Part shown: positions 1-64,000 of the stretch, piece by piece
Position numbering within the stretch: position 1 is the stretch's first letter
Layout: every line of letters starts with the position of its first letter
From: Candidatus Parcubacteria bacterium
GTDB taxonomy: Bacteria > Patescibacteriota > Minisyncoccia > Phycocordibacterales > JAKFXT01
Direction of reading: 5' to 3'
Assembly (NCBI GenBank): GCA_021414235.1
Contig: JAIOOV010000004.1
Coordinates: 473,591-537,590 of the forward strand
Length of the DNA: 64,000 bases
Made by a program: the position numbers and the translations under genes
The notes under the pieces: generated by a model
What the model was told of the DNA's origin: nothing
Database searches by the model: none
The model's input: only the letters and a program-made list of their open reading frames with translations

Positions 1-2300
1 CCCTTCATGCCCACCATCTGGGTGATGTTACCCATGGAGCCGCGGGCGCCGGAGCGAAGCATGTCGTAGACAGAACCGTGCTCTTCGAGGGTAGCCGGGA
101 TGAGCTTCTCGATGTCGTTCTTGGCAGCGTGCCAGATCTCGATGTTGGAGCGGTATTTCTCTTCTTCAGAGAGGAGACCTTCGTTGTACTCACCGAGCAC
201 CTTCTCGGACTTCTCCTTGGCCTTGCGGATGACCTCATACTTCCCTTGCGGGACCTTGATGTCATCAATACCCCAGGTGATGCCGGACTGCGTGACGAAG
301 CGGAAGCCGAAGGCCTTCATCTTGTCGAGGATGGCAGGCACGCGCTCAATGCCATATCGGTCGATGAGGTCGTCCACAGTGGAGGACATGATCTTGCGGT
401 CCACTTCCTTGTTGAGATACGGGTAGTCAGACGGGAAGACGCTGTTGAAGAGGAGGCGGCCAACGGTCGTCTCGAAAGGTACTCCTCCGAACGCCTGGTA
501 CTTGATACTCTCAGTCGGCATGACCTTGATGCGGGCGCGGTAGGAGACGACGCCGAAGTCGGCTGCGGTGATGGCGTGGTTCGGGCTCGCGAAGACCTTG
601 TCCTGACCCTTCTCGCCTTCGATGACCTTGGTCATCCAGTAGGCGCCGAGCACGATGTCGAGGAGCTTGTTGGTGACAGTAGGCTCACCAGAACCAGGCT
701 TGAGGATGTTCTTGTCCGCAGCCATGATCTCGCGGGCTTCAGCCTGCGCTTCTTCGCCCAAGGGAACGTGCACAGCCATCTGGTCTCCGTCGAAGTCGGC
801 GTTGAAGGCCGTACACACGAGCGGGTGCACCTGGATTGCATTACCTTCGATGAGCACCGGGCGGAACGCCTGGATACCGAGACGGTGAAGAGTCGGAGCA
901 CGGTTGAGGAGGACGCGCTTGTCGCGGATCACATCTTCAAGGATGGCCCACACCTCAGGGATACCTTCGTCGATGAGACGATTGGCGCCGCGGATGTTGA
1001 AGGCGAGTTCCTTGCGGAGGAGCTGCTGGATGACGAACGGACGGAAGAGCTCAAGGGCCATGTGCTTCGGCAATCCGCACTGGTCGAGACGGAGGTCGGG
1101 ACCAACCACGATCACGGAGCGACCGGAGTAGTCTACGCGCTTACCGAGGAGGTTCTGGCGGAAGAGACCCTGCTTGGTCTTGAGGTTGTCGGCGAGCGAC
1201 TTCAGCGGGCGACGCTGGGCCTGATTGACCGCGCCGGAAGAGGCCGCGCCATGACGGATGGAATTATCTATAAGAGAGTCTACTGCTTCCTGGAGGATGC
1301 GCTTCTCGTTGCGGAGGATGACGTCCGGCGCATTGATGTCCTTCAGCTTGCGAAGACGATTGTTGCGGTTGATCACACGACGATAGAGGTCGTTGAGGTC
1401 GGAAGTAGCGTGACGGCCACCGTCGAGCGCCACCATCGGACGAAGTGCCGGCGGGATGACCGGGATACGCGAGAGGAACATCCACTCAGGGCGGATGTTA
1501 GCCGCGATCATGCCGGTGATGAGGCCGAGACGCTTGTGCGTCTTCTCACGCTCGGCTGCCGGAGCCTTCTCAAGGGAAACCTCGAGTTCGGCCTTCAATT
1601 TCGGAAGGTCGAGCTTCTTGCAGAGCTCGTGGATGGTCTCTGCGCCGATGCCAGCTTCGAACATGGTGCCGTAGCGCACGCTGAAGCGGTGATAGGTCAT
1701 CTCGTCGAACACGCGTCCAGGGACGATGCTCTCGATGTCGTTCTTGGCGTTAAGAAGGAGTTCCTTGACCTTCTCGCGGCTCTTCTCATCCGAGAGAGAC
1801 TTCACTTTCGACTTGTACTCCAGATCGAGGTCGCGAAGGATGCGATCGCGCTCATCCGGCAGGATCTTGGTGACGATGTAGCCCGCGAAGTAGATGACAC
1901 GCTCGAGCTCGGCTGCAGGGATACCCATGACGAGAGCGATACGAGAAGGCACGCCGCGGAGGAACCAGACGTGAGAGACAGGGGTAGCAAGCTCGATGTG
2001 ACCCATGCGGTCACGACGGACGATGGAGCGAGTCAGCTCGACTCCACACTTCTCACAGACGATGCCCTTGTAGCGAATGCCGCGGTACTTTCCACAGTAA
2101 CACTCGTAGTCCTTCTCCGGTCCGAATATCTTCTCGTCGAAGAGACCGGCACGCTCAGGACGCTGGGTGCGGTAGTTGATGGTCTCCGGCTTGGTGACTT
2201 CACCAAAGGACCACTCCAGGATGCGCTCAGGAGAAGCCAACTTGATCGATACCAGATCAAACTCGTTCTGATCAAACACTTTGCGTGTGGGTGTATTCAT
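1..2300 (-). CDS. rpoC: DNA-directed RNA polymerase subunit beta' (C-terminal part runs off window edge)
   Basis: Reverse-complement translation from ATG at 2300..2298 gives [27 protein letters not shown]...[22 protein letters not shown] (zinc-binding region) and continues through the conserved GARGS..Q..GMKG motif at the left edge without stops. Sits directly downstream of rpoB. Missing from the ORF track only because it is unbounded. Confidence 0.93.
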
Positions 2301-2311
2301 AGAAGAGTTGA

Positions 2312-5300
2312 TTAATTGGCGCTTCCCGAACGCTTGTCGAGAGTGACGTCAAGCGAGAGGCCGCGGAGGTTGTTAAGCAATACGTTGAAGGATGCAGGCA
2401 CGTTCGGCTGGAGGATCCTCTCCCCTTTCACAATCGCATCGAATGCCGCGGAGCGGCCCACGATGTCATCGGACTTGATGGTGAGGATTTCGCGAAGGAT
2501 GTGAGACGCACCATATCCGAGGAGCGCCCAGACTTCCATTTCTCCGAAGCGCTGACCGCCGCCCTGCGCCTTGCCGCCCAAGGGCTGCTGAGTAATGAGA
2601 GAGTAAGGACCGATGGAGCGCATGTGGATCTTGTCCTCCACCATGTGATGGAGCTTGAGGATGTACATGTAGCCCACTGCGATGGCCTGATGGAAGGCTT
2701 CGCCCGTGCGACCGTCGAAGAGATTGATCTTGCCGGTCTCCGGGAAGCCTGCCTTCACGAGCTCCTGCTTCACTTCCACGTCGGTAGCTCCAGCGAACGG
2801 AGGCACCACTGCCTGGTAGTTGAGGGTATTGGCGGCCATACCGAGGTGAAGCTCGAGGATCTGTCCGAGGTTCATACGAGAAGGCACGCCAAGCGGAGTG
2901 AGGATCACGTCCACCGGAGTACCGTCTTCCATGTACGGCATATCCTCTTCAGGAAGGATGCGGGAGATAACACCCTTGTTACCGTGACGTCCGGCGAGCT
3001 TGTCACCCACGGAGATGTTACGGAGCTGGGCGATTTCGATGTAGATCTTCTTGATGATACCGCTCTCCAGGTTGTCGCCCTTCTCGCGAGAGAAGACCTT
3101 GACCGAGATGATGCGTCCGCGCTTGCCGTTCTCCATGCGGAGAGAGGTGTCCTTCACGTCGCGGGCCTTGTCTCCGAAGATGGAGCGGAGCAGGCGCTCT
3201 TCCGGGGTGAGCTGAGTCTCACCCTTCGGGGTGATCTTGCCCACCAGGATGTCGCCGGGCCTCACTTCCGCACCGATGCGGATGATGCCGTCCTCATCCA
3301 AGTTCTTAAGCTTGGCTTCGCTGATGTTAGGAATGTCGTGAGTAGTCACCTCAGGACCGAGCTTGGTGTCGCGCACAGAGACTTCGAACTCCTCGATGTG
3401 GATAGAGGTGAACTTGCTCTTCTTGACCAAACGCTCGGAGATGATGATGGCGTCTTCGTAGTTGGCACCAGACCAGGACATGAAGGCAACGAGCGCGTTC
3501 TGACCGAGGGCCATCTGACCCATATCGGTAGAAGAGGTGTCTGCGAGGAGATCGCCGCGCTTGACCTTGTCACCCACAGAGACGGACGGACGCTGGTGGA
3601 AGGCGGTGAAGCCGTTAGTACGAGAGAAAGAAACGAGAGGATATTCGTGAGTGTGCTTACCCTTCACGATGACATGGCGGGCATCCGCGTGAGTGACCTC
3701 GCCGTCCTCCTTGGAGAGAATGAGGCGGCCAGTGTCGCGCGCAGCCGGGCCTTCGATGCCAGTAGAGACGAGCGGAGCTTCAGGCACGACGCAGGGCGTT
3801 GCCTGCTTCTGCATGTTCGATCCCATGAGCGCACGGTTGGCGTCGTCGTGCTCGAGGAACGGAATCATGGAAGTAGCCACGGAGAAGGCCTGGTTGGTGT
3901 CCACGTCTATGTAGTGCACATCCTTCTTAGCGACGATGCCCGGCTCGCCGTGCGAGCGAACTTCTACCTGCTCCACGGTAATGAGGCCATCCTTGTCGTA
4001 CGGAATGGCGGCGTGCGCGATATTGAACTGCTCCTCTTCGAGGGCGTTGAGGTAGGCGATCTCGCCAGTGATCTTGCCATCCACCACCTTGGCGTAAGGC
4101 GTCTCAATCATGCCGAATTCGTTCAGCTTGGCGTAGGTAGAGAGGCGCAGGATGAGACCAATGTTCGGACCTTCCGGCGTGTGAATAGGACAGAGGCGGC
4201 CGTAGTGGGACGGATGCACGTCGCGCACTTCGAAGCCGGCGCGCTCGCGAGTGAGTCCGCCAGGACCGAGGGCCGAGAGGGTGCGGAGATGCTCCATCTC
4301 AGAGAGCACGTTCTCCTGCTGCATGAACTGGGAGAGCTGGTTGGTGGTGAAGAATTCCTTGATACCAGCCTGGAACGGACGAGGGTTGATGAACTGTATG
4401 GGAAGAGTGGAATCCGTGTCGATGGTCGACATACGGTCCTGGATGTTGCGCTTCATGCGTGCCATGCCGATACGCATCTTCTGCTGGAGCATCTCGCCAA
4501 CGTAGCGTACGCGGCGGGAACCAAGGTGGTCGATGTCATCCGGTACTGCGCCCGGAGTGACGTTGAGGTAGACCACGTGACCTACGGTGACAGAGAGGTC
4601 GTCGAGAGAGAGCGTGCGCTTGCCGAGTTCCTTCTCCTCGAGGGAGTAGCCAAAGCGCTTATTGAAGCGGAAGCGGCCCACGCGGGAGAGGTCGTAGCGA
4701 TCCGCCTCGAAAATGGAATCCACGAAGTTGCGGGCGTTCTCCGGAGTGGCGAGGTCGCCGTCGCGGAGGCGCTTGTGTATCTCGATGTATGCGGAAGAGA
4801 GATCCTTGGCGGGATCCTTGGCGAGGGTCTGCTTGAGAGCGTTCTCGTACGCCTCGTTACCCTTGGCGAGCGCGAGGATGTCGGTGTCAGTATGCGCGCC
4901 GCGGATACGGAGAAGACTGGTGACTGGGAACTTACGCTTGCGGTCGATGCGGGCGTAGATAGCGCCATCGGGATCTGATTCGATCTCGATCCAAGCACCG
5001 CGAGAAGGAATGACGCGGGCACCGAAGAAGGTGCGGCCCTTCACTTCAAGGGAGGCAAAGAATATACCGAAGGAGCGTGCGAGCTGCGGCACAATGACGC
5101 GCTCAACACCGTTGATCACGAAAGTACCGTGATCGGTCATGAGCGGGAAATCCGCCATGAAGATCTCCTGCTCCTTCACGGAGCCGATCATGCGGTTCTT
5201 GAGGCGCACCATGGCGCGAAGAGGAGCTTCGTAGGAGAGCTTGTTCTCCTTAGCGTAGTGCTCGCCGAACTTAGGCTCACCGAGCTCGAAGCTCGCGAAC

Positions 5301-5479
5301 TCCAGGTCGAACTTCTTCTCGGAGTAGTCGCGGATAGGAGAAAACTCCTTGAAGATTTCCTTCAGGCCATTCTCTACCAGCCACTTATACGAATCGATCT
5401 GCGCCTCTACCAGGTTCGGAAGCGTCGCCAGCGGTTTCTTGAAACGTCCGAAGGTCTTCTGGGTAGTAAACATTGGCAA
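2312..5479 (-). CDS. rpoB: DNA-directed RNA polymerase subunit beta
   Basis: 1055-aa ORF with an unmistakable RpoB N-terminus (TFGRFKKPLATLPNLVEAQIDSYKWLVENGLKE) and conserved catalytic regions. Confidence 0.97.
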   Translation of the reverse strand: MPMFTTQKTFGRFKKPLATLPNLVEAQIDSYKWLVENGLKEIFKEFSPIRDYSEKKFDLEFASFELGEPKFGEHYAKENKLSYEAPLRAMVRLKNRMIGSVKEQEIFMADFPLMTDHGTFVINGVERVIVPQLARSFGIFFASLEVKGRTFFGARVIPSRGAWIEIESDPDGAIYARIDRKRKFPVTSLLRIRGAHTDTDILALAKGNEAYENALKQTLAKDPAKDLSSAYIEIHKRLRDGDLATPENARNFVDSIFEADRYDLSRVGRFRFNKRFGYSLEEKELGKRTLSLDDLSVTVGHVVYLNVTPGAVPDDIDHLGSRRVRYVGEMLQQKMRIGMARMKRNIQDRMSTIDTDSTLPIQFINPRPFQAGIKEFFTTNQLSQFMQQENVLSEMEHLRTLSALGPGGLTRERAGFEVRDVHPSHYGRLCPIHTPEGPNIGLILRLSTYAKLNEFGMIETPYAKVVDGKITGEIAYLNALEEEQFNIAHAAIPYDKDGLITVEQVEVRSHGEPGIVAKKDVHYIDVDTNQAFSVATSMIPFLEHDDANRALMGSNMQKQATPCVVPEAPLVSTGIEGPAARDTGRLILSKEDGEVTHADARHVIVKGKHTHEYPLVSFSRTNGFTAFHQRPSVSVGDKVKRGDLLADTSSTDMGQMALGQNALVAFMSWSGANYEDAIIISERLVKKSKFTSIHIEEFEVSVRDTKLGPEVTTHDIPNISEAKLKNLDEDGIIRIGAEVRPGDILVGKITPKGETQLTPEERLLRSIFGDKARDVKDTSLRMENGKRGRIISVKVFSREKGDNLESGIIKKIYIEIAQLRNISVGDKLAGRHGNKGVISRILPEEDMPYMEDGTPVDVILTPLGVPSRMNLGQILELHLGMAANTLNYQAVVPPFAGATDVEVKQELVKAGFPETGKINLFDGRTGEAFHQAIAVGYMYILKLHHMVEDKIHMRSIGPYSLITQQPLGGKAQGGGQRFGEMEVWALLGYGASHILREILTIKSDDIVGRSAAFDAIVKGERILQPNVPASFNVLLNNLRGLSLDVTLDKRSGSAN

Positions 5480-5527
5480 GATGTTTTAGGGGAATTAGTA
5501 AATCCGCTCCTGCGCAAACGCAAAAAA

Positions 5528-5565
5528 GAAAACTGCCCTGACACCGAAGGCTGTCTTCAATTACG
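5528..5565 (-). terminator. Weak hairpin (GACA-g-CC ttc GG TGTC) followed by a T-run on the minus strand. Possible trmD terminator upstream of the rpoB promoter region.
   Basis: Imperfect stem plus GGGCAGTTTTCTTTTTTGCG downstream on the minus strand, read directly from sequence. Confidence 0.3.
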
Positions 5566-5704
5566 TTCGAGAACTCTGTACTTCCTTCGTTATTACTTAA
5601 AACCTCGCAGCCAGGACTCAATCAAAAAGGTTGGAAGAAGTGTACCGGAAAGGTGGAATTATGTCAAACCTGTCAATACCGGCTATCCCCAGGTCTTTTA
5701 AGTC

Positions 5705-6355
5705 CTAGGCCTTCCCGTCCTTCTCCACCTTCCAGGCATCCATTTTGGCGTGATGACCCGAAAGGAGGATCTTGGGCACGCGGTATTTCTTCTTCTTGTA
5801 TTCAAAGACTTCCGGACGGGTATATACCTCGGAGGAAGACACACGACGCTCCTCTACAGATAGTTCGTTGCCGAGCACTCCGGGAAGCTTGCGGGAGACT
5901 GCGTCCATGATGGCAAGCGCCGGAAGCTCCCCTCCAGTGAGCACATAAGGACCGACGGATACCTCCTCCGCCTTTAATATCTTCTTCACCCGCGCGTCTA
6001 TCCCCTCATAGCGGCCAGAGATCATCACGATATCGGAGTATTTGGAGAGCTTCTCTGCCATGGCCGTATCAAACTGCTTCCCTCCCGGGCTCATGAGGAG
6101 CACCTTGGTCTTCTTGCCTTTGATCTTCTTGAGCGCTGCTTCTGCGGCATTAAGCATCGGCTCCGGCGCGAGCACCATTCCAGGGCCGCCACCATACGGG
6201 CGCCCATCCACCTTCTTATGCTTACCCATGCCGAAATCACGCAGATTATAGAGATCCACTTTGACGATACCCGCCTTGATGGCCCGCGCGATGATGGACT
6301 CCTTCAGGTAGGAATCGAAGGCGCCTGGGAATAGAGAGATGAGATGGAAACGCAT
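5705..6355 (-). CDS. trmD: tRNA (guanine37-N1)-methyltransferase
   Basis: MRFHLISLFPGAF...YGGGPGMVL motifs typical of the TrmD SPOUT methyltransferase, 216 aa. Confidence 0.9.
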   Translation of the reverse strand: MRFHLISLFPGAFDSYLKESIIARAIKAGIVKVDLYNLRDFGMGKHKKVDGRPYGGGPGMVLAPEPMLNAAEAALKKIKGKKTKVLLMSPGGKQFDTAMAEKLSKYSDIVMISGRYEGIDARVKKILKAEEVSVGPYVLTGGELPALAIMDAVSRKLPGVLGNELSVEERRVSSSEVYTRPEVFEYKKKKYRVPKILLSGHHAKMDAWKVEKDGKA

Positions 6356-6411
6356 AAATGAAAAACGCGGTACTTTTTACGGTACCACGTTTTTCTAACT
6401 CTGTCACTCTC

Positions 6412-6720
6412 TTAGAGTTTCAGGTCTGCCATCGCCTCATCCACGGTCTTCGAAGGAGAATAGGCGGGCTTTCCTGCCGGCTCGTTGATTTTGAGGTTCA
6501 CACGAGCGTTGTTCTTCATGCCGACGACGCGGAGGAGGGTGCGGATCGCCTTGGCGGTATTGCCGTCGCGGCCGATGACCTTGCCCATGTCTTCCCCATT
6601 CACATCAAGGAGGAGAAGAACTCCCATCTCGTCCACCGTGCGCTTTATCTTCACCTCTTCCGGATGTTCTACGAGAGCCTTCACGACGTATTCAAGGAAT
6701 GCTGTATCCTGATCTGCCAT
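6412..6720 (-). CDS. KH-domain RNA-binding protein (KhpA/YlqC-like, UPF0109)
   Basis: 102 aa with a GKVIGRDGNTAKAIRTL KH-type motif. Classic position between rpsP and trmD. Confidence 0.75.
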   Translation of the reverse strand: MADQDTAFLEYVVKALVEHPEEVKIKRTVDEMGVLLLLDVNGEDMGKVIGRDGNTAKAIRTLLRVVGMKNNARVNLKINEPAGKPAYSPSKTVDEAMADLKL

Positions 6721-6820
6721 ATAAGTATGCCGTTACTATGAGGGAATCGAGTTTTCCCTGGTAACACCAGAGTACCACAAAAGCTGAAGTAAAGGAAGTG
6801 CTGTGCACAACCTCGTGCTA

Positions 6821-6846
6821 AAAACAAAACACCGCCTTCTGGCGGA
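6821..6846 (-). terminator. Rho-independent terminator after rpsP
   Basis: Minus strand reads CCGCC-AGAA-GGCGG then TGTTTTGTTTTT. Confidence 0.6.
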
Positions 6847-6875
6847 GTTTTGAGCGAAAGACAGAGTAGAAAAAT

Positions 6876-7319
6876 TTAATTGGAGACAGAAGCGTCGCCA
6901 GAAGCTGCAGCAGCGTCTGCGGAAGCGTCGGCAGCAACCTCAGGAGCCGGAGCTTCTTCAGCGACTGCTTCCTCGGGAGCAGCAGCAACAACTGCAGCAG
7001 CGGCAGCGGGAGCCACAACCTCAGCAGCAGACTCTTCCTTCTTCGGCACAGTCTTCTTCGGAAGGACGTTCACCTTCTTGCCGGTGAGGATACCCTTGGT
7101 GACGAGGAGGTTATGAACGGTGCCGGAAGCCTTGGCGCCCTTACCGATCCAGAAGAGGATGCGCTCGCCATTGAGAACCGGATCGCCCTTGCGCGCATCA
7201 TGAGAGCCGAGCACTTCGAGGAAGCGGCCGCTCTTGGTGGAATTGTGGGAATCAGTAAGAACCACACGGAAGGTGGGCTCGTGCTTGCGGCCAGTGCGCT
7301 GAAGACGGATCATCAACAT
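6876..7319 (-). CDS. rpsP: 30S ribosomal protein S16 with Ala-rich C-terminal extension
   Basis: MLMIRLQRTGRKHEPTFRVVLTDS matches the S16 N-terminus, so the likely start is the internal Met at 7319 (track ORF starts 7340). The C-terminus is a low-complexity Ala/Glu tail. Confidence 0.85.
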   Translation of the reverse strand: MLMIRLQRTGRKHEPTFRVVLTDSHNSTKSGRFLEVLGSHDARKGDPVLNGERILFWIGKGAKASGTVHNLLVTKGILTGKKVNVLPKKTVPKKEESAAEVVAPAAAAAVVAAAPEEAVAEEAPAPEVAADASADAAAASGDASVSN

Positions 7320-7330
7320 AAGTACGTGGG

Positions 7331-7359
7331 ACTCTACCAAAAGTATGGATAAGCGTCAA
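7331..7359 (-). promoter_or_regulatory. Sigma70-like promoter for rpsP (TTGACG, 17 bp spacer, TAGAGT)
   Basis: On the minus strand the -35 is at 7359..7354 and the -10 at 7336..7331 with an exact 17-nt spacer, about 12 nt upstream of the rpsP start. Confidence 0.5.
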
Positions 7360-7369
7360 TAAAGACTAG

Positions 7370-7397
7370 GGGGCCAGCCGTGCGCACGGCTGGCCCC
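7370..7397 (-). terminator. Perfect 11-bp GC-rich hairpin (GGGGCCAGCCG / CGGCTGGCCCC, loop TGCGCA)
   Basis: Inverted repeat read directly. On the minus strand it is followed by CTAGTCTTTATT. Likely terminates the upstream minus-strand transcript just before the rpsP promoter. Confidence 0.4.
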
Positions 7398-7408
7398 TGA
7401 GGCTTAGA

Positions 7409-8005
7409 TTATCTCGGGCTTTTGCCGCGAGAAGTTGGGTGGACTCCCCTATGCTGGACTTGGGAGCCCTTGATCTGGGTGGCGCGACCCGGAGACAGGA
7501 CAGAGCCGGGGTAACGGGTTCCCGATCTCGTCTTAACTGAAGGCAGATCAATCATTGAGGCCGGTCCGAAGGCGCGGGCTTCCGCCAAGAACCCATTCGC
7601 CAGAGCCCCACCGATGCTGTGATGAAGAACCCCGAGGCCGTTGAAGGCAATAACGTCCACGATAGCCTGAGACCCTTTCCGTTCTGCTACCTGGAGCAGT
7701 GCATGATCCCTCAGGAAGAGGAGCCTTGCCTCATCCGGCATACCCAGAGGCTCTCGAGACACCGTGCAGAGATAGTCACCGGCGCCGACGATGTCCGGGC
7801 TTTTCTTGCCCTCCCATACCGGTCGGAACCAGATTACGATCCGGAAATTATCGAGCACGAGGTTGGCATCTTGCAGTTCGCCCATCGAAGGCTCGCGAAA
7901 GAACTGGAATCGGCAAACATCGTCGAGCTTCAGAAATATTGCGCAGAACGCGATGCGCGAAAAGCCCCTGGAGAGGGTCCGCAATTTCGACATTCCAACG
8001 ATCAT
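7409..8005 (-). CDS. Hypothetical protein. Strand and frame ambiguous, because a 159-aa plus-strand ORF (7619..8098) overlaps.
   Basis: 198-aa ORF whose middle part looks protein-like (LLFLRDHALLQVAERKGSQAIVDVIAFNGLGVLHHSIGGALANGF) but whose C-terminal 60 aa look non-coding. GC3 sampling did not discriminate between the strands. Divergent from rnr. Confidence 0.3.
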   Translation of the reverse strand: MIVGMSKLRTLSRGFSRIAFCAIFLKLDDVCRFQFFREPSMGELQDANLVLDNFRIVIWFRPVWEGKKSPDIVGAGDYLCTVSREPLGMPDEARLLFLRDHALLQVAERKGSQAIVDVIAFNGLGVLHHSIGGALANGFLAEARAFGPASMIDLPSVKTRSGTRYPGSVLSPGRATQIKGSQVQHRGVHPTSRGKSPR

Positions 8006-8098
8006 TGGATTCCCCCAATTGTTGTGCGGACCTCATCCAATCACGAAACCAGATTGCCAGCAAATGCTATGAAATGGCTCTCTCCCGTGCTAATTTAG

Positions 8099-10051
8099 AT
8101 GCCTATGCCCCCCATCTCTAAGTCCTCCTCGAGCAAAGCTCTCGAAGGTGTCATCAGCATCTCAAGCCGCGCGGTGGGCTACCTCAAGACCACCCCTCCT
8201 TCTGCAGTAGATATCGAGATCCAGCCGGAGAATCTCAGTGTCGCCATGCATGGTGACACTGTGTTGGTAGAGCCCCTGCGCGAGCAGGTCCGAGGCCGTG
8301 ATCAGGGCAAGGTCATCAAAGTGGTGAGCCGCGCACGTACCCGCTTCGTAGGCTTCGTCGCCATGACCCCGATGGGTAAGGCGCTCATCCCCGACAACTA
8401 CCGTATCCATGTGGCACTCATCTTGCCTGCTGATGACAAGACCCCCCTCAACTACAAAGCGCAGGTAGAACTCGGAGAGTGGAACGAGGGCGAGACTAAT
8501 CCCCGATGCCGCGTGGTGAAAGTCATCGGCCCCAAAGGCAACAACGACGTGGAGATGGAATCTATCGTGCTCGAGAAGGGCTTCGAAACCGGCTTCCCTA
8601 CTGCCGTAGAGGCGGAAGCGGAGGAGATCAAGAAGCATTCTGCGGAGAATATGCGCAAAGAGCTCGAGATACGCCGCGACATGCGCAGCGTCCTCACCAT
8701 GACCATCGATCCGAAGGATGCCAAGGACTTCGACGACGCCATCTCCATGCAGACCCTCCCCTCCGGGGATTACGAGATCGGCGTACACATCGCGGATGTA
8801 GCGCATTACGTGACCCCTGGCACCGAGCTCGACAAGGAAGCCCAGAAGCGCGGCTGCTCCATCTACCTGGTGGATCGCACCATCCCGATGCTTCCCGAGG
8901 TTCTCTCGAATGACCTCTGCAGCCTCAACCCCAACGAAGACAAGCTGGCCTTCTCTTCCATCTTCGTGATGGACAAGAACGGGAGGATAAAGGATCGCTG
9001 GTTCGGCCGCACCGTCATCCGCTCGCATAAGCGCTTTACCTACGAAGACGCGCAGCAAGGCATCGTCACCGGAGAGGGCCCCCATGCCGCAGAACTCCAG
9101 GAGCTCAATCGCCTGGCGAAGATCATGACCAAGGAGCGCTTCGAGAACGGCGCCATCGAATTCGAACAGGACGAAGTCAAATTCGAGCTCGACGAAACAG
9201 GCAAGCCCATCCGCGTCTTCCGCAAGCAGCGCCTCGACGCCCATCGTCTGGTGGAAGAGTTCATGCTCCTCGCCAACCGCGAAGTGGCTACCTACGTGCA
9301 TCGCTTGCCAGGCAACGAGAACAAAGATGCTCCTATCTTCATGTACCGCATCCATGATCTTCCGAAAGAAGATCGTATCGCTGAACTCGCCATCTTCCTG
9401 CGCGCCCTCGGACACGAGGTGCACGTAGACAAGAAAGGCATCTCCGCCAAGGACATCAATGCGCTCTTCAAGCAGATCGCAGGACACGCAGAGGAAGGCA
9501 TCGTAAAGACGGCGGCTCTCCGCAGCATGGCCAAGGCTATCTATTCCACCCGCAACATCGGGCACTTCGGCCTCGGCTTCACCTACTACACCCACTTCAC
9601 CTCCCCCATCCGCCGCTACCCGGACACCCTGGTGCACCGACTCCTCGCCATCTACCTCGCAGGCTCACGCGTCTCCAAAGAAGAATTCGCTTTTTATGAA
9701 AAGATGGCGGCCCAGAACACCGAGTCCGAGATCCGCGCAGTCGAAGCCGAACGCGATTCCATCAAGCTCAAGCAGGTGGAGTACATGAGCACGCGCGTGG
9801 GCCAGGTATTCGACGGCGTCATCTCCGGCGTCACCGAGTGGGGCATGTATCTTGAAGAGAAGGAGACCAAATGCGAAGGCATGGTGCGCCTCCGCGATAT
9901 TGGGGATGATTTCTATACGTTGGACGAAAAGAATTACTGTCTCGTGGGCGAGCGCACCAAGCGCAAATTCTCCCTCGGCGACACCGTGCGTTTCAAAGTG
10001 GTGAATGCGGATACCGAGAGGAAGACCTTGGATTACGCTTTGGCGGCATAA
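8099..10051 (+). CDS. rnr: Ribonuclease R (RNB-family 3'-5' exoribonuclease with C-terminal S1 domain)
   Basis: 650 aa. RNB catalytic motif MTIDPKDAKDFDDAIS and a C-terminal S1-like region. Confidence 0.9.
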   Translation: MPMPPISKSSSSKALEGVISISSRAVGYLKTTPPSAVDIEIQPENLSVAMHGDTVLVEPLREQVRGRDQGKVIKVVSRARTRFVGFVAMTPMGKALIPDNYRIHVALILPADDKTPLNYKAQVELGEWNEGETNPRCRVVKVIGPKGNNDVEMESIVLEKGFETGFPTAVEAEAEEIKKHSAENMRKELEIRRDMRSVLTMTIDPKDAKDFDDAISMQTLPSGDYEIGVHIADVAHYVTPGTELDKEAQKRGCSIYLVDRTIPMLPEVLSNDLCSLNPNEDKLAFSSIFVMDKNGRIKDRWFGRTVIRSHKRFTYEDAQQGIVTGEGPHAAELQELNRLAKIMTKERFENGAIEFEQDEVKFELDETGKPIRVFRKQRLDAHRLVEEFMLLANREVATYVHRLPGNENKDAPIFMYRIHDLPKEDRIAELAIFLRALGHEVHVDKKGISAKDINALFKQIAGHAEEGIVKTAALRSMAKAIYSTRNIGHFGLGFTYYTHFTSPIRRYPDTLVHRLLAIYLAGSRVSKEEFAFYEKMAAQNTESEIRAVEAERDSIKLKQVEYMSTRVGQVFDGVISGVTEWGMYLEEKETKCEGMVRLRDIGDDFYTLDEKNYCLVGERTKRKFSLGDTVRFKVVNADTERKTLDYALAA

Positions 10052-10055
10052 AAAA

Positions 10056-10082
10056 TCGCCGCCGAGACAAGCTCGGCGGCGA
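10056..10082. terminator. Bidirectional-looking terminator hairpin (11-bp stem TCGCCGCCGAG / CTCGGCGGCGA)
   Basis: Lies between the convergent rnr stop (10051) and the stop of the minus ORF (10083). An A-run precedes it and a T-run follows on the minus strand (ATTTTTTATG). Confidence 0.6.
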
Positions 10083-10610
10083 CTACCAGACACTCTCCTT
10101 AACAGAGAGATTGTCTGCCAAAATATCTTGCGGTTCAGAAAGAAAGAGCCAGACATTGGCTGCAACCCTCGCTGACTCAGTCATCTCGTGGAACTCGTCA
10201 GACCGCGCGAGCCTAAAGGAACGATCCTCCAGATTTTCAACGGCTACTGATTCCCGAGCCGTCATCGCTTCTTGTAGAATTTTTACCGCAAGCGGTATCT
10301 TCTGAACATCAAGAGAGGTATGTCTTCGATGCATCCTCTTTTCTCTTCTACGAGTCCACCACTGCTCTAGAAAATTCATGGGGGCTAAATAGAGAGCGAG
10401 GATTTCGTTGCGCTCCTGTGCAACCCCGGCAAGATCCGTAACGAGCTTGGTAATAACTCCTCCCCGATCAAAAAACCTTACTACCAGTTTTATACTTGAA
10501 CCGTCCATGCGGCGTTCGAGGGATTCACGAAACATCCCCTCAAAAGTGGTGATGTGCCTCGGCCGCAGGATAAATTCAGCCTGCACGAGGTTGGGCCGTT
10601 CGCTCACCAT
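10083..10610 (-). CDS. Hypothetical protein (175 aa)
   Basis: Clean ORF bounded by a terminator hairpin at its 3' end. No recognisable motif. Confidence 0.5.
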   Translation of the reverse strand: MVSERPNLVQAEFILRPRHITTFEGMFRESLERRMDGSSIKLVVRFFDRGGVITKLVTDLAGVAQERNEILALYLAPMNFLEQWWTRRREKRMHRRHTSLDVQKIPLAVKILQEAMTARESVAVENLEDRSFRLARSDEFHEMTESARVAANVWLFLSEPQDILADNLSVKESVW

Positions 10611-10664
10611 GGTACAACCTCCTCTCTATTTTGGTTCTGGGTGGAGCCTAACGCCATTAAACAT

Positions 10665-10727
10665 AAAAAGAAAGATGGCCCGGACACTTGTCCGGGCCAT
10701 ACCCTATTCGGGATTTCTAATCCTTGG
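10665..10727 (-). repeat. Copy 1 of a ~60-nt gene-3'-end plus terminator module (hairpin GGCCCGGACA-ct-TGTCCGGGCC followed on the minus strand by TCTTTCTTTTTAT)
   Basis: About 85% identical to the copy at 13305..13365 once reverse-complemented. Immediately follows the stop of the ParB-like gene. Confidence 0.7.
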
Positions 10728-12261
10728 GCACGAGTCCCGCTAGCTTTTCAGCGCGCTTAGCAATCTTGAGAAGCTTCTCGCGAGTCCCCAGGCGTTCGCC
10801 AGGAGTCCTGGCGCGAAGTGTGCTGACGAAGCCGGCCTGATCATGCTCGAGACTGATTTCAAGCATCTCCAAGTGACGATCGAGCCGCTCTGTCAGCACC
10901 CTGAAAGCAGTGGAAGGTTTCTGCTTCCTGGTCCGACGCTGCACCCCGAGTTCTTTGGCCATCTTGCGGATTTGCACGACGGCCATGGCTACGGAAAGCC
11001 CTTTCACCAAAAGAGCAGCTTTCATCTGCGACTCAGGAGGAAGGTCGGAGATAGCTATGGCCACATCCGTGACCAACTTATCCGTCGTCTTGCTCTCCTC
11101 GCCGGCTTTCAGGGCGACGAGCGCCCTGACCTCAGGAACGAGGTTAGTCAATCGGAGAAATCGTGAGACGTTGACTTGATTTTCCCCAACCAACGCTGAA
11201 ATCTGCGTTTGAGTGAGGCCATCCTTCCTGAACTGCTCGAACGCCAACGCCTTCTCCATAGGCGTATGAGTCTGACGGTGGAAGTTCTTCATGACCGAAA
11301 GGGCGAAAAGGATTCTCCTGTCCGCCGGGTCATCGCAGACCACGGCAAGGTAGGTAGGTATCCCCGCTGTAAGACACCCTTGCCACCGACGCTCGCCATC
11401 CACGATCATGTAGAGCTTGCCCACCTCGCCATCGTAGGGCACGACCAATGCAGACTCTTGTTGCCCGACCAGCTTGAGCGAATCGACCAAGGCCACCATC
11501 GCAGCCGGATCGAAATATTTCCGAGGCTGATTCGGATTCGGACAAACCTGAGAGGTGGGCACCTCTATAGCTCCCCGAAACCTGTACTTTTCGCGAAGCT
11601 CTTTTAGCGAAGCGATGTATGCTTCCGAGATTGCCGCGGCTTTCCGGGAAGCAGACAATTCCAACGCTTCCGTTTCTAGAGGAATCCGAGCTGACACCGC
11701 GATAGGCTTCGGCTCGGGTTTCGGCTTCGAAGAAGGCGCCTGTTCCGCGACGCGCGGTTCATGAGGAACCTCCTTGTTAACAACCTCGGGCTTGAGTGGT
11801 GCCGACTTTGGAGCGGACGCAGGAGAAGTCAGTGCTGATTTCGCTTGAACCGGTGGCTGCACAGGCGCAGCTGCCGGCTTAGACGGAGCAACCAATACTG
11901 GTCTTTCCGAGGGCGGATCCTTACGAAGAGTTGATCCTGGCCTCGCGGGCAAAGTCGGCCTAGCAACCAGCGAGCCTCTGGACTGATGCACAACTCTGGA
12001 ACGACATGCGTCTGTCCCCTGACTCTCGTGGAATTCGCAGAGACCCTTGATAGGATCCTTCACTCTCGCCTTAGGGTCCACGAAGCCCTGCAAGATACAA
12101 AAACCGCAGAGCCTCCAACGTGAGGTGCATCCTCCGCAGAACTCGCTGTTTTTCCGGTAGACACTCGTAAGCCCTTCGCAGGTAACCTGAGGAACCGGTT
12201 TACCAGCTTGCGCCTTGCACAGATGTGTCTGCCCCGAAGGGCCGACGGACGTATCAGTCAT
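10717..12261 (-). CDS. ParB/Srx-fold nuclease-domain protein with an N-terminal Cys-rich (zinc-ribbon-like) region and a Pro/Ala/Lys-rich linker
   Basis: 514 aa. Central IVDGERRWQGCLTAGIPTYLAVV is a ParB N-terminal-domain GERRW-type motif followed by a helix-turn-helix-like stretch (TQTQISALVGENQVNVSRFL). The N-terminus carries at least 9 Cys (CGGC, CGFC). A roughly 100-aa low-complexity linker separates the two. Confidence 0.65.
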   Translation of the reverse strand: MTDTSVGPSGQTHLCKAQAGKPVPQVTCEGLTSVYRKNSEFCGGCTSRWRLCGFCILQGFVDPKARVKDPIKGLCEFHESQGTDACRSRVVHQSRGSLVARPTLPARPGSTLRKDPPSERPVLVAPSKPAAAPVQPPVQAKSALTSPASAPKSAPLKPEVVNKEVPHEPRVAEQAPSSKPKPEPKPIAVSARIPLETEALELSASRKAAAISEAYIASLKELREKYRFRGAIEVPTSQVCPNPNQPRKYFDPAAMVALVDSLKLVGQQESALVVPYDGEVGKLYMIVDGERRWQGCLTAGIPTYLAVVCDDPADRRILFALSVMKNFHRQTHTPMEKALAFEQFRKDGLTQTQISALVGENQVNVSRFLRLTNLVPEVRALVALKAGEESKTTDKLVTDVAIAISDLPPESQMKAALLVKGLSVAMAVVQIRKMAKELGVQRRTRKQKPSTAFRVLTERLDRHLEMLEISLEHDQAGFVSTLRARTPGERLGTREKLLKIAKRAEKLAGLVPKD

Positions 12262-12364
12262 GATAGCCTCCCGGGGCTTTTGTGGTTGGGGGCGCCGACG
12301 TCAAAGACCTCGGTCTGCGGGGAATTATGTCCGAGAAGGCTTTAAAAGCAAGTTAGTGCTTAAC

Positions 12365-12817
12365 CTAAAAAATATAGAAAGCACAGGCCGCGGCGCTGAG
12401 CCAACAGATAGTAGAGATGGCTCCGCTCGCGAAAAGCCAGAATTTTTCATTCTTCGAGAGCGCAGCGAAAGAGCGTTCGAAGGCTACATTCATGAGCCTG
12501 CCGATGAAGAGTGCGTTCACCGCGAGTACCGCAACGAAAAACATCTTCTTGAAGAAGGTCGGAGACTGCCCCGAGAGGAGATAATCGCGCGTGGGCCAGA
12601 AGAGCAGGAAGCCAGTAGCGATCATGCCGAGCAAGCCTATCCAGACAAGACGATGGAGAAGCATTGTCTTCTTCCTATCAAGCACCTGCTTTGTGCCGCG
12701 GAAATAAGTGAAGGCGTCGTGGTCAGCAAGCAGAATCGCGAGTGCGGTCAAACACAAGATACCGATATGCACCGGCAGGATAGGGAGCTGAGAAAGCGTG
12801 TCGAGAAAAGAGATCAT
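12365..12817 (-). CDS. Hypothetical integral membrane protein (4 predicted TM helices)
   Basis: 150 aa of hydrophobic helices. 5-bp gap to the upstream cytochrome-b5 gene, which suggests an operon. Confidence 0.55.
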   Translation of the reverse strand: MISFLDTLSQLPILPVHIGILCLTALAILLADHDAFTYFRGTKQVLDRKKTMLLHRLVWIGLLGMIATGFLLFWPTRDYLLSGQSPTFFKKMFFVAVLAVNALFIGRLMNVAFERSFAALSKNEKFWLFASGAISTICWLSAAACAFYIF

Positions 12818-12822
12818 TCTTG

Positions 12823-13197
12823 CTATTGAACTAACGTACCGATCTTGAAGGCAGCGAGCACGTCATTGGGCTGCGCCTGGCTTCCATGCTGGCCATTGAA
12901 TGCAGCGGAGCCATCCTTACCGCATATCTTAAGTATATTCCTCTCCCCTCCCGGATGCTGGCTTATCCACGCAGTCAGATCGTAGACTCCGCCATCAATG
13001 GCGCTCCAGCAGCTCTCCTTCGCAGCGTGAGTGGCTACATCCGCCAGGGTATAGGTCTTGGAAGTATCAACGGAAGTAGTGCCTATGGGCTGACCGTCTT
13101 TCCCTACAAAAGAGCTGGAATTGGTGCTGCTAAAATACCAATAGCCTACGCCGCCCAATACTGCTACCGCGACGAGTCCGATCAGAATTTTGTTCAT
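12823..13197 (-). CDS. Membrane-anchored cytochrome b5-like heme-binding domain protein
   Basis: YTLADVATHAAKESCWSAIDGGVYDLTAWISQHPGGERNI matches the cyt-b5 HPGG signature. N-terminal signal anchor. AT-rich promoter-like region upstream (13198-13300) with a TATAAT. Confidence 0.7.
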   Translation of the reverse strand: MNKILIGLVAVAVLGGVGYWYFSSTNSSSFVGKDGQPIGTTSVDTSKTYTLADVATHAAKESCWSAIDGGVYDLTAWISQHPGGERNILKICGKDGSAAFNGQHGSQAQPNDVLAAFKIGTLVQ

Positions 13198-13304
13198 TGG
13201 ATAGCTAAACTAGAGTTAGATGTCTTCTATTATAGTACAAAATAACTTCTTATTTATTTCAAAAATAGATACCGAGAAAAAGACTTTCGATTATGCATCG
13301 GTGT

Positions 13305-13365
13305 CATAAAAGAAAGACGGCCCGGACATTTGTCCGGGCCGTACCCTTTCGGGATTTAATACTAC
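13305..13365 (-). repeat. Copy 2 of the gene-3'-end plus terminator module (hairpin GGCCCGGACA-tt-TGTCCGGGCC followed on the minus strand by TCTTTCTTTTAT)
   Basis: See copy 1. Follows the stop of the 126-aa ORF. Confidence 0.7.
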
Positions 13366-13742
13366 CCCTTGGAAACCGCCCTTGCAGGAACTCTCTGCGC
13401 CAGCCTGGAGGCAAGCTGGGAAAGATGGAAGATCCTGGCCCGGAGATCGTTGGACTCCTGGATAGGCATCTTCCCAAGGGCGGATTGAAAAGTGCCGATA
13501 GGTACCTGGAGATTGCGCTCCAGTTCGGCGCACATCTTATCGACGCGCTTCTGCAGAGCCTTGGCACTCACGGGAATCGCGCCGTCTTTGGGCGACGATC
13601 GCAATACTCCCGGCTTCGATGCCGAGGTAGATTGGGTTCTCGGTCTTTGTGCCAATCCCGAACTCGCAGCCCCCGCCCGCCCAGCGGAACGAATCATGGA
13701 CGGACGCCAGTTCTCATTTCCACCCATCTGACTAACGCTCAT
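13362..13742 (-). CDS. Small protein homologous to the C-terminal ~110 aa of the ParB-like protein (diverged partial duplicate, possibly a gene fragment)
   Basis: The segments KALQKRVDKMCAELERNL and RARIFHLSQLASRLAQRV align with RVLTERLDRHLEMLEISL and REKLLKIAKRAEKLAGLV of the 10717..12261 product. It shares the same downstream terminator repeat. Confidence 0.45.
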   Translation of the reverse strand: MSVSQMGGNENWRPSMIRSAGRAGAASSGLAQRPRTQSTSASKPGVLRSSPKDGAIPVSAKALQKRVDKMCAELERNLQVPIGTFQSALGKMPIQESNDLRARIFHLSQLASRLAQRVPARAVSKG

Positions 13743-13846
13743 TGGTGCCCTCGTAGCTGATGTGATTGTTCCCGAATTACGATTCGTATTGTTTATAACA
13801 CTAAAATTGTGTCAGGTCAATGTTATCAAAAGAAGGTAACGTGGAT

Positions 13847-16069
13847 CTATTTCGCCACCGCAACCGCTTCATCAAAACGAACCGAGAGAAGCTTCGAAGC
13901 TCCTTCACTACCCATGGTCACACCATAGAGGACACCTGCACGGCTCATGGTCTCACGGTTGTGAGTGATGAGGATGAGCTGGGAATATTTGGAAAGACTC
14001 TCCACCATATCGCCGTACTTGCGGGAATTAGCTTCGTCGAGCGCCGCATCTGTCTCATCGAGAATCACAAAAGGCGGCGGATTAACCTGAGAGATAGCAA
14101 AGAGGAGCGCGATGGAGGTAAGAGCGCGCTCGCCACCAGAGAGCATCTGGAGACCCTTGGTGCGCTTATTGGGAAGAGAGACGCTGATGTCTATTCCCTC
14201 CTCCGCTTCCTCCTGCGGCGCCTCCCCTTCGAGATCCTCCGCTGCCTGCCGGCGACGCTTAGGTGCCTCGACAGTAGAAAGCGCGGCCGTGCCTCCGCCG
14301 AACATGAGCGCAAAGAATTTCTGGAAAGCGCTATTTATCTTCCCCATACCTTCGGTGAATTCTTTCTCGAGTTTCTCAGAGAGCTCTGCAATCAAACCTC
14401 GTAGTGTCTCAGCGGAGTGCGCAAGATCTACCAGTTCTTTTTCAAGATAGGCATCGCGTGTCTTGGTATCCTCGTACTCCTTCTCTGTATCAGCTCCACC
14501 TGCTCCACCCATCTCCTCCAAACGGATCTTCATCTTCTCCAAAGTCTTGCGGCGCGTCTCCTGTTCAAAGCGCGCTTCGCGGCCACCACTCAGCACCACT
14601 TCGTTGTAACGCAGCACCGGGAGCCCAAGAAGCGCTTGGCCCTCCATGAGTTCTGATTTGAACGCAGCTTCGTCACGCTTCAATGTATCCTCACGAGAAC
14701 GCAGTACGAAGAGCTGCTGAGAAAGATCGTTGCGCTTAGAGACCAGCGCAAACATCTCACGCTCCGCGTCGCGGCCAGAGCGCTCATCAGCTTCGATAGC
14801 TTCTTTCAGTTCCTGGTAGTGTTTACGCGCCGCTTCGCTCTTCTCCTTGGCAGCCGATGCCTTACCACCAAGCGCCGCCTTCTCCCCCTTCAGCTTCTTT
14901 ATCTCCGCCTCAATCTCTCCGGAGTGATCATCCGCCGCACGCTTGCCGGAGACGAAAGAGCGGACCAGGCCAGCTATAGTATTCAAAAGTTCACGGAGAA
15001 CTGAAATGTTCTCCTCGCGCGAAGCCTGCGCTACGAAATTCTCCGCCTCCTTCACTACCCGCTCAAGCTCGGAGCGTGGAATAGTGACACTCTCAGACTG
15101 AACACTGTTTGCCGCGCGCGCGAGTGCTTTCTCTTCGGCGAAGATGATACCGTCGAGACGGCTCTCCTCGCGACGAAGCGATTCCATCTCCTCTTCTGCT
15201 TGGCGTAGCGCTCTTTCCGCTTCTGCGAATTCGCGACCCTCTTTGTCCCGACCCTTGCCGGAGAGCAACGACTCGATAGCTTTTACCCGTTCATCCACAG
15301 CCTTCAATTCCGCTGTAGGTCCTTCAAGGGAGGAGGCAAGTGACGCGCGCTCCTCCCCAAGATATGTCTCCTCGCGCTTGAGATATTCCTGATACAGCGT
15401 CTCGAGCTCGCGCTTCAGCGCTTCCGCCTTACGCACCTTCTCCATCTGCTTCTCCAGGAAGCGCAGATGCGGTGCCAATTCCTTACGAAGCGATTCCACC
15501 TGCTTCATGTTCTCGGCAGTCTTCTCCAATTTGCGCTCACTCTCCTCGCGCTTGTACTGATACACCTTGAGGCCGAGTGCATCCTCGATCATCGCTTTGC
15601 GCTCCTTGATGGAGGCATTCAGGATCCGATCCGCTTCGCCCTGAGAGATGATGTGATGGCCGGAGGCGCCGATGTTGGCAGACGCGAGAAGTTCGAGAAT
15701 ATCCTTGAGGCGCACTTGAGTGCCGTTGAGGCGGTATTCGTTGGTACTATCGCGGAAGACCGTACGCTCCAGAGAGACTTCATCGAAGTCCACATTGAAG
15801 ACCTTGGGATTGTTGTTGAAGACGAGCTTCGCAGAAGCACGTGCAGGCTTGGGCAAGGTCTTGGAGCCGGAGAAGATGAGGTCCTCGCCGCGCTTGCCAC
15901 GCATGCTCTTCATGGACTGCTCGCCCAAGACGAAGCGGAATGCTTCGGCCACGTTTGATTTACCAGAGCCGTTCGGCCCCACGATGCCGGTGATCGGCGT
16001 AGTGAAATTGAGCTCAGTCTTCTTGGCGAATGACTTGAAGCCGTAGAGTTCGAGGCTCTTTAGATACAT
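13847..16069 (-). CDS. smc: SMC-family chromosome condensation ATPase, unusually short (740 aa) with no recognisable hinge domain
   Basis: N-terminal MYLKSLELYGFKSF...GPNGSGKSN Walker A. Long coiled coils. C-terminal LSGGERALTSIALLFAIS signature and FVILDETDAALD Walker B. Conserved rnc-smc synteny. Confidence 0.8.
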   Translation of the reverse strand: MYLKSLELYGFKSFAKKTELNFTTPITGIVGPNGSGKSNVAEAFRFVLGEQSMKSMRGKRGEDLIFSGSKTLPKPARASAKLVFNNNPKVFNVDFDEVSLERTVFRDSTNEYRLNGTQVRLKDILELLASANIGASGHHIISQGEADRILNASIKERKAMIEDALGLKVYQYKREESERKLEKTAENMKQVESLRKELAPHLRFLEKQMEKVRKAEALKRELETLYQEYLKREETYLGEERASLASSLEGPTAELKAVDERVKAIESLLSGKGRDKEGREFAEAERALRQAEEEMESLRREESRLDGIIFAEEKALARAANSVQSESVTIPRSELERVVKEAENFVAQASREENISVLRELLNTIAGLVRSFVSGKRAADDHSGEIEAEIKKLKGEKAALGGKASAAKEKSEAARKHYQELKEAIEADERSGRDAEREMFALVSKRNDLSQQLFVLRSREDTLKRDEAAFKSELMEGQALLGLPVLRYNEVVLSGGREARFEQETRRKTLEKMKIRLEEMGGAGGADTEKEYEDTKTRDAYLEKELVDLAHSAETLRGLIAELSEKLEKEFTEGMGKINSAFQKFFALMFGGGTAALSTVEAPKRRRQAAEDLEGEAPQEEAEEGIDISVSLPNKRTKGLQMLSGGERALTSIALLFAISQVNPPPFVILDETDAALDEANSRKYGDMVESLSKYSQLILITHNRETMSRAGVLYGVTMGSEGASKLLSVRFDEAVAVAK

Positions 16070-16135
16070 TGTCTTGTATTGTAACGGTAAACCGGCCTCG
16101 AGGGGAGGCCGGTTCTGTTAGAAAGTCTTGATATT

Positions 16136-16867
16136 TTAAAGCCACGCCCTCGCCTTAAGCCCCGCCCTCGCCGCAGACTGCTCGGCCTCCTGCTTTGACT
16201 TGCCATCGCCCTTGGCAATGAGATCGCGACCGATGTAGACCGCCACAGTGAAGTGTTTGTCGTGATCCGGGCCCTCTTCCTTCATCACCTGATAGGAAGG
16301 CGTGGTACCTTCGATCTCCTGAGCCTTCTCCTGGAAGTGACTCTTGGCATCGAGCCAGAGCTTGTCGCTCACCACTTTGTCAGTAAGCGGGAACACTGTG
16401 CGAGAGATGAATCCGCGCGCAGCTTCGTAGCCCTGATCGAGGAAGATGGCGCCTACAAAGGCTTCGAAAGTATTCGCCAGGATGTACTGGCGCGCGCGAC
16501 CCTTGTCCTTGGCTTCTCCTTTGGAGAGCAGCAGGTACTTATCCATATGAAGATCCGCAGCGATGTCCGAGAGGGTGTTGGCGTTCACGAGTGCCGCACG
16601 GTACGAGGTAAGATCACCTTCAGTGTCTTCCGGGAACTTGGCGTAGAGGAATTCGGTGACCGCAAGCTCAAGAACAGCATCCCCTAGGAACTCCAGACGC
16701 TCGTTGTGCCCTACGGAGAGTTTCTTGTGTTCGTTTAAATACGAGCGGTGCGTAAAAGCCTGCTTGAGGAGGTTAGCATCCTTAAAGGGGACGCCTAATT
16801 CTGTTGCGAATTCAGGGACAGTGGCTGGCATGAGGGTTACGCTACTAGATTGAGCCTTTTCGGGCAA
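16136..16867 (-). CDS. rnc: Ribonuclease III
   Basis: ERLEFLGDAVLELAVTEFLY RNase III signature plus a C-terminal dsRBD. Confidence 0.92.
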   Translation of the reverse strand: MPEKAQSSSVTLMPATVPEFATELGVPFKDANLLKQAFTHRSYLNEHKKLSVGHNERLEFLGDAVLELAVTEFLYAKFPEDTEGDLTSYRAALVNANTLSDIAADLHMDKYLLLSKGEAKDKGRARQYILANTFEAFVGAIFLDQGYEAARGFISRTVFPLTDKVVSDKLWLDAKSHFQEKAQEIEGTTPSYQVMKEEGPDHDKHFTVAVYIGRDLIAKGDGKSKQEAEQSAARAGLKARAWL

Positions 16868-16871
16868 CTCG

Positions 16872-17774
16872 TTACTTTTTCAATAAAAGGTTGATGGCTT
16901 TGGTGACGATGGCCAGGATATCGTCATAGAAATTGAGGTTGAGGATATCGGAGAGCTTGAACCACTGAGTAGCATCGAGTCCGCCCGTCTTCTGGAGCGT
17001 CACGTTCTGGAAGGGACCCTTGGCGAGATAGTAGGTGACCTGCTTGCGGAGCTTGCCCTTGTCCGGGTCCGATGCGATGTACTCGTTGTCCCCCAGCTTG
17101 TCCTCTACCACTATAGGCAGATCTATCTCCTCCTTGATCACGCGCACCACGCCCTCCTTGAGATCCTCGTTCTCCGCCACATGGCCCTTGGAGAGCGTCC
17201 AATGTCCAAAGATGTCGTGTACGAGAGCGAGGTAGACATCGTCTCCCTCCTTCGCATACACCACCGCTCCGACTAATTTCTCAATGGGCATCTGCTCGTA
17301 CGGAATGTCCTCAATCTTCTTACGCTTCCTCTTCGAGACCTCGTCTTTCCCCGGCTCACCAATCTCCTTATAGACCGCTCCCAAGACGCCGTTCACGAAC
17401 TTACCGCTGTTCTCCCCGCCGAAGGTCTTAGCAAGCTCGATAGCTTCGTTGATGGCCACCTTGGCGGGCACCTCTGCCCTATCCGCAAAGAGGAGCTCGA
17501 AGAGCCCGATACGCAGAATATTGCGATCCACCGGGGCGATCTTGTCGATCGGCCAGTCCGGCGCAGCGCGTTCGATGATGAGGTCGAGGTCCGGACGCTT
17601 GGCGAGCACATTTGCCCCTAGCTCCAGCATGAAGGAGAGGTCCCCGCCGCCAGGCGCAAATTCTTCGGCATTCCTATTTACCACTTCCGGGAGAGCCTCG
17701 TTCGGCAAACCGCGACTATCCCACTCGAAGAGGGATTGCATCACGATAGAACGGGAGAGGTGTCTATTTGCCAT
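16872..17774 (-). CDS. nusB: NusB antitermination-factor domain fused to a C-terminal NUDIX hydrolase-like domain
   Basis: The N-terminal ~140 aa are NusB-like (SRSIVMQSLFEWD...AINEAIELAKTFGGENSGKFVNGVL). The C-terminal ~150 aa carry a Nudix-like box GHVAENEDLKEGVVRVIKEEIDL in which the first Glu of REUXEE is replaced by Val. Confidence 0.7.
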   Translation of the reverse strand: MANRHLSRSIVMQSLFEWDSRGLPNEALPEVVNRNAEEFAPGGGDLSFMLELGANVLAKRPDLDLIIERAAPDWPIDKIAPVDRNILRIGLFELLFADRAEVPAKVAINEAIELAKTFGGENSGKFVNGVLGAVYKEIGEPGKDEVSKRKRKKIEDIPYEQMPIEKLVGAVVYAKEGDDVYLALVHDIFGHWTLSKGHVAENEDLKEGVVRVIKEEIDLPIVVEDKLGDNEYIASDPDKGKLRKQVTYYLAKGPFQNVTLQKTGGLDATQWFKLSDILNLNFYDDILAIVTKAINLLLKK

Positions 17775-17851
17775 ACGTGTGGTGCGGGAGTACCGAACCG
17801 GCCGTCAAAGAACTTTTCATATATGCCCTTACGGGACTTTGTGGAGAGTTA

Positions 17852-18079
17852 TTACTTCGAGTCCGGAGTAGCCTTCGCCTTTGCCTTCTTTGCCTTGCGT
17901 GCCTGCTTCGCGACGACGTCTATGACCACGCGGCCGCGATACTTTCCGCAAGTAGCGCAAGCACGGTGGGAAGAACGCATCGCTCCGCACTCGCACTTGC
18001 TAGTGCGCGGCGCTACAAGCGCATGATGGCTGCGGCGATTGGCCGTGTGGGCCCGAGTATGTCGCATTCGTACTACCAT
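17852..18079 (-). CDS. rpmF: 50S ribosomal protein L32
   Basis: 75 aa with RRSHHAL...CxxCG...C.CGKYRGR L32 motifs. Confidence 0.85.
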   Translation of the reverse strand: MVVRMRHTRAHTANRRSHHALVAPRTSKCECGAMRSSHRACATCGKYRGRVVIDVVAKQARKAKKAKAKATPDSK

Positions 18080-18103
18080 ACGGAGACTTTAGCAGATATG
18101 GGT

Positions 18104-18138
18104 TAGAAAATCAAAAGCGCCGGATTTTACTCCGGCGC
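18104..18138 (-). terminator. Rho-independent terminator (GCGCCGGA ttttac TCCGGCGC, then TTTTGATTTTC on the minus strand)
   Basis: Located 60 bp downstream of the 18199..18609 ORF stop and upstream of rpmF. Confidence 0.6.
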
Positions 18139-18198
18139 CGGGCAGACCCCTAAGTCAGATACATTGTTATTGTTTTGAACCAAACAGAGCTCAGCCCC

Positions 18199-18609
18199 CT
18201 ATTGCGGAGGATGATCCACCTTGAGCCTCAAGAGGATTCGGCCTTCGACCTCCTTGATGTGATCCGCCGGGTTAAGTTCTTCCGACGAGGTGTTGGGCGG
18301 CATCACCAGCAGGAAGTCTGAGCAGTAGCCGAGGACACGGGTGGTTGGTGAATCAGCCCTCCCACAATCGGCGAAGTTTCGACAGAAATCCCTGCAGAGA
18401 GCTTTGCACTCCACACCATAGGGAGTGTCTTCAAGAAGTTTGCACAGATTCTCTGGGTCCGCCAGAGTGGAAAGGTAGCGCTGGTCCGTCTCCTGACGAG
18501 AGACAGCCAGAGGTATTGCAGGCATTTTTCCCCCACATGGACTTAGTTGCACGAAACGAACTAGGAAATAGCAGACCCCACTATCCCACAGACTGTGACT
18601 GTAAGTCAA
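18199..18609 (-). CDS. Hypothetical Cys-rich protein (136 aa)
   Basis: Its start overlaps the rnhB stop by 4 nt (translational coupling) and it is followed by a terminator. Contains 9 Cys. No known motif. Confidence 0.5.
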   Translation of the reverse strand: MTYSHSLWDSGVCYFLVRFVQLSPCGGKMPAIPLAVSRQETDQRYLSTLADPENLCKLLEDTPYGVECKALCRDFCRNFADCGRADSPTTRVLGYCSDFLLVMPPNTSSEELNPADHIKEVEGRILLRLKVDHPPQ

Positions 18610-19208
18610 ACGTTACGGCAGAAGGAAATCCGATGCTCCGGGGATAGCCCGAACGCCCGTATGGCAGTCCTGTGTACTAAAGTTCCATAACCCTTATGCA
18701 CCTCAAATGCGTACTTGGGATACTTCTTCGCTAAACGCTTCATCAGGCGATCGCGCGAAACCTTGGCGGCAATGGAAGCGAGCGCGATAGAAGGTTCTTT
18801 CTCATCCCCTTTTATGATCGTCTTCTGATTCTTAAATTCCGAAGGAGCCTTGAGCCCGCCATCGAGGAGAACTTGGGTATTCCCAGAGTCGGGGACAAGC
18901 TTACCGAGCGCCCGAGCGAGCGCGCTCCGTACCGCCGGCACTATCCCCTCCCTATCAATCACTCTCGCAGAAGCAAAACACACTGCGTAATCAATCACCC
19001 CCTCCTTCTTCCACTCCCTCATACGCAAAAGCCAGGCTTCGCGATTCTTCTCAGAGAGCTTCTTAGAATCACGGAAACCAGCAAAGCGACGCTCTTCTCC
19101 CCTTCGGATACGACACGCTCCCACTGCTACCGGACCCGCGAGCGGCCCTCTTCCCGCCTCATCAATTCCCACCACAAAAATATGCTTCTCGGGAGAACTT
19201 CGCGACAT
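18606..19208 (-). CDS. rnhB: Ribonuclease HII
   Basis: VVGIDEAGRGPLAGPVAV N-terminal motif. 200 aa. Confidence 0.9.
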   Translation of the reverse strand: MSRSSPEKHIFVVGIDEAGRGPLAGPVAVGACRIRRGEERRFAGFRDSKKLSEKNREAWLLRMREWKKEGVIDYAVCFASARVIDREGIVPAVRSALARALGKLVPDSGNTQVLLDGGLKAPSEFKNQKTIIKGDEKEPSIALASIAAKVSRDRLMKRLAKKYPKYAFEVHKGYGTLVHRTAIRAFGLSPEHRISFCRNV

Positions 19209-19230
19209 ACCCCTACGGTATACTAGGCAC

Positions 19231-22200
19231 GTGAGTTTCGTCCATCTCCATACCCATAGTCACTACAGTCTCCTCACTGCGCTCCCCAAAGTGAAGCAGC
19301 TCGTGGCTGCAGCCAAGAAAGACGGCGCTACTGCGCTCGCCCTCACCGACAACGGCAACATGTATGGCGCGATCGAGTTCTACAAGCGCTGCAAGGACGA
19401 AGGTATCAAAGCCATCCTGGGAGTAGATTTCTACCTCGCGCTCCGCACCCGCTTCGACAAGCAGCCGGGCGTGGATAACCGCCGCTTCCGCCTGGTGCTC
19501 CTCGCGGAGAATCTCGCGGGCTACAAGAACCTCATAAAGCTGGTCACTGCTTCGAACCTGGAGGGCTTCTACTACAAGCCGCGTGTAGACAAGGATCTCT
19601 TGCGCCAACATTCCGAAGGCCTCATCGCTCTCATTCCTTCTTTTTCTGGTGACACTACGCTGGCGCTTAAGAGCGGAGACATCGAGAAGGCAGATTTCCT
19701 CGTCTCGGAATACAAATCAATATTCGGAGAGAATAACGTCTTCCTGGAACTCTCCCATCATCCGGAAATTGAAGGTCACGAAGCGACCGGTACGCTCATA
19801 AAAGAGCTAGGGAAGCGCACCAACACCCCGCTCGCCGCCGCCCACGATACGTATTACATCCACCCCGAGGACAAGCGCGCCCGCGAGACGCTCGTCTCCA
19901 TCCAGAGCAACACAGATTTTGAAAAGAATGGATTCCAAGAGGATGCCTCTGACTTCTCATTCATAACCGAAAAGAAAGCCTTAGAGCTCTTCAAGAATGA
20001 GCCAGAGGCACTCGCCAACACTGCAGCCATCGCGGAGCGCTGCAATGTGAGCCTCGACCTCGGCAAGTGGGTCTTCCCTAACTTAAAGATCGAAGAAGGT
20101 AAGACGTATGATCAGGCGCTCCGCGACGTGGTCATGCTGGGCTTTGAGCGCCGCAACGTAGTACAGGACGAGACGACCATGAAGCGCGTCAATTACGAGC
20201 TTGAGGTCATTGAGAAGAAGGGCTATGCCCCTTACTTCCTAGTGGTAGCCGACCTGCTGCGCTTCGCGCACGAGAACCACATCTTCACCACCATCCGCGG
20301 CTCGGTGGCAGGCTCCATGGTGACCTACCTTGCAGGTATCACCAACGTGAACCCCCTCGAGTACAAGCTCCCCTTCGAGCGCTTCCTAAACCCCGAACGC
20401 CCCTCCGCTCCGGATATCGACATGGACTACGCCGATAATCGACGCGATGAGATGCTCGAATACGCGCGTCAGAAGTATGGCCGCGACCATGTGGCCCAGA
20501 TCGGTACCTTCGGCACCATGATGGCGCGCGGCGCCGTGCGCGACGTAACGCGTGCCATGGGCTTCTCCTACGCTATTGGCGATCGCATCGCCAAACTCAT
20601 TCCTTTTGGTGCACAAGGTTTCCCCATGACCATCGACCGTGCGCTCGAAGAGACCGCAGAGCTTAAGGAAATCTACGACAAAGAGGCGGAAGCCAAGGAG
20701 ATCATCGAGATGGCCAAGAAAATCGAAGGCTGTGCCCGACACATCTCCATCCACGCCGCGGGCGTGGTCATATCTCCCGTACCCCTTAACGAGATGGTGC
20801 CGCTCCAGTTCGACCCCAAAGAAGGCGACAAGATCATCACCCAGTACGACATGCGCGCAGTGGAAGAAGCTGGCCTTCTCAAGTTCGACTTCCTCGGTAT
20901 AAGAAACCTGGCCATCCTCGCGGACGCGGTGCAGCAGGTGAATGCGCGCCACGGCGGCAACCTCGATATCGAACGGATCCCGCTTGATGATCCCAAGACT
21001 TTCGCCATGCTCGCCAAGGGCGAGACCATGGGTCTCTTCCAGCTGAACGGCTCCGGTATGACCCGCTACCTCAAGGAGCTCAAACCCACCACCATTCACG
21101 ACATCAACGCCATGGTGGCGCTCTACCGCCCAGGCCCTATGGAATCGATCCCCATGTATATTGAGCGCAAGCAGGATGCGAGCAAAGTAAGCTACCTCGA
21201 TCCCCGTCTCCGGACGATACTCGATCAGTCCTACGGCGTGATCACGTACCAGGACGACGTGATGCTCATCGCCATCGAGCTCGCAGGCTACTCCTGGCTT
21301 GAAGCAGACAAGCTGCGTAAAGCCATGGGCAAGAAGATCCCAGCAGAGATGGAGGCGCAGAAGGAGCACCTCCGCCAAGGATTCGTGGAGCACGGGCTCA
21401 CGCCCGGGAAAGCTGAGGCACTCTGGAAGCTCATCGAGCCCTTCGCTTCCTACGGTTTCAACAAAGCGCACGCCGCAAGCTACGGCCGCGTGGCCTACCA
21501 GACAGCCTTCATGAAGGCCAACTACCCTGGGGAGTATATGACTGCTGTGCTCACGGCAGAATCGGGCAATACGGAAGAAGTAGCCACCATCATCCATGAG
21601 TGTAAGCGCATGGGCATCCCCGTGCTCCCGCCGGAGATCAATCAGAGCTACAAGGACTTCACCTTGGTAGAAGAGGGCGGCAAGCCTGCCATCCGCTTCG
21701 GCCTCGGCAGCATCAAGAACTTCGGTGAAGGCATCGCGGAGGCACTCATCACCGAGCGCGAAGCGCGCGGACCCTTCAAGAGCTTGGCTGATTTCCTAGA
21801 GCGCCTGCAGAATCGCAATCTCAACAAGAAATCCTTGGAGTCCCTCATCTACGCCGGAGCCTTCGACAACTTCGCGGAGCGTGCGCGGCTCCTCGCCTCC
21901 GTCGAAGACCTCCTCACTTACAATCGCGAGAGCGGCAAACAGAACAGCGATCAGAGCTCCCTCTTCGGAGGACTCGCCATGGCCCCGAGCACCATCCGCC
22001 TCCAGGAAGCGCCGCCCATGGAGATGGCGGACAAATTACGTTTTGAAAAAGAATTGCTCGGCCTCTACGTCTCCGGGCACCCGCTCGATCGTTTCCAGGA
22101 GAAGCTCTCCAAGGCCATGACCATCAAGCATATCCGCGAGGAGATGAAGCCGGGAATGGTAGCAGTCGTCTCTGGAATAGTGGAAGAGGTCAAACCAATC

Positions 22201-22404
22201 CTCACAAAGAAAGGAGACAAGATGATCTTCCTGAAGATGTCCGACTTCACTGGCGTGATCGAGCTCGTAGTCTTCCCCAAGATATATCAGCCGCTCCAGG
22301 AGCTTTTCATACCGGATCGCTGCATCGCGGTGCGCGGCGCCATCAGTGCCCGCGAAGGCGAACTCTCCATATTGGCGGATGCGGCCAAGCCGCTGACCGT
22401 CTGA
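19231..22404 (+). CDS. dnaE: DNA polymerase III alpha subunit
   Basis: 1057 aa. PHP domain HLHTHSHYSLL. Polymerase core and an OB-fold C-terminus. Confidence 0.93.
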   Translation: MSFVHLHTHSHYSLLTALPKVKQLVAAAKKDGATALALTDNGNMYGAIEFYKRCKDEGIKAILGVDFYLALRTRFDKQPGVDNRRFRLVLLAENLAGYKNLIKLVTASNLEGFYYKPRVDKDLLRQHSEGLIALIPSFSGDTTLALKSGDIEKADFLVSEYKSIFGENNVFLELSHHPEIEGHEATGTLIKELGKRTNTPLAAAHDTYYIHPEDKRARETLVSIQSNTDFEKNGFQEDASDFSFITEKKALELFKNEPEALANTAAIAERCNVSLDLGKWVFPNLKIEEGKTYDQALRDVVMLGFERRNVVQDETTMKRVNYELEVIEKKGYAPYFLVVADLLRFAHENHIFTTIRGSVAGSMVTYLAGITNVNPLEYKLPFERFLNPERPSAPDIDMDYADNRRDEMLEYARQKYGRDHVAQIGTFGTMMARGAVRDVTRAMGFSYAIGDRIAKLIPFGAQGFPMTIDRALEETAELKEIYDKEAEAKEIIEMAKKIEGCARHISIHAAGVVISPVPLNEMVPLQFDPKEGDKIITQYDMRAVEEAGLLKFDFLGIRNLAILADAVQQVNARHGGNLDIERIPLDDPKTFAMLAKGETMGLFQLNGSGMTRYLKELKPTTIHDINAMVALYRPGPMESIPMYIERKQDASKVSYLDPRLRTILDQSYGVITYQDDVMLIAIELAGYSWLEADKLRKAMGKKIPAEMEAQKEHLRQGFVEHGLTPGKAEALWKLIEPFASYGFNKAHAASYGRVAYQTAFMKANYPGEYMTAVLTAESGNTEEVATIIHECKRMGIPVLPPEINQSYKDFTLVEEGGKPAIRFGLGSIKNFGEGIAEALITEREARGPFKSLADFLERLQNRNLNKKSLESLIYAGAFDNFAERARLLASVEDLLTYNRESGKQNSDQSSLFGGLAMAPSTIRLQEAPPMEMADKLRFEKELLGLYVSGHPLDRFQEKLSKAMTIKHIREEMKPGMVAVVSGIVEEVKPILTKKGDKMIFLKMSDFTGVIELVVFPKIYQPLQELFIPDRCIAVRGAISAREGELSILADAAKPLTV

Positions 22405-22444
22405 CCCTTTGTCTTGAGCCGGGGAATTGATACTATGTCCGAAT

Positions 22445-23677
22445 ATGAACGCAAATCCGGACGAAATCGCTAAAGACCACGATCACCGCACCTTGGGCAA
22501 GGAGCTCGACCTCTTCACCTTCTCCGAGCTCGTAGGTCCGGGACTTCCCCTCTGGACCCCCCGAGGCACCATCCTCCGCGAAGAGCTGGACAAGTACGTC
22601 TGGGAACTCCGCTCCCGCTATGGCTACCAGAAGGTGACCATCCCGCACATAACCAAGCGCGAGCTCTACGAGACCTCCGGCCACTGGGAAAAGTTCGCTG
22701 GCGACCTCTTTCGTATTGTCTCCCGCGAAGGCAAGGACTACGCGTTGAAGCCGATGAACTGCCCGCATCACACGCAGATCTTCGACCGTAAGCCCCACTC
22801 CTACCGCGAGATGCCCCAGCGCTACGCCGAGACCACCATGGTGTATCGCGACGAGCAGTCCGGCGAATTGGGCGGCCTCACCCGTGTACTCTCCATCACC
22901 CAGGACGATGCGCACGTGTTCTGCCGCATGAGCCAGATTCGCGAAGAATTCCTCAACATCTGGGATATCGTGGATACCTTCTACAAGACGTTCGGCTTCA
23001 GCCTGCGGGTACGCCTCTCCTTCCGCGACCCCAGCACTCCGGAGAAATATATCGGTACCAAAGAAATCTGGGACAAAGCCGAAGCAGAACTCCGAGAGAT
23101 GGCGGAGGAGCGTGGCGCTGACTATATCGAAGGCCCTGGTGAAGCCGCCCTCTACGGACCAAAGCTCGACTTCATGGCTAAGAACGCCGCAGGGAGAGAG
23201 TGGCAGGTAGCCACCATCCAGCTCGACCTCAACCAGCCAGAGCGTTTTAATCTCACCTGCGTAAACGAGAAGGGAGAGAAGGAGCGTATCGCCATGATCC
23301 ATGCCGCTATCACTGGCTCCATCGAGCGCGCTACCGCCGTAATCCTGGAACACCTCGGCGGCGTACTCCCCGCCTGGCTCTCACCAGTACAGGTAGCCCT
23401 CCTCCCTGTGAGCGACAAGCACAAGGAATATGCGGAGTCCGTGCACAAAGAACTCATAGCTGCGGGCGTACGCGCAGAGCTCGCAGCGGATAATGAAAGT
23501 CTGGGTAAGCGTATCCGCGAAGCCAAGCTCATGAAGATCCCCTATCTCCTCGTCGTAGGAGACAAGGAGGTGGAGAGCAATCAAGTCTCTGCAGAGAATC
23601 GCTCAGGCAGCCTCGGCGCGATGAGTCTTGGAGATTTCAAAGGGATGATTTTGAAGGAGATACAGGAGAGAAAGTAA
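22445..23677 (+). CDS. thrS: Threonyl-tRNA synthetase, catalytic core plus anticodon-binding domain only (no N-terminal TGS or editing domains)
   Basis: Class II motifs and ThrRS-specific residues (PLWTPRGTILREEL..., KPMNCPHHTQIF, RVLSITQDDAHVFC). About 410 aa compared with about 640 aa in typical bacteria. ATG at 22445 (MNANPD) preferred over the track start 22427. Confidence 0.85.
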   Translation: MNANPDEIAKDHDHRTLGKELDLFTFSELVGPGLPLWTPRGTILREELDKYVWELRSRYGYQKVTIPHITKRELYETSGHWEKFAGDLFRIVSREGKDYALKPMNCPHHTQIFDRKPHSYREMPQRYAETTMVYRDEQSGELGGLTRVLSITQDDAHVFCRMSQIREEFLNIWDIVDTFYKTFGFSLRVRLSFRDPSTPEKYIGTKEIWDKAEAELREMAEERGADYIEGPGEAALYGPKLDFMAKNAAGREWQVATIQLDLNQPERFNLTCVNEKGEKERIAMIHAAITGSIERATAVILEHLGGVLPAWLSPVQVALLPVSDKHKEYAESVHKELIAAGVRAELAADNESLGKRIREAKLMKIPYLLVVGDKEVESNQVSAENRSGSLGAMSLGDFKGMILKEIQERK

Positions 23678-23687
23678 GAAAAGTTCG

Positions 23688-23721
23688 AACGGCCGTCCCA
23701 AGCATGCTTGGGACGGCCGTT
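23688..23721. terminator. 34-nt perfect palindrome (AACGGCCGTCCCAAGCA|TGCTTGGGACGGCCGTT) between convergent genes, a bidirectional terminator candidate
   Basis: Read directly from sequence. A-rich before, T-rich on the minus side. Confidence 0.55.
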
Positions 23722-23746
23722 TGGCGTTGAAGGACTGCGACTGGCT

Positions 23747-24163
23747 TCACCAGCCGTTGGGGCAAGCTCGCGTCCTCATTTCGTCCGTGAGCTTGTACTT
23801 CTCGGCATCTGCCGAGTAATCGCGGTAGAGACCGGTGGAGCTGAAGGCCGAAACCTGCCGCGGAAGCAGCTGGCCGGCGTCATAGATCAGGTCGTAGAAG
23901 TTCCCGCCGGCGTCGTTGATGAAGACGTGCATGGGGTGACCGAGCTTCTGAGGGCAGTTGAATCGCCAGAAGTTCGGATGCCGCTCGACCCTCATACTGA
24001 TCGTGCCGGACTCGCGAGCCCAGCTGTAGTCGTGGCCAAGGTGGGTCACCTGGCCATAGACGACCGGTGGATACTGGGCGAAGCTTGCCGAGACACTCGC
24101 CAACGACACCAGCAAGCTCAGCGCGACCAAACGGAACAACTTGAGCATTTGAGACCTCCTCAT
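23747..24163 (-). CDS. Small secreted hypothetical protein (signal peptide)
   Basis: 138 aa. N-terminal LFRLVALSLLVSLASVSASFA signal peptide. Confidence 0.55.
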   Translation of the reverse strand: MRRSQMLKLFRLVALSLLVSLASVSASFAQYPPVVYGQVTHLGHDYSWARESGTISMRVERHPNFWRFNCPQKLGHPMHVFINDAGGNFYDLIYDAGQLLPRQVSAFSSTGLYRDYSADAEKYKLTDEMRTRACPNGW

Positions 24164-24189
24164 TCTGCTCGTTGAAACACTGCTTTATA

Positions 24190-24218
24190 CTATACACTAT
24201 AAATATACATAAGTCAAG
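24190..24218 (-). promoter_or_regulatory. Sigma70-like promoter (TTGACT, 17 bp spacer, TATAGT) for the 23747..24163 gene
   Basis: Minus-strand hexamers at 24218..24213 and 24195..24190. Confidence 0.5.
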
Positions 24219-24233
24219 CTAAGTGAAGCAAGC

Positions 24234-24268
24234 AAAAAGCCGCTCCAAAGGAGCGGCTTTTTGCTTTA
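24234..24268. terminator. Terminator hairpin GCCGCTCC aaa GGAGCGGC flanked by an A-run and a T-run (serves the 24282..26123 gene on the minus strand)
   Basis: Read directly from sequence. Confidence 0.6.
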
Positions 24269-24281
24269 GTAACAAAGTGAA

Positions 24282-26123
24282 TTATGCCTCAGGGAATTCC
24301 TTGCGGCTCTCGCGAGCAGCCATGTCCATGACACGGGATACTGCGAGACGTGCGCCCAAGAGCTTCGAGCTGTAGCTCTCATCCCCTGCTCCGATGAGTG
24401 CCGTGATGGCGGACTCGAGCGTCTGGAGGCTCCAGCCGGCGGTCGCAGTAAGCGACTGCTCGTTGGCACCAATCTCACGCACAGTGCGGAAGCGGTGTAC
24501 CTTGTCGAGCTCGTAGGAAGCCGCCTTGAGGAACTCAGGGATGTTGTGACCCTGCGCATCGAGCATGTGGAGGAGCGCAGAACTCTTGGTGCTGTTCCCT
24601 GCTGCGAGCCAGCGTACGAACATCGGCACCATAGAGAGATAGGTGGAGAAGAGCATCTCGCGGACACGCGTTGCCGAGAGCGAGAGCCAAGAGTATTCCG
24701 GCTTCTCGTACCAGGCATGCGCCACTTCGGTGAGTTCAGAGAGAACATTCTGGGCCTGCTCTGCCTTACCATCCGCTGCAGAGAGGATGAGGGCAGCTGC
24801 ATCCTCGGAGAGGAGGATTTCCTTCTCACGAGCGTAGCTTACGAGCATCTCATAGATGCGAGTCTTCTCCTCATTGCTCATGCCGGTCGCAACCTTAGGT
24901 GCTGCAGGAGCCGCCTTGAGGGTGCGAATCTGGCTTACGAGATCAAGCGGTGCATCAGCTTCCTTGCGGAGAGCGAGTGCTGCCGGAGCTGCCACTACCT
25001 CAGGGGTAGCAACTGGCTCTGCAACCTCTTCAACAACAGGAAGCGAGACTTCCATCACCGAGCTTAGAGCGACAGTGCGCGGCAGCGGCGTGAACGGATT
25101 AAGGAGATCTGCATAAGGCTTGAGTGCAGCGCCCACGGAGAGAGCGTAGCGGGACATGTCATCCCCCATGGAAGCGAGAGGCTGGAATACCTGCATCGAG
25201 CGCGAGATACCACCGGCATAGACCATGCCGTAGGAGAACATCGCGGAGAGACCAAGAAGCCCGAAGAGGAAGAAATACGTGAAGAGGGTGTCGCCTACGC
25301 CGGTGTACGGGATGGAACCGAGGTTCACCGAGACGAAGGATGCGAGCGGAGAGCTGCCAGTCACGCGGGTGAGCTCGACGTTCGGCATCGTACCGCCGCC
25401 GCCGGTGGAGCTACCGCCACCAGAAGAACTGGAAGACGAGCTGCTACCACCGCCAGAGGAAGATCCTGGAGGAGGCGGAGGAGGTGGGGGCGGAGGAGGA
25501 GGCGGAGGCACTTCTATACCGCCAGAGGAAGAACCGGAAGAAGAACCCGGAGGAGGCGGAGGAGGTGGGGGCGGAGGAGGTACCTCTATACCACCAGAGG
25601 AAGAGCTAGGAGGTGGTGGTGGGGGCGGCGGAGGAGGCGGAGGGGAAGGAGGTTCGATGTTCGGACCCGCTTCTATAGGACCACCAGAGGAGGAACTACC
25701 TGTCTCGCCGCCGGAAGATGAGCCACCGCAGCCCTCGCAGCCACCCGAAGAGGAGCCCATACCATCGCTGGAGCCGCCACATCCTTCACAACCGCCAGAG
25801 GAAGAACCCATGCCGTCGCTAGAGCCACCACAACCCTCGCAGCCACCGGAAGAGGAGCCCATACCATCGCTGGAGCCGCCACATCCTTCACAACCGCCAG
25901 AGGAAGAACCCATGCCGTCGCTAGAGCCACCCTCGGCTCCGCCACCGTCGCCGCCACCATCCGAGGAGCCCATGCCGCCACCGTCGCCGCCTTCCTGAGC
26001 AAAGACGCTGGAAATGGAATTACCAGTAAAATTATTCGAAAGAGAAAAACCGACCACGAATGAGGCTATGGTGAGCACGAGGGCACTGCTGATGATTAGA
26101 TTTTCTTTAAGGAATTGGTTCAT
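24282..26123 (-). CDS. Repeat-rich membrane protein: signal/anchor, four tandem SSDGMGSSSGGCEGCGG repeats, three poly-proline runs (11-15 Pro), a Gly/Ser-rich stretch, a TM helix, and a 330-aa C-terminal domain of unknown function
   Basis: 613-aa ORF. The repeats and the CxxC (CEGC) motifs were read from the translation. N-terminal VFAQEGGDGGG... is paralogous to the small ORF at 55944..56156. Confidence 0.7.
   Translation of the reverse strand: MNQFLKENLIISSALVLTIASFVVGFSLSNNFTGNSISSVFAQEGGDGGGMGSSDGGGDGGGAEGGSSDGMGSSSGGCEGCGGSSDGMGSSSGGCEGCGGSSDGMGSSSGGCEGCGGSSDGMGSSSGGCEGCGGSSSGGETGSSSSGGPIEAGPNIEPPSPPPPPPPPPPPPSSSSGGIEVPPPPPPPPPPPGSSSGSSSGGIEVPPPPPPPPPPPPPPGSSSGGGSSSSSSSSGGGSSTGGGGTMPNVELTRVTGSSPLASFVSVNLGSIPYTGVGDTLFTYFFLFGLLGLSAMFSYGMVYAGGISRSMQVFQPLASMGDDMSRYALSVGAALKPYADLLNPFTPLPRTVALSSVMEVSLPVVEEVAEPVATPEVVAAPAALALRKEADAPLDLVSQIRTLKAAPAAPKVATGMSNEEKTRIYEMLVSYAREKEILLSEDAAALILSAADGKAEQAQNVLSELTEVAHAWYEKPEYSWLSLSATRVREMLFSTYLSMVPMFVRWLAAGNSTKSSALLHMLDAQGHNIPEFLKAASYELDKVHRFRTVREIGANEQSLTATAGWSLQTLESAITALIGAGDESYSSKLLGARLAVSRVMDMAARESRKEFPEA
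25455..25640. repeat. Roughly 190-nt homopurine (GGAGG/GGCGG-rich) tract on the plus strand with an internal direct repeat of about 66 nt. It encodes the poly-Pro runs on the minus strand.
   Basis: Read directly from sequence. Confidence 0.75.
25722..25930 (-). repeat. In-frame tandem DNA repeats (2 x ~102 nt, equal to 4 x 17-aa GGCEGCGG units) inside the 24282..26123 CDS
   Basis: Near-identical 102-nt units visible on the plus strand (ggagcccataccatcgctggagccgccacatccttcacaaccgccagaggaagaacccatgccgtcgctagagccacc...). Confidence 0.8.
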
Positions 26124-26273
26124 ATCTGTCTTAAAATTCTCGTGTCATAGCACCTCGACGAGATGCTATAGCGCAAAAATTGAATGTGCTTAATTGGCAC
26201 GATTCAATATAGAAGTGATGGCGGAGCGCGCCGAAACGCGCTCCGCACACCAGAAGTTCAGTCCCCTTCCCGG

Positions 26274-27473
26274 TCAGATCGTGCCGACTCGGAAGCTGAG
26301 CACCCCTCGGCCGGAGCCGGAGAGCACTTTCTCCCCGAGGTTGTCCTGCGCACGAATGCGCAAGGCTCCGGTGTTCTTGTCACCGTAGCCATCAGGCAGA
26401 CAGTCGCAGGCCTGAGGATACCCCGCCACGTAGGCGGGATTCTCCGACCACACCGCTGCGCCCATTCCCTTCCGACCAAGTGAAGGAGGGATGTAGAGCG
26501 CGACTTCGCCTGCGAACGGGAATTCGCCGAGGAAATCACCCTTGTCCCCTTCCTTCTTGATGAGCGTGAGGGTCGCAGTACCGCCCGAAGAGAGCGGCAC
26601 CTGGACCTTCATGCCGAGGGGTTTCCCTGCCGCGTTCGCCTCTTTAAGGGCGATGTGCATGATGACGTGCCGCGTATCGAGCGGCACGGTCTTACGCAGA
26701 TGGTCCGGGGAGAGGTTTCGAGAATCCTGCGCCTCGCACCAGAGCTTGTTGGCATCGCCGACCGGCTGGAAGGCCTGGAGGCAGAGACGGAAGTGGCCCC
26801 GCATCGAGGCGACGCAGGCGCCGGTCGCCGAAACTTGCAGCGGCGGAGACGCGACAACGGGCCTCTGCCCACGGGCATCCACCCGCCAGAAGTTTTTGCA
26901 CCCGTTGAACTGGCCGATGTACATGCCATCGATCAGGCAGACTTTGGTGCCCCGATCCGAATGACCTTCAGGGACGTTCCCGATGGCCACCCTTACATGC
27001 TCCTGGACCACATGTTCCTCTTTCTTGGTCCGAGGATTCTCCCGAGTGAAAGTGAGACGATCGAGCACGACGCCATTCGGCAGAACTGCGTCGGCACACT
27101 CGTTGTTGTTGATCATCCGCTTGAAGCGGATGCACTGACCGACGTTGAGGCCGAGCAATCGACAGTTGGTGTCGACGTCAGCCTTGTTGCCATTGGCGTG
27201 CATGGTCTGCCACGCCTTCCCCAACGCCGTAGAGACCGGCGCGCTGGGGAAAGCTTCAACAGGAACCATAGCGGTCACATGCTCCCCCGAGACCCCCGGG
27301 AGAGAAAGCTGACCCACGCTGACCGCCGAGCCGGAGCTCGCGCTCTGGCCGATGCCCTGCGGGGCGCAGGCTGCAAGCCCGAAGGCCAGCAGCACAACAA
27401 GAAGACTGTATACTTTCTTCACGACACCACCTCTCTTCTTGATATGGGATTCTGAACTTCTTACGACAAACAA
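26274..27473 (-). CDS. Hypothetical lipoprotein (lipobox LAAC)
   Basis: 399 aa. N-terminal KKVYSLLVVLLAFGLAAC signal with lipobox. Confidence 0.6.
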   Translation of the reverse strand: MFVVRSSESHIKKRGGVVKKVYSLLVVLLAFGLAACAPQGIGQSASSGSAVSVGQLSLPGVSGEHVTAMVPVEAFPSAPVSTALGKAWQTMHANGNKADVDTNCRLLGLNVGQCIRFKRMINNNECADAVLPNGVVLDRLTFTRENPRTKKEEHVVQEHVRVAIGNVPEGHSDRGTKVCLIDGMYIGQFNGCKNFWRVDARGQRPVVASPPLQVSATGACVASMRGHFRLCLQAFQPVGDANKLWCEAQDSRNLSPDHLRKTVPLDTRHVIMHIALKEANAAGKPLGMKVQVPLSSGGTATLTLIKKEGDKGDFLGEFPFAGEVALYIPPSLGRKGMGAAVWSENPAYVAGYPQACDCLPDGYGDKNTGALRIRAQDNLGEKVLSGSGRGVLSFRVGTI

Positions 27474-27522
27474 CGGTCCGCAATTCTTATGCGGAGCTAC
27501 CCGATCAAGAAAAGGTGTTTAG

Positions 27523-28179
27523 TCAGTTCTCGAACGGATAGCTCTTCACAAAATGCGCTGTGACTACGAAGCGCTCTTCTTTCGCTCCCCACACGTTACA
27601 AGTAGACAGGATGAGCTTCCCCTCCTTCTTCCCTATCTCCACAGTCTGATTCCCTGCGAGTACCTTCTCCACGGAATCCACTACATAGAGAAAGGTGGTA
27701 TTCGCCCCCGAGAGCTCGATCTCATCCCCGCGCTTCAGCTCCTTCAGCCGATTAAACACCTTGTAGGCCTGGTTGTGCACTACCGGAAGCCCAGAGCTGT
27801 GGCCGAACAAGAGGATGTTCTGATTGCTCCCCAGGAGCCCTGAGCCGGGATAGTGCACCGGGCCCTCCTGGAGGGCCTTCTCCAGCACCGTGTCGTCCTG
27901 GGTCGAAGGGCTCCGCACTGCGGTCGAGAGTTTGATTGCGGGGATACTCACGGCCCGTACTACGCCGAGTTCTGCTGAGATAGACGGAAGAGTAGCCACT
28001 TCCTTTCCGAGGATGAGCCCCCTCCAGAATTCCCGGAGACCTAAGGGAGCCAACCCGATGGCCGAGAGAGCGAAGGAGAGGAGAGCGAACACGACGAGCA
28101 GAAGGAGGAGAAAACGCCTACGCTGAGGCTTTTTATCTGTATCTTCATTCATCTGGTGCTCATTCTTAGCTTCCATGGC
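27523..28179 (-). CDS. Sortase-family transpeptidase
   Basis: N-terminal TM anchor, conserved His (LLFGHSSG), active-site LILSTC (TLXTC-type) and a downstream Arg. Track ORF extends to 28323, but MEAKNEH at 28179 gives the natural sortase architecture. Confidence 0.7.
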   Translation of the reverse strand, partial: AMEAKNEHQMNEDTDKKPQRRRFLLLLLVVFALLSFALSAIGLAPLGLREFWRGLILGKEVATLPSISAELGVVRAVSIPAIKLSTAVRSPSTQDDTVLEKALQEGPVHYPGSGLLGSNQNILLFGHSSGLPVVHNQAYKVFNRLKELKRGDEIELSGANTTFLYVVDSVEKVLAGNQTVEIGKKEGKLILSTCNVWGAKEERFVVTAHFVKSYPFEN

Positions 28180-28430
28180 TGTTATGTCAACGTTCGGCGT
28201 TAGACGCACATTGCTATTTTTTTTAGATAAAGTCAAGGGCTCTCTCGCGCCTCTTCCCACTTTTCTAAAAGTGGGAAGAGGCGCCCTTCTCTGGTACTTG
28301 CAGGGAGGACTCGGGATTGTCATACTCCGCCCATACCAACGTCCTTCCTGCTAAAGGCACTTGTACCCGCAGAGCTGTAGCTCAGGAATGACTTGACAGG
28401 AGCATAAAATTATAGTAGTTAGAACACATT

Positions 28431-29504
28431 ATGAATAGAGATACCGAGCAGTACCGGGACATCGCCATCAAGAGCTTGGCAGTCCTCGGCCTCATGACCA
28501 TCCTCGCTTTGGGCAGCTTCCTCACGCTTACCGCGCTTACCTACATCCCCAAGGTAGTCCGCTCCGTCGGCACCTTTGTCGCGAGCACCACTCCGGACGT
28601 GACCACCACCGTGGCCAACGTGAAGAATGCAGTCCAGGGCAACCTCGGCTTCGCCTCCAACAGGACCGCGCTTTCGAACGGCTCTTCCGTAACCCTCTTC
28701 TGGGACAAGACCAGCGCTGAGGCTGGCGGCTCCTACGCGCTCACCTACCCGTGCGTCAGCGGCGTCTCCGTCTCCTACAAGGGCACCACCCTCTCCTGCA
28801 ATGTCCCCTTCTATCTCGACCAAGACGCAGAAGAGGTCACCCTCTCGGTAAATTCTAAGAAGGTGCGTAACGCGGAAGTAGCCTTCGCGCTCCACTTCAC
28901 CAAGAACGGCGAGAATCGTGTCACTTCTACCGATACCACGGCCGTCTCTGTAACGAACTCCGCCATCGCTTCGACGGATGAGGCTCCTGCAGCTCCAGCC
29001 AAGCCGACAGTGACCGCCACCCGCCCTCCGGTCTACAACATCGTCAACTCCTACATCCCGGGCATCCCGACCACCTACTCCACCGTCTACATCCCGGGTA
29101 ACACTACCTACGTTCCGACTCCAGGAGCAGAGTGGGGTCAGGCGGATCTCCGCCCGGTGATCCTCGAGGTAGGAGTCATGGACCCGTACAGCAAGGTCAT
29201 CACTCCGACCCGCTACATGAGCCGCACCAGTAAGGTGGCCGTACGCTTCGCTGTCGAGAACATCGGTACCAAGACTTCCCACCCATGGGTCTTCAACGCG
29301 GTGCTTCCTACCTCCCCTCGCTACACCTACCTTCCTGAGTTCCAGCCACCTCTTCGCCCAGGGGAACGCATCGAGTACACCCTCTCCTTCGACCGTGTCG
29401 TAGAGGACAACAACTCGATCATCGTCACCGTAGACCCGGCAGGCACGCTCGCGGAAGCCACTAAGGCCAACAACTCCGTCACCGCGACCTTCACAGCGTT
29501 CTAA
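28431..29504 (+). CDS. Secreted or anchored protein with a CARDB-like C-terminal domain
   Basis: 357 aa. N-terminal signal anchor, Thr/Ser-rich. C-terminal VENIGTKTS...NNS pattern reminiscent of CARDB or Ig-like folds. Preferred over the overlapping antisense ORF 28419..29537. Confidence 0.55.
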   Translation: MNRDTEQYRDIAIKSLAVLGLMTILALGSFLTLTALTYIPKVVRSVGTFVASTTPDVTTTVANVKNAVQGNLGFASNRTALSNGSSVTLFWDKTSAEAGGSYALTYPCVSGVSVSYKGTTLSCNVPFYLDQDAEEVTLSVNSKKVRNAEVAFALHFTKNGENRVTSTDTTAVSVTNSAIASTDEAPAAPAKPTVTATRPPVYNIVNSYIPGIPTTYSTVYIPGNTTYVPTPGAEWGQADLRPVILEVGVMDPYSKVITPTRYMSRTSKVAVRFAVENIGTKTSHPWVFNAVLPTSPRYTYLPEFQPPLRPGERIEYTLSFDRVVEDNNSIIVTVDPAGTLAEATKANNSVTATFTAF

Positions 29505-29520
29505 TATCGCAGTAGTCAAA

Positions 29521-29556
29521 ACAAAAAACTCCCCCAACGGGGAGTTTTTTGTTTTA
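29521..29556. terminator. Bidirectional terminator (AAAAAA ACTCCCC caac GGGGAGT TTTTTTGTTTT) between convergent genes
   Basis: Read directly from sequence. Confidence 0.7.
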
Positions 29557-29573
29557 CGGGAGCAAGAAGTTGG

Positions 29574-31625
29574 TTAAATATCCAAAGTCGCGAGCTTCGC
29601 ATTCGACTGGATGAACATCTTGCGGCTCGGCACGTCTGTGCCCATGAGAATGTCGAAGACCTTGTCTGCCTCGACGCCGTCCTCGATGTTTACCTTCTTG
29701 AGCACGCGACGAGCAGGATCCATGGTGGTCTCCCAGAGTTCTTCTGGGTTCATTTCTCCCAAACCTTTGTAACGCTGTATGGAAATCTTCGGCTTGCGCT
29801 CCTTTCCTTTTGCAGGAGTTTCTTCCTCTTCAGGTTCTTCTTCCAATCCTTCGGTCTCCGTCACCTCAGTGACAAGCTCAGCATCCTTACCGAGGAACTT
29901 GATCTTCTCTTCGTCGGTATAGGCGTAGGCGATCTCCTTGCCGCGCTTGATCTTGTAGAGCGGCGGCTGGGCGATGTAGATGAAGCCGCCGTCGAGGAGA
30001 GGACGGAAATGACGGTAGAAGAGTGTGAGGATGAGCGTGCGGATATGCGCGCCGTCCACGTCGGCGTCCGTAGCGATGATGATCTTGTGATAGCGGAGCT
30101 TCCCGATATCGAAGGTGTCTCCGATGAGTGTACCGAGCGCAAGCACCAGGGATTTAATCTGCTCAGAGGCAAGCATCTTGTCGAGACGAGCGCGTTCCAC
30201 GTTCAATATCTTGCCGCGGAGCGGGAGGATGGCCTGCGTGCGGCGATCTCTTCCCTGCTTAGAAGAACCTCCGGCAGAATCTCCTTCCACGATGAATAGT
30301 TCGGACTCAGAAGCGTCCTTGGACTGACAGTCTGCAAGCTTTCCTGGGAGCGTGAGACCCTCGAGGGCGCCTTTGCGCAGGATGGAATCCTTTGCGGCCT
30401 TTGCGGCCTTGCGGGCGCGCTGTGCCAAGAGCGCCTTGCCGATGATGAAGCGGGCGTCCTCCGGATTCTCTTCAAGAAAAGCAGAGAAAGCTTCTGAGAA
30501 GACGGTTTCCACCGCACCGCGCGCTTCCACCGTACCGAGCTTGGCCTTGGTCTGGCCCTCGAACTGGATCTCGGGAATCTTGACCGAGACCACCGCAGTG
30601 AGACCTTCGAGCACGTCGTCACCAGTAAGGGTGTCGTCGCTATCCTTTACTATATTGTTCTTGCGGGCGTAGGTGTTGAGCGTACGAGTGAGCGCCGTCT
30701 TGAAGCCGGTGACATGGGTACCGCCTTCTGCAGTGTAGATATTGTTGGCAAAGGCAGAGAGGCGAGAGCTGATGTCGTCTACATACTGGAGCGCTACTTC
30801 CACCGCCACGCCATCCGCCTCCTTCTCTACATAAAAGACGTTCTTGTGGATGGGCTTCTGGAACTCGTTGTAAAAACGCACCAGGGATTGAAGTCCCCCT
30901 TCGAAATAGAAAGAGGTGGAGGGGACCTCCAGGCGCAGATCGCGCATATACACCACATCGTCGAGATCAAGCTTCCCTTCATACTCAGCCGCATTGATGA
31001 TGCCAATGCGCAGTCCTTTCACCAGGTAGGCTTGCTGGCGGAGGTGCGCGACCACTCTCTGCCAATCGAATTTGATCTCCTTGAAAATCTCGATATCCGG
31101 CTCGAAGATGGTGATGGTGCCGTGGAACTTGGAGCTACCCAATTTCTTAACTGCCGCCTTGCGCACGCCCTGCTTGTATTCCTGCATGTACCTGCCGCCA
31201 TCGCGGTGCACTTCCACCTTGGTGTAGATGGAAAGTGCATTCACTACTGATGCACCCACGCCATGGAGACCGCCAGAGACCTTGTAGCCTTCCCCACCGA
31301 ATTTGCCGCCCGCGTGAAGCGTGGTCATGATGGTCTCAAGCGCAGAGACCTTGGTCTTGGAGTGGATGTCTACGGGGATACCGCGGCCGTTGTCTACGAC
31401 GCGGATGCGATTGCCCGGCAGGAGGGCCACTTCGATGTCGTTGGCGAAGCCGCCCATGGCTTCGTCGCGCGAGTTATCGAAGATCTCCCAGATGAGGTGA
31501 TGGAGGCCATCGGGACCGGTGGTACCGATGTACATGCCCGGACGCTTGCGCACCGGCTCAAGGCCCTCGAGGACGGTGATATCTTCAGCTCCGTAGCCGC
31601 CCTTTTTCTTCTTTTCTTCTGCCAT
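29574..31625 (-). CDS. gyrB: Type IIA topoisomerase ATPase subunit B (DNA gyrase B; ParE not excluded)
   Basis: 683 aa with GHKL ATPase, transducer and TOPRIM regions (GLHHLIWEIFDNSRDEAMGG, EGDSAGGS). Confidence 0.88.
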   Translation of the reverse strand: MAEEKKKKGGYGAEDITVLEGLEPVRKRPGMYIGTTGPDGLHHLIWEIFDNSRDEAMGGFANDIEVALLPGNRIRVVDNGRGIPVDIHSKTKVSALETIMTTLHAGGKFGGEGYKVSGGLHGVGASVVNALSIYTKVEVHRDGGRYMQEYKQGVRKAAVKKLGSSKFHGTITIFEPDIEIFKEIKFDWQRVVAHLRQQAYLVKGLRIGIINAAEYEGKLDLDDVVYMRDLRLEVPSTSFYFEGGLQSLVRFYNEFQKPIHKNVFYVEKEADGVAVEVALQYVDDISSRLSAFANNIYTAEGGTHVTGFKTALTRTLNTYARKNNIVKDSDDTLTGDDVLEGLTAVVSVKIPEIQFEGQTKAKLGTVEARGAVETVFSEAFSAFLEENPEDARFIIGKALLAQRARKAAKAAKDSILRKGALEGLTLPGKLADCQSKDASESELFIVEGDSAGGSSKQGRDRRTQAILPLRGKILNVERARLDKMLASEQIKSLVLALGTLIGDTFDIGKLRYHKIIIATDADVDGAHIRTLILTLFYRHFRPLLDGGFIYIAQPPLYKIKRGKEIAYAYTDEEKIKFLGKDAELVTEVTETEGLEEEPEEEETPAKGKERKPKISIQRYKGLGEMNPEELWETTMDPARRVLKKVNIEDGVEADKVFDILMGTDVPSRKMFIQSNAKLATLDI

Positions 31626-31723
31626 ATATGTCCGCTAATTATATCACAAACAAGGCCTTTTTACCTGTTACAAAACTGGATAAATATGCTCTGGTATAGG
31701 CCTAAAGCAGCAATCTAAAGAAG

Positions 31724-33241
31724 CTAACTCAGCTTAAGGGAATAGAGCTTCCCATACTTCTTTTGCAGATATTCTATGAAAAACCTGCTCGAAGGCGCCT
31801 CACCAGTGACTCTCTTCAAGAGATCCGCTGCCTTGTAGGTCTTCCCGTGGAGATGCACGTGCTTACGCAGCCATTCACGAGGAACTGAGAGTTCTCCCTT
31901 CGCGATCTTCTTCGCAAGATCAGGAATGTCCCGCTCCATGGCAGCGTACCATTGCGCCGCATACAAATTTCCCAGAGTGTACGTCGGGAAGTAGCCGATG
32001 TATCCAGCGGACCAATGCACATCTTGCAATACGCCAAGAGTATCATTCGGCACCTCGATACCCAGATACTCTTTCATCTTAGCTCTCCACACCTTTGGCA
32101 GATCCTTGGGATCGATCGTACCCTCTACCATACCCTTCTCGACCTCGAAGCGCACGATGATGTGGAGATTGTAAGTCACCTCGTCAGCTTCCGTACGGAT
32201 GAGAGATGGCTTTACCTCGTTCAATATCAACATAAACTCCTCGAAAGAGAGTGCTTTGAATGGCTTCGGGAACTTCTTCTGTAGCTTGGGATAGAAATAT
32301 TTCCAGAACGGGATACCTCGGCCGATGTTGTTCTCCCAGAGGCGCGACTGCGATTCGTGCACGCCATACGATATGGCGTCCGCCAAAGGTGTCCCGAAAT
32401 GTTCTGAAGGGAGGCCCTGCTCATAGAGGGCATGGCCAGTCTCATGGATAGTGGAGCCGAGCGAATAGAGGAGATCATCTTCTCGGAAGCGAGTAGTGAT
32501 ACGCACATCATGAGGATGGAAAGCCGTAGTGAAAGGGTGCGTACTCTCGTCCATCCGACCTGCAGTAAAATCAAAACCCATGGTCTCAGCGACCATTCTA
32601 TTGAAAGCGAGCTGCTCTCCGAGAGGAATCTTTCCTTTGGTCTTCTTCGGGTCAGCCTTCACCTTCGAAGCCTTAATCTCCTGGAGGAATGGGATGAGGA
32701 AATCCCTCAGGTCACCCAGCATCGCAGAAGCATCCCTGGTGCTGAGCCCCGGCTCGTAGCTATCAATGAGAGCATCGTAGGGAGACTCCTTATAGCTGAT
32801 GAAGGCAGCTTCCTTCCTCTTCATCTCCACTATTCTGCGCAGATACGGCAGGAACATCTTAAAGTCATCCTTCTTGCGCGCCTGCGCCCAGACATTTTGA
32901 GCTTTAGAGACAAGCTCCGAATATTCCTTCACAAAGGAAGCTGGTAGCTTTCTCTCGCGCTCGTATGTCCGCCAGGTCTCCTCTACGATGATCGCGTCTT
33001 TACCTTTGAGCTTCTTGCCATCGACCTCCTTCTTCAGGTTCGAAAGAAGCTGGTCATCATCGAGGGCAACCAGTCTCCCGTGCACAATGCTACTGAGATG
33101 GGAACTTGCGATTGCTCGCGCATCCGCACCCTTCTCCGGCATATGCACCTCCTGATCCCAGCCGAGCACCGCTCCGGCAGAGCCTAAATATGAAATCTCC
33201 AAGAGTTTCTCCTTCAACGCATCTATCGGCCGAGCTTTCAT
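31724..33241 (-). CDS. M32-family carboxypeptidase (Taq-like metallocarboxypeptidase)
   Basis: HETGHALYEQG zinc motif and DVRITTRF motif. Start set at the internal Met (33241), which abuts the pheT stop. Track ORF extends to 33301. Confidence 0.82.
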   Translation of the reverse strand: MKARPIDALKEKLLEISYLGSAGAVLGWDQEVHMPEKGADARAIASSHLSSIVHGRLVALDDDQLLSNLKKEVDGKKLKGKDAIIVEETWRTYERERKLPASFVKEYSELVSKAQNVWAQARKKDDFKMFLPYLRRIVEMKRKEAAFISYKESPYDALIDSYEPGLSTRDASAMLGDLRDFLIPFLQEIKASKVKADPKKTKGKIPLGEQLAFNRMVAETMGFDFTAGRMDESTHPFTTAFHPHDVRITTRFREDDLLYSLGSTIHETGHALYEQGLPSEHFGTPLADAISYGVHESQSRLWENNIGRGIPFWKYFYPKLQKKFPKPFKALSFEEFMLILNEVKPSLIRTEADEVTYNLHIIVRFEVEKGMVEGTIDPKDLPKVWRAKMKEYLGIEVPNDTLGVLQDVHWSAGYIGYFPTYTLGNLYAAQWYAAMERDIPDLAKKIAKGELSVPREWLRKHVHLHGKTYKAADLLKRVTGEAPSSRFFIEYLQKKYGKLYSLKLS

Positions 33242-33242
33242 A

Positions 33243-35006
33243 CTAACGGACCTCCCAAGCCTTCTCCTTGATCGCCGCGATGACTTTTTCCATGACCGCA
33301 TTCACCTCCGCATCTACCAGCGTCTTCTCAAAAGATTGGAATATCAGACGGAAGGCATATGAGATGCGATCTCCTTTTTCGAAGCGGTCGAAAATATAGG
33401 TCTTGAGGAGAAGAGGATCGCCGGCTGCATCTCGGATGACAGTCTGCACCTCATCCGCCTCAGTACCCTTCGGCACCCACAGCGCGATATCGCGCGAAAT
33501 GTAAGGATAGCGGGAGAAAGGCTGATAGCGCATCGTCTCAGTGAACAGAAGACGTTCGTAATTCTCCGCAGCCACATTCTCGATCTCTTTCTCAGATGCA
33601 GGCTCCTTCTCCCCGATCTTCCCTAGCATCAATTTCTCCATACCGTCCTTCCAAACGATACCGATTTCAAAAAGCTTCACTTCCTTAAGCTCAAGCAGCG
33701 CCTTATTAGGCACGTTCTTGGCGAGCGCCTCCGTAAGGCCCGTAAGGAGGCTGGCACGCAGATACGGCTTATCTCCCCCTATCTTATTCGCTACTGCACG
33801 CTCGCCTTTCTCTACGAATACAGAGGTCAGTATTTCGGAATAGCCAGCGCTACGGAGCTCTTCACGCGCCTGCTCAGCGGCGACGAAGCGTCCATTGACC
33901 GGCGTCTTCCCAGGAATCGGCGGAAGGGGCACAGCCGGCACATGCTCATAGCCAATGACGCGACCCACCTCCTCTACGAGATCCTCGGGGATGGAGAGAT
34001 CCAGGCGTTCAAACGGAGGAGTGACAGTGAACACGCCACTCTCTTCCCTACAAGCAAGACCTAAGCTGGAAAAAGCCTCGAGTACCTTCTCCTTGGAAAT
34101 CTCCGTGCCAAGCATCTTATTAATCTTCTCGAGAGAGACGCTTACCTCCGCAAGTTTTTGCGGAACAGGATACGAATCTACAAAACCTACGAGCTCACCG
34201 CCTGCGACCTTTTGAATGATCGCCACCACATCCACCATGCCGTAGGCGGCAAGTTCAGGAGAAAGCACCTGCTCGAAACGACTTGAAGCATCCGTGCGTA
34301 GCGCCAGCGAGCGAGAGGCCTTGCGGACAGAGGGTCCGTCAAAATTCGCAGACTCGATGACGATATCGACAGTAGATTCATCCACTGATGCTGGCATGCC
34401 GCCTTTTATTCCCGCGATGCCTACTGGGACATCGCCTGCGGTGATGAGGAGCATCGTGTCAGTGAGAGAATATTTCTTGGCATCAAGCGTCTCAATCTCT
34501 TCTCCGGCGTGCGCAGTACGGACCCCGATCGAAAGACTCGGAAGTTTCTTAGCATCAAAGGCGTGGAGAGGCTGCCCCAGCTTGAACATTACGAAATTAG
34601 TAGCGTCGACCACGTTATTAATGGAACGCTGGCCGATGGCTTCCAGGCTTTCTTTGAGCCAGGAGGGCGAAGGACCCACCTTCACACCCTTCATGTATCC
34701 GGCTATATAGCGATTGCAGAGCGGCGACTCTAGGGAGACAGAGACCTCAGTCGTAACCTTTGAAAGATCCGGCTTTTGCAACAGAGGATCATAAGTCATC
34801 TGGAGCTTGAGCACGGCGGCAAGCTCTTTGGCCACAGCGCGATGCGAGAGCGCATCGTGGCCGCGGTTAGGCGTCACCTTCACGTCCAGAACTTCCCCCT
34901 CCACGCTATCTATCTCAAACGCATGGAACGTAAGGGCGTCAGCTATTACCGCTGCTTCGGGCAGATCGGGAACGAATTTCTGGAGCCACGGGCGTAAGAC
35001 TTTCAT
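33243..35006 (-). CDS. pheT: Phenylalanyl-tRNA synthetase beta subunit (shortened, 587 aa)
   Basis: B3/4 and B5 domains and a C-terminal FDX-ACB-like region. Adjacent to pheS. Confidence 0.82.
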   Translation of the reverse strand: MKVLRPWLQKFVPDLPEAAVIADALTFHAFEIDSVEGEVLDVKVTPNRGHDALSHRAVAKELAAVLKLQMTYDPLLQKPDLSKVTTEVSVSLESPLCNRYIAGYMKGVKVGPSPSWLKESLEAIGQRSINNVVDATNFVMFKLGQPLHAFDAKKLPSLSIGVRTAHAGEEIETLDAKKYSLTDTMLLITAGDVPVGIAGIKGGMPASVDESTVDIVIESANFDGPSVRKASRSLALRTDASSRFEQVLSPELAAYGMVDVVAIIQKVAGGELVGFVDSYPVPQKLAEVSVSLEKINKMLGTEISKEKVLEAFSSLGLACREESGVFTVTPPFERLDLSIPEDLVEEVGRVIGYEHVPAVPLPPIPGKTPVNGRFVAAEQAREELRSAGYSEILTSVFVEKGERAVANKIGGDKPYLRASLLTGLTEALAKNVPNKALLELKEVKLFEIGIVWKDGMEKLMLGKIGEKEPASEKEIENVAAENYERLLFTETMRYQPFSRYPYISRDIALWVPKGTEADEVQTVIRDAAGDPLLLKTYIFDRFEKGDRISYAFRLIFQSFEKTLVDAEVNAVMEKVIAAIKEKAWEVR

Positions 35007-35008
35007 AC

Positions 35009-35788
35009 TTAAAATTGATTCACGAAACGGAGATCCGCAGAGTGCATGAGACGCACGTCATCGATACCCCAACGGAGTATGGCCAGACGATCAAGCCCCA
35101 TGCCGAAAGCGAATCCACGATACTTCTCGGGATCTACCCCCGCATTACGAAGCACGCTCGGATGCACCATGCCCGCTCCCATCATCTCAATCCAGCGATC
35201 ACGCAGCTTCTCTGGGACGTTCTCACCCACGAGACGCATGTCCACTTCGACCCCCGGCTCCACGAACGGGAAGAAGCTCGGACGGAAGCGCACTTCCACA
35301 GAAGCACCACGGAAGAGCTCCTGGAAGAACTGCTCGATCGTTCCCTTGAGATTGGAGAGGGAGATATCTTCGCCCACGACCAAACCCTCGAGCTGGAAGA
35401 ACTCGGCTTCGTGGGTCATGTCGGTAGCTTCATTCCGGAAGACTTTGCCCGGCACGATGATGCGATATGGCGGGAGGATGCCCTTCTTCATCTGGGCTTC
35501 CATATATCGAGCCTGTACGTTCGAGGTGTGCGTACGCAGCACCATTCCCGGCTCATCCTTGATGAAGAAGGTGTCCTGCATGTCCCGCGCCGGATGATCC
35601 TTGGGGACGTTCAGAGCATCGAAGTTGTACCACTCGCTCTCAAGGAGCGGACCTTCAGCGAATTCGAAACCCATCCCCGCGAAGATGCGGTTGGTCTCCC
35701 GTATGAGCAAAGAGAGGGGGTGGAGGTGTCCCTGCGGATATTTTGGGTCCATTGAGTCGCATTGTATCGGAAAAGAGCTTTTTATCAA
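35009..35788 (-). CDS. pheS: Phenylalanyl-tRNA synthetase alpha subunit (short, lacks the N-terminal coiled-coil)
   Basis: Class II core motifs (FRNEATDMTHEAEFFQLEGL, GAGMVHPSVL, FAFGMGLDRLA). The start may be the internal MDPKYPQ at 35752. Confidence 0.88.
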   Translation of the reverse strand: MIKSSFPIQCDSMDPKYPQGHLHPLSLLIRETNRIFAGMGFEFAEGPLLESEWYNFDALNVPKDHPARDMQDTFFIKDEPGMVLRTHTSNVQARYMEAQMKKGILPPYRIIVPGKVFRNEATDMTHEAEFFQLEGLVVGEDISLSNLKGTIEQFFQELFRGASVEVRFRPSFFPFVEPGVEVDMRLVGENVPEKLRDRWIEMMGAGMVHPSVLRNAGVDPEKYRGFAFGMGLDRLAILRWGIDDVRLMHSADLRFVNQF

Positions 35789-35885
35789 CGCGATTCAGGG
35801 AAAAAGAGTCTCGACCGGTAGAAAGGCAGGGGTGACCAAAAAGGTTGAAAAAATGGCCTAAAAATCGTATAATGACCGTCATCCT

Positions 35886-37124
35886 ATGAACTCCTTCTTC
35901 GGAGAAATACTCCCTCATATCCTGGTGTTCATATCCCTCTATTTCGAGGTTTTCCTCCTTGTGACCTTCCTGGAGCGCCGTGGTGAGATCCGCAAGGAAT
36001 CCCCAGAGCCGAAAGCGTACCCTTCGGCCACGGTCATCGTCCCCTGCTTCAATGAAGGCACGACGGTGGCAGGTACGCTCGATTCCCTCCTCGCCCTCGA
36101 CTATCCCAAGGAGAAGCTCTCCATCTTCGCCATCGACGACGGCAGCAGAGACAATACCTGGCAGGTCATGCAGGCCTACAAGGACAACCCGCAGATACGA
36201 CTCTTCCAGAAAGAGAACGAGGGCAGCAAATACAAGGCCCTCAACCTCGGCCTCTCGCACGTCACGAGTGAGATCGTAGGCTGCCTCGACGCCGACTCCT
36301 ACGTGGACCCCCAGGCGCTGAAACGTGTCGTCCTCCGCTTCGAGGATCCGACTGTCATGGCAGTGACTCCTGCCATCAAGCTCCACCAGCCCAAGAACTT
36401 CATCCAGATGGTACAGCGGGCGGAATACAGCTTCAGCGTCTTCATCCGCAAGATATTCGCCCTCATCGGCAGCGTCTACATCACCCCTGGCCCCTTCTCC
36501 TTCTTCCGGAAGTCAGTATTCGACACTCTAGGTCCGTACAAGCACGCGCACCACACCGAAGACCTGGAGATCGGCCTGCGCATGCAGACCAAGGACTACC
36601 GTATTGATAATGCGCATGACGCCTACGTCTACACAGTAGCCCCCGCGACATTGCGTGCCCTCTTCAAGCAGCGCGTACGCTGGACCCATGGCTTCCTCGA
36701 GAACGCCATCGACTACCGTGAGATCTTCTTCAAGCGCCGCTACGGTAACCTCTCCATGTTCATCCTCCCCTTGGCCACCCTCTCCGTCTTCTCCGTGCTC
36801 TACTTCACCGGCTACTCTCTCTTCTACGCCGTCAATGCTATCTTCGGTAAAATCTCCGAGATTAGCATCGTAGGGCTCAATCTCGGTTGGCCGCGCATGG
36901 CTACTGACTGGTTCTTCCTCAACACCGGGACCCTTACGCTCCTCTCGGTGATAATGATCCTCATCACTCTCACGCTCCTCATCACCGGGAAGGTCATCGG
37001 CCGGGAGAAGCCCTTCTCCCGGGATATTGTTTATTTCCTAGTCTGCTACGGCTTCATCGCGCCTTGGTGGCTGCTGAAGTCGGTCTACAATACCGCCTTC
37101 TCCCGTAAGACTACTTGGCGCTAA
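35886..37124 (+). CDS. Family-2 glycosyltransferase, processive type (Q-R-V-R-W motif), integral membrane
   Basis: VIVPCFNEG, AIDDGS (D,D), CLDADSY (DxD) and QRVRW, followed by several C-terminal TM helices. Confidence 0.8.
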   Translation: MNSFFGEILPHILVFISLYFEVFLLVTFLERRGEIRKESPEPKAYPSATVIVPCFNEGTTVAGTLDSLLALDYPKEKLSIFAIDDGSRDNTWQVMQAYKDNPQIRLFQKENEGSKYKALNLGLSHVTSEIVGCLDADSYVDPQALKRVVLRFEDPTVMAVTPAIKLHQPKNFIQMVQRAEYSFSVFIRKIFALIGSVYITPGPFSFFRKSVFDTLGPYKHAHHTEDLEIGLRMQTKDYRIDNAHDAYVYTVAPATLRALFKQRVRWTHGFLENAIDYREIFFKRRYGNLSMFILPLATLSVFSVLYFTGYSLFYAVNAIFGKISEISIVGLNLGWPRMATDWFFLNTGTLTLLSVIMILITLTLLITGKVIGREKPFSRDIVYFLVCYGFIAPWWLLKSVYNTAFSRKTTWR

Positions 37125-37135
37125 CTTAGCTTTAT

Positions 37136-37825
37136 ATGAGAACTATTGATTGGAAAAAATACGCCCTGGTGCTCCTGATTACGGTCACAATATTTGCGAC
37201 CGCGCTCTACGTGAGCAACCGGCTGAATGATCGCCGTATCGACGAGATCCGCGACATCGGAGACCAGATCTCCATCGATATCCTCTCCTCCGAGACGCAA
37301 TTTAGCCTGCTTGCGGAATCCTCCTGTAAGGACCTCTCCGGCCAGTCCATCCTCTCCAAGGAGATCAACTCGCTCGCGGAGAGGCTCTCCTACACGGAAG
37401 AGAAGCTGGGGAGCGACAACGACGAGGTCATGAAGCTGAAGCGCTACTACTCCCTCCTCGAGATCAAGGATTACCTCCTCATGAAGAAGGTGGCCTCGAA
37501 GTGCGGCGTTAAGCCCATCACCGTCCTGTATTTCTACTCGAACACCGGCGACTGCGCAGAATGCGAGCGCACCGGCTACGTACTCACCGCCCTCCGAGAG
37601 AAGTACCCTGACCTGCGCGTGTATTCCTTCGACTACCACCTCAACCTCTCCGCGCTCGGCACCCTCATCTCCATCTTCAATATTGAGCCTCGCTTCCCCG
37701 CCATCATGATCGATGACGAAATCTTCTACGGCTTCACTTCCCTGGAGGATATCGAGAAGGAGGTACCGGAGCTTAAGGCGAGCCTAGCGACCACCACCTC
37801 GACGTCCACTCGCAGCAAGAGATAA
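37136..37825 (+). CDS. Membrane-anchored hypothetical protein with a CxxC (CAEC), possibly thioredoxin-like
   Basis: 229 aa. N-terminal TM. YFYSNTGDCAEC motif. Confidence 0.45.
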   Translation: MRTIDWKKYALVLLITVTIFATALYVSNRLNDRRIDEIRDIGDQISIDILSSETQFSLLAESSCKDLSGQSILSKEINSLAERLSYTEEKLGSDNDEVMKLKRYYSLLEIKDYLLMKKVASKCGVKPITVLYFYSNTGDCAECERTGYVLTALREKYPDLRVYSFDYHLNLSALGTLISIFNIEPRFPAIMIDDEIFYGFTSLEDIEKEVPELKASLATTTSTSTRSKR

Positions 37826-37826
37826 C

Positions 37827-38831
37827 ATGGAAATACCGCTTAAGGATCGCGCGCTGTACTTCGGAGCAAATGTGCTCCTGGTCTGGCTCGCTGTTCTCAT
37901 CTACTTCTTAAACGCCTACTACCAGTCCTTCCTCCTCCCCGGTACCAAGCTCATCGTAGTGGGCGCCGCCCTCCTCTACACCGCCTACTTCCCGATCTAT
38001 CTCTTCCTCCACCGCGCTACCCGCCCGAGCAAGGGCTACCTCATCCTGCGCGGCCTCTGGCGCCTCTTGCCGTGGAGCACCGTAGCTCCTGGAGAGACCC
38101 GCTCTCTCACCAAAGAAGAGAAGACTTCTCTCCTCTTCTTCGTAGTGAAGTTCTACTTCCTCCCTTTGATGATCAATTTCGCTGCGGGCAACTTCCAAGG
38201 AGCAGTCGTCACTCTCTCGCAGTTTGACCCGAGCCGCCTCTTAGAGGCGGCCTACTTCATCACCGCCACCTATCCTCTCCTCATCCTGCTCATCTTCTTC
38301 GTCGATACCTTCTACTTCGCCTTCGGCTACCTCTTCGAGTCAGAGAAGCTTAACAACACCGTGCGCTCGGTAGAGCCTACGGTGCTCGGCTGGATCGCCG
38401 CCCTCCTCTGCTATCCCCCCTTCAATGGCGCCATCATGGAGCGCTTCTTCCCCTGGTACCCGAACCTCTACAGTTCCTTCGGCTCCCCTGAAGCGACCTT
38501 GGTCGCTTACGTATTCATACTTCTCGCGCTCTTCGTATACCTCTGGGGCACGCTAGCGCTCGGCACCAAGTGTTCCAACCTCACCAACCGCGGCATCGTG
38601 AGCCATGGCCCCTATGCGTGGATAAGACACCCGCACTATGCCTCCAAGAACCTCGCCTGGTGGATAGCGCTGCTGCCAGTGATGTCCTTCCCCGCTCTCC
38701 TCTCCATGCTCGCCTGGAGCAGCGTGTACTTCGTCCGCGCCCTCACCGAAGAGAGACATCTCCTTGCCGATCCGGAGTATCAGGAATATGTGAAGAAGGT
38801 GAAGTATCGGTTTATTCCGGGGGTTTATTAA
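37827..38831 (+). CDS. Polytopic membrane methyltransferase of the ICMT/PEMT family
   Basis: C-terminal GIVSHGPYAWIRHPHYASKNLAWWIA...EERHLLADPEYQEY (RHPxY...EE signature). Multiple TM helices. Confidence 0.65.
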   Translation: MEIPLKDRALYFGANVLLVWLAVLIYFLNAYYQSFLLPGTKLIVVGAALLYTAYFPIYLFLHRATRPSKGYLILRGLWRLLPWSTVAPGETRSLTKEEKTSLLFFVVKFYFLPLMINFAAGNFQGAVVTLSQFDPSRLLEAAYFITATYPLLILLIFFVDTFYFAFGYLFESEKLNNTVRSVEPTVLGWIAALLCYPPFNGAIMERFFPWYPNLYSSFGSPEATLVAYVFILLALFVYLWGTLALGTKCSNLTNRGIVSHGPYAWIRHPHYASKNLAWWIALLPVMSFPALLSMLAWSSVYFVRALTEERHLLADPEYQEYVKKVKYRFIPGVY

Positions 38832-39011
38832 TTCTCTAGCGAGTACCGTAACCCAAAGTTCGACGAATATAAGAATTCCCTGCCCCCAACTCACGAGCTA
38901 GTTCCTTGTCTTCCTCAAAAATAAAAGAACGTGTAGGGCGGTGGTAATGCTCAGATACGGAGAATGGCTCGTCGTTGTTAATATTTGCTTTCTTAGTTTT
39001 CTCTTTCATTT

Positions 39012-39914
39012 TTATCTGGTTCTTGTTACTGCTTTCTTGGCAACCCTGGAAGCTATCGGAGCTTTTGGAGGAGACGTCGAAGGGGCCGGACAGACAGTAT
39101 CTATGACGTGCCGAGGCGATTGTTCTTTCAGCCGCACAGAAACAAGTTTTTGATAAATCTTCATCACATCTTTCTGATCTGACTTTACATTAAATCCGAT
39201 CTGCTCTGCTTCAGTCGCAAAAATGGGCATGCCATGAGTATAGCCATTATACGTTAATCGGTAGGCTATTCCAGAAGCTTTTTCTGGTTTATACCCAGCC
39301 TTCATTAAGAGCCGTCTGGCACATGATGCTGCTGTAAATAAGACCGTGGTCATTTCATCATGAACCACTGGATCCATTTTTCCAGCCATCTGCTGCCAAG
39401 GGGTTGGTATCTCTTGCGGGCTCATCTCACCGTACTCATCTTTAAGATATTCAGACGCTCTTACAAAAGCGTACGCCGATACACGAGTATCCTTGTATCG
39501 AACTTGAGGATCTATAGAGGTAAGGTTTCCTAAATCACCGATATAGAGATCATCAGCGCCACAACAAAGAATAGTGCCTCCACTAGCGGCTTCATAAGGA
39601 ATAAAAGCCTTTATGTGAGCAAATTTTGAACGAAGAAAACTAGCAATCTTATATGACGTGTGCATCTCTCCCCCTGGGGTATGGATCACGAAATGCAATG
39701 CAGTAGCTCCATTTTTTAATGCCTGCTCTACATGTTCTTCCAAACTATAAATTTCATCCTCTTCAATTGATGCGCTAGCAAAAGTAACCGGTGAAGTACG
39801 CACCCCATGCGGAGCAACGAAACTAATGATCGCTACTTTTTGTTTGTCTGCAATAGACTGCAATTCTGCTCTCAATACGTCATCTAACTTAGAGGGGCCG
39901 TTGGGCTTTGCCAT
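39012..39914 (-). CDS. ClpP/crotonase-fold serine protease (SDH/S49-like), low-GC gene
   Basis: LHFVIHTPGGEMHTSYKIASFL...AASGGTILCCGADDLYIG resembles SDH-family or SppA-like proteases. Local GC is about 45% against about 60% in the flanks. Immediately 3' of tRNA-Thr. Confidence 0.5.
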   Translation of the reverse strand: MAKPNGPSKLDDVLRAELQSIADKQKVAIISFVAPHGVRTSPVTFASASIEEDEIYSLEEHVEQALKNGATALHFVIHTPGGEMHTSYKIASFLRSKFAHIKAFIPYEAASGGTILCCGADDLYIGDLGNLTSIDPQVRYKDTRVSAYAFVRASEYLKDEYGEMSPQEIPTPWQQMAGKMDPVVHDEMTTVLFTAASCARRLLMKAGYKPEKASGIAYRLTYNGYTHGMPIFATEAEQIGFNVKSDQKDVMKIYQKLVSVRLKEQSPRHVIDTVCPAPSTSPPKAPIASRVAKKAVTRTR

Positions 39915-39972
39915 GTACTTTAAATACTATCACGGCTGTGTTGACCAGAATAGCGTCATAAAACTGATCCGG

Positions 39973-40045
39973 AGCCGCCTCCCAGAGTCGAACTGGGGAC
40001 CTACTCATTACAAGTGAGTTGCTCTACCAACTGAGCTAAGGCGGC
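39973..40045 (-). tRNA. tRNA-Thr (anticodon UGU)
   Basis: Manually folded 73-nt cloverleaf: acceptor GCCGCCT/AGGCGGC, D-arm GCTC/GAGC, anticodon stem ACTCA/TGAGT with loop CTTGTAA, T-arm CCCAG-TTCGACT-CTGGG. CCA not encoded. Confidence 0.85.
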
Positions 40046-40063
40046 GATGCTAGCAGACTACCA

Positions 40064-40471
40064 TTAGACCCGAGGCTCGTCAGCTTCCACTGGAAGCTTG
40101 TAGGCCTCGTCCTTCTTGTGGGATTCGAGGGAACTGAGGAAGACCGAATTACGCTCTGGGAGCTGATCGGTGAAGCGATGATAGCGACCGCGGATGAGCG
40201 TGAAGAATTCCGAGTCACGGAACTTCTTCAAGAGGAAGACGATACCGTGATGGATATGCTCCAGAACGAAGAGAAGTAGCAGCCTAGCGGTGTGACGGTT
40301 GAAATAGACCGTGTAGGAGGAAACGTGCAGGAAGCGCTTGCGCAGGAGTATATCCAAGCGATAACGGAGGGCGGAGAAGGGCTTGTGTCCACGGTGCAGT
40401 TCCCAATCCTTAAGCACGAGCATCACCACCATGGCGCCGAGAGATGCAAAGAAGAGGTACGTGGTACCCAT
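40064..40471 (-). CDS. Hypothetical small membrane protein
   Basis: 135-aa ORF with one N-terminal TM. Positioned between tsf and the tRNA. Confidence 0.35.
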   Translation of the reverse strand: MGTTYLFFASLGAMVVMLVLKDWELHRGHKPFSALRYRLDILLRKRFLHVSSYTVYFNRHTARLLLLFVLEHIHHGIVFLLKKFRDSEFFTLIRGRYHRFTDQLPERNSVFLSSLESHKKDEAYKLPVEADEPRV

Positions 40472-40477
40472 ATTTGA

Positions 40478-41059
40478 TTAGAGCGAGAAACGGGAGAAGC
40501 GCGTGATCTCGATGCGCTCGCCGAACTTCTGAACCGCCTGAGAGAGGAGCTCGCGGACGGTACGCTCGGAATCCTTGATGAACGGCTGCTCGAGGAGCGC
40601 CTGCTCGCGGAAATAGGAGGCAAGTTTGCCTTCGATGATCTTCTCCTGCATCTCTGCCGGCTTGTCCTTGGCCTCTTCAGCGAAGACCTCGCGCGCCTTG
40701 GCACGCTCATCAGCATCGATGTCTTCAAATGTTAGGAACTTCGGGTTGGCAGCAGCCACGTGCATAGCAATATCGTAGGCGAGCTTGCGGAACTCCTCGT
40801 TCTTGGAGACGAAGTCGGTCTCGGAGGAGAGAGTCACCATAGCGCCTACCGTGCCGGTAGCGTGCACGTAGGCAGCCACAGCGCCGGAAGCGAGAGTGCG
40901 GTCCCCTTTCTTAGCAGCGAGTTCGCCGCTCTTCTTGCGGAGGATGACACGTGCCTTCTCCACATCTCCTCCTGCCTCTTCAAGTGCCTTCTTGCACTGC
41001 ATCACCGAGATACCGGTCTCATCGCGCAATGCCTTGATCTGCTCAGTGGTTATTTCCAT
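40478..41059 (-). CDS. tsf: Elongation factor Ts (short form)
   Basis: MEITTEQIKALRDETGISVMQCKKALEEAGGDVEKA N-terminal UBA-like motif. 193 aa. Confidence 0.9.
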   Translation of the reverse strand: MEITTEQIKALRDETGISVMQCKKALEEAGGDVEKARVILRKKSGELAAKKGDRTLASGAVAAYVHATGTVGAMVTLSSETDFVSKNEEFRKLAYDIAMHVAAANPKFLTFEDIDADERAKAREVFAEEAKDKPAEMQEKIIEGKLASYFREQALLEQPFIKDSERTVRELLSQAVQKFGERIEITRFSRFSL

Positions 41060-41101
41060 AGTGAAAGAGAAAACGATACACGGCCCCAGAAGGGCCTGTT
41101 A

Positions 41102-41845
41102 TTAAACCGTCGCGGTTGCGGAAACAGGAGAAGCAGTCGGAGCGGGAGCGCGGCCCTCGCGGTAGGCGGAGGCGATCTCCTCCACGAAATGCGCAACTGA
41201 AGCACGGGAAGAGTCGTTGGCAGGGATGGCGTAGTCCACCTGGGAGAGGTCGCAGTCAGAGTTAGCAAGCGCTACCACCGGGATGTGGAGCCTCTTAGCT
41301 TCCAGGACCGCGATGTGCTCGCGGCGAGGATCTACCACGAAGACAGCAGCCGGGAGGGACTTCATGGACACGATGCCAGCGAAGTTGCTCTGGAGCTTCG
41401 CAATCTCGCGATCGATGAGGAGACGCTCCTTCTTAGTGTAGCGATTGAGTTCGCCAGTCTCGCGCTCAGAGAGGAGACGCTCCATCTTGTCCACGCGGCG
41501 GCGGATCTCAGAGAAGTTGGTGAGGGTACCACCCACGAAGCGGCCAGCAGCAAACGGGAGACCAGAAGCTTCGGCAGCAGATTTAACTACTTCCTTGGCT
41601 TCGCTCTTGCCGCCAACAAAGAGAACCTGCTTGCCCTGAGCGGCCACAGCAGAGACGAAGGCCTTGGCGGCTGCGAGCGCCTTCTCAGTCTCCTCGAGGT
41701 CGAAGAGCTCTACATGATTCTTGGCACCGAAGATGAACGGCTTGGCCGTAGGATGCCTGCGGGCCTTGGCGTAGCCGAAGTGTGCGCCGACCTTGAAAAG
41801 GGCTTCAATGACGGGGCTTTTGGCGGTCGTGTCTGTGGATTGCAT
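41102..41845 (-). CDS. rpsB: 30S ribosomal protein S2
   Basis: 247 aa. Classic rpsB-tsf gene pair. Confidence 0.9.
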   Translation of the reverse strand: MQSTDTTAKSPVIEALFKVGAHFGYAKARRHPTAKPFIFGAKNHVELFDLEETEKALAAAKAFVSAVAAQGKQVLFVGGKSEAKEVVKSAAEASGLPFAAGRFVGGTLTNFSEIRRRVDKMERLLSERETGELNRYTKKERLLIDREIAKLQSNFAGIVSMKSLPAAVFVVDPRREHIAVLEAKRLHIPVVALANSDCDLSQVDYAIPANDSSRASVAHFVEEIASAYREGRAPAPTASPVSATATV

Positions 41846-41890
41846 GTCGGACTAGCCTACCAAATATGGCGGATTGTTGCAACGGCCGTC

Positions 41891-44020
41891 TTAACGCTCC
41901 TCGAAGCGGGGGCTCACCCGGCAGGTAAAGGAGGCGGTATTGGAGACCTTGGCATCCCCGACCCGGCAGACGAAGCGGTAGAGAGACTGGACGGAGACCG
42001 GTGGAGTAAGGACCTGACCAAAAGCGCCGTTGGCGCGCACAGAGAGGTCGGGTCCTGAGATGACACAACGGAGGAACTGAGACTGCTCCGGCGGCACCGA
42101 GCTCACCCGCCAAGGGATGGTGCACTGAGAACCCTTCTGGACGAGCTCTCGCTCCGGCATGAGAGCAGTCACCGCGAGCGCACAGGCCTGCTCGCCAGGA
42201 GGCGGAGGAGCATCAGAGGATTCGTCGGGACAATAGTAGAGAGAGCGGGTTACGCCGCAGGAATTAGGGGCAGACTTGGCTTCAGCAGCTGGCTGCATCT
42301 CGTGGCGAGTGCACTCACCGTCCTTGTCAGTCGCAGTGCAGACATTGCACATCTTGGTCGCGCCGCAGGTAGGACACGGGATCTCCTGACAGGAAGGGAA
42401 TCTCCCCGTCTCTCCTACCCCACAGCTTGTGCGCGGCTGACAGGAGCCGGTCAGTCCGAAATTGATCGCAGTAGGATCCGTACAGAGAGAGCGTCCGCTC
42501 GAATACTGGCAGGCGCCGAGCGCACCGCCATTGAGCGCCAACGGATCGTTGCAGCGGACTGCGCCATAGCGACACTCTCCCGTTTCTCCATAATTGAGAG
42601 CGGTCTGGTCCGCGCAGAGACGCGCGACCGGCTGGTCGGTGCACTGCCCGTTCTCCGGATTCCAATTCGGCTGATTGCTCGGACAAGTGAGACCGATGAT
42701 CACGTCTTTCGTCGCGGGGCACTGAACACCGCTCGGCAGAGTCATGGAAGCGGTAGCCCGGAAATGGTACTGCTGCTTAGGCTGGCTTGCCGCCAGGACA
42801 CCCTCAAGAGAGCGACCATCATTCACCACCGCAAGAGAGGAGGGGAAGGACGTATCACCAGAGGAAGGAGTGAGCGAGTAGCTCTGCGCCGGACGCGAAG
42901 TCTGGATGGTATAGCCTCCGAAGCTTCCCCCTATGATTCCCGCAACACTGCCAGAGCTGGTGATGGTGGGCGTAGAGGTGGCGCACACAGAGGCGGGAGC
43001 TATGGTGATAGCCACGTTCTTTGAAGCTGAAAGAGGGGTACAGCCAGGCGCGCTATTCTCCGCTTGAATGGTACAGGAATATGAACCAGCCGATGTGGGT
43101 ACTCCCCCGATCGACAGAGGACTCGTCCAGCTCGTACCGGAAGGTATGGGCAGACAGCTCATACCGAGCGTCGTGTAGTTGCTGGCAGTTGCTTGATATG
43201 AGAAATTCTCGCCCACCACGCCCGCTGCTGTGCCAGAGGAAGTGATCTCCGGAGCTACAGTCGAACACGTTGCCGGAGTTACTTCTATCTCAAGCACATC
43301 CGCACGTGAACAGCTCGGAGAATTCCTCATGTAGTATCTGTCCTCGCCGCTCCCCGCCACCGTACTGCTCTGGTTATCCCCGGCTCCACCTTCATAGACC
43401 CACTCCTCAAGGTCATTACGAGAAGTGAGGGCTACGGAGTATGTCCCTGGAACAGCAGGCACTCCGGAGATGATGAGACCAGTGGAGTCTGGCACCTGGG
43501 TTACGCCCGCACGCGCCTGCACCCGAGCACTCAAGACGTTCGCGGAAAGGCCGGAACCCGTGAGGCCCGCTGGATCAAGCGAAGTGATACCTGCCCCGAA
43601 CCAGCCTGACTCAAATTCCCCCTTCTCCCGGAGCTGCGGATGCTCCCAAGGAGCAAGATCACGAGAAGGATTGGGATTCACCTGAGCGACCATCACTTCG
43701 TATGAAAAAGATTGACCGGCCTGCGTGGTGACACGGAGGGGACTCGAGAAGCGCGGCGTATTGTATTCAGTGCAATACTGAGGGCTGTAACACTGGCTGC
43801 CGGAAGCACTGCAGTCATCTATATTATTCATTTCCGCTCCGCACTGGCCTCCCGTACAGTCACTGTTACCAGCAGGACTTCCTGAGCTCGTTTCGCTGCC
43901 GCCAGCATCCTCAGCAGCAAGAACTGCAGGAATCTGTCCGATCACAGACAAGTGAATTCCCATGCCCCCGAAGAGAGCAAGCGCGAATGCGGTAGCGAGG
44001 ATAAAAGGAATTTTTTTCAT
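41891..44020 (-). CDS. Large secreted Cys-rich protein with repeated Ig-like segments and a C-terminal domain shared with the YYQ-repeat proteins
   Basis: Signal peptide MKKIPFILATAFALALFGG (internal start at 44020; track ORF runs to 44206). About 60 Cys. C-terminus FTCRVSPRFEER matches the ...CRVNPAFEEI and ...CQVNPTFEEI termini of the 49938 and 50858 products. Confidence 0.6.
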   Translation of the reverse strand: MKKIPFILATAFALALFGGMGIHLSVIGQIPAVLAAEDAGGSETSSGSPAGNSDCTGGQCGAEMNNIDDCSASGSQCYSPQYCTEYNTPRFSSPLRVTTQAGQSFSYEVMVAQVNPNPSRDLAPWEHPQLREKGEFESGWFGAGITSLDPAGLTGSGLSANVLSARVQARAGVTQVPDSTGLIISGVPAVPGTYSVALTSRNDLEEWVYEGGAGDNQSSTVAGSGEDRYYMRNSPSCSRADVLEIEVTPATCSTVAPEITSSGTAAGVVGENFSYQATASNYTTLGMSCLPIPSGTSWTSPLSIGGVPTSAGSYSCTIQAENSAPGCTPLSASKNVAITIAPASVCATSTPTITSSGSVAGIIGGSFGGYTIQTSRPAQSYSLTPSSGDTSFPSSLAVVNDGRSLEGVLAASQPKQQYHFRATASMTLPSGVQCPATKDVIIGLTCPSNQPNWNPENGQCTDQPVARLCADQTALNYGETGECRYGAVRCNDPLALNGGALGACQYSSGRSLCTDPTAINFGLTGSCQPRTSCGVGETGRFPSCQEIPCPTCGATKMCNVCTATDKDGECTRHEMQPAAEAKSAPNSCGVTRSLYYCPDESSDAPPPPGEQACALAVTALMPERELVQKGSQCTIPWRVSSVPPEQSQFLRCVISGPDLSVRANGAFGQVLTPPVSVQSLYRFVCRVGDAKVSNTASFTCRVSPRFEER

Positions 44021-44021
44021 A

Positions 44022-44936
44022 TTAGTTCCAAGAAGAGAGGTAGAGCGTGCCACCTTCGTATGGAGAGAGGTCGAGGATACTCCTACGCTCTCCCGTGTCG
44101 AGCCGCTCGATGACGATCTCGAACTGCGACGCCTCCCCCTTACGTACTCGGAGAGCTGCGTACGCGTTGTCTGGCGAGAACGCCGCATCATACGCTCGCG
44201 CCTCAAGAGTATCGTTGAGAAGAAGCTCCTTCGGATTCACCGGGTTCACCTTGAGCAGCATTACTCGCTCGAGGCCGGGAATGAGCCAGGCAACCAAAGA
44301 GTGATCCTGGCTTGCGGCGAGCTTCATGCCAGCCCCGCTCGCTCCCCAAACCTTGGTCTTGGCGAGAGTCCCTAGGTCGTAGCGCACCAGGCCTTCTGGA
44401 GCGAGCGCAAAGAGCGATTTCCCATCAAGGGACCAGACGGGATAGCTTCCCGCGCCGATGCGGCGTGGAGTCCCTGGGAGATCTATTGCATAGATATCCG
44501 AGCCGCCTCTCGCTTCCTGAGAGTACGCAAGCCCCGTACCCACCGGAGACCAGTCTGGGGAATGCCTAAAGGCTTCTCCACGAGTGATCGGACGACGTTC
44601 CTCCGTAGCGGGATCATAAATGACCACCTGGCTCGCCAGGGCTCCGGGACCGTAGGCGATATGCGCGAGACGATTGCCATCAGGAGCCACTGCCGCATCG
44701 AAATTGGAATTACTATCGCGACCGATACGACGGAGCTCTTTGGTCGCAAGCTCATACTCATACAAATTCACCTCCGTACTCCCTTTATCCGCAAGCGAAA
44801 GGAGAAGTGTGCCCTGAGGATCGAACTTAGCCAAGGACGCAGAGCGCTGATAGAAATACACGCCGAGAGCGGCAGCGAGAAGGAGTATGGAGAGGACTCC
44901 AGCGACGAGGCGAGTACGCGAGGACATTGCGTCCAT
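44022..44936 (-). CDS. TolB-like beta-propeller (PD40 repeat) protein with N-terminal anchor
   Basis: Repeated HSPDWSP..G..LAY and AFSPDNAYAAL motifs. Confidence 0.55.
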   Translation of the reverse strand: MDAMSSRTRLVAGVLSILLLAAALGVYFYQRSASLAKFDPQGTLLLSLADKGSTEVNLYEYELATKELRRIGRDSNSNFDAAVAPDGNRLAHIAYGPGALASQVVIYDPATEERRPITRGEAFRHSPDWSPVGTGLAYSQEARGGSDIYAIDLPGTPRRIGAGSYPVWSLDGKSLFALAPEGLVRYDLGTLAKTKVWGASGAGMKLAASQDHSLVAWLIPGLERVMLLKVNPVNPKELLLNDTLEARAYDAAFSPDNAYAALRVRKGEASQFEIVIERLDTGERRSILDLSPYEGGTLYLSSWN

Positions 44937-44994
44937 TATACGGCATAACCCCGCCTTATGGCGGGGTTATGCACAGCACGATCAGAAATCCGAT

Positions 44995-45426
44995 TTACTG
45001 CTGCACCTCGATTGATCCGCGGAAGCGGGCGTGGAGATGATCATGCATATTCCACTTACCTATCCTCTCGAACTGGAAGGAATAGGTTTCTCCAGGACCT
45101 ACCGGCTTGTCAGAATCGAATTCGGAATAGATTTCGTGCGTCGGATGAAGGTCAGAAGCTGGCCAGTGGAAATCCTTGCCGACATTCACGAACTCTATAA
45201 TCTGGCCCTTCTTGATGACGAGAGTAGAGGGCTCGAAGCCATCGTCAGTCATGTTCACCGTGATCCTAGGGAGAGCAGGCGTAGAAGAAGCGGTATCTGG
45301 CGTAGTAGTAGCTATATTTTCTGTAGGGGTCTCCACGACCACCTCAGGTGCCGTGCGGTTGGTCCAGTAATACCAGCCGCCGCCGAAGACTACGATGACT
45401 ACGGCAAGAAGTATGAGTTTATTCAT
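44995..45426 (-). CDS. Secreted cupredoxin-like, His-rich protein (no Cys)
   Basis: 143 aa. EFVNVGKDFHWPASDLHPTHEIY...WNMHDHLHARF. Overlaps the next gene by 4 nt. Confidence 0.4.
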   Translation of the reverse strand: MNKLILLAVVIVVFGGGWYYWTNRTAPEVVVETPTENIATTTPDTASSTPALPRITVNMTDDGFEPSTLVIKKGQIIEFVNVGKDFHWPASDLHPTHEIYSEFDSDKPVGPGETYSFQFERIGKWNMHDHLHARFRGSIEVQQ

Positions 45427-45920
45427 CGTGAACGCAGGGAAAAGTAAGTAATAGCGCCGCCCGCGAAGAACGCGGCGAGTACCGATAATAGCATACCGAG
45501 AGGAACGGATGATTTGGACGTCTCCGCCTTTTCCGCCTCAAAAGTGAAAGTATGTTCTGCCACGGTTCTGCCCCCCTTCTCAAAACGCACATCCATCTCA
45601 TAGGCCCCCTCCTGCGGAAAACGATAAGTAAGCACCGTCTTGCCGATATCCGCCTTAGCTATGCCCGTAGCGAAATACGCGGCGGAGCCTCTACCGAGAC
45701 GCACCCAGATATGGTCGAAGGCTATTTCTTCCCCTCCGGCATCAAGAACGGAGAAATCAAAAATCGTACTCTCCCCCGAGACTGGAGCAGAAGAGTATCC
45801 GATATCCATCAGAACTCCCGAAGAGAGAGTAGCTTCAAAGGAAGCGCTTTCACCGTGTGCCGCAACGGTACACGGGATGAGCAAGATCGCAATAATGTAA
45901 AACGAGAGTGCGTATTTCAT
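45423..45920 (-). CDS. Secreted beta-rich protein whose mature N-terminus begins with His (CopC/YcnI-like candidate) and has a C-terminal TM anchor
   Basis: Signal peptide MKYALSFYIIAILLIPCTVAA/HGE, C-terminal LLSVLAAFFAGGAITYF. Internal start at 45920 chosen because it abuts the upstream stop (45925). Copper binding is inference only. Confidence 0.4.
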   Translation of the reverse strand: MKYALSFYIIAILLIPCTVAAHGESASFEATLSSGVLMDIGYSSAPVSGESTIFDFSVLDAGGEEIAFDHIWVRLGRGSAAYFATGIAKADIGKTVLTYRFPQEGAYEMDVRFEKGGRTVAEHTFTFEAEKAETSKSSVPLGMLLSVLAAFFAGGAITYFSLRSR

Positions 45921-45924
45921 GATG

Positions 45925-47133
45925 CTATGGACGAGCGCCGCAATGCTCCTGCCACTTCTCCGGAAGGAGAGAACAGAGACGATTCGACTCTGGGGAGCCG
46001 GCATGGAAGGTGAAGCTTGCAGTGCGCACCATGATGTCATAACAAGTCTCCCCTACCCCCTTCGCTTCCGCAGCAGCACAGAGGGCTACGGAGCGTTCGA
46101 TATTGCGGTAGTCGTTCTCCAGGAGGCGGGAAGCCGCATCCGCATAACAGAGCCCGCGATCCTCCGGAAGCATAGTGTCGCAGAACGCGCCGATCTTCTC
46201 GTTATCGAATTCAAGCTGCGCCACGAAGACGAACACCAAGGCATGCTTGCAGCGCTCGCGAGGGCCGGCTTCAGAGAGCTGGTTGCACCAGCGACTAATA
46301 GCGCCTGGCGCCTTCAGCTCTTCTCGCTGAAGCGGCCAGGATTCGCTCCAGCAAGACGCCTTGTCGTAACCGCTATAAGCGGAACAATACGCACGCTGGG
46401 TCCCCGTAGCCACCTCCTTACCCTTGATGAGGTCGAAGTCGTCCGGCTCGAGCGGCTGGAAGATCTGCATGAACACGCCATCGGAGCAGACCTGACTCAT
46501 ATCCTGCCCCGGCTTTATGGAAAGTTCCCTGCACAGACCGAGCGATTTCGGGATATCCGCGCGAGTGATGTACATAAGCAGATGCCCGAGCGCATGGTAG
46601 CAGCTCGCCTGTTCGAGCCCCGTAGGATTGAAGCTATCCTGCGGCTCGCACACGTTCGCGAATTCGGGTTTGTACTTTTCGATCTCGCTGTCAGAGAGAG
46701 ATTCTGTACGGAAGCGTTCTTGGAACGCGCCGTGGATGCAGCCGTTGGAGCATACGCCAGATGGACAGCGCTGGATCACCTCCGTCCACTTATCCGGATC
46801 CTTGGCGGTTTCCTTGGCGCTGATCTTGTGCCCGAGCACATGGCAGTAGGTGTAGGTCTTGTCCTTGGCTTGAACTACTGCTGCGACGCGCACCGCATCC
46901 TCCATGGAAACGCCCTTGTCCATGAGCTTGGGGATCTCGTCTTCGTAGCAGGTCGGACGATATCGTGCGCTCGCGCAAGCGGCGACGACCTCGTCAGCGT
47001 AACGCACCAGACGCATCCCCGGATCAGGAGCAAGCATGGGAGCGGCGAGTATGTAAATCTCACCAAAGAGGAAAGCCGCGAGGATAACGATAGCGGCAGC
47101 AAACTTCGTATGCTTCTTTAAAAACGAGTTCAT
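45925..47133 (-). CDS. Membrane-anchored Cys/His-rich protein, paralog A of a tandem triplicated family (C-x-H-[AG]-x-G-H motif)
   Basis: 402 aa. CYHALGHLLMYI and CHVLGHKIS motifs. 26 Cys. Confidence 0.6.
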   Translation of the reverse strand: MNSFLKKHTKFAAAIVILAAFLFGEIYILAAPMLAPDPGMRLVRYADEVVAACASARYRPTCYEDEIPKLMDKGVSMEDAVRVAAVVQAKDKTYTYCHVLGHKISAKETAKDPDKWTEVIQRCPSGVCSNGCIHGAFQERFRTESLSDSEIEKYKPEFANVCEPQDSFNPTGLEQASCYHALGHLLMYITRADIPKSLGLCRELSIKPGQDMSQVCSDGVFMQIFQPLEPDDFDLIKGKEVATGTQRAYCSAYSGYDKASCWSESWPLQREELKAPGAISRWCNQLSEAGPRERCKHALVFVFVAQLEFDNEKIGAFCDTMLPEDRGLCYADAASRLLENDYRNIERSVALCAAAEAKGVGETCYDIMVRTASFTFHAGSPESNRLCSLLPEKWQEHCGARP

Positions 47134-47134
47134 A

Positions 47135-48145
47135 TCAGCGGATTATCTGAGAACCGGCCACACAGCTCTGTCGTGCATCTTCCGAAAGTCCGGCGCAGAG
47201 CTGAGGCGAGAGATCCCGCACGCGAGGCTCTGCGAAGAAGCTCCAGGAAGCCCCCTGGCGGCACAGCAGCTGTTCTTCCGTCCCAACGAGACTATTGCAG
47301 ACAGCGAGAGACTTCTTTACATCATACCCCGACTCCGGAGCCACGATATTGCCGATACCTTTGAAGCACGCCTCCCGCTCGCCCTTCGCACCAACCTCGG
47401 CACAGAGAGCGGCTGCTGGAGCGGCATCTCCATTAAATGTCCGCATCCACCATTGCGGCATATCGAAATAGCAGGCTTCGCGATATATGGAAAGAGCGTC
47501 GCAGGGCGCATGCGCCTTCTTCGGGTCGAACATGCGCGGGGAGGTAAGGTCGGGATCAGCCATCGTATGAAAATTGTACTCCATGAAGACTCCGCCGGAG
47601 CAGCCGCCGATCGGTCCTTTCCAGGTGAGCGTCGCACAGATATCGAGCGCCTCCGCGAGTTTGTCATCGCCGACAGACCACAGGAGGCCGTGCCCGATTC
47701 CATGCGAGCAGCCCAGGCCCTTCTCTCCCCACGCTGCCACGCAGGCGCGATCAAGCTGGCCAAGCACTTCTACCCCATGCTCGCTGATGGCCCGCCCGAA
47801 GAAGCTGTGGTAGCAGCCGAAGCCGAACGAGCTGTCACAGACCGCGACCCCAGGAAGTCCCTCTTTCTCATACAGTAACTCCCCAAAGACATGCGCAAGC
47901 GAATGCGCCGAGCCAGGCGGAAGCTTTCCGTACACCTCCACGAATTTCTGGTACGCAGCCTTCGCACCCAGCGTATCTATGGTCTCTGCCCACTCAGCCT
48001 TCTCACGCTTAAAATATTTGGATTGGAGCCGTGGTGGATCAGGGACCTCGGTGCCGCGCGAGATATACAGATAGTATGCTTCGCCAGCTACGAAAAAGAT
48101 CAGGATAGCGGCGGCGAAAATAAGTTTTAACGGGTAACGGCGCAT
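47135..48145 (-). CDS. Membrane-anchored Cys/His-rich protein, paralog B
   Basis: 336 aa. CSHGIGHGLLWS and SAHSLAHVFG motifs. Confidence 0.6.
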   Translation of the reverse strand: MRRYPLKLIFAAAILIFFVAGEAYYLYISRGTEVPDPPRLQSKYFKREKAEWAETIDTLGAKAAYQKFVEVYGKLPPGSAHSLAHVFGELLYEKEGLPGVAVCDSSFGFGCYHSFFGRAISEHGVEVLGQLDRACVAAWGEKGLGCSHGIGHGLLWSVGDDKLAEALDICATLTWKGPIGGCSGGVFMEYNFHTMADPDLTSPRMFDPKKAHAPCDALSIYREACYFDMPQWWMRTFNGDAAPAAALCAEVGAKGEREACFKGIGNIVAPESGYDVKKSLAVCNSLVGTEEQLLCRQGASWSFFAEPRVRDLSPQLCAGLSEDARQSCVAGSQIIR

Positions 48146-49335
48146 GAGGCAGTATAGGGTTGCGGATAAGCAGCGCAGAACTCTCTCATGTAACGACCAT
48201 CGCGGCCTCTAAAATAACGCGCCATATCTGCGAGCCGGGTGAAGCAATCTCTCTGATCGCCCTCTTCCGGAATCACGCTGCAGTAACGTACCGAGGCATG
48301 GAAATCATTCTCCCCTCCCCAATAAAGCGAAGCGACTGCCTGAAAGGAGCAATCCCTCCTGCCATCTTCCGCTGGCGAGAGCGAGCACCACTCATACATC
48401 GTACGCATAGCCTCATCCGGAAGTGATGTCACCGCACGTACATCGCGAGAAGAGAGGATTACCGGGAACTCCTTACCGAAACCACCGAAGCAGGCGCGCC
48501 GATCCTCTCTCTGTGTGAGCGCGTCACAATAGGTCATGCCAATCCTGAAATCTTCCGCCTTCGGAGCTCCCAGATTGCCTCCGGCAGCCTCCATAAGATG
48601 CGGAGTGAGGTAGGTGTAGCAGAAGCCGCGCACATCCTTCGGCATGAAATCCGCGTCACAGGGATAGAGCGGATCTTCCTCCTTGAAATATTTCTTCGCC
48701 TTCTCCTCGCGGAGCTTAGGATCATGTACGCCGCCGGTCATCTCCATGATGGTGCCGCCGATGCACTCCTGGTATTCGTTCGCCTTGTTACCAGCAGATT
48801 CCCCCGCGCGCTTACAGAGCGGCACCGCCTGATCCAGTTCGTAATCCGTATATGCAAGCACGCCATGCCCCAGGCCGTGATAGCACATGTTGTACGCTCC
48901 GGCACCGCCGGGAGCCTTGCGACAGATCGCAGCCACCTTCTCGAGCACGGGCGGCCCGAACTCGAGAAGCGCGCCGATCACTACCGTATGCGAGCAGGCG
49001 TTGCGCAGATCAGGCGTGCAGTAGGCCATACCCTCGAGGCCATATTGCTTGTAGAGCTCATCCCCCACCGTATGTCCCACGAGATGCATGTCCACACCGG
49101 GGACAGAAGGCATGCGGATGAGCACCTGGTACGCATACGGAGCACCTTTGGCTTCGGCAAGATCCCGAAAGTATCGCGAGAGCTCGGGGAAGGAGCGTGG
49201 TGTCTGGAGTTCAGCGAGTTCCGGATATGAACCCGCGCTCGCAAAGAGAAGATAGCCCCCGAGAGAGAGATTCAGAAGGAGAAGGGCGGCAGCTGAAGAG
49301 AGAATCAGCCGGTACCGGAAGAGAGACCGCATCAA
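48127..49335 (-). CDS. Membrane-anchored Cys/His-rich protein, paralog C
   Basis: 402 aa. MCYHGLGHGVLAYT and HLVGHTVGDELY motifs. Confidence 0.6.
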   Translation of the reverse strand: MMRSLFRYRLILSSAAALLLLNLSLGGYLLFASAGSYPELAELQTPRSFPELSRYFRDLAEAKGAPYAYQVLIRMPSVPGVDMHLVGHTVGDELYKQYGLEGMAYCTPDLRNACSHTVVIGALLEFGPPVLEKVAAICRKAPGGAGAYNMCYHGLGHGVLAYTDYELDQAVPLCKRAGESAGNKANEYQECIGGTIMEMTGGVHDPKLREEKAKKYFKEEDPLYPCDADFMPKDVRGFCYTYLTPHLMEAAGGNLGAPKAEDFRIGMTYCDALTQREDRRACFGGFGKEFPVILSSRDVRAVTSLPDEAMRTMYEWCSLSPAEDGRRDCSFQAVASLYWGGENDFHASVRYCSVIPEEGDQRDCFTRLADMARYFRGRDGRYMREFCAAYPQPYTASCAVTR

Positions 49336-49342
49336 GAAGTGA

Positions 49343-49879
49343 TTACTCCGTCACGAAGATCATGCCAGAGGCGCTTACGGAAGATCCGCAGCCGTAGCCG
49401 TAGATGCCGCCATTCTGGGCAAATGCGACCTTGAACTCCTTGGTTTCTCCAGCAGGAACGGAGTACACGGAATCCTTATTGAAGGCGATGGTCTGCTCTA
49501 CCGTTGCCGTGTTCTTTATTTTAAGAGGCGCGCCTTTCTTTAGCGCGAGCACCACCGGCTTCACAGAACAACTCGTGCCGATCTCAAGCGCCGGGACCGT
49601 TTTAGCTGCAGAGACCACTACATCAAAGAATGCTTTCTGCTCTGCCGCCGTCGCATTCTGGGAAGGAGGCGTAAGCGCTTTCTTCTCCTCAGCAGAGAGC
49701 TCGTAGGAAGAGCCAGCGGGAAGATTCACCCCAGTAGAAGGAGTCTGCGGAGCGTTTGTCGAAGGATTCTGGGAGGTCGTGCCCGCAAGAGGCTTATAAT
49801 CCCGCACATAGATGAGATAACCGAGGACGACAGCGCCGACCGCAAGTACCCCGACGATGATCTTTAATGTTCGCTCCAT
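49343..49879 (-). CDS. Membrane-anchored hypothetical protein (178 aa)
   Basis: N-terminal TM, Ser/Thr/Pro linker, C-terminal beta-rich domain ending GGIYGYGCGSSVSASGMIFVTE. Confidence 0.5.
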   Translation of the reverse strand: MERTLKIIVGVLAVGAVVLGYLIYVRDYKPLAGTTSQNPSTNAPQTPSTGVNLPAGSSYELSAEEKKALTPPSQNATAAEQKAFFDVVVSAAKTVPALEIGTSCSVKPVVLALKKGAPLKIKNTATVEQTIAFNKDSVYSVPAGETKEFKVAFAQNGGIYGYGCGSSVSASGMIFVTE

Positions 49880-49937
49880 ATGATTATATTTATGATTACA
49901 GTGAGTATACTCCGTTCGACGTCTCCATTATCCCCAG

Positions 49938-50795
49938 TTAGATCTCCTCAAAAGCAGGATTGACCCGGCAATCCACCGTCTTCGAGGTATTAACTTCAGA
50001 ACCGTTGTAGCAACGTACTGTGTAGGTACTCGTCTCGGTGACATTCGGTACGGATACCGAACCGGATGTCCCTGTCTGGCTCACTCCTGGGCCCGTGACC
50101 GTGCAGGAAGTAGCATTCGTCGCTGACCAGGTGAAGCTGCAGGAAGCGCCTTTGTTGATCACGATGGAGGGAGCGGCAGGAACCGTGGTGATGGTGGGCG
50201 CCGTACAAGAGGATTCCGGCGGAGCCACGGTAGCGGAACACGCACCCGCACAGCTATACGTACCGTAGGTCACCGCGCCGCAGCTATTAGCGGCAGATGT
50301 ACAGACCTGTCCCTGGTTGGCAGAGCAATAAGAAGCTTGGTAGTAGCCCTGGGAGTAGTAGTAGCCTTGATAGTACCCCTGCGAGTAATAGTAAGGTTGG
50401 TAATACCCCTGAGAGTAGTAGTAGCCTTGGGAATAGTAGTAGCCTTCGTAATACCCCTGGTAGTAAGACTGGTAATAACTTTGATAATACGATTGATAGT
50501 ACCCTTGGTAGTAACCCTGGTAGTACCCCTGATAGTAGGATTGGTAGTAGCCTTGGTAATACCCCTCTGCATAAGAATCCCCCGAAGCCGGGAGTATGAC
50601 TCCTCCCTCCTCTCCATTCGGTGAGAGCGAGTTGTAATCAATCTCTGGAGACTGCGGACCAGAGCTCTTCTCCAAATACCCCAAACTTGCTAGAGAGATG
50701 ACGAGAAAGATTGCCACACTCGCAAAGGAAAGGAGCCTGCGCTCGCGGAGTAGGTTAGAAAATCTTTTATTTATTTCACGAAAAAAGTGCCTCAT
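49938..50795 (-). CDS. Tyr/Gln/Gly-rich repeat protein 1 (YYQGYYQS repeats) with N-terminal anchor and conserved Cys-rich C-terminal domain
   Basis: 285 aa. About 25 copies of (G/S)YYQ-type units, then the ASYCSANQGQVCTSAANSCGAVTYGTYSCAGACSATVAP domain ending CRVNPAFEEI. Confidence 0.7.
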   Translation of the reverse strand: MRHFFREINKRFSNLLRERRLLSFASVAIFLVISLASLGYLEKSSGPQSPEIDYNSLSPNGEEGGVILPASGDSYAEGYYQGYYQSYYQGYYQGYYQGYYQSYYQSYYQSYYQGYYEGYYYSQGYYYSQGYYQPYYYSQGYYQGYYYSQGYYQASYCSANQGQVCTSAANSCGAVTYGTYSCAGACSATVAPPESSCTAPTITTVPAAPSIVINKGASCSFTWSATNATSCTVTGPGVSQTGTSGSVSVPNVTETSTYTVRCYNGSEVNTSKTVDCRVNPAFEEI

Positions 50796-50857
50796 CGTAC
50801 GTCTTTTATTGTAGCACTATGTAAACCCCCCTGACACCAGCGAGGTACGTCCAATTC

Positions 50858-51775
50858 TTAGATTTCTTCAAAAGTCGGATTGACCTGGCAGTTCACCGTC
50901 TTTGTGGTATTCACCATGGAGCCATTGTAACAACGCACTTGGTAGCTTCTCGATTGCGTGATATCAGGGACAGACACTGAGCCCGAAAGACCAGTGGAAT
51001 TCACCCCAGGACCGGTCACGACGCAAGAAGTAGCATTAGCACTGCTCCAGCTAAAGCTGCAAGCATCGCCTCTATTGATGACGATTGTCGGAGAAGGAGG
51101 CGCAACAGTGATAACTGGGACGACGCAGGAAGATTCCGCAGGAGCCACGGTAGCGGAACACGCACCCGCACAGCTATACGTACCGTAGGTCACCGCGCCG
51201 CAGCTATTAGCGGCAGATGTACAGACCTGTCCCTGGTTGGCAGAGCAATAAGAAGCTTGGTAGTAACCTTGATAATAACCTTGATACGCCGCTTGATAGG
51301 CGGACTGGTAATAGCTCTGGTAGTAGGATTGATAAGCAGCCTCATATCCAGCTTGGTAATACCCTTCGTAATAAGGCTGATAGTAGCTCTCGTACGTAGA
51401 CTGATATTGGCTCTGGTAATACGCCTCGTAGGTCGACTGGTACTGGCTTTGATAGTAACCCTCGTACGTAGACTGATATTGGCTCTGGTAATACGCCTCG
51501 TAGGTCGACTGGTACTGGCTCTGGTAATAGCTTTGGTAAGCAGCTTCAAAATAAGAATCCCCCGAAGCCGGGAGTATGACTCCCCCCTCCTCACCATTCG
51601 GTGAGAGCGAGTTGTAATCAATCTCTGGAGACTGCGGACCGTTATCAATCGGCTGAAGGTAGCTCAAGGCGGAAATCACAGCCAAAACCAGAGCCAATAC
51701 CGCCAGAAAGAGCAACTTCCGATCACACAGCAAAGCGCCCATATTACGCCGCCATCTCTTAAGAAGGTACTTCAT
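50858..51775 (-). CDS. Tyr/Gln-rich repeat protein 2 (YYQSQYQSTYEA repeats), tandem paralog of 49938..50795
   Basis: 305 aa. Shares two exact or near-exact nucleotide blocks with its neighbour (50221-50345 = 51142-51266; 50572-50660 ~ 51552-51640). Confidence 0.7.
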   Translation of the reverse strand: MKYLLKRWRRNMGALLCDRKLLFLAVLALVLAVISALSYLQPIDNGPQSPEIDYNSLSPNGEEGGVILPASGDSYFEAAYQSYYQSQYQSTYEAYYQSQYQSTYEGYYQSQYQSTYEAYYQSQYQSTYESYYQPYYEGYYQAGYEAAYQSYYQSYYQSAYQAAYQGYYQGYYQASYCSANQGQVCTSAANSCGAVTYGTYSCAGACSATVAPAESSCVVPVITVAPPSPTIVINRGDACSFSWSSANATSCVVTGPGVNSTGLSGSVSVPDITQSRSYQVRCYNGSMVNTTKTVNCQVNPTFEEI

Positions 51776-51784
51776 CCTATTTTG

Positions 51785-52609
51785 TTACTGAATCGCACTT
51801 AAGTCTGCCCCAGAGAGGAGTAGAAGATTTTTCTCTACAGAGCGCAGAGAACCCGCAAGACCTTGTGGATGATATCGAGCGTCGTTCCCAGGGTACGCCC
51901 TACCCCACTCCTCTGGCGTCATGGCTTTGAAACCAGCAAGAGCTTTCTCCAGGGCACTACGAGCCTCTTCCCTCTCTCCGAGATTAAGGAGCGCAACACC
52001 AAGAGAGTTCTGAAGCCAAGGATTCTCCGGATGATAAGAAAGGGCCTTTTCTGCAACCGTAAGGACATCCTTATAGCGACCCTGCCGAAAATAGATCCAA
52101 CAGAGGTCATTCGCTCCCGCCCAGCTCTCCGGTTCCAATTCCAGATACCTAGCGAAGTCACCCTCTGCCTCCGAGAGATTATTCCTATATCCGTACACAA
52201 GCCCACGCATGTAATAAGCGTTGTGGATGGAAGAATCCAGCCGCAGGGTCTCGTTTATAGCCTCGATAGCTTTGCTATAACGCCCCTGAAAGAAATAAAC
52301 CCGGGAGAGACCGAAATGGATATATCCCGGCTCTGGATACCCTAAGTCGAGAGCCCTCTTATAAAGTTCCTCTGCCTTCTTTAGGTCATGAGCATTCTCT
52401 CCGAGATAAAAATTACCCGCGCGATAGGCTAAGCTAGCATCCTCCGGCGCAAGCGCGAGAGCTACGGCAGGCATATGTAGCCTCTCCATAAACACATGGG
52501 CCCACAAGGGTCGATGGAAATCGACATAGGAATAGAGGCTCTTCCAACTAAGAAGAGTCGTGAGAGCGAGGAGAAGACCAAGGAGGCAAAGAACCGCACG
52601 CAGGCGCAT
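51785..52609 (-). CDS. TPR-repeat protein with signal/anchor
   Basis: 274 aa, multiple TPR-like helices (AYRAGNFYLGENAHDLKKAEELYKRALDL...). Confidence 0.6.
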   Translation of the reverse strand: MRLRAVLCLLGLLLALTTLLSWKSLYSYVDFHRPLWAHVFMERLHMPAVALALAPEDASLAYRAGNFYLGENAHDLKKAEELYKRALDLGYPEPGYIHFGLSRVYFFQGRYSKAIEAINETLRLDSSIHNAYYMRGLVYGYRNNLSEAEGDFARYLELEPESWAGANDLCWIYFRQGRYKDVLTVAEKALSYHPENPWLQNSLGVALLNLGEREEARSALEKALAGFKAMTPEEWGRAYPGNDARYHPQGLAGSLRSVEKNLLLLSGADLSAIQ

Positions 52610-52652
52610 AGATATGAATATTGTATAGTAAGGACGCTAAGCGCCCAAGCCG

Positions 52653-54119
52653 ATGAATACCCAGTATCAAAGAGAAGACCCGCGCAGACTTGAGGTTGCG
52701 ATCCGTACAAAAGATTTTGCTTCTCTCTATGTGAAATCTTACTGGAAACGAAGTTTCCTAGAAGCCCTCCTTGGGACCCTGGAGGAACGTCTCGGGATAG
52801 AAATCTTGACCAAAGTACCGGAGAATCTTCGTGATGTTCACCTGCTGATATTCAAGAACCTGACAATCATAGAAAAATTGAGGAGACAGGGAATATTAGA
52901 GAAGGTCGAAGTCCTTAATCCTCCACCAGATGAGCCCCCTCTATACCGCGTTCATACAAAGGGCCATCTTCGCGCCTCCGGTGCAAGCTTCCTTGATCCT
53001 GAAAAAGCCCTGTGGAGCGCGCTCGGGGAGTGCGTCGAACGCTCTCTATGGTCAGGCTCTTCGGAATGGTACGAAAAGAAGATCAAGGTCTCTTCGTATA
53101 AAGAGCTTCCTGGGGATAAGATAGACCCCCGCTCAATTACTGGTTTCTCCGAGGAACAGAAGAGCTTGGATCCGATGCTACAAGTGGATGAATCGACAGT
53201 TCTCGGCTGGGTACAAGCCAAAGAAAAAATCTCCGGAAAGATGATCTGGGTACCTCTCCAGCTTTTCAGCGCCGAATATTGCCAGAAGAGACAGAAGTCT
53301 CCTGAACGACCGGAAAACGTCGAGCCACTTCTCCGTTCCGCCGTAACCACAGGACTCGCGACTTCTTCACATAGCCACGAAGAAGCCGTCCTCTACGGGG
53401 CATTGGAAGCGATCGAACGCGATGCTTTCATGATCTGCTGGCTCAAACGCCTCTCGCCTCCTCGCATCGATATCAATCACCTCGCCGAACAAGACGATGA
53501 TCTGAAAAGCATTCTTGATTCCCTGGCTCGCTACCACCTCCGTGCAGAACTGCTTCTACTTCCGACTGATTTTCCTTTCCTGGTCATCGCAGCCGTTCTG
53601 CTCGATGAAAGCGGAAAGGGGCCGGCGTTTACTATGGGCGCAAAGGCGCATTGGGATATGAAAACCGCCATCCTTGGAGCCCTCTCTGAAGCCGCTAGCG
53701 TACGCTTTTCTCTTAAAACCGCATACGAAGCCCCTGTGGACATGAAGAAGGTCGGTCGCAAGGAGCGCTTGATCTATTGGGCAAAGGAGGAAAACACCCC
53801 GAAACGCAGCTTTCTTACACAGGGGGAAATAAGAAAGATCACTCTAGAAGAGAATAAGAGTGATACTGGCACAGAATCTCTCCGACTGTCGGAAGCCTTG
53901 AGAAATAAGAAATATCCATTGTATGAAGTCGAGATAAGTTCCGAAGCAAGCCGTAGAAGCGGTTTTCGTTCAGTCTGTGTGCATATCCCTGACCTGCAGC
54001 CGATGCATCTCGACGAGCGAGTTCCCGCTCTCGCCGGAAAACGCCTGGCAGAGATTCCCTCTCTCCTCGGATACGAACCCGCCAAAGAAATGAATCCTGA
54101 ACCCCACCCCTTTCCATGA
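52653..54119 (+). CDS. YcaO-domain protein, azoline-forming cyclodehydratase type (C-terminal PxPxP)
   Basis: GASFLDPEKALWSALGECVERSLW and HEEAVLYGALEAIERDAFMICWL (YcaO ATP-binding Glu motifs). Extreme C-terminus NPEPHPFP. Stop TGA overlaps the start of the next gene (ATGA). Confidence 0.8.
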   Translation: MNTQYQREDPRRLEVAIRTKDFASLYVKSYWKRSFLEALLGTLEERLGIEILTKVPENLRDVHLLIFKNLTIIEKLRRQGILEKVEVLNPPPDEPPLYRVHTKGHLRASGASFLDPEKALWSALGECVERSLWSGSSEWYEKKIKVSSYKELPGDKIDPRSITGFSEEQKSLDPMLQVDESTVLGWVQAKEKISGKMIWVPLQLFSAEYCQKRQKSPERPENVEPLLRSAVTTGLATSSHSHEEAVLYGALEAIERDAFMICWLKRLSPPRIDINHLAEQDDDLKSILDSLARYHLRAELLLLPTDFPFLVIAAVLLDESGKGPAFTMGAKAHWDMKTAILGALSEAASVRFSLKTAYEAPVDMKKVGRKERLIYWAKEENTPKRSFLTQGEIRKITLEENKSDTGTESLRLSEALRNKKYPLYEVEISSEASRRSGFRSVCVHIPDLQPMHLDERVPALAGKRLAEIPSLLGYEPAKEMNPEPHPFP

Positions 54120-54874
54120 ATAACCATTTCGCCAAGCGGTTCCATCATCAAGCCATCGCGAACTGGCGTCTACCCAAAACTCGCGATGCCAAGAATCCGA
54201 TCCCCAGGGAAGATATCTTATTCAAGACATACCCTCGCTCTGAAAACACGGCGCTCGCCGAGCCGCTTCCCCTCAGCCATACACTCGAGAAAACCCTCTC
54301 CGAGCGGAAGACGACGCGCTCCTTCGATCCAGTCTCCGCCGTCAGTTTCCAAGAACTCTCTTCCCTGCTCTTCTGGAGCGCCGGACTTAGAGAGAACCGT
54401 ACAGACCCACAACAGAGCAAACGGTTCTATCCATCCGCGGGAGAACGTTATCCGCTAGAGATATATATAGCTGCGCGCAACGTCGATGGCTTGCCTAAAG
54501 GCCTGTATCACTTCAATCTCCTCAAGAACTCTCTGGAGAAGATAGGTGGTGAGGAATACTGCGATAATTTTCAAAAAAACCTCGGGTACGAATGGTCTAG
54601 GGATACCGCAGTAGCCATCCTCATCACCGGAGTATGGGAGCGGACTTTCTCAAAATACGGGGATTTCGGATATCGGCTCATATGTACAGAAGCCGGACAT
54701 GTGGCGCAAAATCTACAGCTCATAGCCCAATCCCTTGGTCTGGACTATGCCTCTATCGCAGGGTTCAAAGAAAAAGAGATGGATACCCTCCTAAATCTGG
54801 ACTCGGATAAAGAATCATCTCTCTACCTGACCCTCATAGGAAAAGCTACACCTTCCACCCGAACGAACGCATGA
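54116..54874 (+). CDS. SagB-type (McbC-like) FMN-dependent dehydrogenase of the nitroreductase superfamily
   Basis: SERKTTRSFDPVSAVSFQELSSLLFWSAGL...YPSAGERYPLEIYI...ICTEAGHVAQNLQLIAQSLGL. Translationally coupled to the YcaO gene. Confidence 0.75.
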   Translation: MNNHFAKRFHHQAIANWRLPKTRDAKNPIPREDILFKTYPRSENTALAEPLPLSHTLEKTLSERKTTRSFDPVSAVSFQELSSLLFWSAGLRENRTDPQQSKRFYPSAGERYPLEIYIAARNVDGLPKGLYHFNLLKNSLEKIGGEEYCDNFQKNLGYEWSRDTAVAILITGVWERTFSKYGDFGYRLICTEAGHVAQNLQLIAQSLGLDYASIAGFKEKEMDTLLNLDSDKESSLYLTLIGKATPSTRTNA

Positions 54875-55940
54875 GTGCGGCGAACTCTTCATCTACCAGA
54901 GAAATACGTTCTACATTAAGCCGCGTCTGTACATCGGACAGAGCCTCTTTGCTTGCCAGGTACTTATAGAAACGCTCGTTGCGATACGCAGGATCAGAGA
55001 ACGGCGCAAGGAGGACGGATATCTCTCCCGCTTTTGACTTTCCATACTGTTGAGAAAGATACAGGGCGTATTGATACCCTGTCCAAATGCGCTGATCACG
55101 GTTACCCTCCGTCAGATTCCACGCCTCTTTATAGAGAGCCTCTGCTTCAGCTGCATGATCTTCGCCTGTGAGAGTAGCGATGCCGAGCAGGATAGCCTGT
55201 CGCGTGATGCGCGCGGAAAGCACGGAATTATCGAAGCCCAAGGTACGGGCTGCGATGAGTTCATCGTTGCCTATGCGTATCGCCTCGTGCACCTGGTTCC
55301 ACAGAGACTTAAGATTTTCTTCATCCGCGCTCGTACGAGCCTGCCTCACACTGAGCGCAAGGATCTCAGGGAAGGATTTATCAAAAGAAATACGGAAGAG
55401 AGAGACAGCCGTAGGATAAAAAGAGCTTGCATACTCCGAGAGTCGAGTATATGCCGCCTCAATATTCCCATTGGAGTTGAAGGCAGAGTACGGGGTCTTG
55501 TCGAAGACGTATTTCGAATATTCCGGATCTTTGTTATTAGCCAAGTAAAGCTCGCCCATAAGCTGGATAGACCAAGCGCGAATGATGTCCGCATAATTCT
55601 CATTGGCAGCCACCTCTCGGAGCGTAGCTATAGAACTCTGATATTCCTTAGCGAGTCCCTGAGCATACCCCACATTATATTTGATATACCCTTCTTGATT
55701 GAGATCCTGGGCATCAAGCAATGCCGCTTGGAAGAAGGGAATAGCTTTAGAGAATTCACGGGCCTTCATGTGCGCAAGACCTTTTTTGAAATCCGCATTC
55801 TGCTCCCTAACATACGTCACCGTATTCGGCTTCACAGAGGGTTCTTGCGATTGAGCATAAAGATAATAAATACTCCCCAAGAAGAGAACTAGGAGCAAGG
55901 CGCCGATAATAGTGCGGGATGTGAGATAAGAGCGAAGCAT
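54846..55940 (-). CDS. Membrane-anchored TPR-like or helical-repeat hypothetical protein
   Basis: 364 aa. N-terminal TM. Start codon is 3 nt downstream of the stop of the small Gly/Cys ORF. Confidence 0.5.
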   Translation of the reverse strand: MLRSYLTSRTIIGALLLVLFLGSIYYLYAQSQEPSVKPNTVTYVREQNADFKKGLAHMKAREFSKAIPFFQAALLDAQDLNQEGYIKYNVGYAQGLAKEYQSSIATLREVAANENYADIIRAWSIQLMGELYLANNKDPEYSKYVFDKTPYSAFNSNGNIEAAYTRLSEYASSFYPTAVSLFRISFDKSFPEILALSVRQARTSADEENLKSLWNQVHEAIRIGNDELIAARTLGFDNSVLSARITRQAILLGIATLTGEDHAAEAEALYKEAWNLTEGNRDQRIWTGYQYALYLSQQYGKSKAGEISVLLAPFSDPAYRNERFYKYLASKEALSDVQTRLNVERISLVDEEFAALMRSFGWKV

Positions 55941-55943
55941 GAT

Positions 55944-56156
55944 TTAGGAACCACCGCACCCCTCGCAACCACAGCCATCGGCGCTACCGCCGCCATCCCC
56001 TCCACCTGAACACTCACAATCCTTCCCGCCTCCCTGCGCAAGCACTGAGGAAATCTTCTGTTCGCTCCAGAAGGAAGCATCTCCATTCGACCTATCAAGC
56101 GCCGCATGAAACATGAAAGCGGCGCTTACCCCCGCCACGACGCCCAACCCCTTCAT
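55944..56156 (-). CDS. Small Gly/Ser/Cys-rich peptide (70 aa from ATG 56156, or 85 aa from GTG 56201). Candidate McbA-like TOMM precursor, or a metal-binding peptide.
   Basis: C-terminal tail AQGGGKDCECSGGGDGGGSADGCGCEGCGGS. Homologous to the N-terminal region of the 24282..26123 protein (FAQEGGDGGG...GGCEGCGG). Confidence 0.45.
   Translation of the reverse strand: MKGLGVVAGVSAAFMFHAALDRSNGDASFWSEQKISSVLAQGGGKDCECSGGGDGGGSADGCGCEGCGGS

Positions 56157-64000: not shown

Follow-up and report, generated by a model that had tools for sequence, protein, structure and literature searches.

Genes A and B, which stand in tandem on the minus strand of the window (the whole 64,000-nt stretch of DNA analysed here, from an uncultured Candidatus Parcubacteria bacterium), are real paralogs and appear to encode surface proteins, of which the flanks have been subject to gene conversion and the Tyr/Gln-rich (YYQ) tract would, on balance, serve as a sticky segment for association with the envelope or with itself. 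The two proteins are a rare, YYQ-rich branch, with a Cys-to-Gly change, of a widespread Patescibacteria family that is recognised by a PASC motif and partnered by a TPR protein.

Gene pair, head domain and gene conversion

The original prediction of two adjacent paralogs of 285 and 305 aa was correct, both being minus-strand ORFs (Table 1), the products of which are 58% identical. In GenBank, gene B (K8Q93_03770) is annotated from a downstream start, giving a protein of 269 aa that leaves out the anchor, and gene A is without an entry in the public protein collection. The common plan that had been proposed (hydrophobic N-terminal anchor, SPNGEEGGVILPASGDSY, Tyr/Gln repeat, Cys-rich Ig-like C-terminus) is present in both A and B, where the full order is signal-anchor, 26-aa juxtamembrane motif, Tyr/Gln tract, 6-Cys module, Ig-like sandwich and NPxFEEI tail.

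Table 1. Features of the gene pair and its surroundings (positions are those of the window)
Feature	Position	Strand	Basis or remark
Three His/Cys-rich paralogs, anchored alpha-solenoid proteins of 402, 336 and 402 aa	45925..49335	-	
Gene A, 285-aa YYQ-tract surface protein (predicted location), tandem paralog of gene B	49938..50795	-	ORF
Gene A, predicted Ig-like beta-sandwich and tail NPAFEEI, aa 198-285	49941..50204	-	AlphaFold2 strands, Foldseek
Gene A, 6-Cys module SYCSAN...ESSC, aa 155-197	50205..50333	-	pLDDT above 93
Conversion tract 1, final repeat unit and greater part of the Cys module	50221..50345		Exact over 125 nt, = 51141-51265
Gene A, Tyr/Gln low-complexity tract, aa 73-154, YYQ[GS] and YYYSQG units	50334..50579	-	Composition; pLDDT below 50
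Conversion tract 2, spanning the juxtamembrane motif	50571..50660		2 mismatches to 51551-51640
Gene A, juxtamembrane motif PQSPEIDYNSLSPNGEEGGVILPASG, aa 47-72	50580..50657	-	Consensus common to the family
Gene A, basic segment and transmembrane helix, aa 1-46	50658..50795	-	K/R count, hydrophobic helix
Gene B, 305-aa YYQ-tract surface protein (predicted location), K8Q93_03770	50858..51775	-	ORF; 100% match to P0001
Gene B, predicted Ig-like sandwich and tail	50861-51124	-	Equivalent of gene A region
Gene B, 6-Cys module	51125-51253	-	Equivalent of gene A module
Gene B, Tyr/Gln low-complexity tract, aa 73-174, 12-aa unit YYQSQYQSTYE[AG]	51254..51559	-	Composition
Gene B, juxtamembrane motif	51560-51637	-	Equivalent of gene A motif
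Gene B, basic segment and transmembrane helix	51638-51775	-	Equivalent of gene A aa 1-46
274-aa TPR protein, N-terminal signal/anchor	51785..52609	-	Pfam TPR matches; ends 9 nt before gene B
YcaO	52653-54119	+	PF02624, E = 1.6e-48; divergent from the TPR, A and B genes
SagB-type dehydrogenase	54116-54874	+	TIGR03605, 141 bits, above cut-off
364-aa anchored helical protein, directly 3' of the small peptide	54846..55940	-	hhalign
85-aa ORF, hydrophobic leader and Gly/Cys/Ser-rich tail	55944..56201	-	70 aa if started at the ATG at 56156

In gene A, seven K/R residues fall within the first 22 aa and the hydrophobic helix spans residues 19-38. With its K/R residues before the helix, this segment is predicted to be a signal-anchor with the N-terminus inside, and the products of both genes are likely to be extracytoplasmic, membrane-anchored by the N-terminus and, presumably, located at the surface. 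By eye and by script, no LPXTG and no C-terminal hydrophobic segment was found in A or B, which both end in ...NPxFEEI, and no lipobox was found in either; the first Cys of gene A does not come before residue 157, and gene B has a lone early Cys (residue 17) that precedes the helix. A sortase-anchored (LPXTG) surface protein was ruled out because no LPXTG-like C-terminus is present, and a bacterial lipoprotein because there is no [LVI][ASTVI][GAS]C at the end of the h-region.

The Cys positions of the 6-Cys module are nearly invariant (alignment A2), and the homologues P0032, P0062 and P0068 have the module in tandem. The Ig-like nature that had been ascribed to the C-terminal domain is borne out by the AlphaFold2 model of gene A (pLDDT above 93 at residues 155-280, strands at 201-278), the head of which was matched by Foldseek only to Ig/FnIII domains, i.e. 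titin Ig, an FnIII-like module of CbhA and antibody V domains (E about 1e-3, TM-score to target up to 0.64). By structure comparison, the modelled domain can thus be assigned an immunoglobulin-like beta-sandwich fold. At E <= 1e-3, 1478 representative proteins match the C-terminal region of gene A. The tails of the window genes read NPAFEEI and NPTFEEI, and the ending [NI]-P-x-[FW]-x-E-[IF] is also found in P0031-P0145 and in ORFs 3' of TPR genes.

As the original prediction had it, there is no characterised homolog for A or B in Pfam, NCBIfam, PHROGs, PDB sequences or the literature: scans of A and B against the first three gave nothing significant, PDB sequence searches with the head domain, the type-1 partner domain and the 336-aa neighbour gave no match, and that with the repeat tract gave no matching chain.

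Gene conversion is textbook behaviour of tandem paralogs. Of the two shared blocks reported at first, the exact one of 125 nt is present at 50221-50345, its partner lying at 51141-51265 (offset 920) instead of one base further on (51142-51266), and the second (50572-50660 versus 51552-51640) has exactly the two mismatches that had been counted. Assuming an overall mismatch density of about 0.29 per site, the probability of a 125-nt run without mismatch is about 3e-19. Between the window paralogs the two tracts are 96-100% identical, and 96-97% in the comparison with a close relative (L126) that has an orthologous pair in the same gene order; there the paralogs reach only 72-78%, and comparisons across genomes give 69-79%. 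At codons for identical amino acids, a synonymous difference occurs in 4/71 inside the blocks versus 72/119 (60%) outside (Fisher p = 2e-15). Over the Ig region, the match of gene A is its own ortholog (78%). The proposed gene conversion on the flanks therefore holds, both on the synonymous-site contrast and on the L126 paralogs, which are not homogenised in those tracts, and a recent homogenisation of the motif and Cys-module tracts between the paralogs appears well supported.

It could be argued that mis-assembly of a metagenome gave rise to the identical tracts or the duplication, or that the ORFs are not real genes, as the window comes from a metagenome-assembled genome, the contigs of relatives (L127, L128) break inside or beside these genes, and gene A is lacking in the protein collection. 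Such an artefact is highly improbable, however, since the tandem pair, with gene order unchanged, is also present in a relative that was assembled independently (JGI), and there is a tandem pair of its own in a second lineage (L129). Moreover, the head domain folds confidently (AlphaFold2) and appears to be under purifying selection, as over the 131 C-terminal codons gene A differs from its L126 ortholog at 53 codons synonymously and at 16 non-synonymously. Bubble-popping by an assembler may make near-identical sequences identical, but not produce a 25-30% contrast with the flanks.

The Tyr/Gln tract

For the repeat cores, the unit types that had been described are present (YYQ[GS] in A, YYQSQYQSTYE[AG] in B), whereas the length of 120-150 aa is not: the tracts measure 82 and 102 aa when counted after PASG up to SYCSAN, or 79 and 99 aa with a narrower cut, within which the Tyr content is 48% for A and 35% for B. 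The tract of gene B has a 72-nt unit present twice (97% identity). Between the window and its close relative L126 the unit types of the cores are wholly different, which fits the free drift that had been proposed for the repeats, and slippage or unequal exchange is the best explanation for these changes. In gene A, the tract uses mixed synonymous codons (TAT 12 and TAC 27, CAA 9 and CAG 7); as the Tyr-Tyr-Gln units are kept nonetheless, it seems that the YYQ composition is under selection, and not length only. AlphaFold2 gave a pLDDT below 50 and no beta-rich prediction for the gene A tract, which is therefore likely to be disordered.

The tract also appears to be a fast-evolving, portable low-complexity module of many Patescibacteria secreted proteins. 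A genome-wide DNA pattern scan gave at least 120 loci, and the tract was found in at least five secreted architectures with unrelated domains (FVIDHPLDP domain, CARDB, LamG, Gly-rich domain, pilin N-terminus, Hint domain). Often it is predicted to be the mature N-terminus: in P0161, P0167, P0169, P0173, P0174, L044, L087 and L118 it begins 1-6 residues from an AxA-type cleavage site, and in the pilin-like P0175 it is the C-terminal tail. The CARDB homologues with YYQ are P0004-P0007; A and B are not themselves CARDB proteins (PF07705), as neither matches any Pfam family at E <= 0.1. In the literature searched, no mention was found of a Tyr/Gln module or of Tyr-rich or low-complexity proteins in CPR/Patescibacteria.

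Judging from composition and position, the YYQ tract would act as a multivalent sticky segment, through aromatic stacking and Gln/Tyr hydrogen bonding, that holds secreted proteins to the cell envelope or to each other. In A and B, it would lie within the wall zone, with the Cys-module/Ig head and the tail pointing outward.

Alternatively, the tract may be a passive stalk, flexible or semi-rigid, which raises the head through the wall and does no binding of its own, much as the Ser-Asp or Pro-rich stalks in surface proteins of Gram-positives. This is a possibility of some weight, albeit not a probable one. In both genes the tract lies between anchor and head, its length and unit type vary freely between close relatives, and it is predicted to be disordered. 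In homologues, its position is taken by tandem 4-Cys modules, Ig repeats or P/S/T-rich segments, which is equally compatible with a passive spacer. However, in at least eight other proteins (those listed above) the tract starts right after a predicted signal-peptidase site; it would there be left as a free N-terminus, without any preceding part to be spaced from, and cannot be a mere linker. The C-terminal position in P0175 also speaks against a stalk, and the strict Tyr-Tyr-Gln chemistry with mixed codons argues for selection on composition.

A covalently cross-linked matrix, in which a dityrosine/DOPA-quinone or amyloid tract builds a structural layer of the envelope, is argued from composition only and is unlikely. 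Tyr accounts for 35-48% of the tract, and the composition is like that of Tyr-rich cross-linked materials and of Q/Y-rich prion-like domains. A His/Cys-rich family adjoins YYQ-tract genes in 10/19 CPR loci, cupredoxin-like genes occur within the same cluster, and L001 has a PAP2/haloperoxidase-like gene. Yet the VCPO match of the latter is weak and no such gene is present in the window, in which Pfam and NCBIfam scans identified no peroxidase, laccase or tyrosinase, and the AlphaFold2 prediction for the tract is not beta-rich. The His/Cys-rich genes of the window lie on the strand of gene A, farther downstream, past a 178-aa gene; their family was the one candidate oxidase considered, but its alpha-solenoid fold is not similar to that of tyrosinase or hemocyanin. 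Nor could A and B be assigned to the known functional amyloids (curli CsgA/CsgB, FapC, TasA, chaplins), as there was no Pfam or NCBIfam match in either.

The TPR-partnered family and the YcaO-SagB neighbourhood

A gene for a secreted TPR protein almost always precedes the genes of this family. In L126, L130, L131 and, twice, L001, the gene directly upstream of a family member is an orthologue of the window TPR gene; in L129 this orthologue lies two genes upstream. These partner genes encode secreted proteins of ~255-281 aa on the same strand as the family gene, and those of L126, L001, L129, L130 and L131 share 26-75% identity with the window TPR protein. The family motif, S-P-x-G-x-x-G-G-x-x-[IV]-P-A-S-[CG], is common to 18 fetched proteins, and G..GG..[IV]PASC occurs in an ORF downstream of a TPR homologue at 43/66 testable metagenome loci. 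A and B carry SPNGEEGGVILPASG at residues 58-72, after the N-terminal helix, and have the other family traits as well (an upstream TPR gene and the Cys-module/Ig region with its typical ending). From gene order alone, it seems probable that the TPR protein binds the juxtamembrane motif or the C-terminal tail.

The final Cys of the motif is near-invariant across the family, but PASG replaces PASC (Cys to Gly) in A and B, as well as in P0002, P0162, P0163 and L129, so that the window proteins may have lost part of the family function. Most of the family is without a YYQ tract, the members at the 66 TPR loci having 0-1 YYQ units. Since most TPR-partnered members thus carry none, the tract would be dispensable for the role of the family.

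The YcaO and SagB genes form a neighbouring system, separate from the YYQ proteins themselves. Among TPR loci of at least 6 kb (n = 35), YcaO is nearby in 14 and SagB in 13, compared to YcaO/SagB in one of 18 CPR loci without a TPR gene (p about 0.01). A candidate substrate, from its sequence, is the 85-aa Gly/Cys-rich ORF, which has an orthologue at L126:3117-3353; similar small peptides adjoin YcaO in L001 (twice) and in other TPR loci. The 364-aa helical protein aligns with ~370-418-aa genes of L001, L129, L130 and L131 (hhalign probability 97.3%, E = 2.4e-11) and is a fourth component that recurs in the module. In the literature searched for YcaO in CPR, only antiSMASH-level cluster counts were found. 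The TPR partner, the PASC-motif family, the YcaO-SagB cluster with its precursor and the portability of the tract had not been mentioned in the original prediction.

Given this association with the TPR/family pair, the YYQ proteins might themselves be the YcaO/SagB substrates, azol(in)es being formed at the protein level within the Ser/Cys-rich motif or the Cys module. In favour of this, Ser-Cys is the near-invariant end of the family motif, and the converted tracts coincide with the motif and the Cys module. Still, many family loci have no YcaO, and dedicated small precursor-like ORFs are present in the same clusters (in the window, in L126, twice in L001 and in others). Furthermore, the motif Cys has changed to Gly in the window proteins and YcaO is nonetheless kept. 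Because of these separate ORFs and the Cys-to-Gly change, the substrate reading was rejected as the main one and is considered very unlikely. As TOMM precursors, moreover, the YYQ proteins are too long (285 and 305 aa versus typically under ~120 aa), and they combine a signal-anchor with a Cys module and head that are confidently predicted to fold.

Returning to the tract as an association segment, a broader and decidedly speculative proposal is that of a single Patescibacteria surface system, consisting of the Gly/Cys-rich peptide, the ~370-aa helical protein, the TPR protein, the motif protein and, optionally, YcaO-SagB. The envelope would be where the peptide, sometimes azole-modified, is handled or displayed, and the YYQ tract would be a lineage-specific tag for retention or homotypic adhesion, possibly Tyr-cross-linked, that could aid the attachment of an episymbiont.

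Attachment to other cells is the presumed lifestyle of Patescibacteria (CPR), the surface molecules of which are nearly all 'hypothetical proteins'. A recurrent Tyr/Gln module on many CPR secreted proteins could be a device for envelope retention or adhesion, and the conserved pair of a secreted TPR protein and a motif-bearing anchored protein offers a small, defined target for interaction studies. The statistical link of this pair to YcaO-SagB and small Gly/Cys-rich peptides suggests that the azole-peptide clusters flagged for CPR by genome mining may be tied to the surface, and not to antibiotic production. Should the tract be no more than a spacer, the locus would be an ordinary, fast-evolving surface-protein duplication.

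Comparison with known systems

The combination of YcaO and SagB matches with a small Gly/Cys/Ser-rich peptide is shared between the window and TOMM clusters. The differences from those clusters are that the YYQ proteins are not precursor-like and that an E1-like/RRE partner was not identified. To our knowledge, a TPR protein, a ~370-aa helical protein and a motif-bearing surface protein are not part of described TOMM clusters.

In their architecture, A and B are similar to the Clf/Sdr Ser-Asp and SasG/Aap proteins of Gram-positives, where an anchor is likewise followed by a variable repetitive stalk and one or more Ig-like domains, repeat number changes fast and tandem paralogs are common. However, these proteins have a C-terminal LPXTG and a stalk of Ser-Asp or Pro, whereas A and B, which come from a CPR bacterium, have an N-terminal transmembrane helix, a Tyr/Gln stalk and an obligate TPR partner gene. 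Tyr-rich repeats in secreted structural proteins are also known from resilin, plant extensins and the Bacillus spore-coat proteins CotC/CotU/CotG, but the motifs in A and B are different, without an associated oxidase or Pfam/NCBIfam match being found.

With regard to composition, the tract resembles the prion-like [G/S]Y[G/S]Q domains of the FUS type and the Sup35 repeats (PQGGYQQYN), which are also dominated by Tyr, Gln, Ser and Gly, predicted to be disordered and potentially capable of multivalent aromatic interactions. It differs from these in being bacterial, extracytoplasmic and strictly periodic (YYQx), with a much higher Tyr fraction. Choline-binding (CW_binding_1), SLH and GW modules, finally, are folded repeats with defined ligands, whereas the YYQ tract is of low complexity and predicted to be disordered. 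Like the tract, they are portable and occur at either end of unrelated secreted proteins within one lineage, and it is this portability at either end that would be the pattern expected of an envelope-retention tag.

Architecture and constraint of the gene pair

The two paralogs, genes A and B, are 58% identical as proteins and share the same order of parts, i.e. anchor, motif, Tyr/Gln tract, Cys module and C-terminal region. The N-terminus is basic (7 K/R in 22 residues) and precedes a helix (residues 19-38), which would make it a signal-anchor, with the remaining chain displayed outside the membrane. A 26-aa motif, PQSPEIDYNSLSPNGEEGGVILPASG, is identical in both proteins. The tract that follows is 82 aa in A (units YYQ[GS] and YYYSQG) and 102 aa in B (12-aa unit YYQSQYQSTYE[AG]), while Tyr makes up 48% and 35% of a narrower cut (79 and 99 aa). 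The original prediction of 120-150 aa was therefore too high; its description of the pair was otherwise correct, save for one coordinate pair that was off by one base. The proteins are completed by a 43-aa module with six Cys and a C-terminal region of 88 aa that closes with NPxFEEI. Gene B corresponds to GenBank K8Q93_03770 (Candidatus Parcubacteria bacterium), the start of which is annotated 36 codons downstream, giving 269 aa and removing the transmembrane helix; gene A has no entry in a 5.8-billion-cluster protein collection.

A close relative, represented by the 221-kb JGI contig L126 (on which a neighbouring protein is 89% identical to that of the window), carries a tandem pair matching A and B in unchanged gene order. 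Over the 131 C-terminal codons, gene A and its ortholog show 53 synonymous and 16 non-synonymous codon differences, which indicates purifying selection on this part. The repeat codons of gene A are mixed (Tyr TAT 12, TAC 27; Gln CAA 9, CAG 7) and, according to Tandem Repeats Finder, DNA identity between units is merely 71-83%, apart from one recent 72-nt duplication in B (97%), so that the periodicity is kept at the amino-acid level. An AlphaFold2 run on a 30-sequence alignment gave a pLDDT above 93 for residues 155-280 and below 50 across the Tyr/Gln tract, which is probably disordered. The head (Cys module plus Ig-like domain) matched only Ig/FnIII-type sandwiches in the PDB (Foldseek).

At E ≤ 1e-3, 1478 representative proteins match the C-terminal 131 aa. 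Many are large multi-Ig proteins, while a second group consists of 200-550-aa proteins ending in a 4-Cys module, an Ig domain and the tail [NI]Px[FW]xE[IF]. This tail stands at, or at most four residues from, the C-terminus in dozens of CPR surface proteins, is not part of the confidently folded strands (pLDDT 59) and could be a recognition or sorting peptide.

Features of the gene pair, its neighbourhood and related loci (L, loci or contigs of other genomes; P, homologous proteins)
Feature	Position	Strand	Remarks
Gene A	49938-50795	-	285 aa ORF
Gene B	50858-51775	-	305 aa ORF, adjacent to gene A
Cys-module tract (A)	50221-50345		
Motif tract (A)	50571-50660		
C-terminal tail	A 49941-49961; B 50861-50881	-	also P0031-P0145, L150-L209
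Hairpins	50579-50594; 51559-51574	-	T-rich tail
TPR gene	51785-52609	-	
YcaO	52653-54119		divergent from TPR gene
SagB-type dehydrogenase	54116-54874		divergent from TPR gene
Anchored helical protein	54846-55940	-	364 aa, next after small peptide
Small ORF	55944-56201	-	85 aa, hydrophobic leader, tail AQGGGKDCECSGGGDGGGSADGCGCEGCGGS
His/Cys-rich anchored paralogs	45925-47133; 47135-48145; 48127-49335	-	three genes
~709-aa surface protein	41891-44020 (ORF listed to 44206)	-	Cys module, Ig domain and ...SPRFEER tail, as in A/B
Small ORF ortholog	L126:3117-3353		
Two small ORFs	L001:7730-8047; 13136-13378		beside two YcaO genes
PAP2-family protein	L001:15952-17073		weak vanadium-haloperoxidase-domain match; between second YcaO cluster and second TPR/YYQ pair
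Tandem YYQ-rich pair	L129:5908-6822; 6899-7807		PASGG motif, YYQA units, P/S/T-rich spacer
Contig ends	L127:1-650; L128:1-112		within or beside a YYQ gene

Gene conversion between the paralogs

Among codons with an identical amino acid in A and B, synonymous differences were found in 2/30 within the motif tract and 2/41 within the Cys-module tract, compared to 9/12 in the N-terminus, 29/47 in the repeats and 34/60 in the Ig region (pooled, 4/71 inside versus 72/119 outside; Fisher p = 2e-15). The four-gene comparison with L126 is decisive: the window paralogs are 97.4% (motif tract) and 96.1% (Cys-module tract) identical and those of L126 only 78% and 72%, while all cross-genome pairs lie at 69-79% in both tracts. 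For the Ig region, the identity of gene A is 78% to its ortholog versus 65.5% to its paralog. It follows that the tracts were homogenised in the window lineage after the split from L126, which bears out the original prediction of concerted evolution or gene conversion acting on the flanks. Gene A may have been the donor, as is weakly suggested by the tracts being slightly nearer to the A copy of L126. Assembler smoothing could turn near-identical tracts into exactly identical ones, but it cannot account for the contrast between tracts and flanks, and an artefact is hardly credible. Conversion between tandem paralogs is, in itself, ordinary biology.

Contigs of close relatives (L127 and L128) terminate within or beside a YYQ gene, consistent with assembler breaks at repeats and duplicated tracts. 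A terminator scan also flagged a hairpin, CTCCCGGCTTCGGGGG, in both genes; located within the converted motif tract and coding for LPASGDSY, it is probably incidental.

A TPR-partnered family and its neighbourhood

The motif S-P-x-G-x-x-G-G-x-x-[IV]-P-A-S-[CG] is common to 18 fetched proteins, most of which are without a Tyr/Gln tract. At all inspected motif loci the same strand carries an upstream TPR gene (~255-281 aa, with an anchor at the N-terminus), which is immediately adjacent in the window, L126, L001 (two separate pairs), L130 and L131, and two genes upstream in L129. The synteny establishes the partnership of the motif family with the TPR proteins, themselves a coherent family in which motifs such as W..AYPGND and NPWLLNS are shared. 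The distant lineage L129 has its own tandem YYQ-rich pair, preceded by two TPR genes plus a His/Cys solenoid gene, and duplication of the motif gene is therefore recurrent. Searching the TPR alignment against metagenome contigs yielded 187 relatives, and of the 66 retained loci that extend far enough downstream, 43 have a G..GG..[IV]PASC ORF just after the TPR gene; several further loci of the 66 show the characteristic C-terminal tail in the downstream ORF. Since these downstream ORFs hold only 0-1 YY units, motif and synteny place the window pair as a rare YYQ-rich, Cys-to-Gly branch of a widespread TPR-partnered family.

Of the 35 TPR loci spanning 6 kb or more, 14 have YcaO, 13 have SagB and 7 have peptides resembling the small ORF of the window. 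YcaO was found in 1/18 CPR loci without a TPR gene among the matches listed (p about 0.01 versus TPR loci, the loci being phylogenetically non-independent). Like its counterparts in L126 and L001, the small ORF combines a hydrophobic leader with an AxA(D)-like site and a Gly/Cys/Ser-rich tail (in the window also given as GGGKDCECSGGGDGGGSADGCGCEGCGGS), and the L126 ortholog is absent from the called genes of L126 and of the other contigs of P0177. The small ORFs beside YcaO and SagB are likely azole-peptide precursors. These precursor-like peptides would fit the enzymes better than the YYQ proteins do, which makes it very improbable that the latter are YcaO substrates. L131 lacks YcaO, and the Gly/Asp tail of its small peptide contains no Cys. 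The 364-aa protein is homologous to ~370-418-aa genes at the equivalent position in L001, L129, L130 and L131 (hhalign probability 97.3%); this positional homology defines a recurrent four-gene unit of small peptide, ~370-aa helical protein, TPR and motif protein, with or without YcaO-SagB. The PAP2-family protein of L001 has no equivalent in the window.

Beyond gene A, on the same strand, lie a 178-aa anchored protein, three His/Cys-rich paralogs, a 205-aa protein, a cupredoxin-like protein (PF13473), a PD40-repeat protein, the ~709-aa surface protein (in the place held by the YYQ/CARDB protein P0007 in the syntenic locus L004), rpsB and tsf. The His/Cys-rich family has no Pfam model and is very widespread in Patescibacteria (at least 1042 homologues; 43-54% identity among sampled Paceibacterota, Kaiserbacteria and Taylorbacteria sequences). 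With two invariant HxxxH motifs, 12 invariant Cys and further conserved His/Met/Glu, it is possibly a new metal-binding protein; its AlphaFold2 model, an alpha-solenoid (pLDDT 94), has no close fold match in the PDB. Such a gene shares an 8-kb block with the YYQ gene in 10/19 CPR loci among the matches listed, and lies near only 4/35 TPR loci (p about 0.002).

The YYQ tract as a portable module

Full-length searches turned up no more than a few dozen Tyr/Gln-tract proteins, and scanning the DNA of species-representative genomes for a pattern of three YY[Q/E]x units in succession gave at least 120 loci. Among the matches listed, bona fide secreted proteins with a long in-frame tract come almost exclusively from Patescibacteria MAGs (at least 19 loci), the exceptions being a few giant alphaproteobacterial proteins. 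The tract is fused to at least five unrelated partners, including a ~190-aa 'FVIDHPLDPxNKLLYHSFVESPD' domain, CARDB plus Ig domains, LamG, a Gly-rich domain, a type IV pilin N-terminus and a Hint domain, and genome WB4_3_0878 encodes at least three YYQ proteins, which represent two architectures. The tract is thus portable and subject to rapid turnover. In at least eight of the proteins with these partners it starts 1-6 residues past an AxA-type signal-peptidase site and would, once the protein is mature, form its free N-terminus. No paper mentioning these repeats was found in the literature searched.

While the descriptive account as a whole is held with high confidence, its functional reading is tentative: the tract may act as a multivalent segment that associates with the envelope or with other YYQ tracts. 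A passive stalk, merely spacing the head, is unlikely, given that unrelated secreted proteins carry the tract at a free terminus and that its strict Tyr-Tyr-Gln chemistry is kept, which makes an association segment the likelier of the two. The TPR protein, in turn, might bind the invariant motif or the exposed FEEI-type tail.

A and B resemble Gram-positive stalk-and-Ig surface proteins in layout, while their composition recalls both prion-like Y/Q/S/G domains and cross-linked materials rich in Tyr. Oxidative cross-linking or amyloid formation is improbable as the role of the tract. In distribution, the tract is like portable wall-binding modules. The pair fits no sequence definition against which it was tested (CARDB, LPXTG, lipobox, curli-type amyloid models, TOMM precursor). 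A and B may be classed as low-complexity-stalk surface proteins, of which the Tyr/Gln module and the TPR-partnered family context are undescribed, and it is the recurring YYQ module and the conserved system around it that deserve specialist attention.
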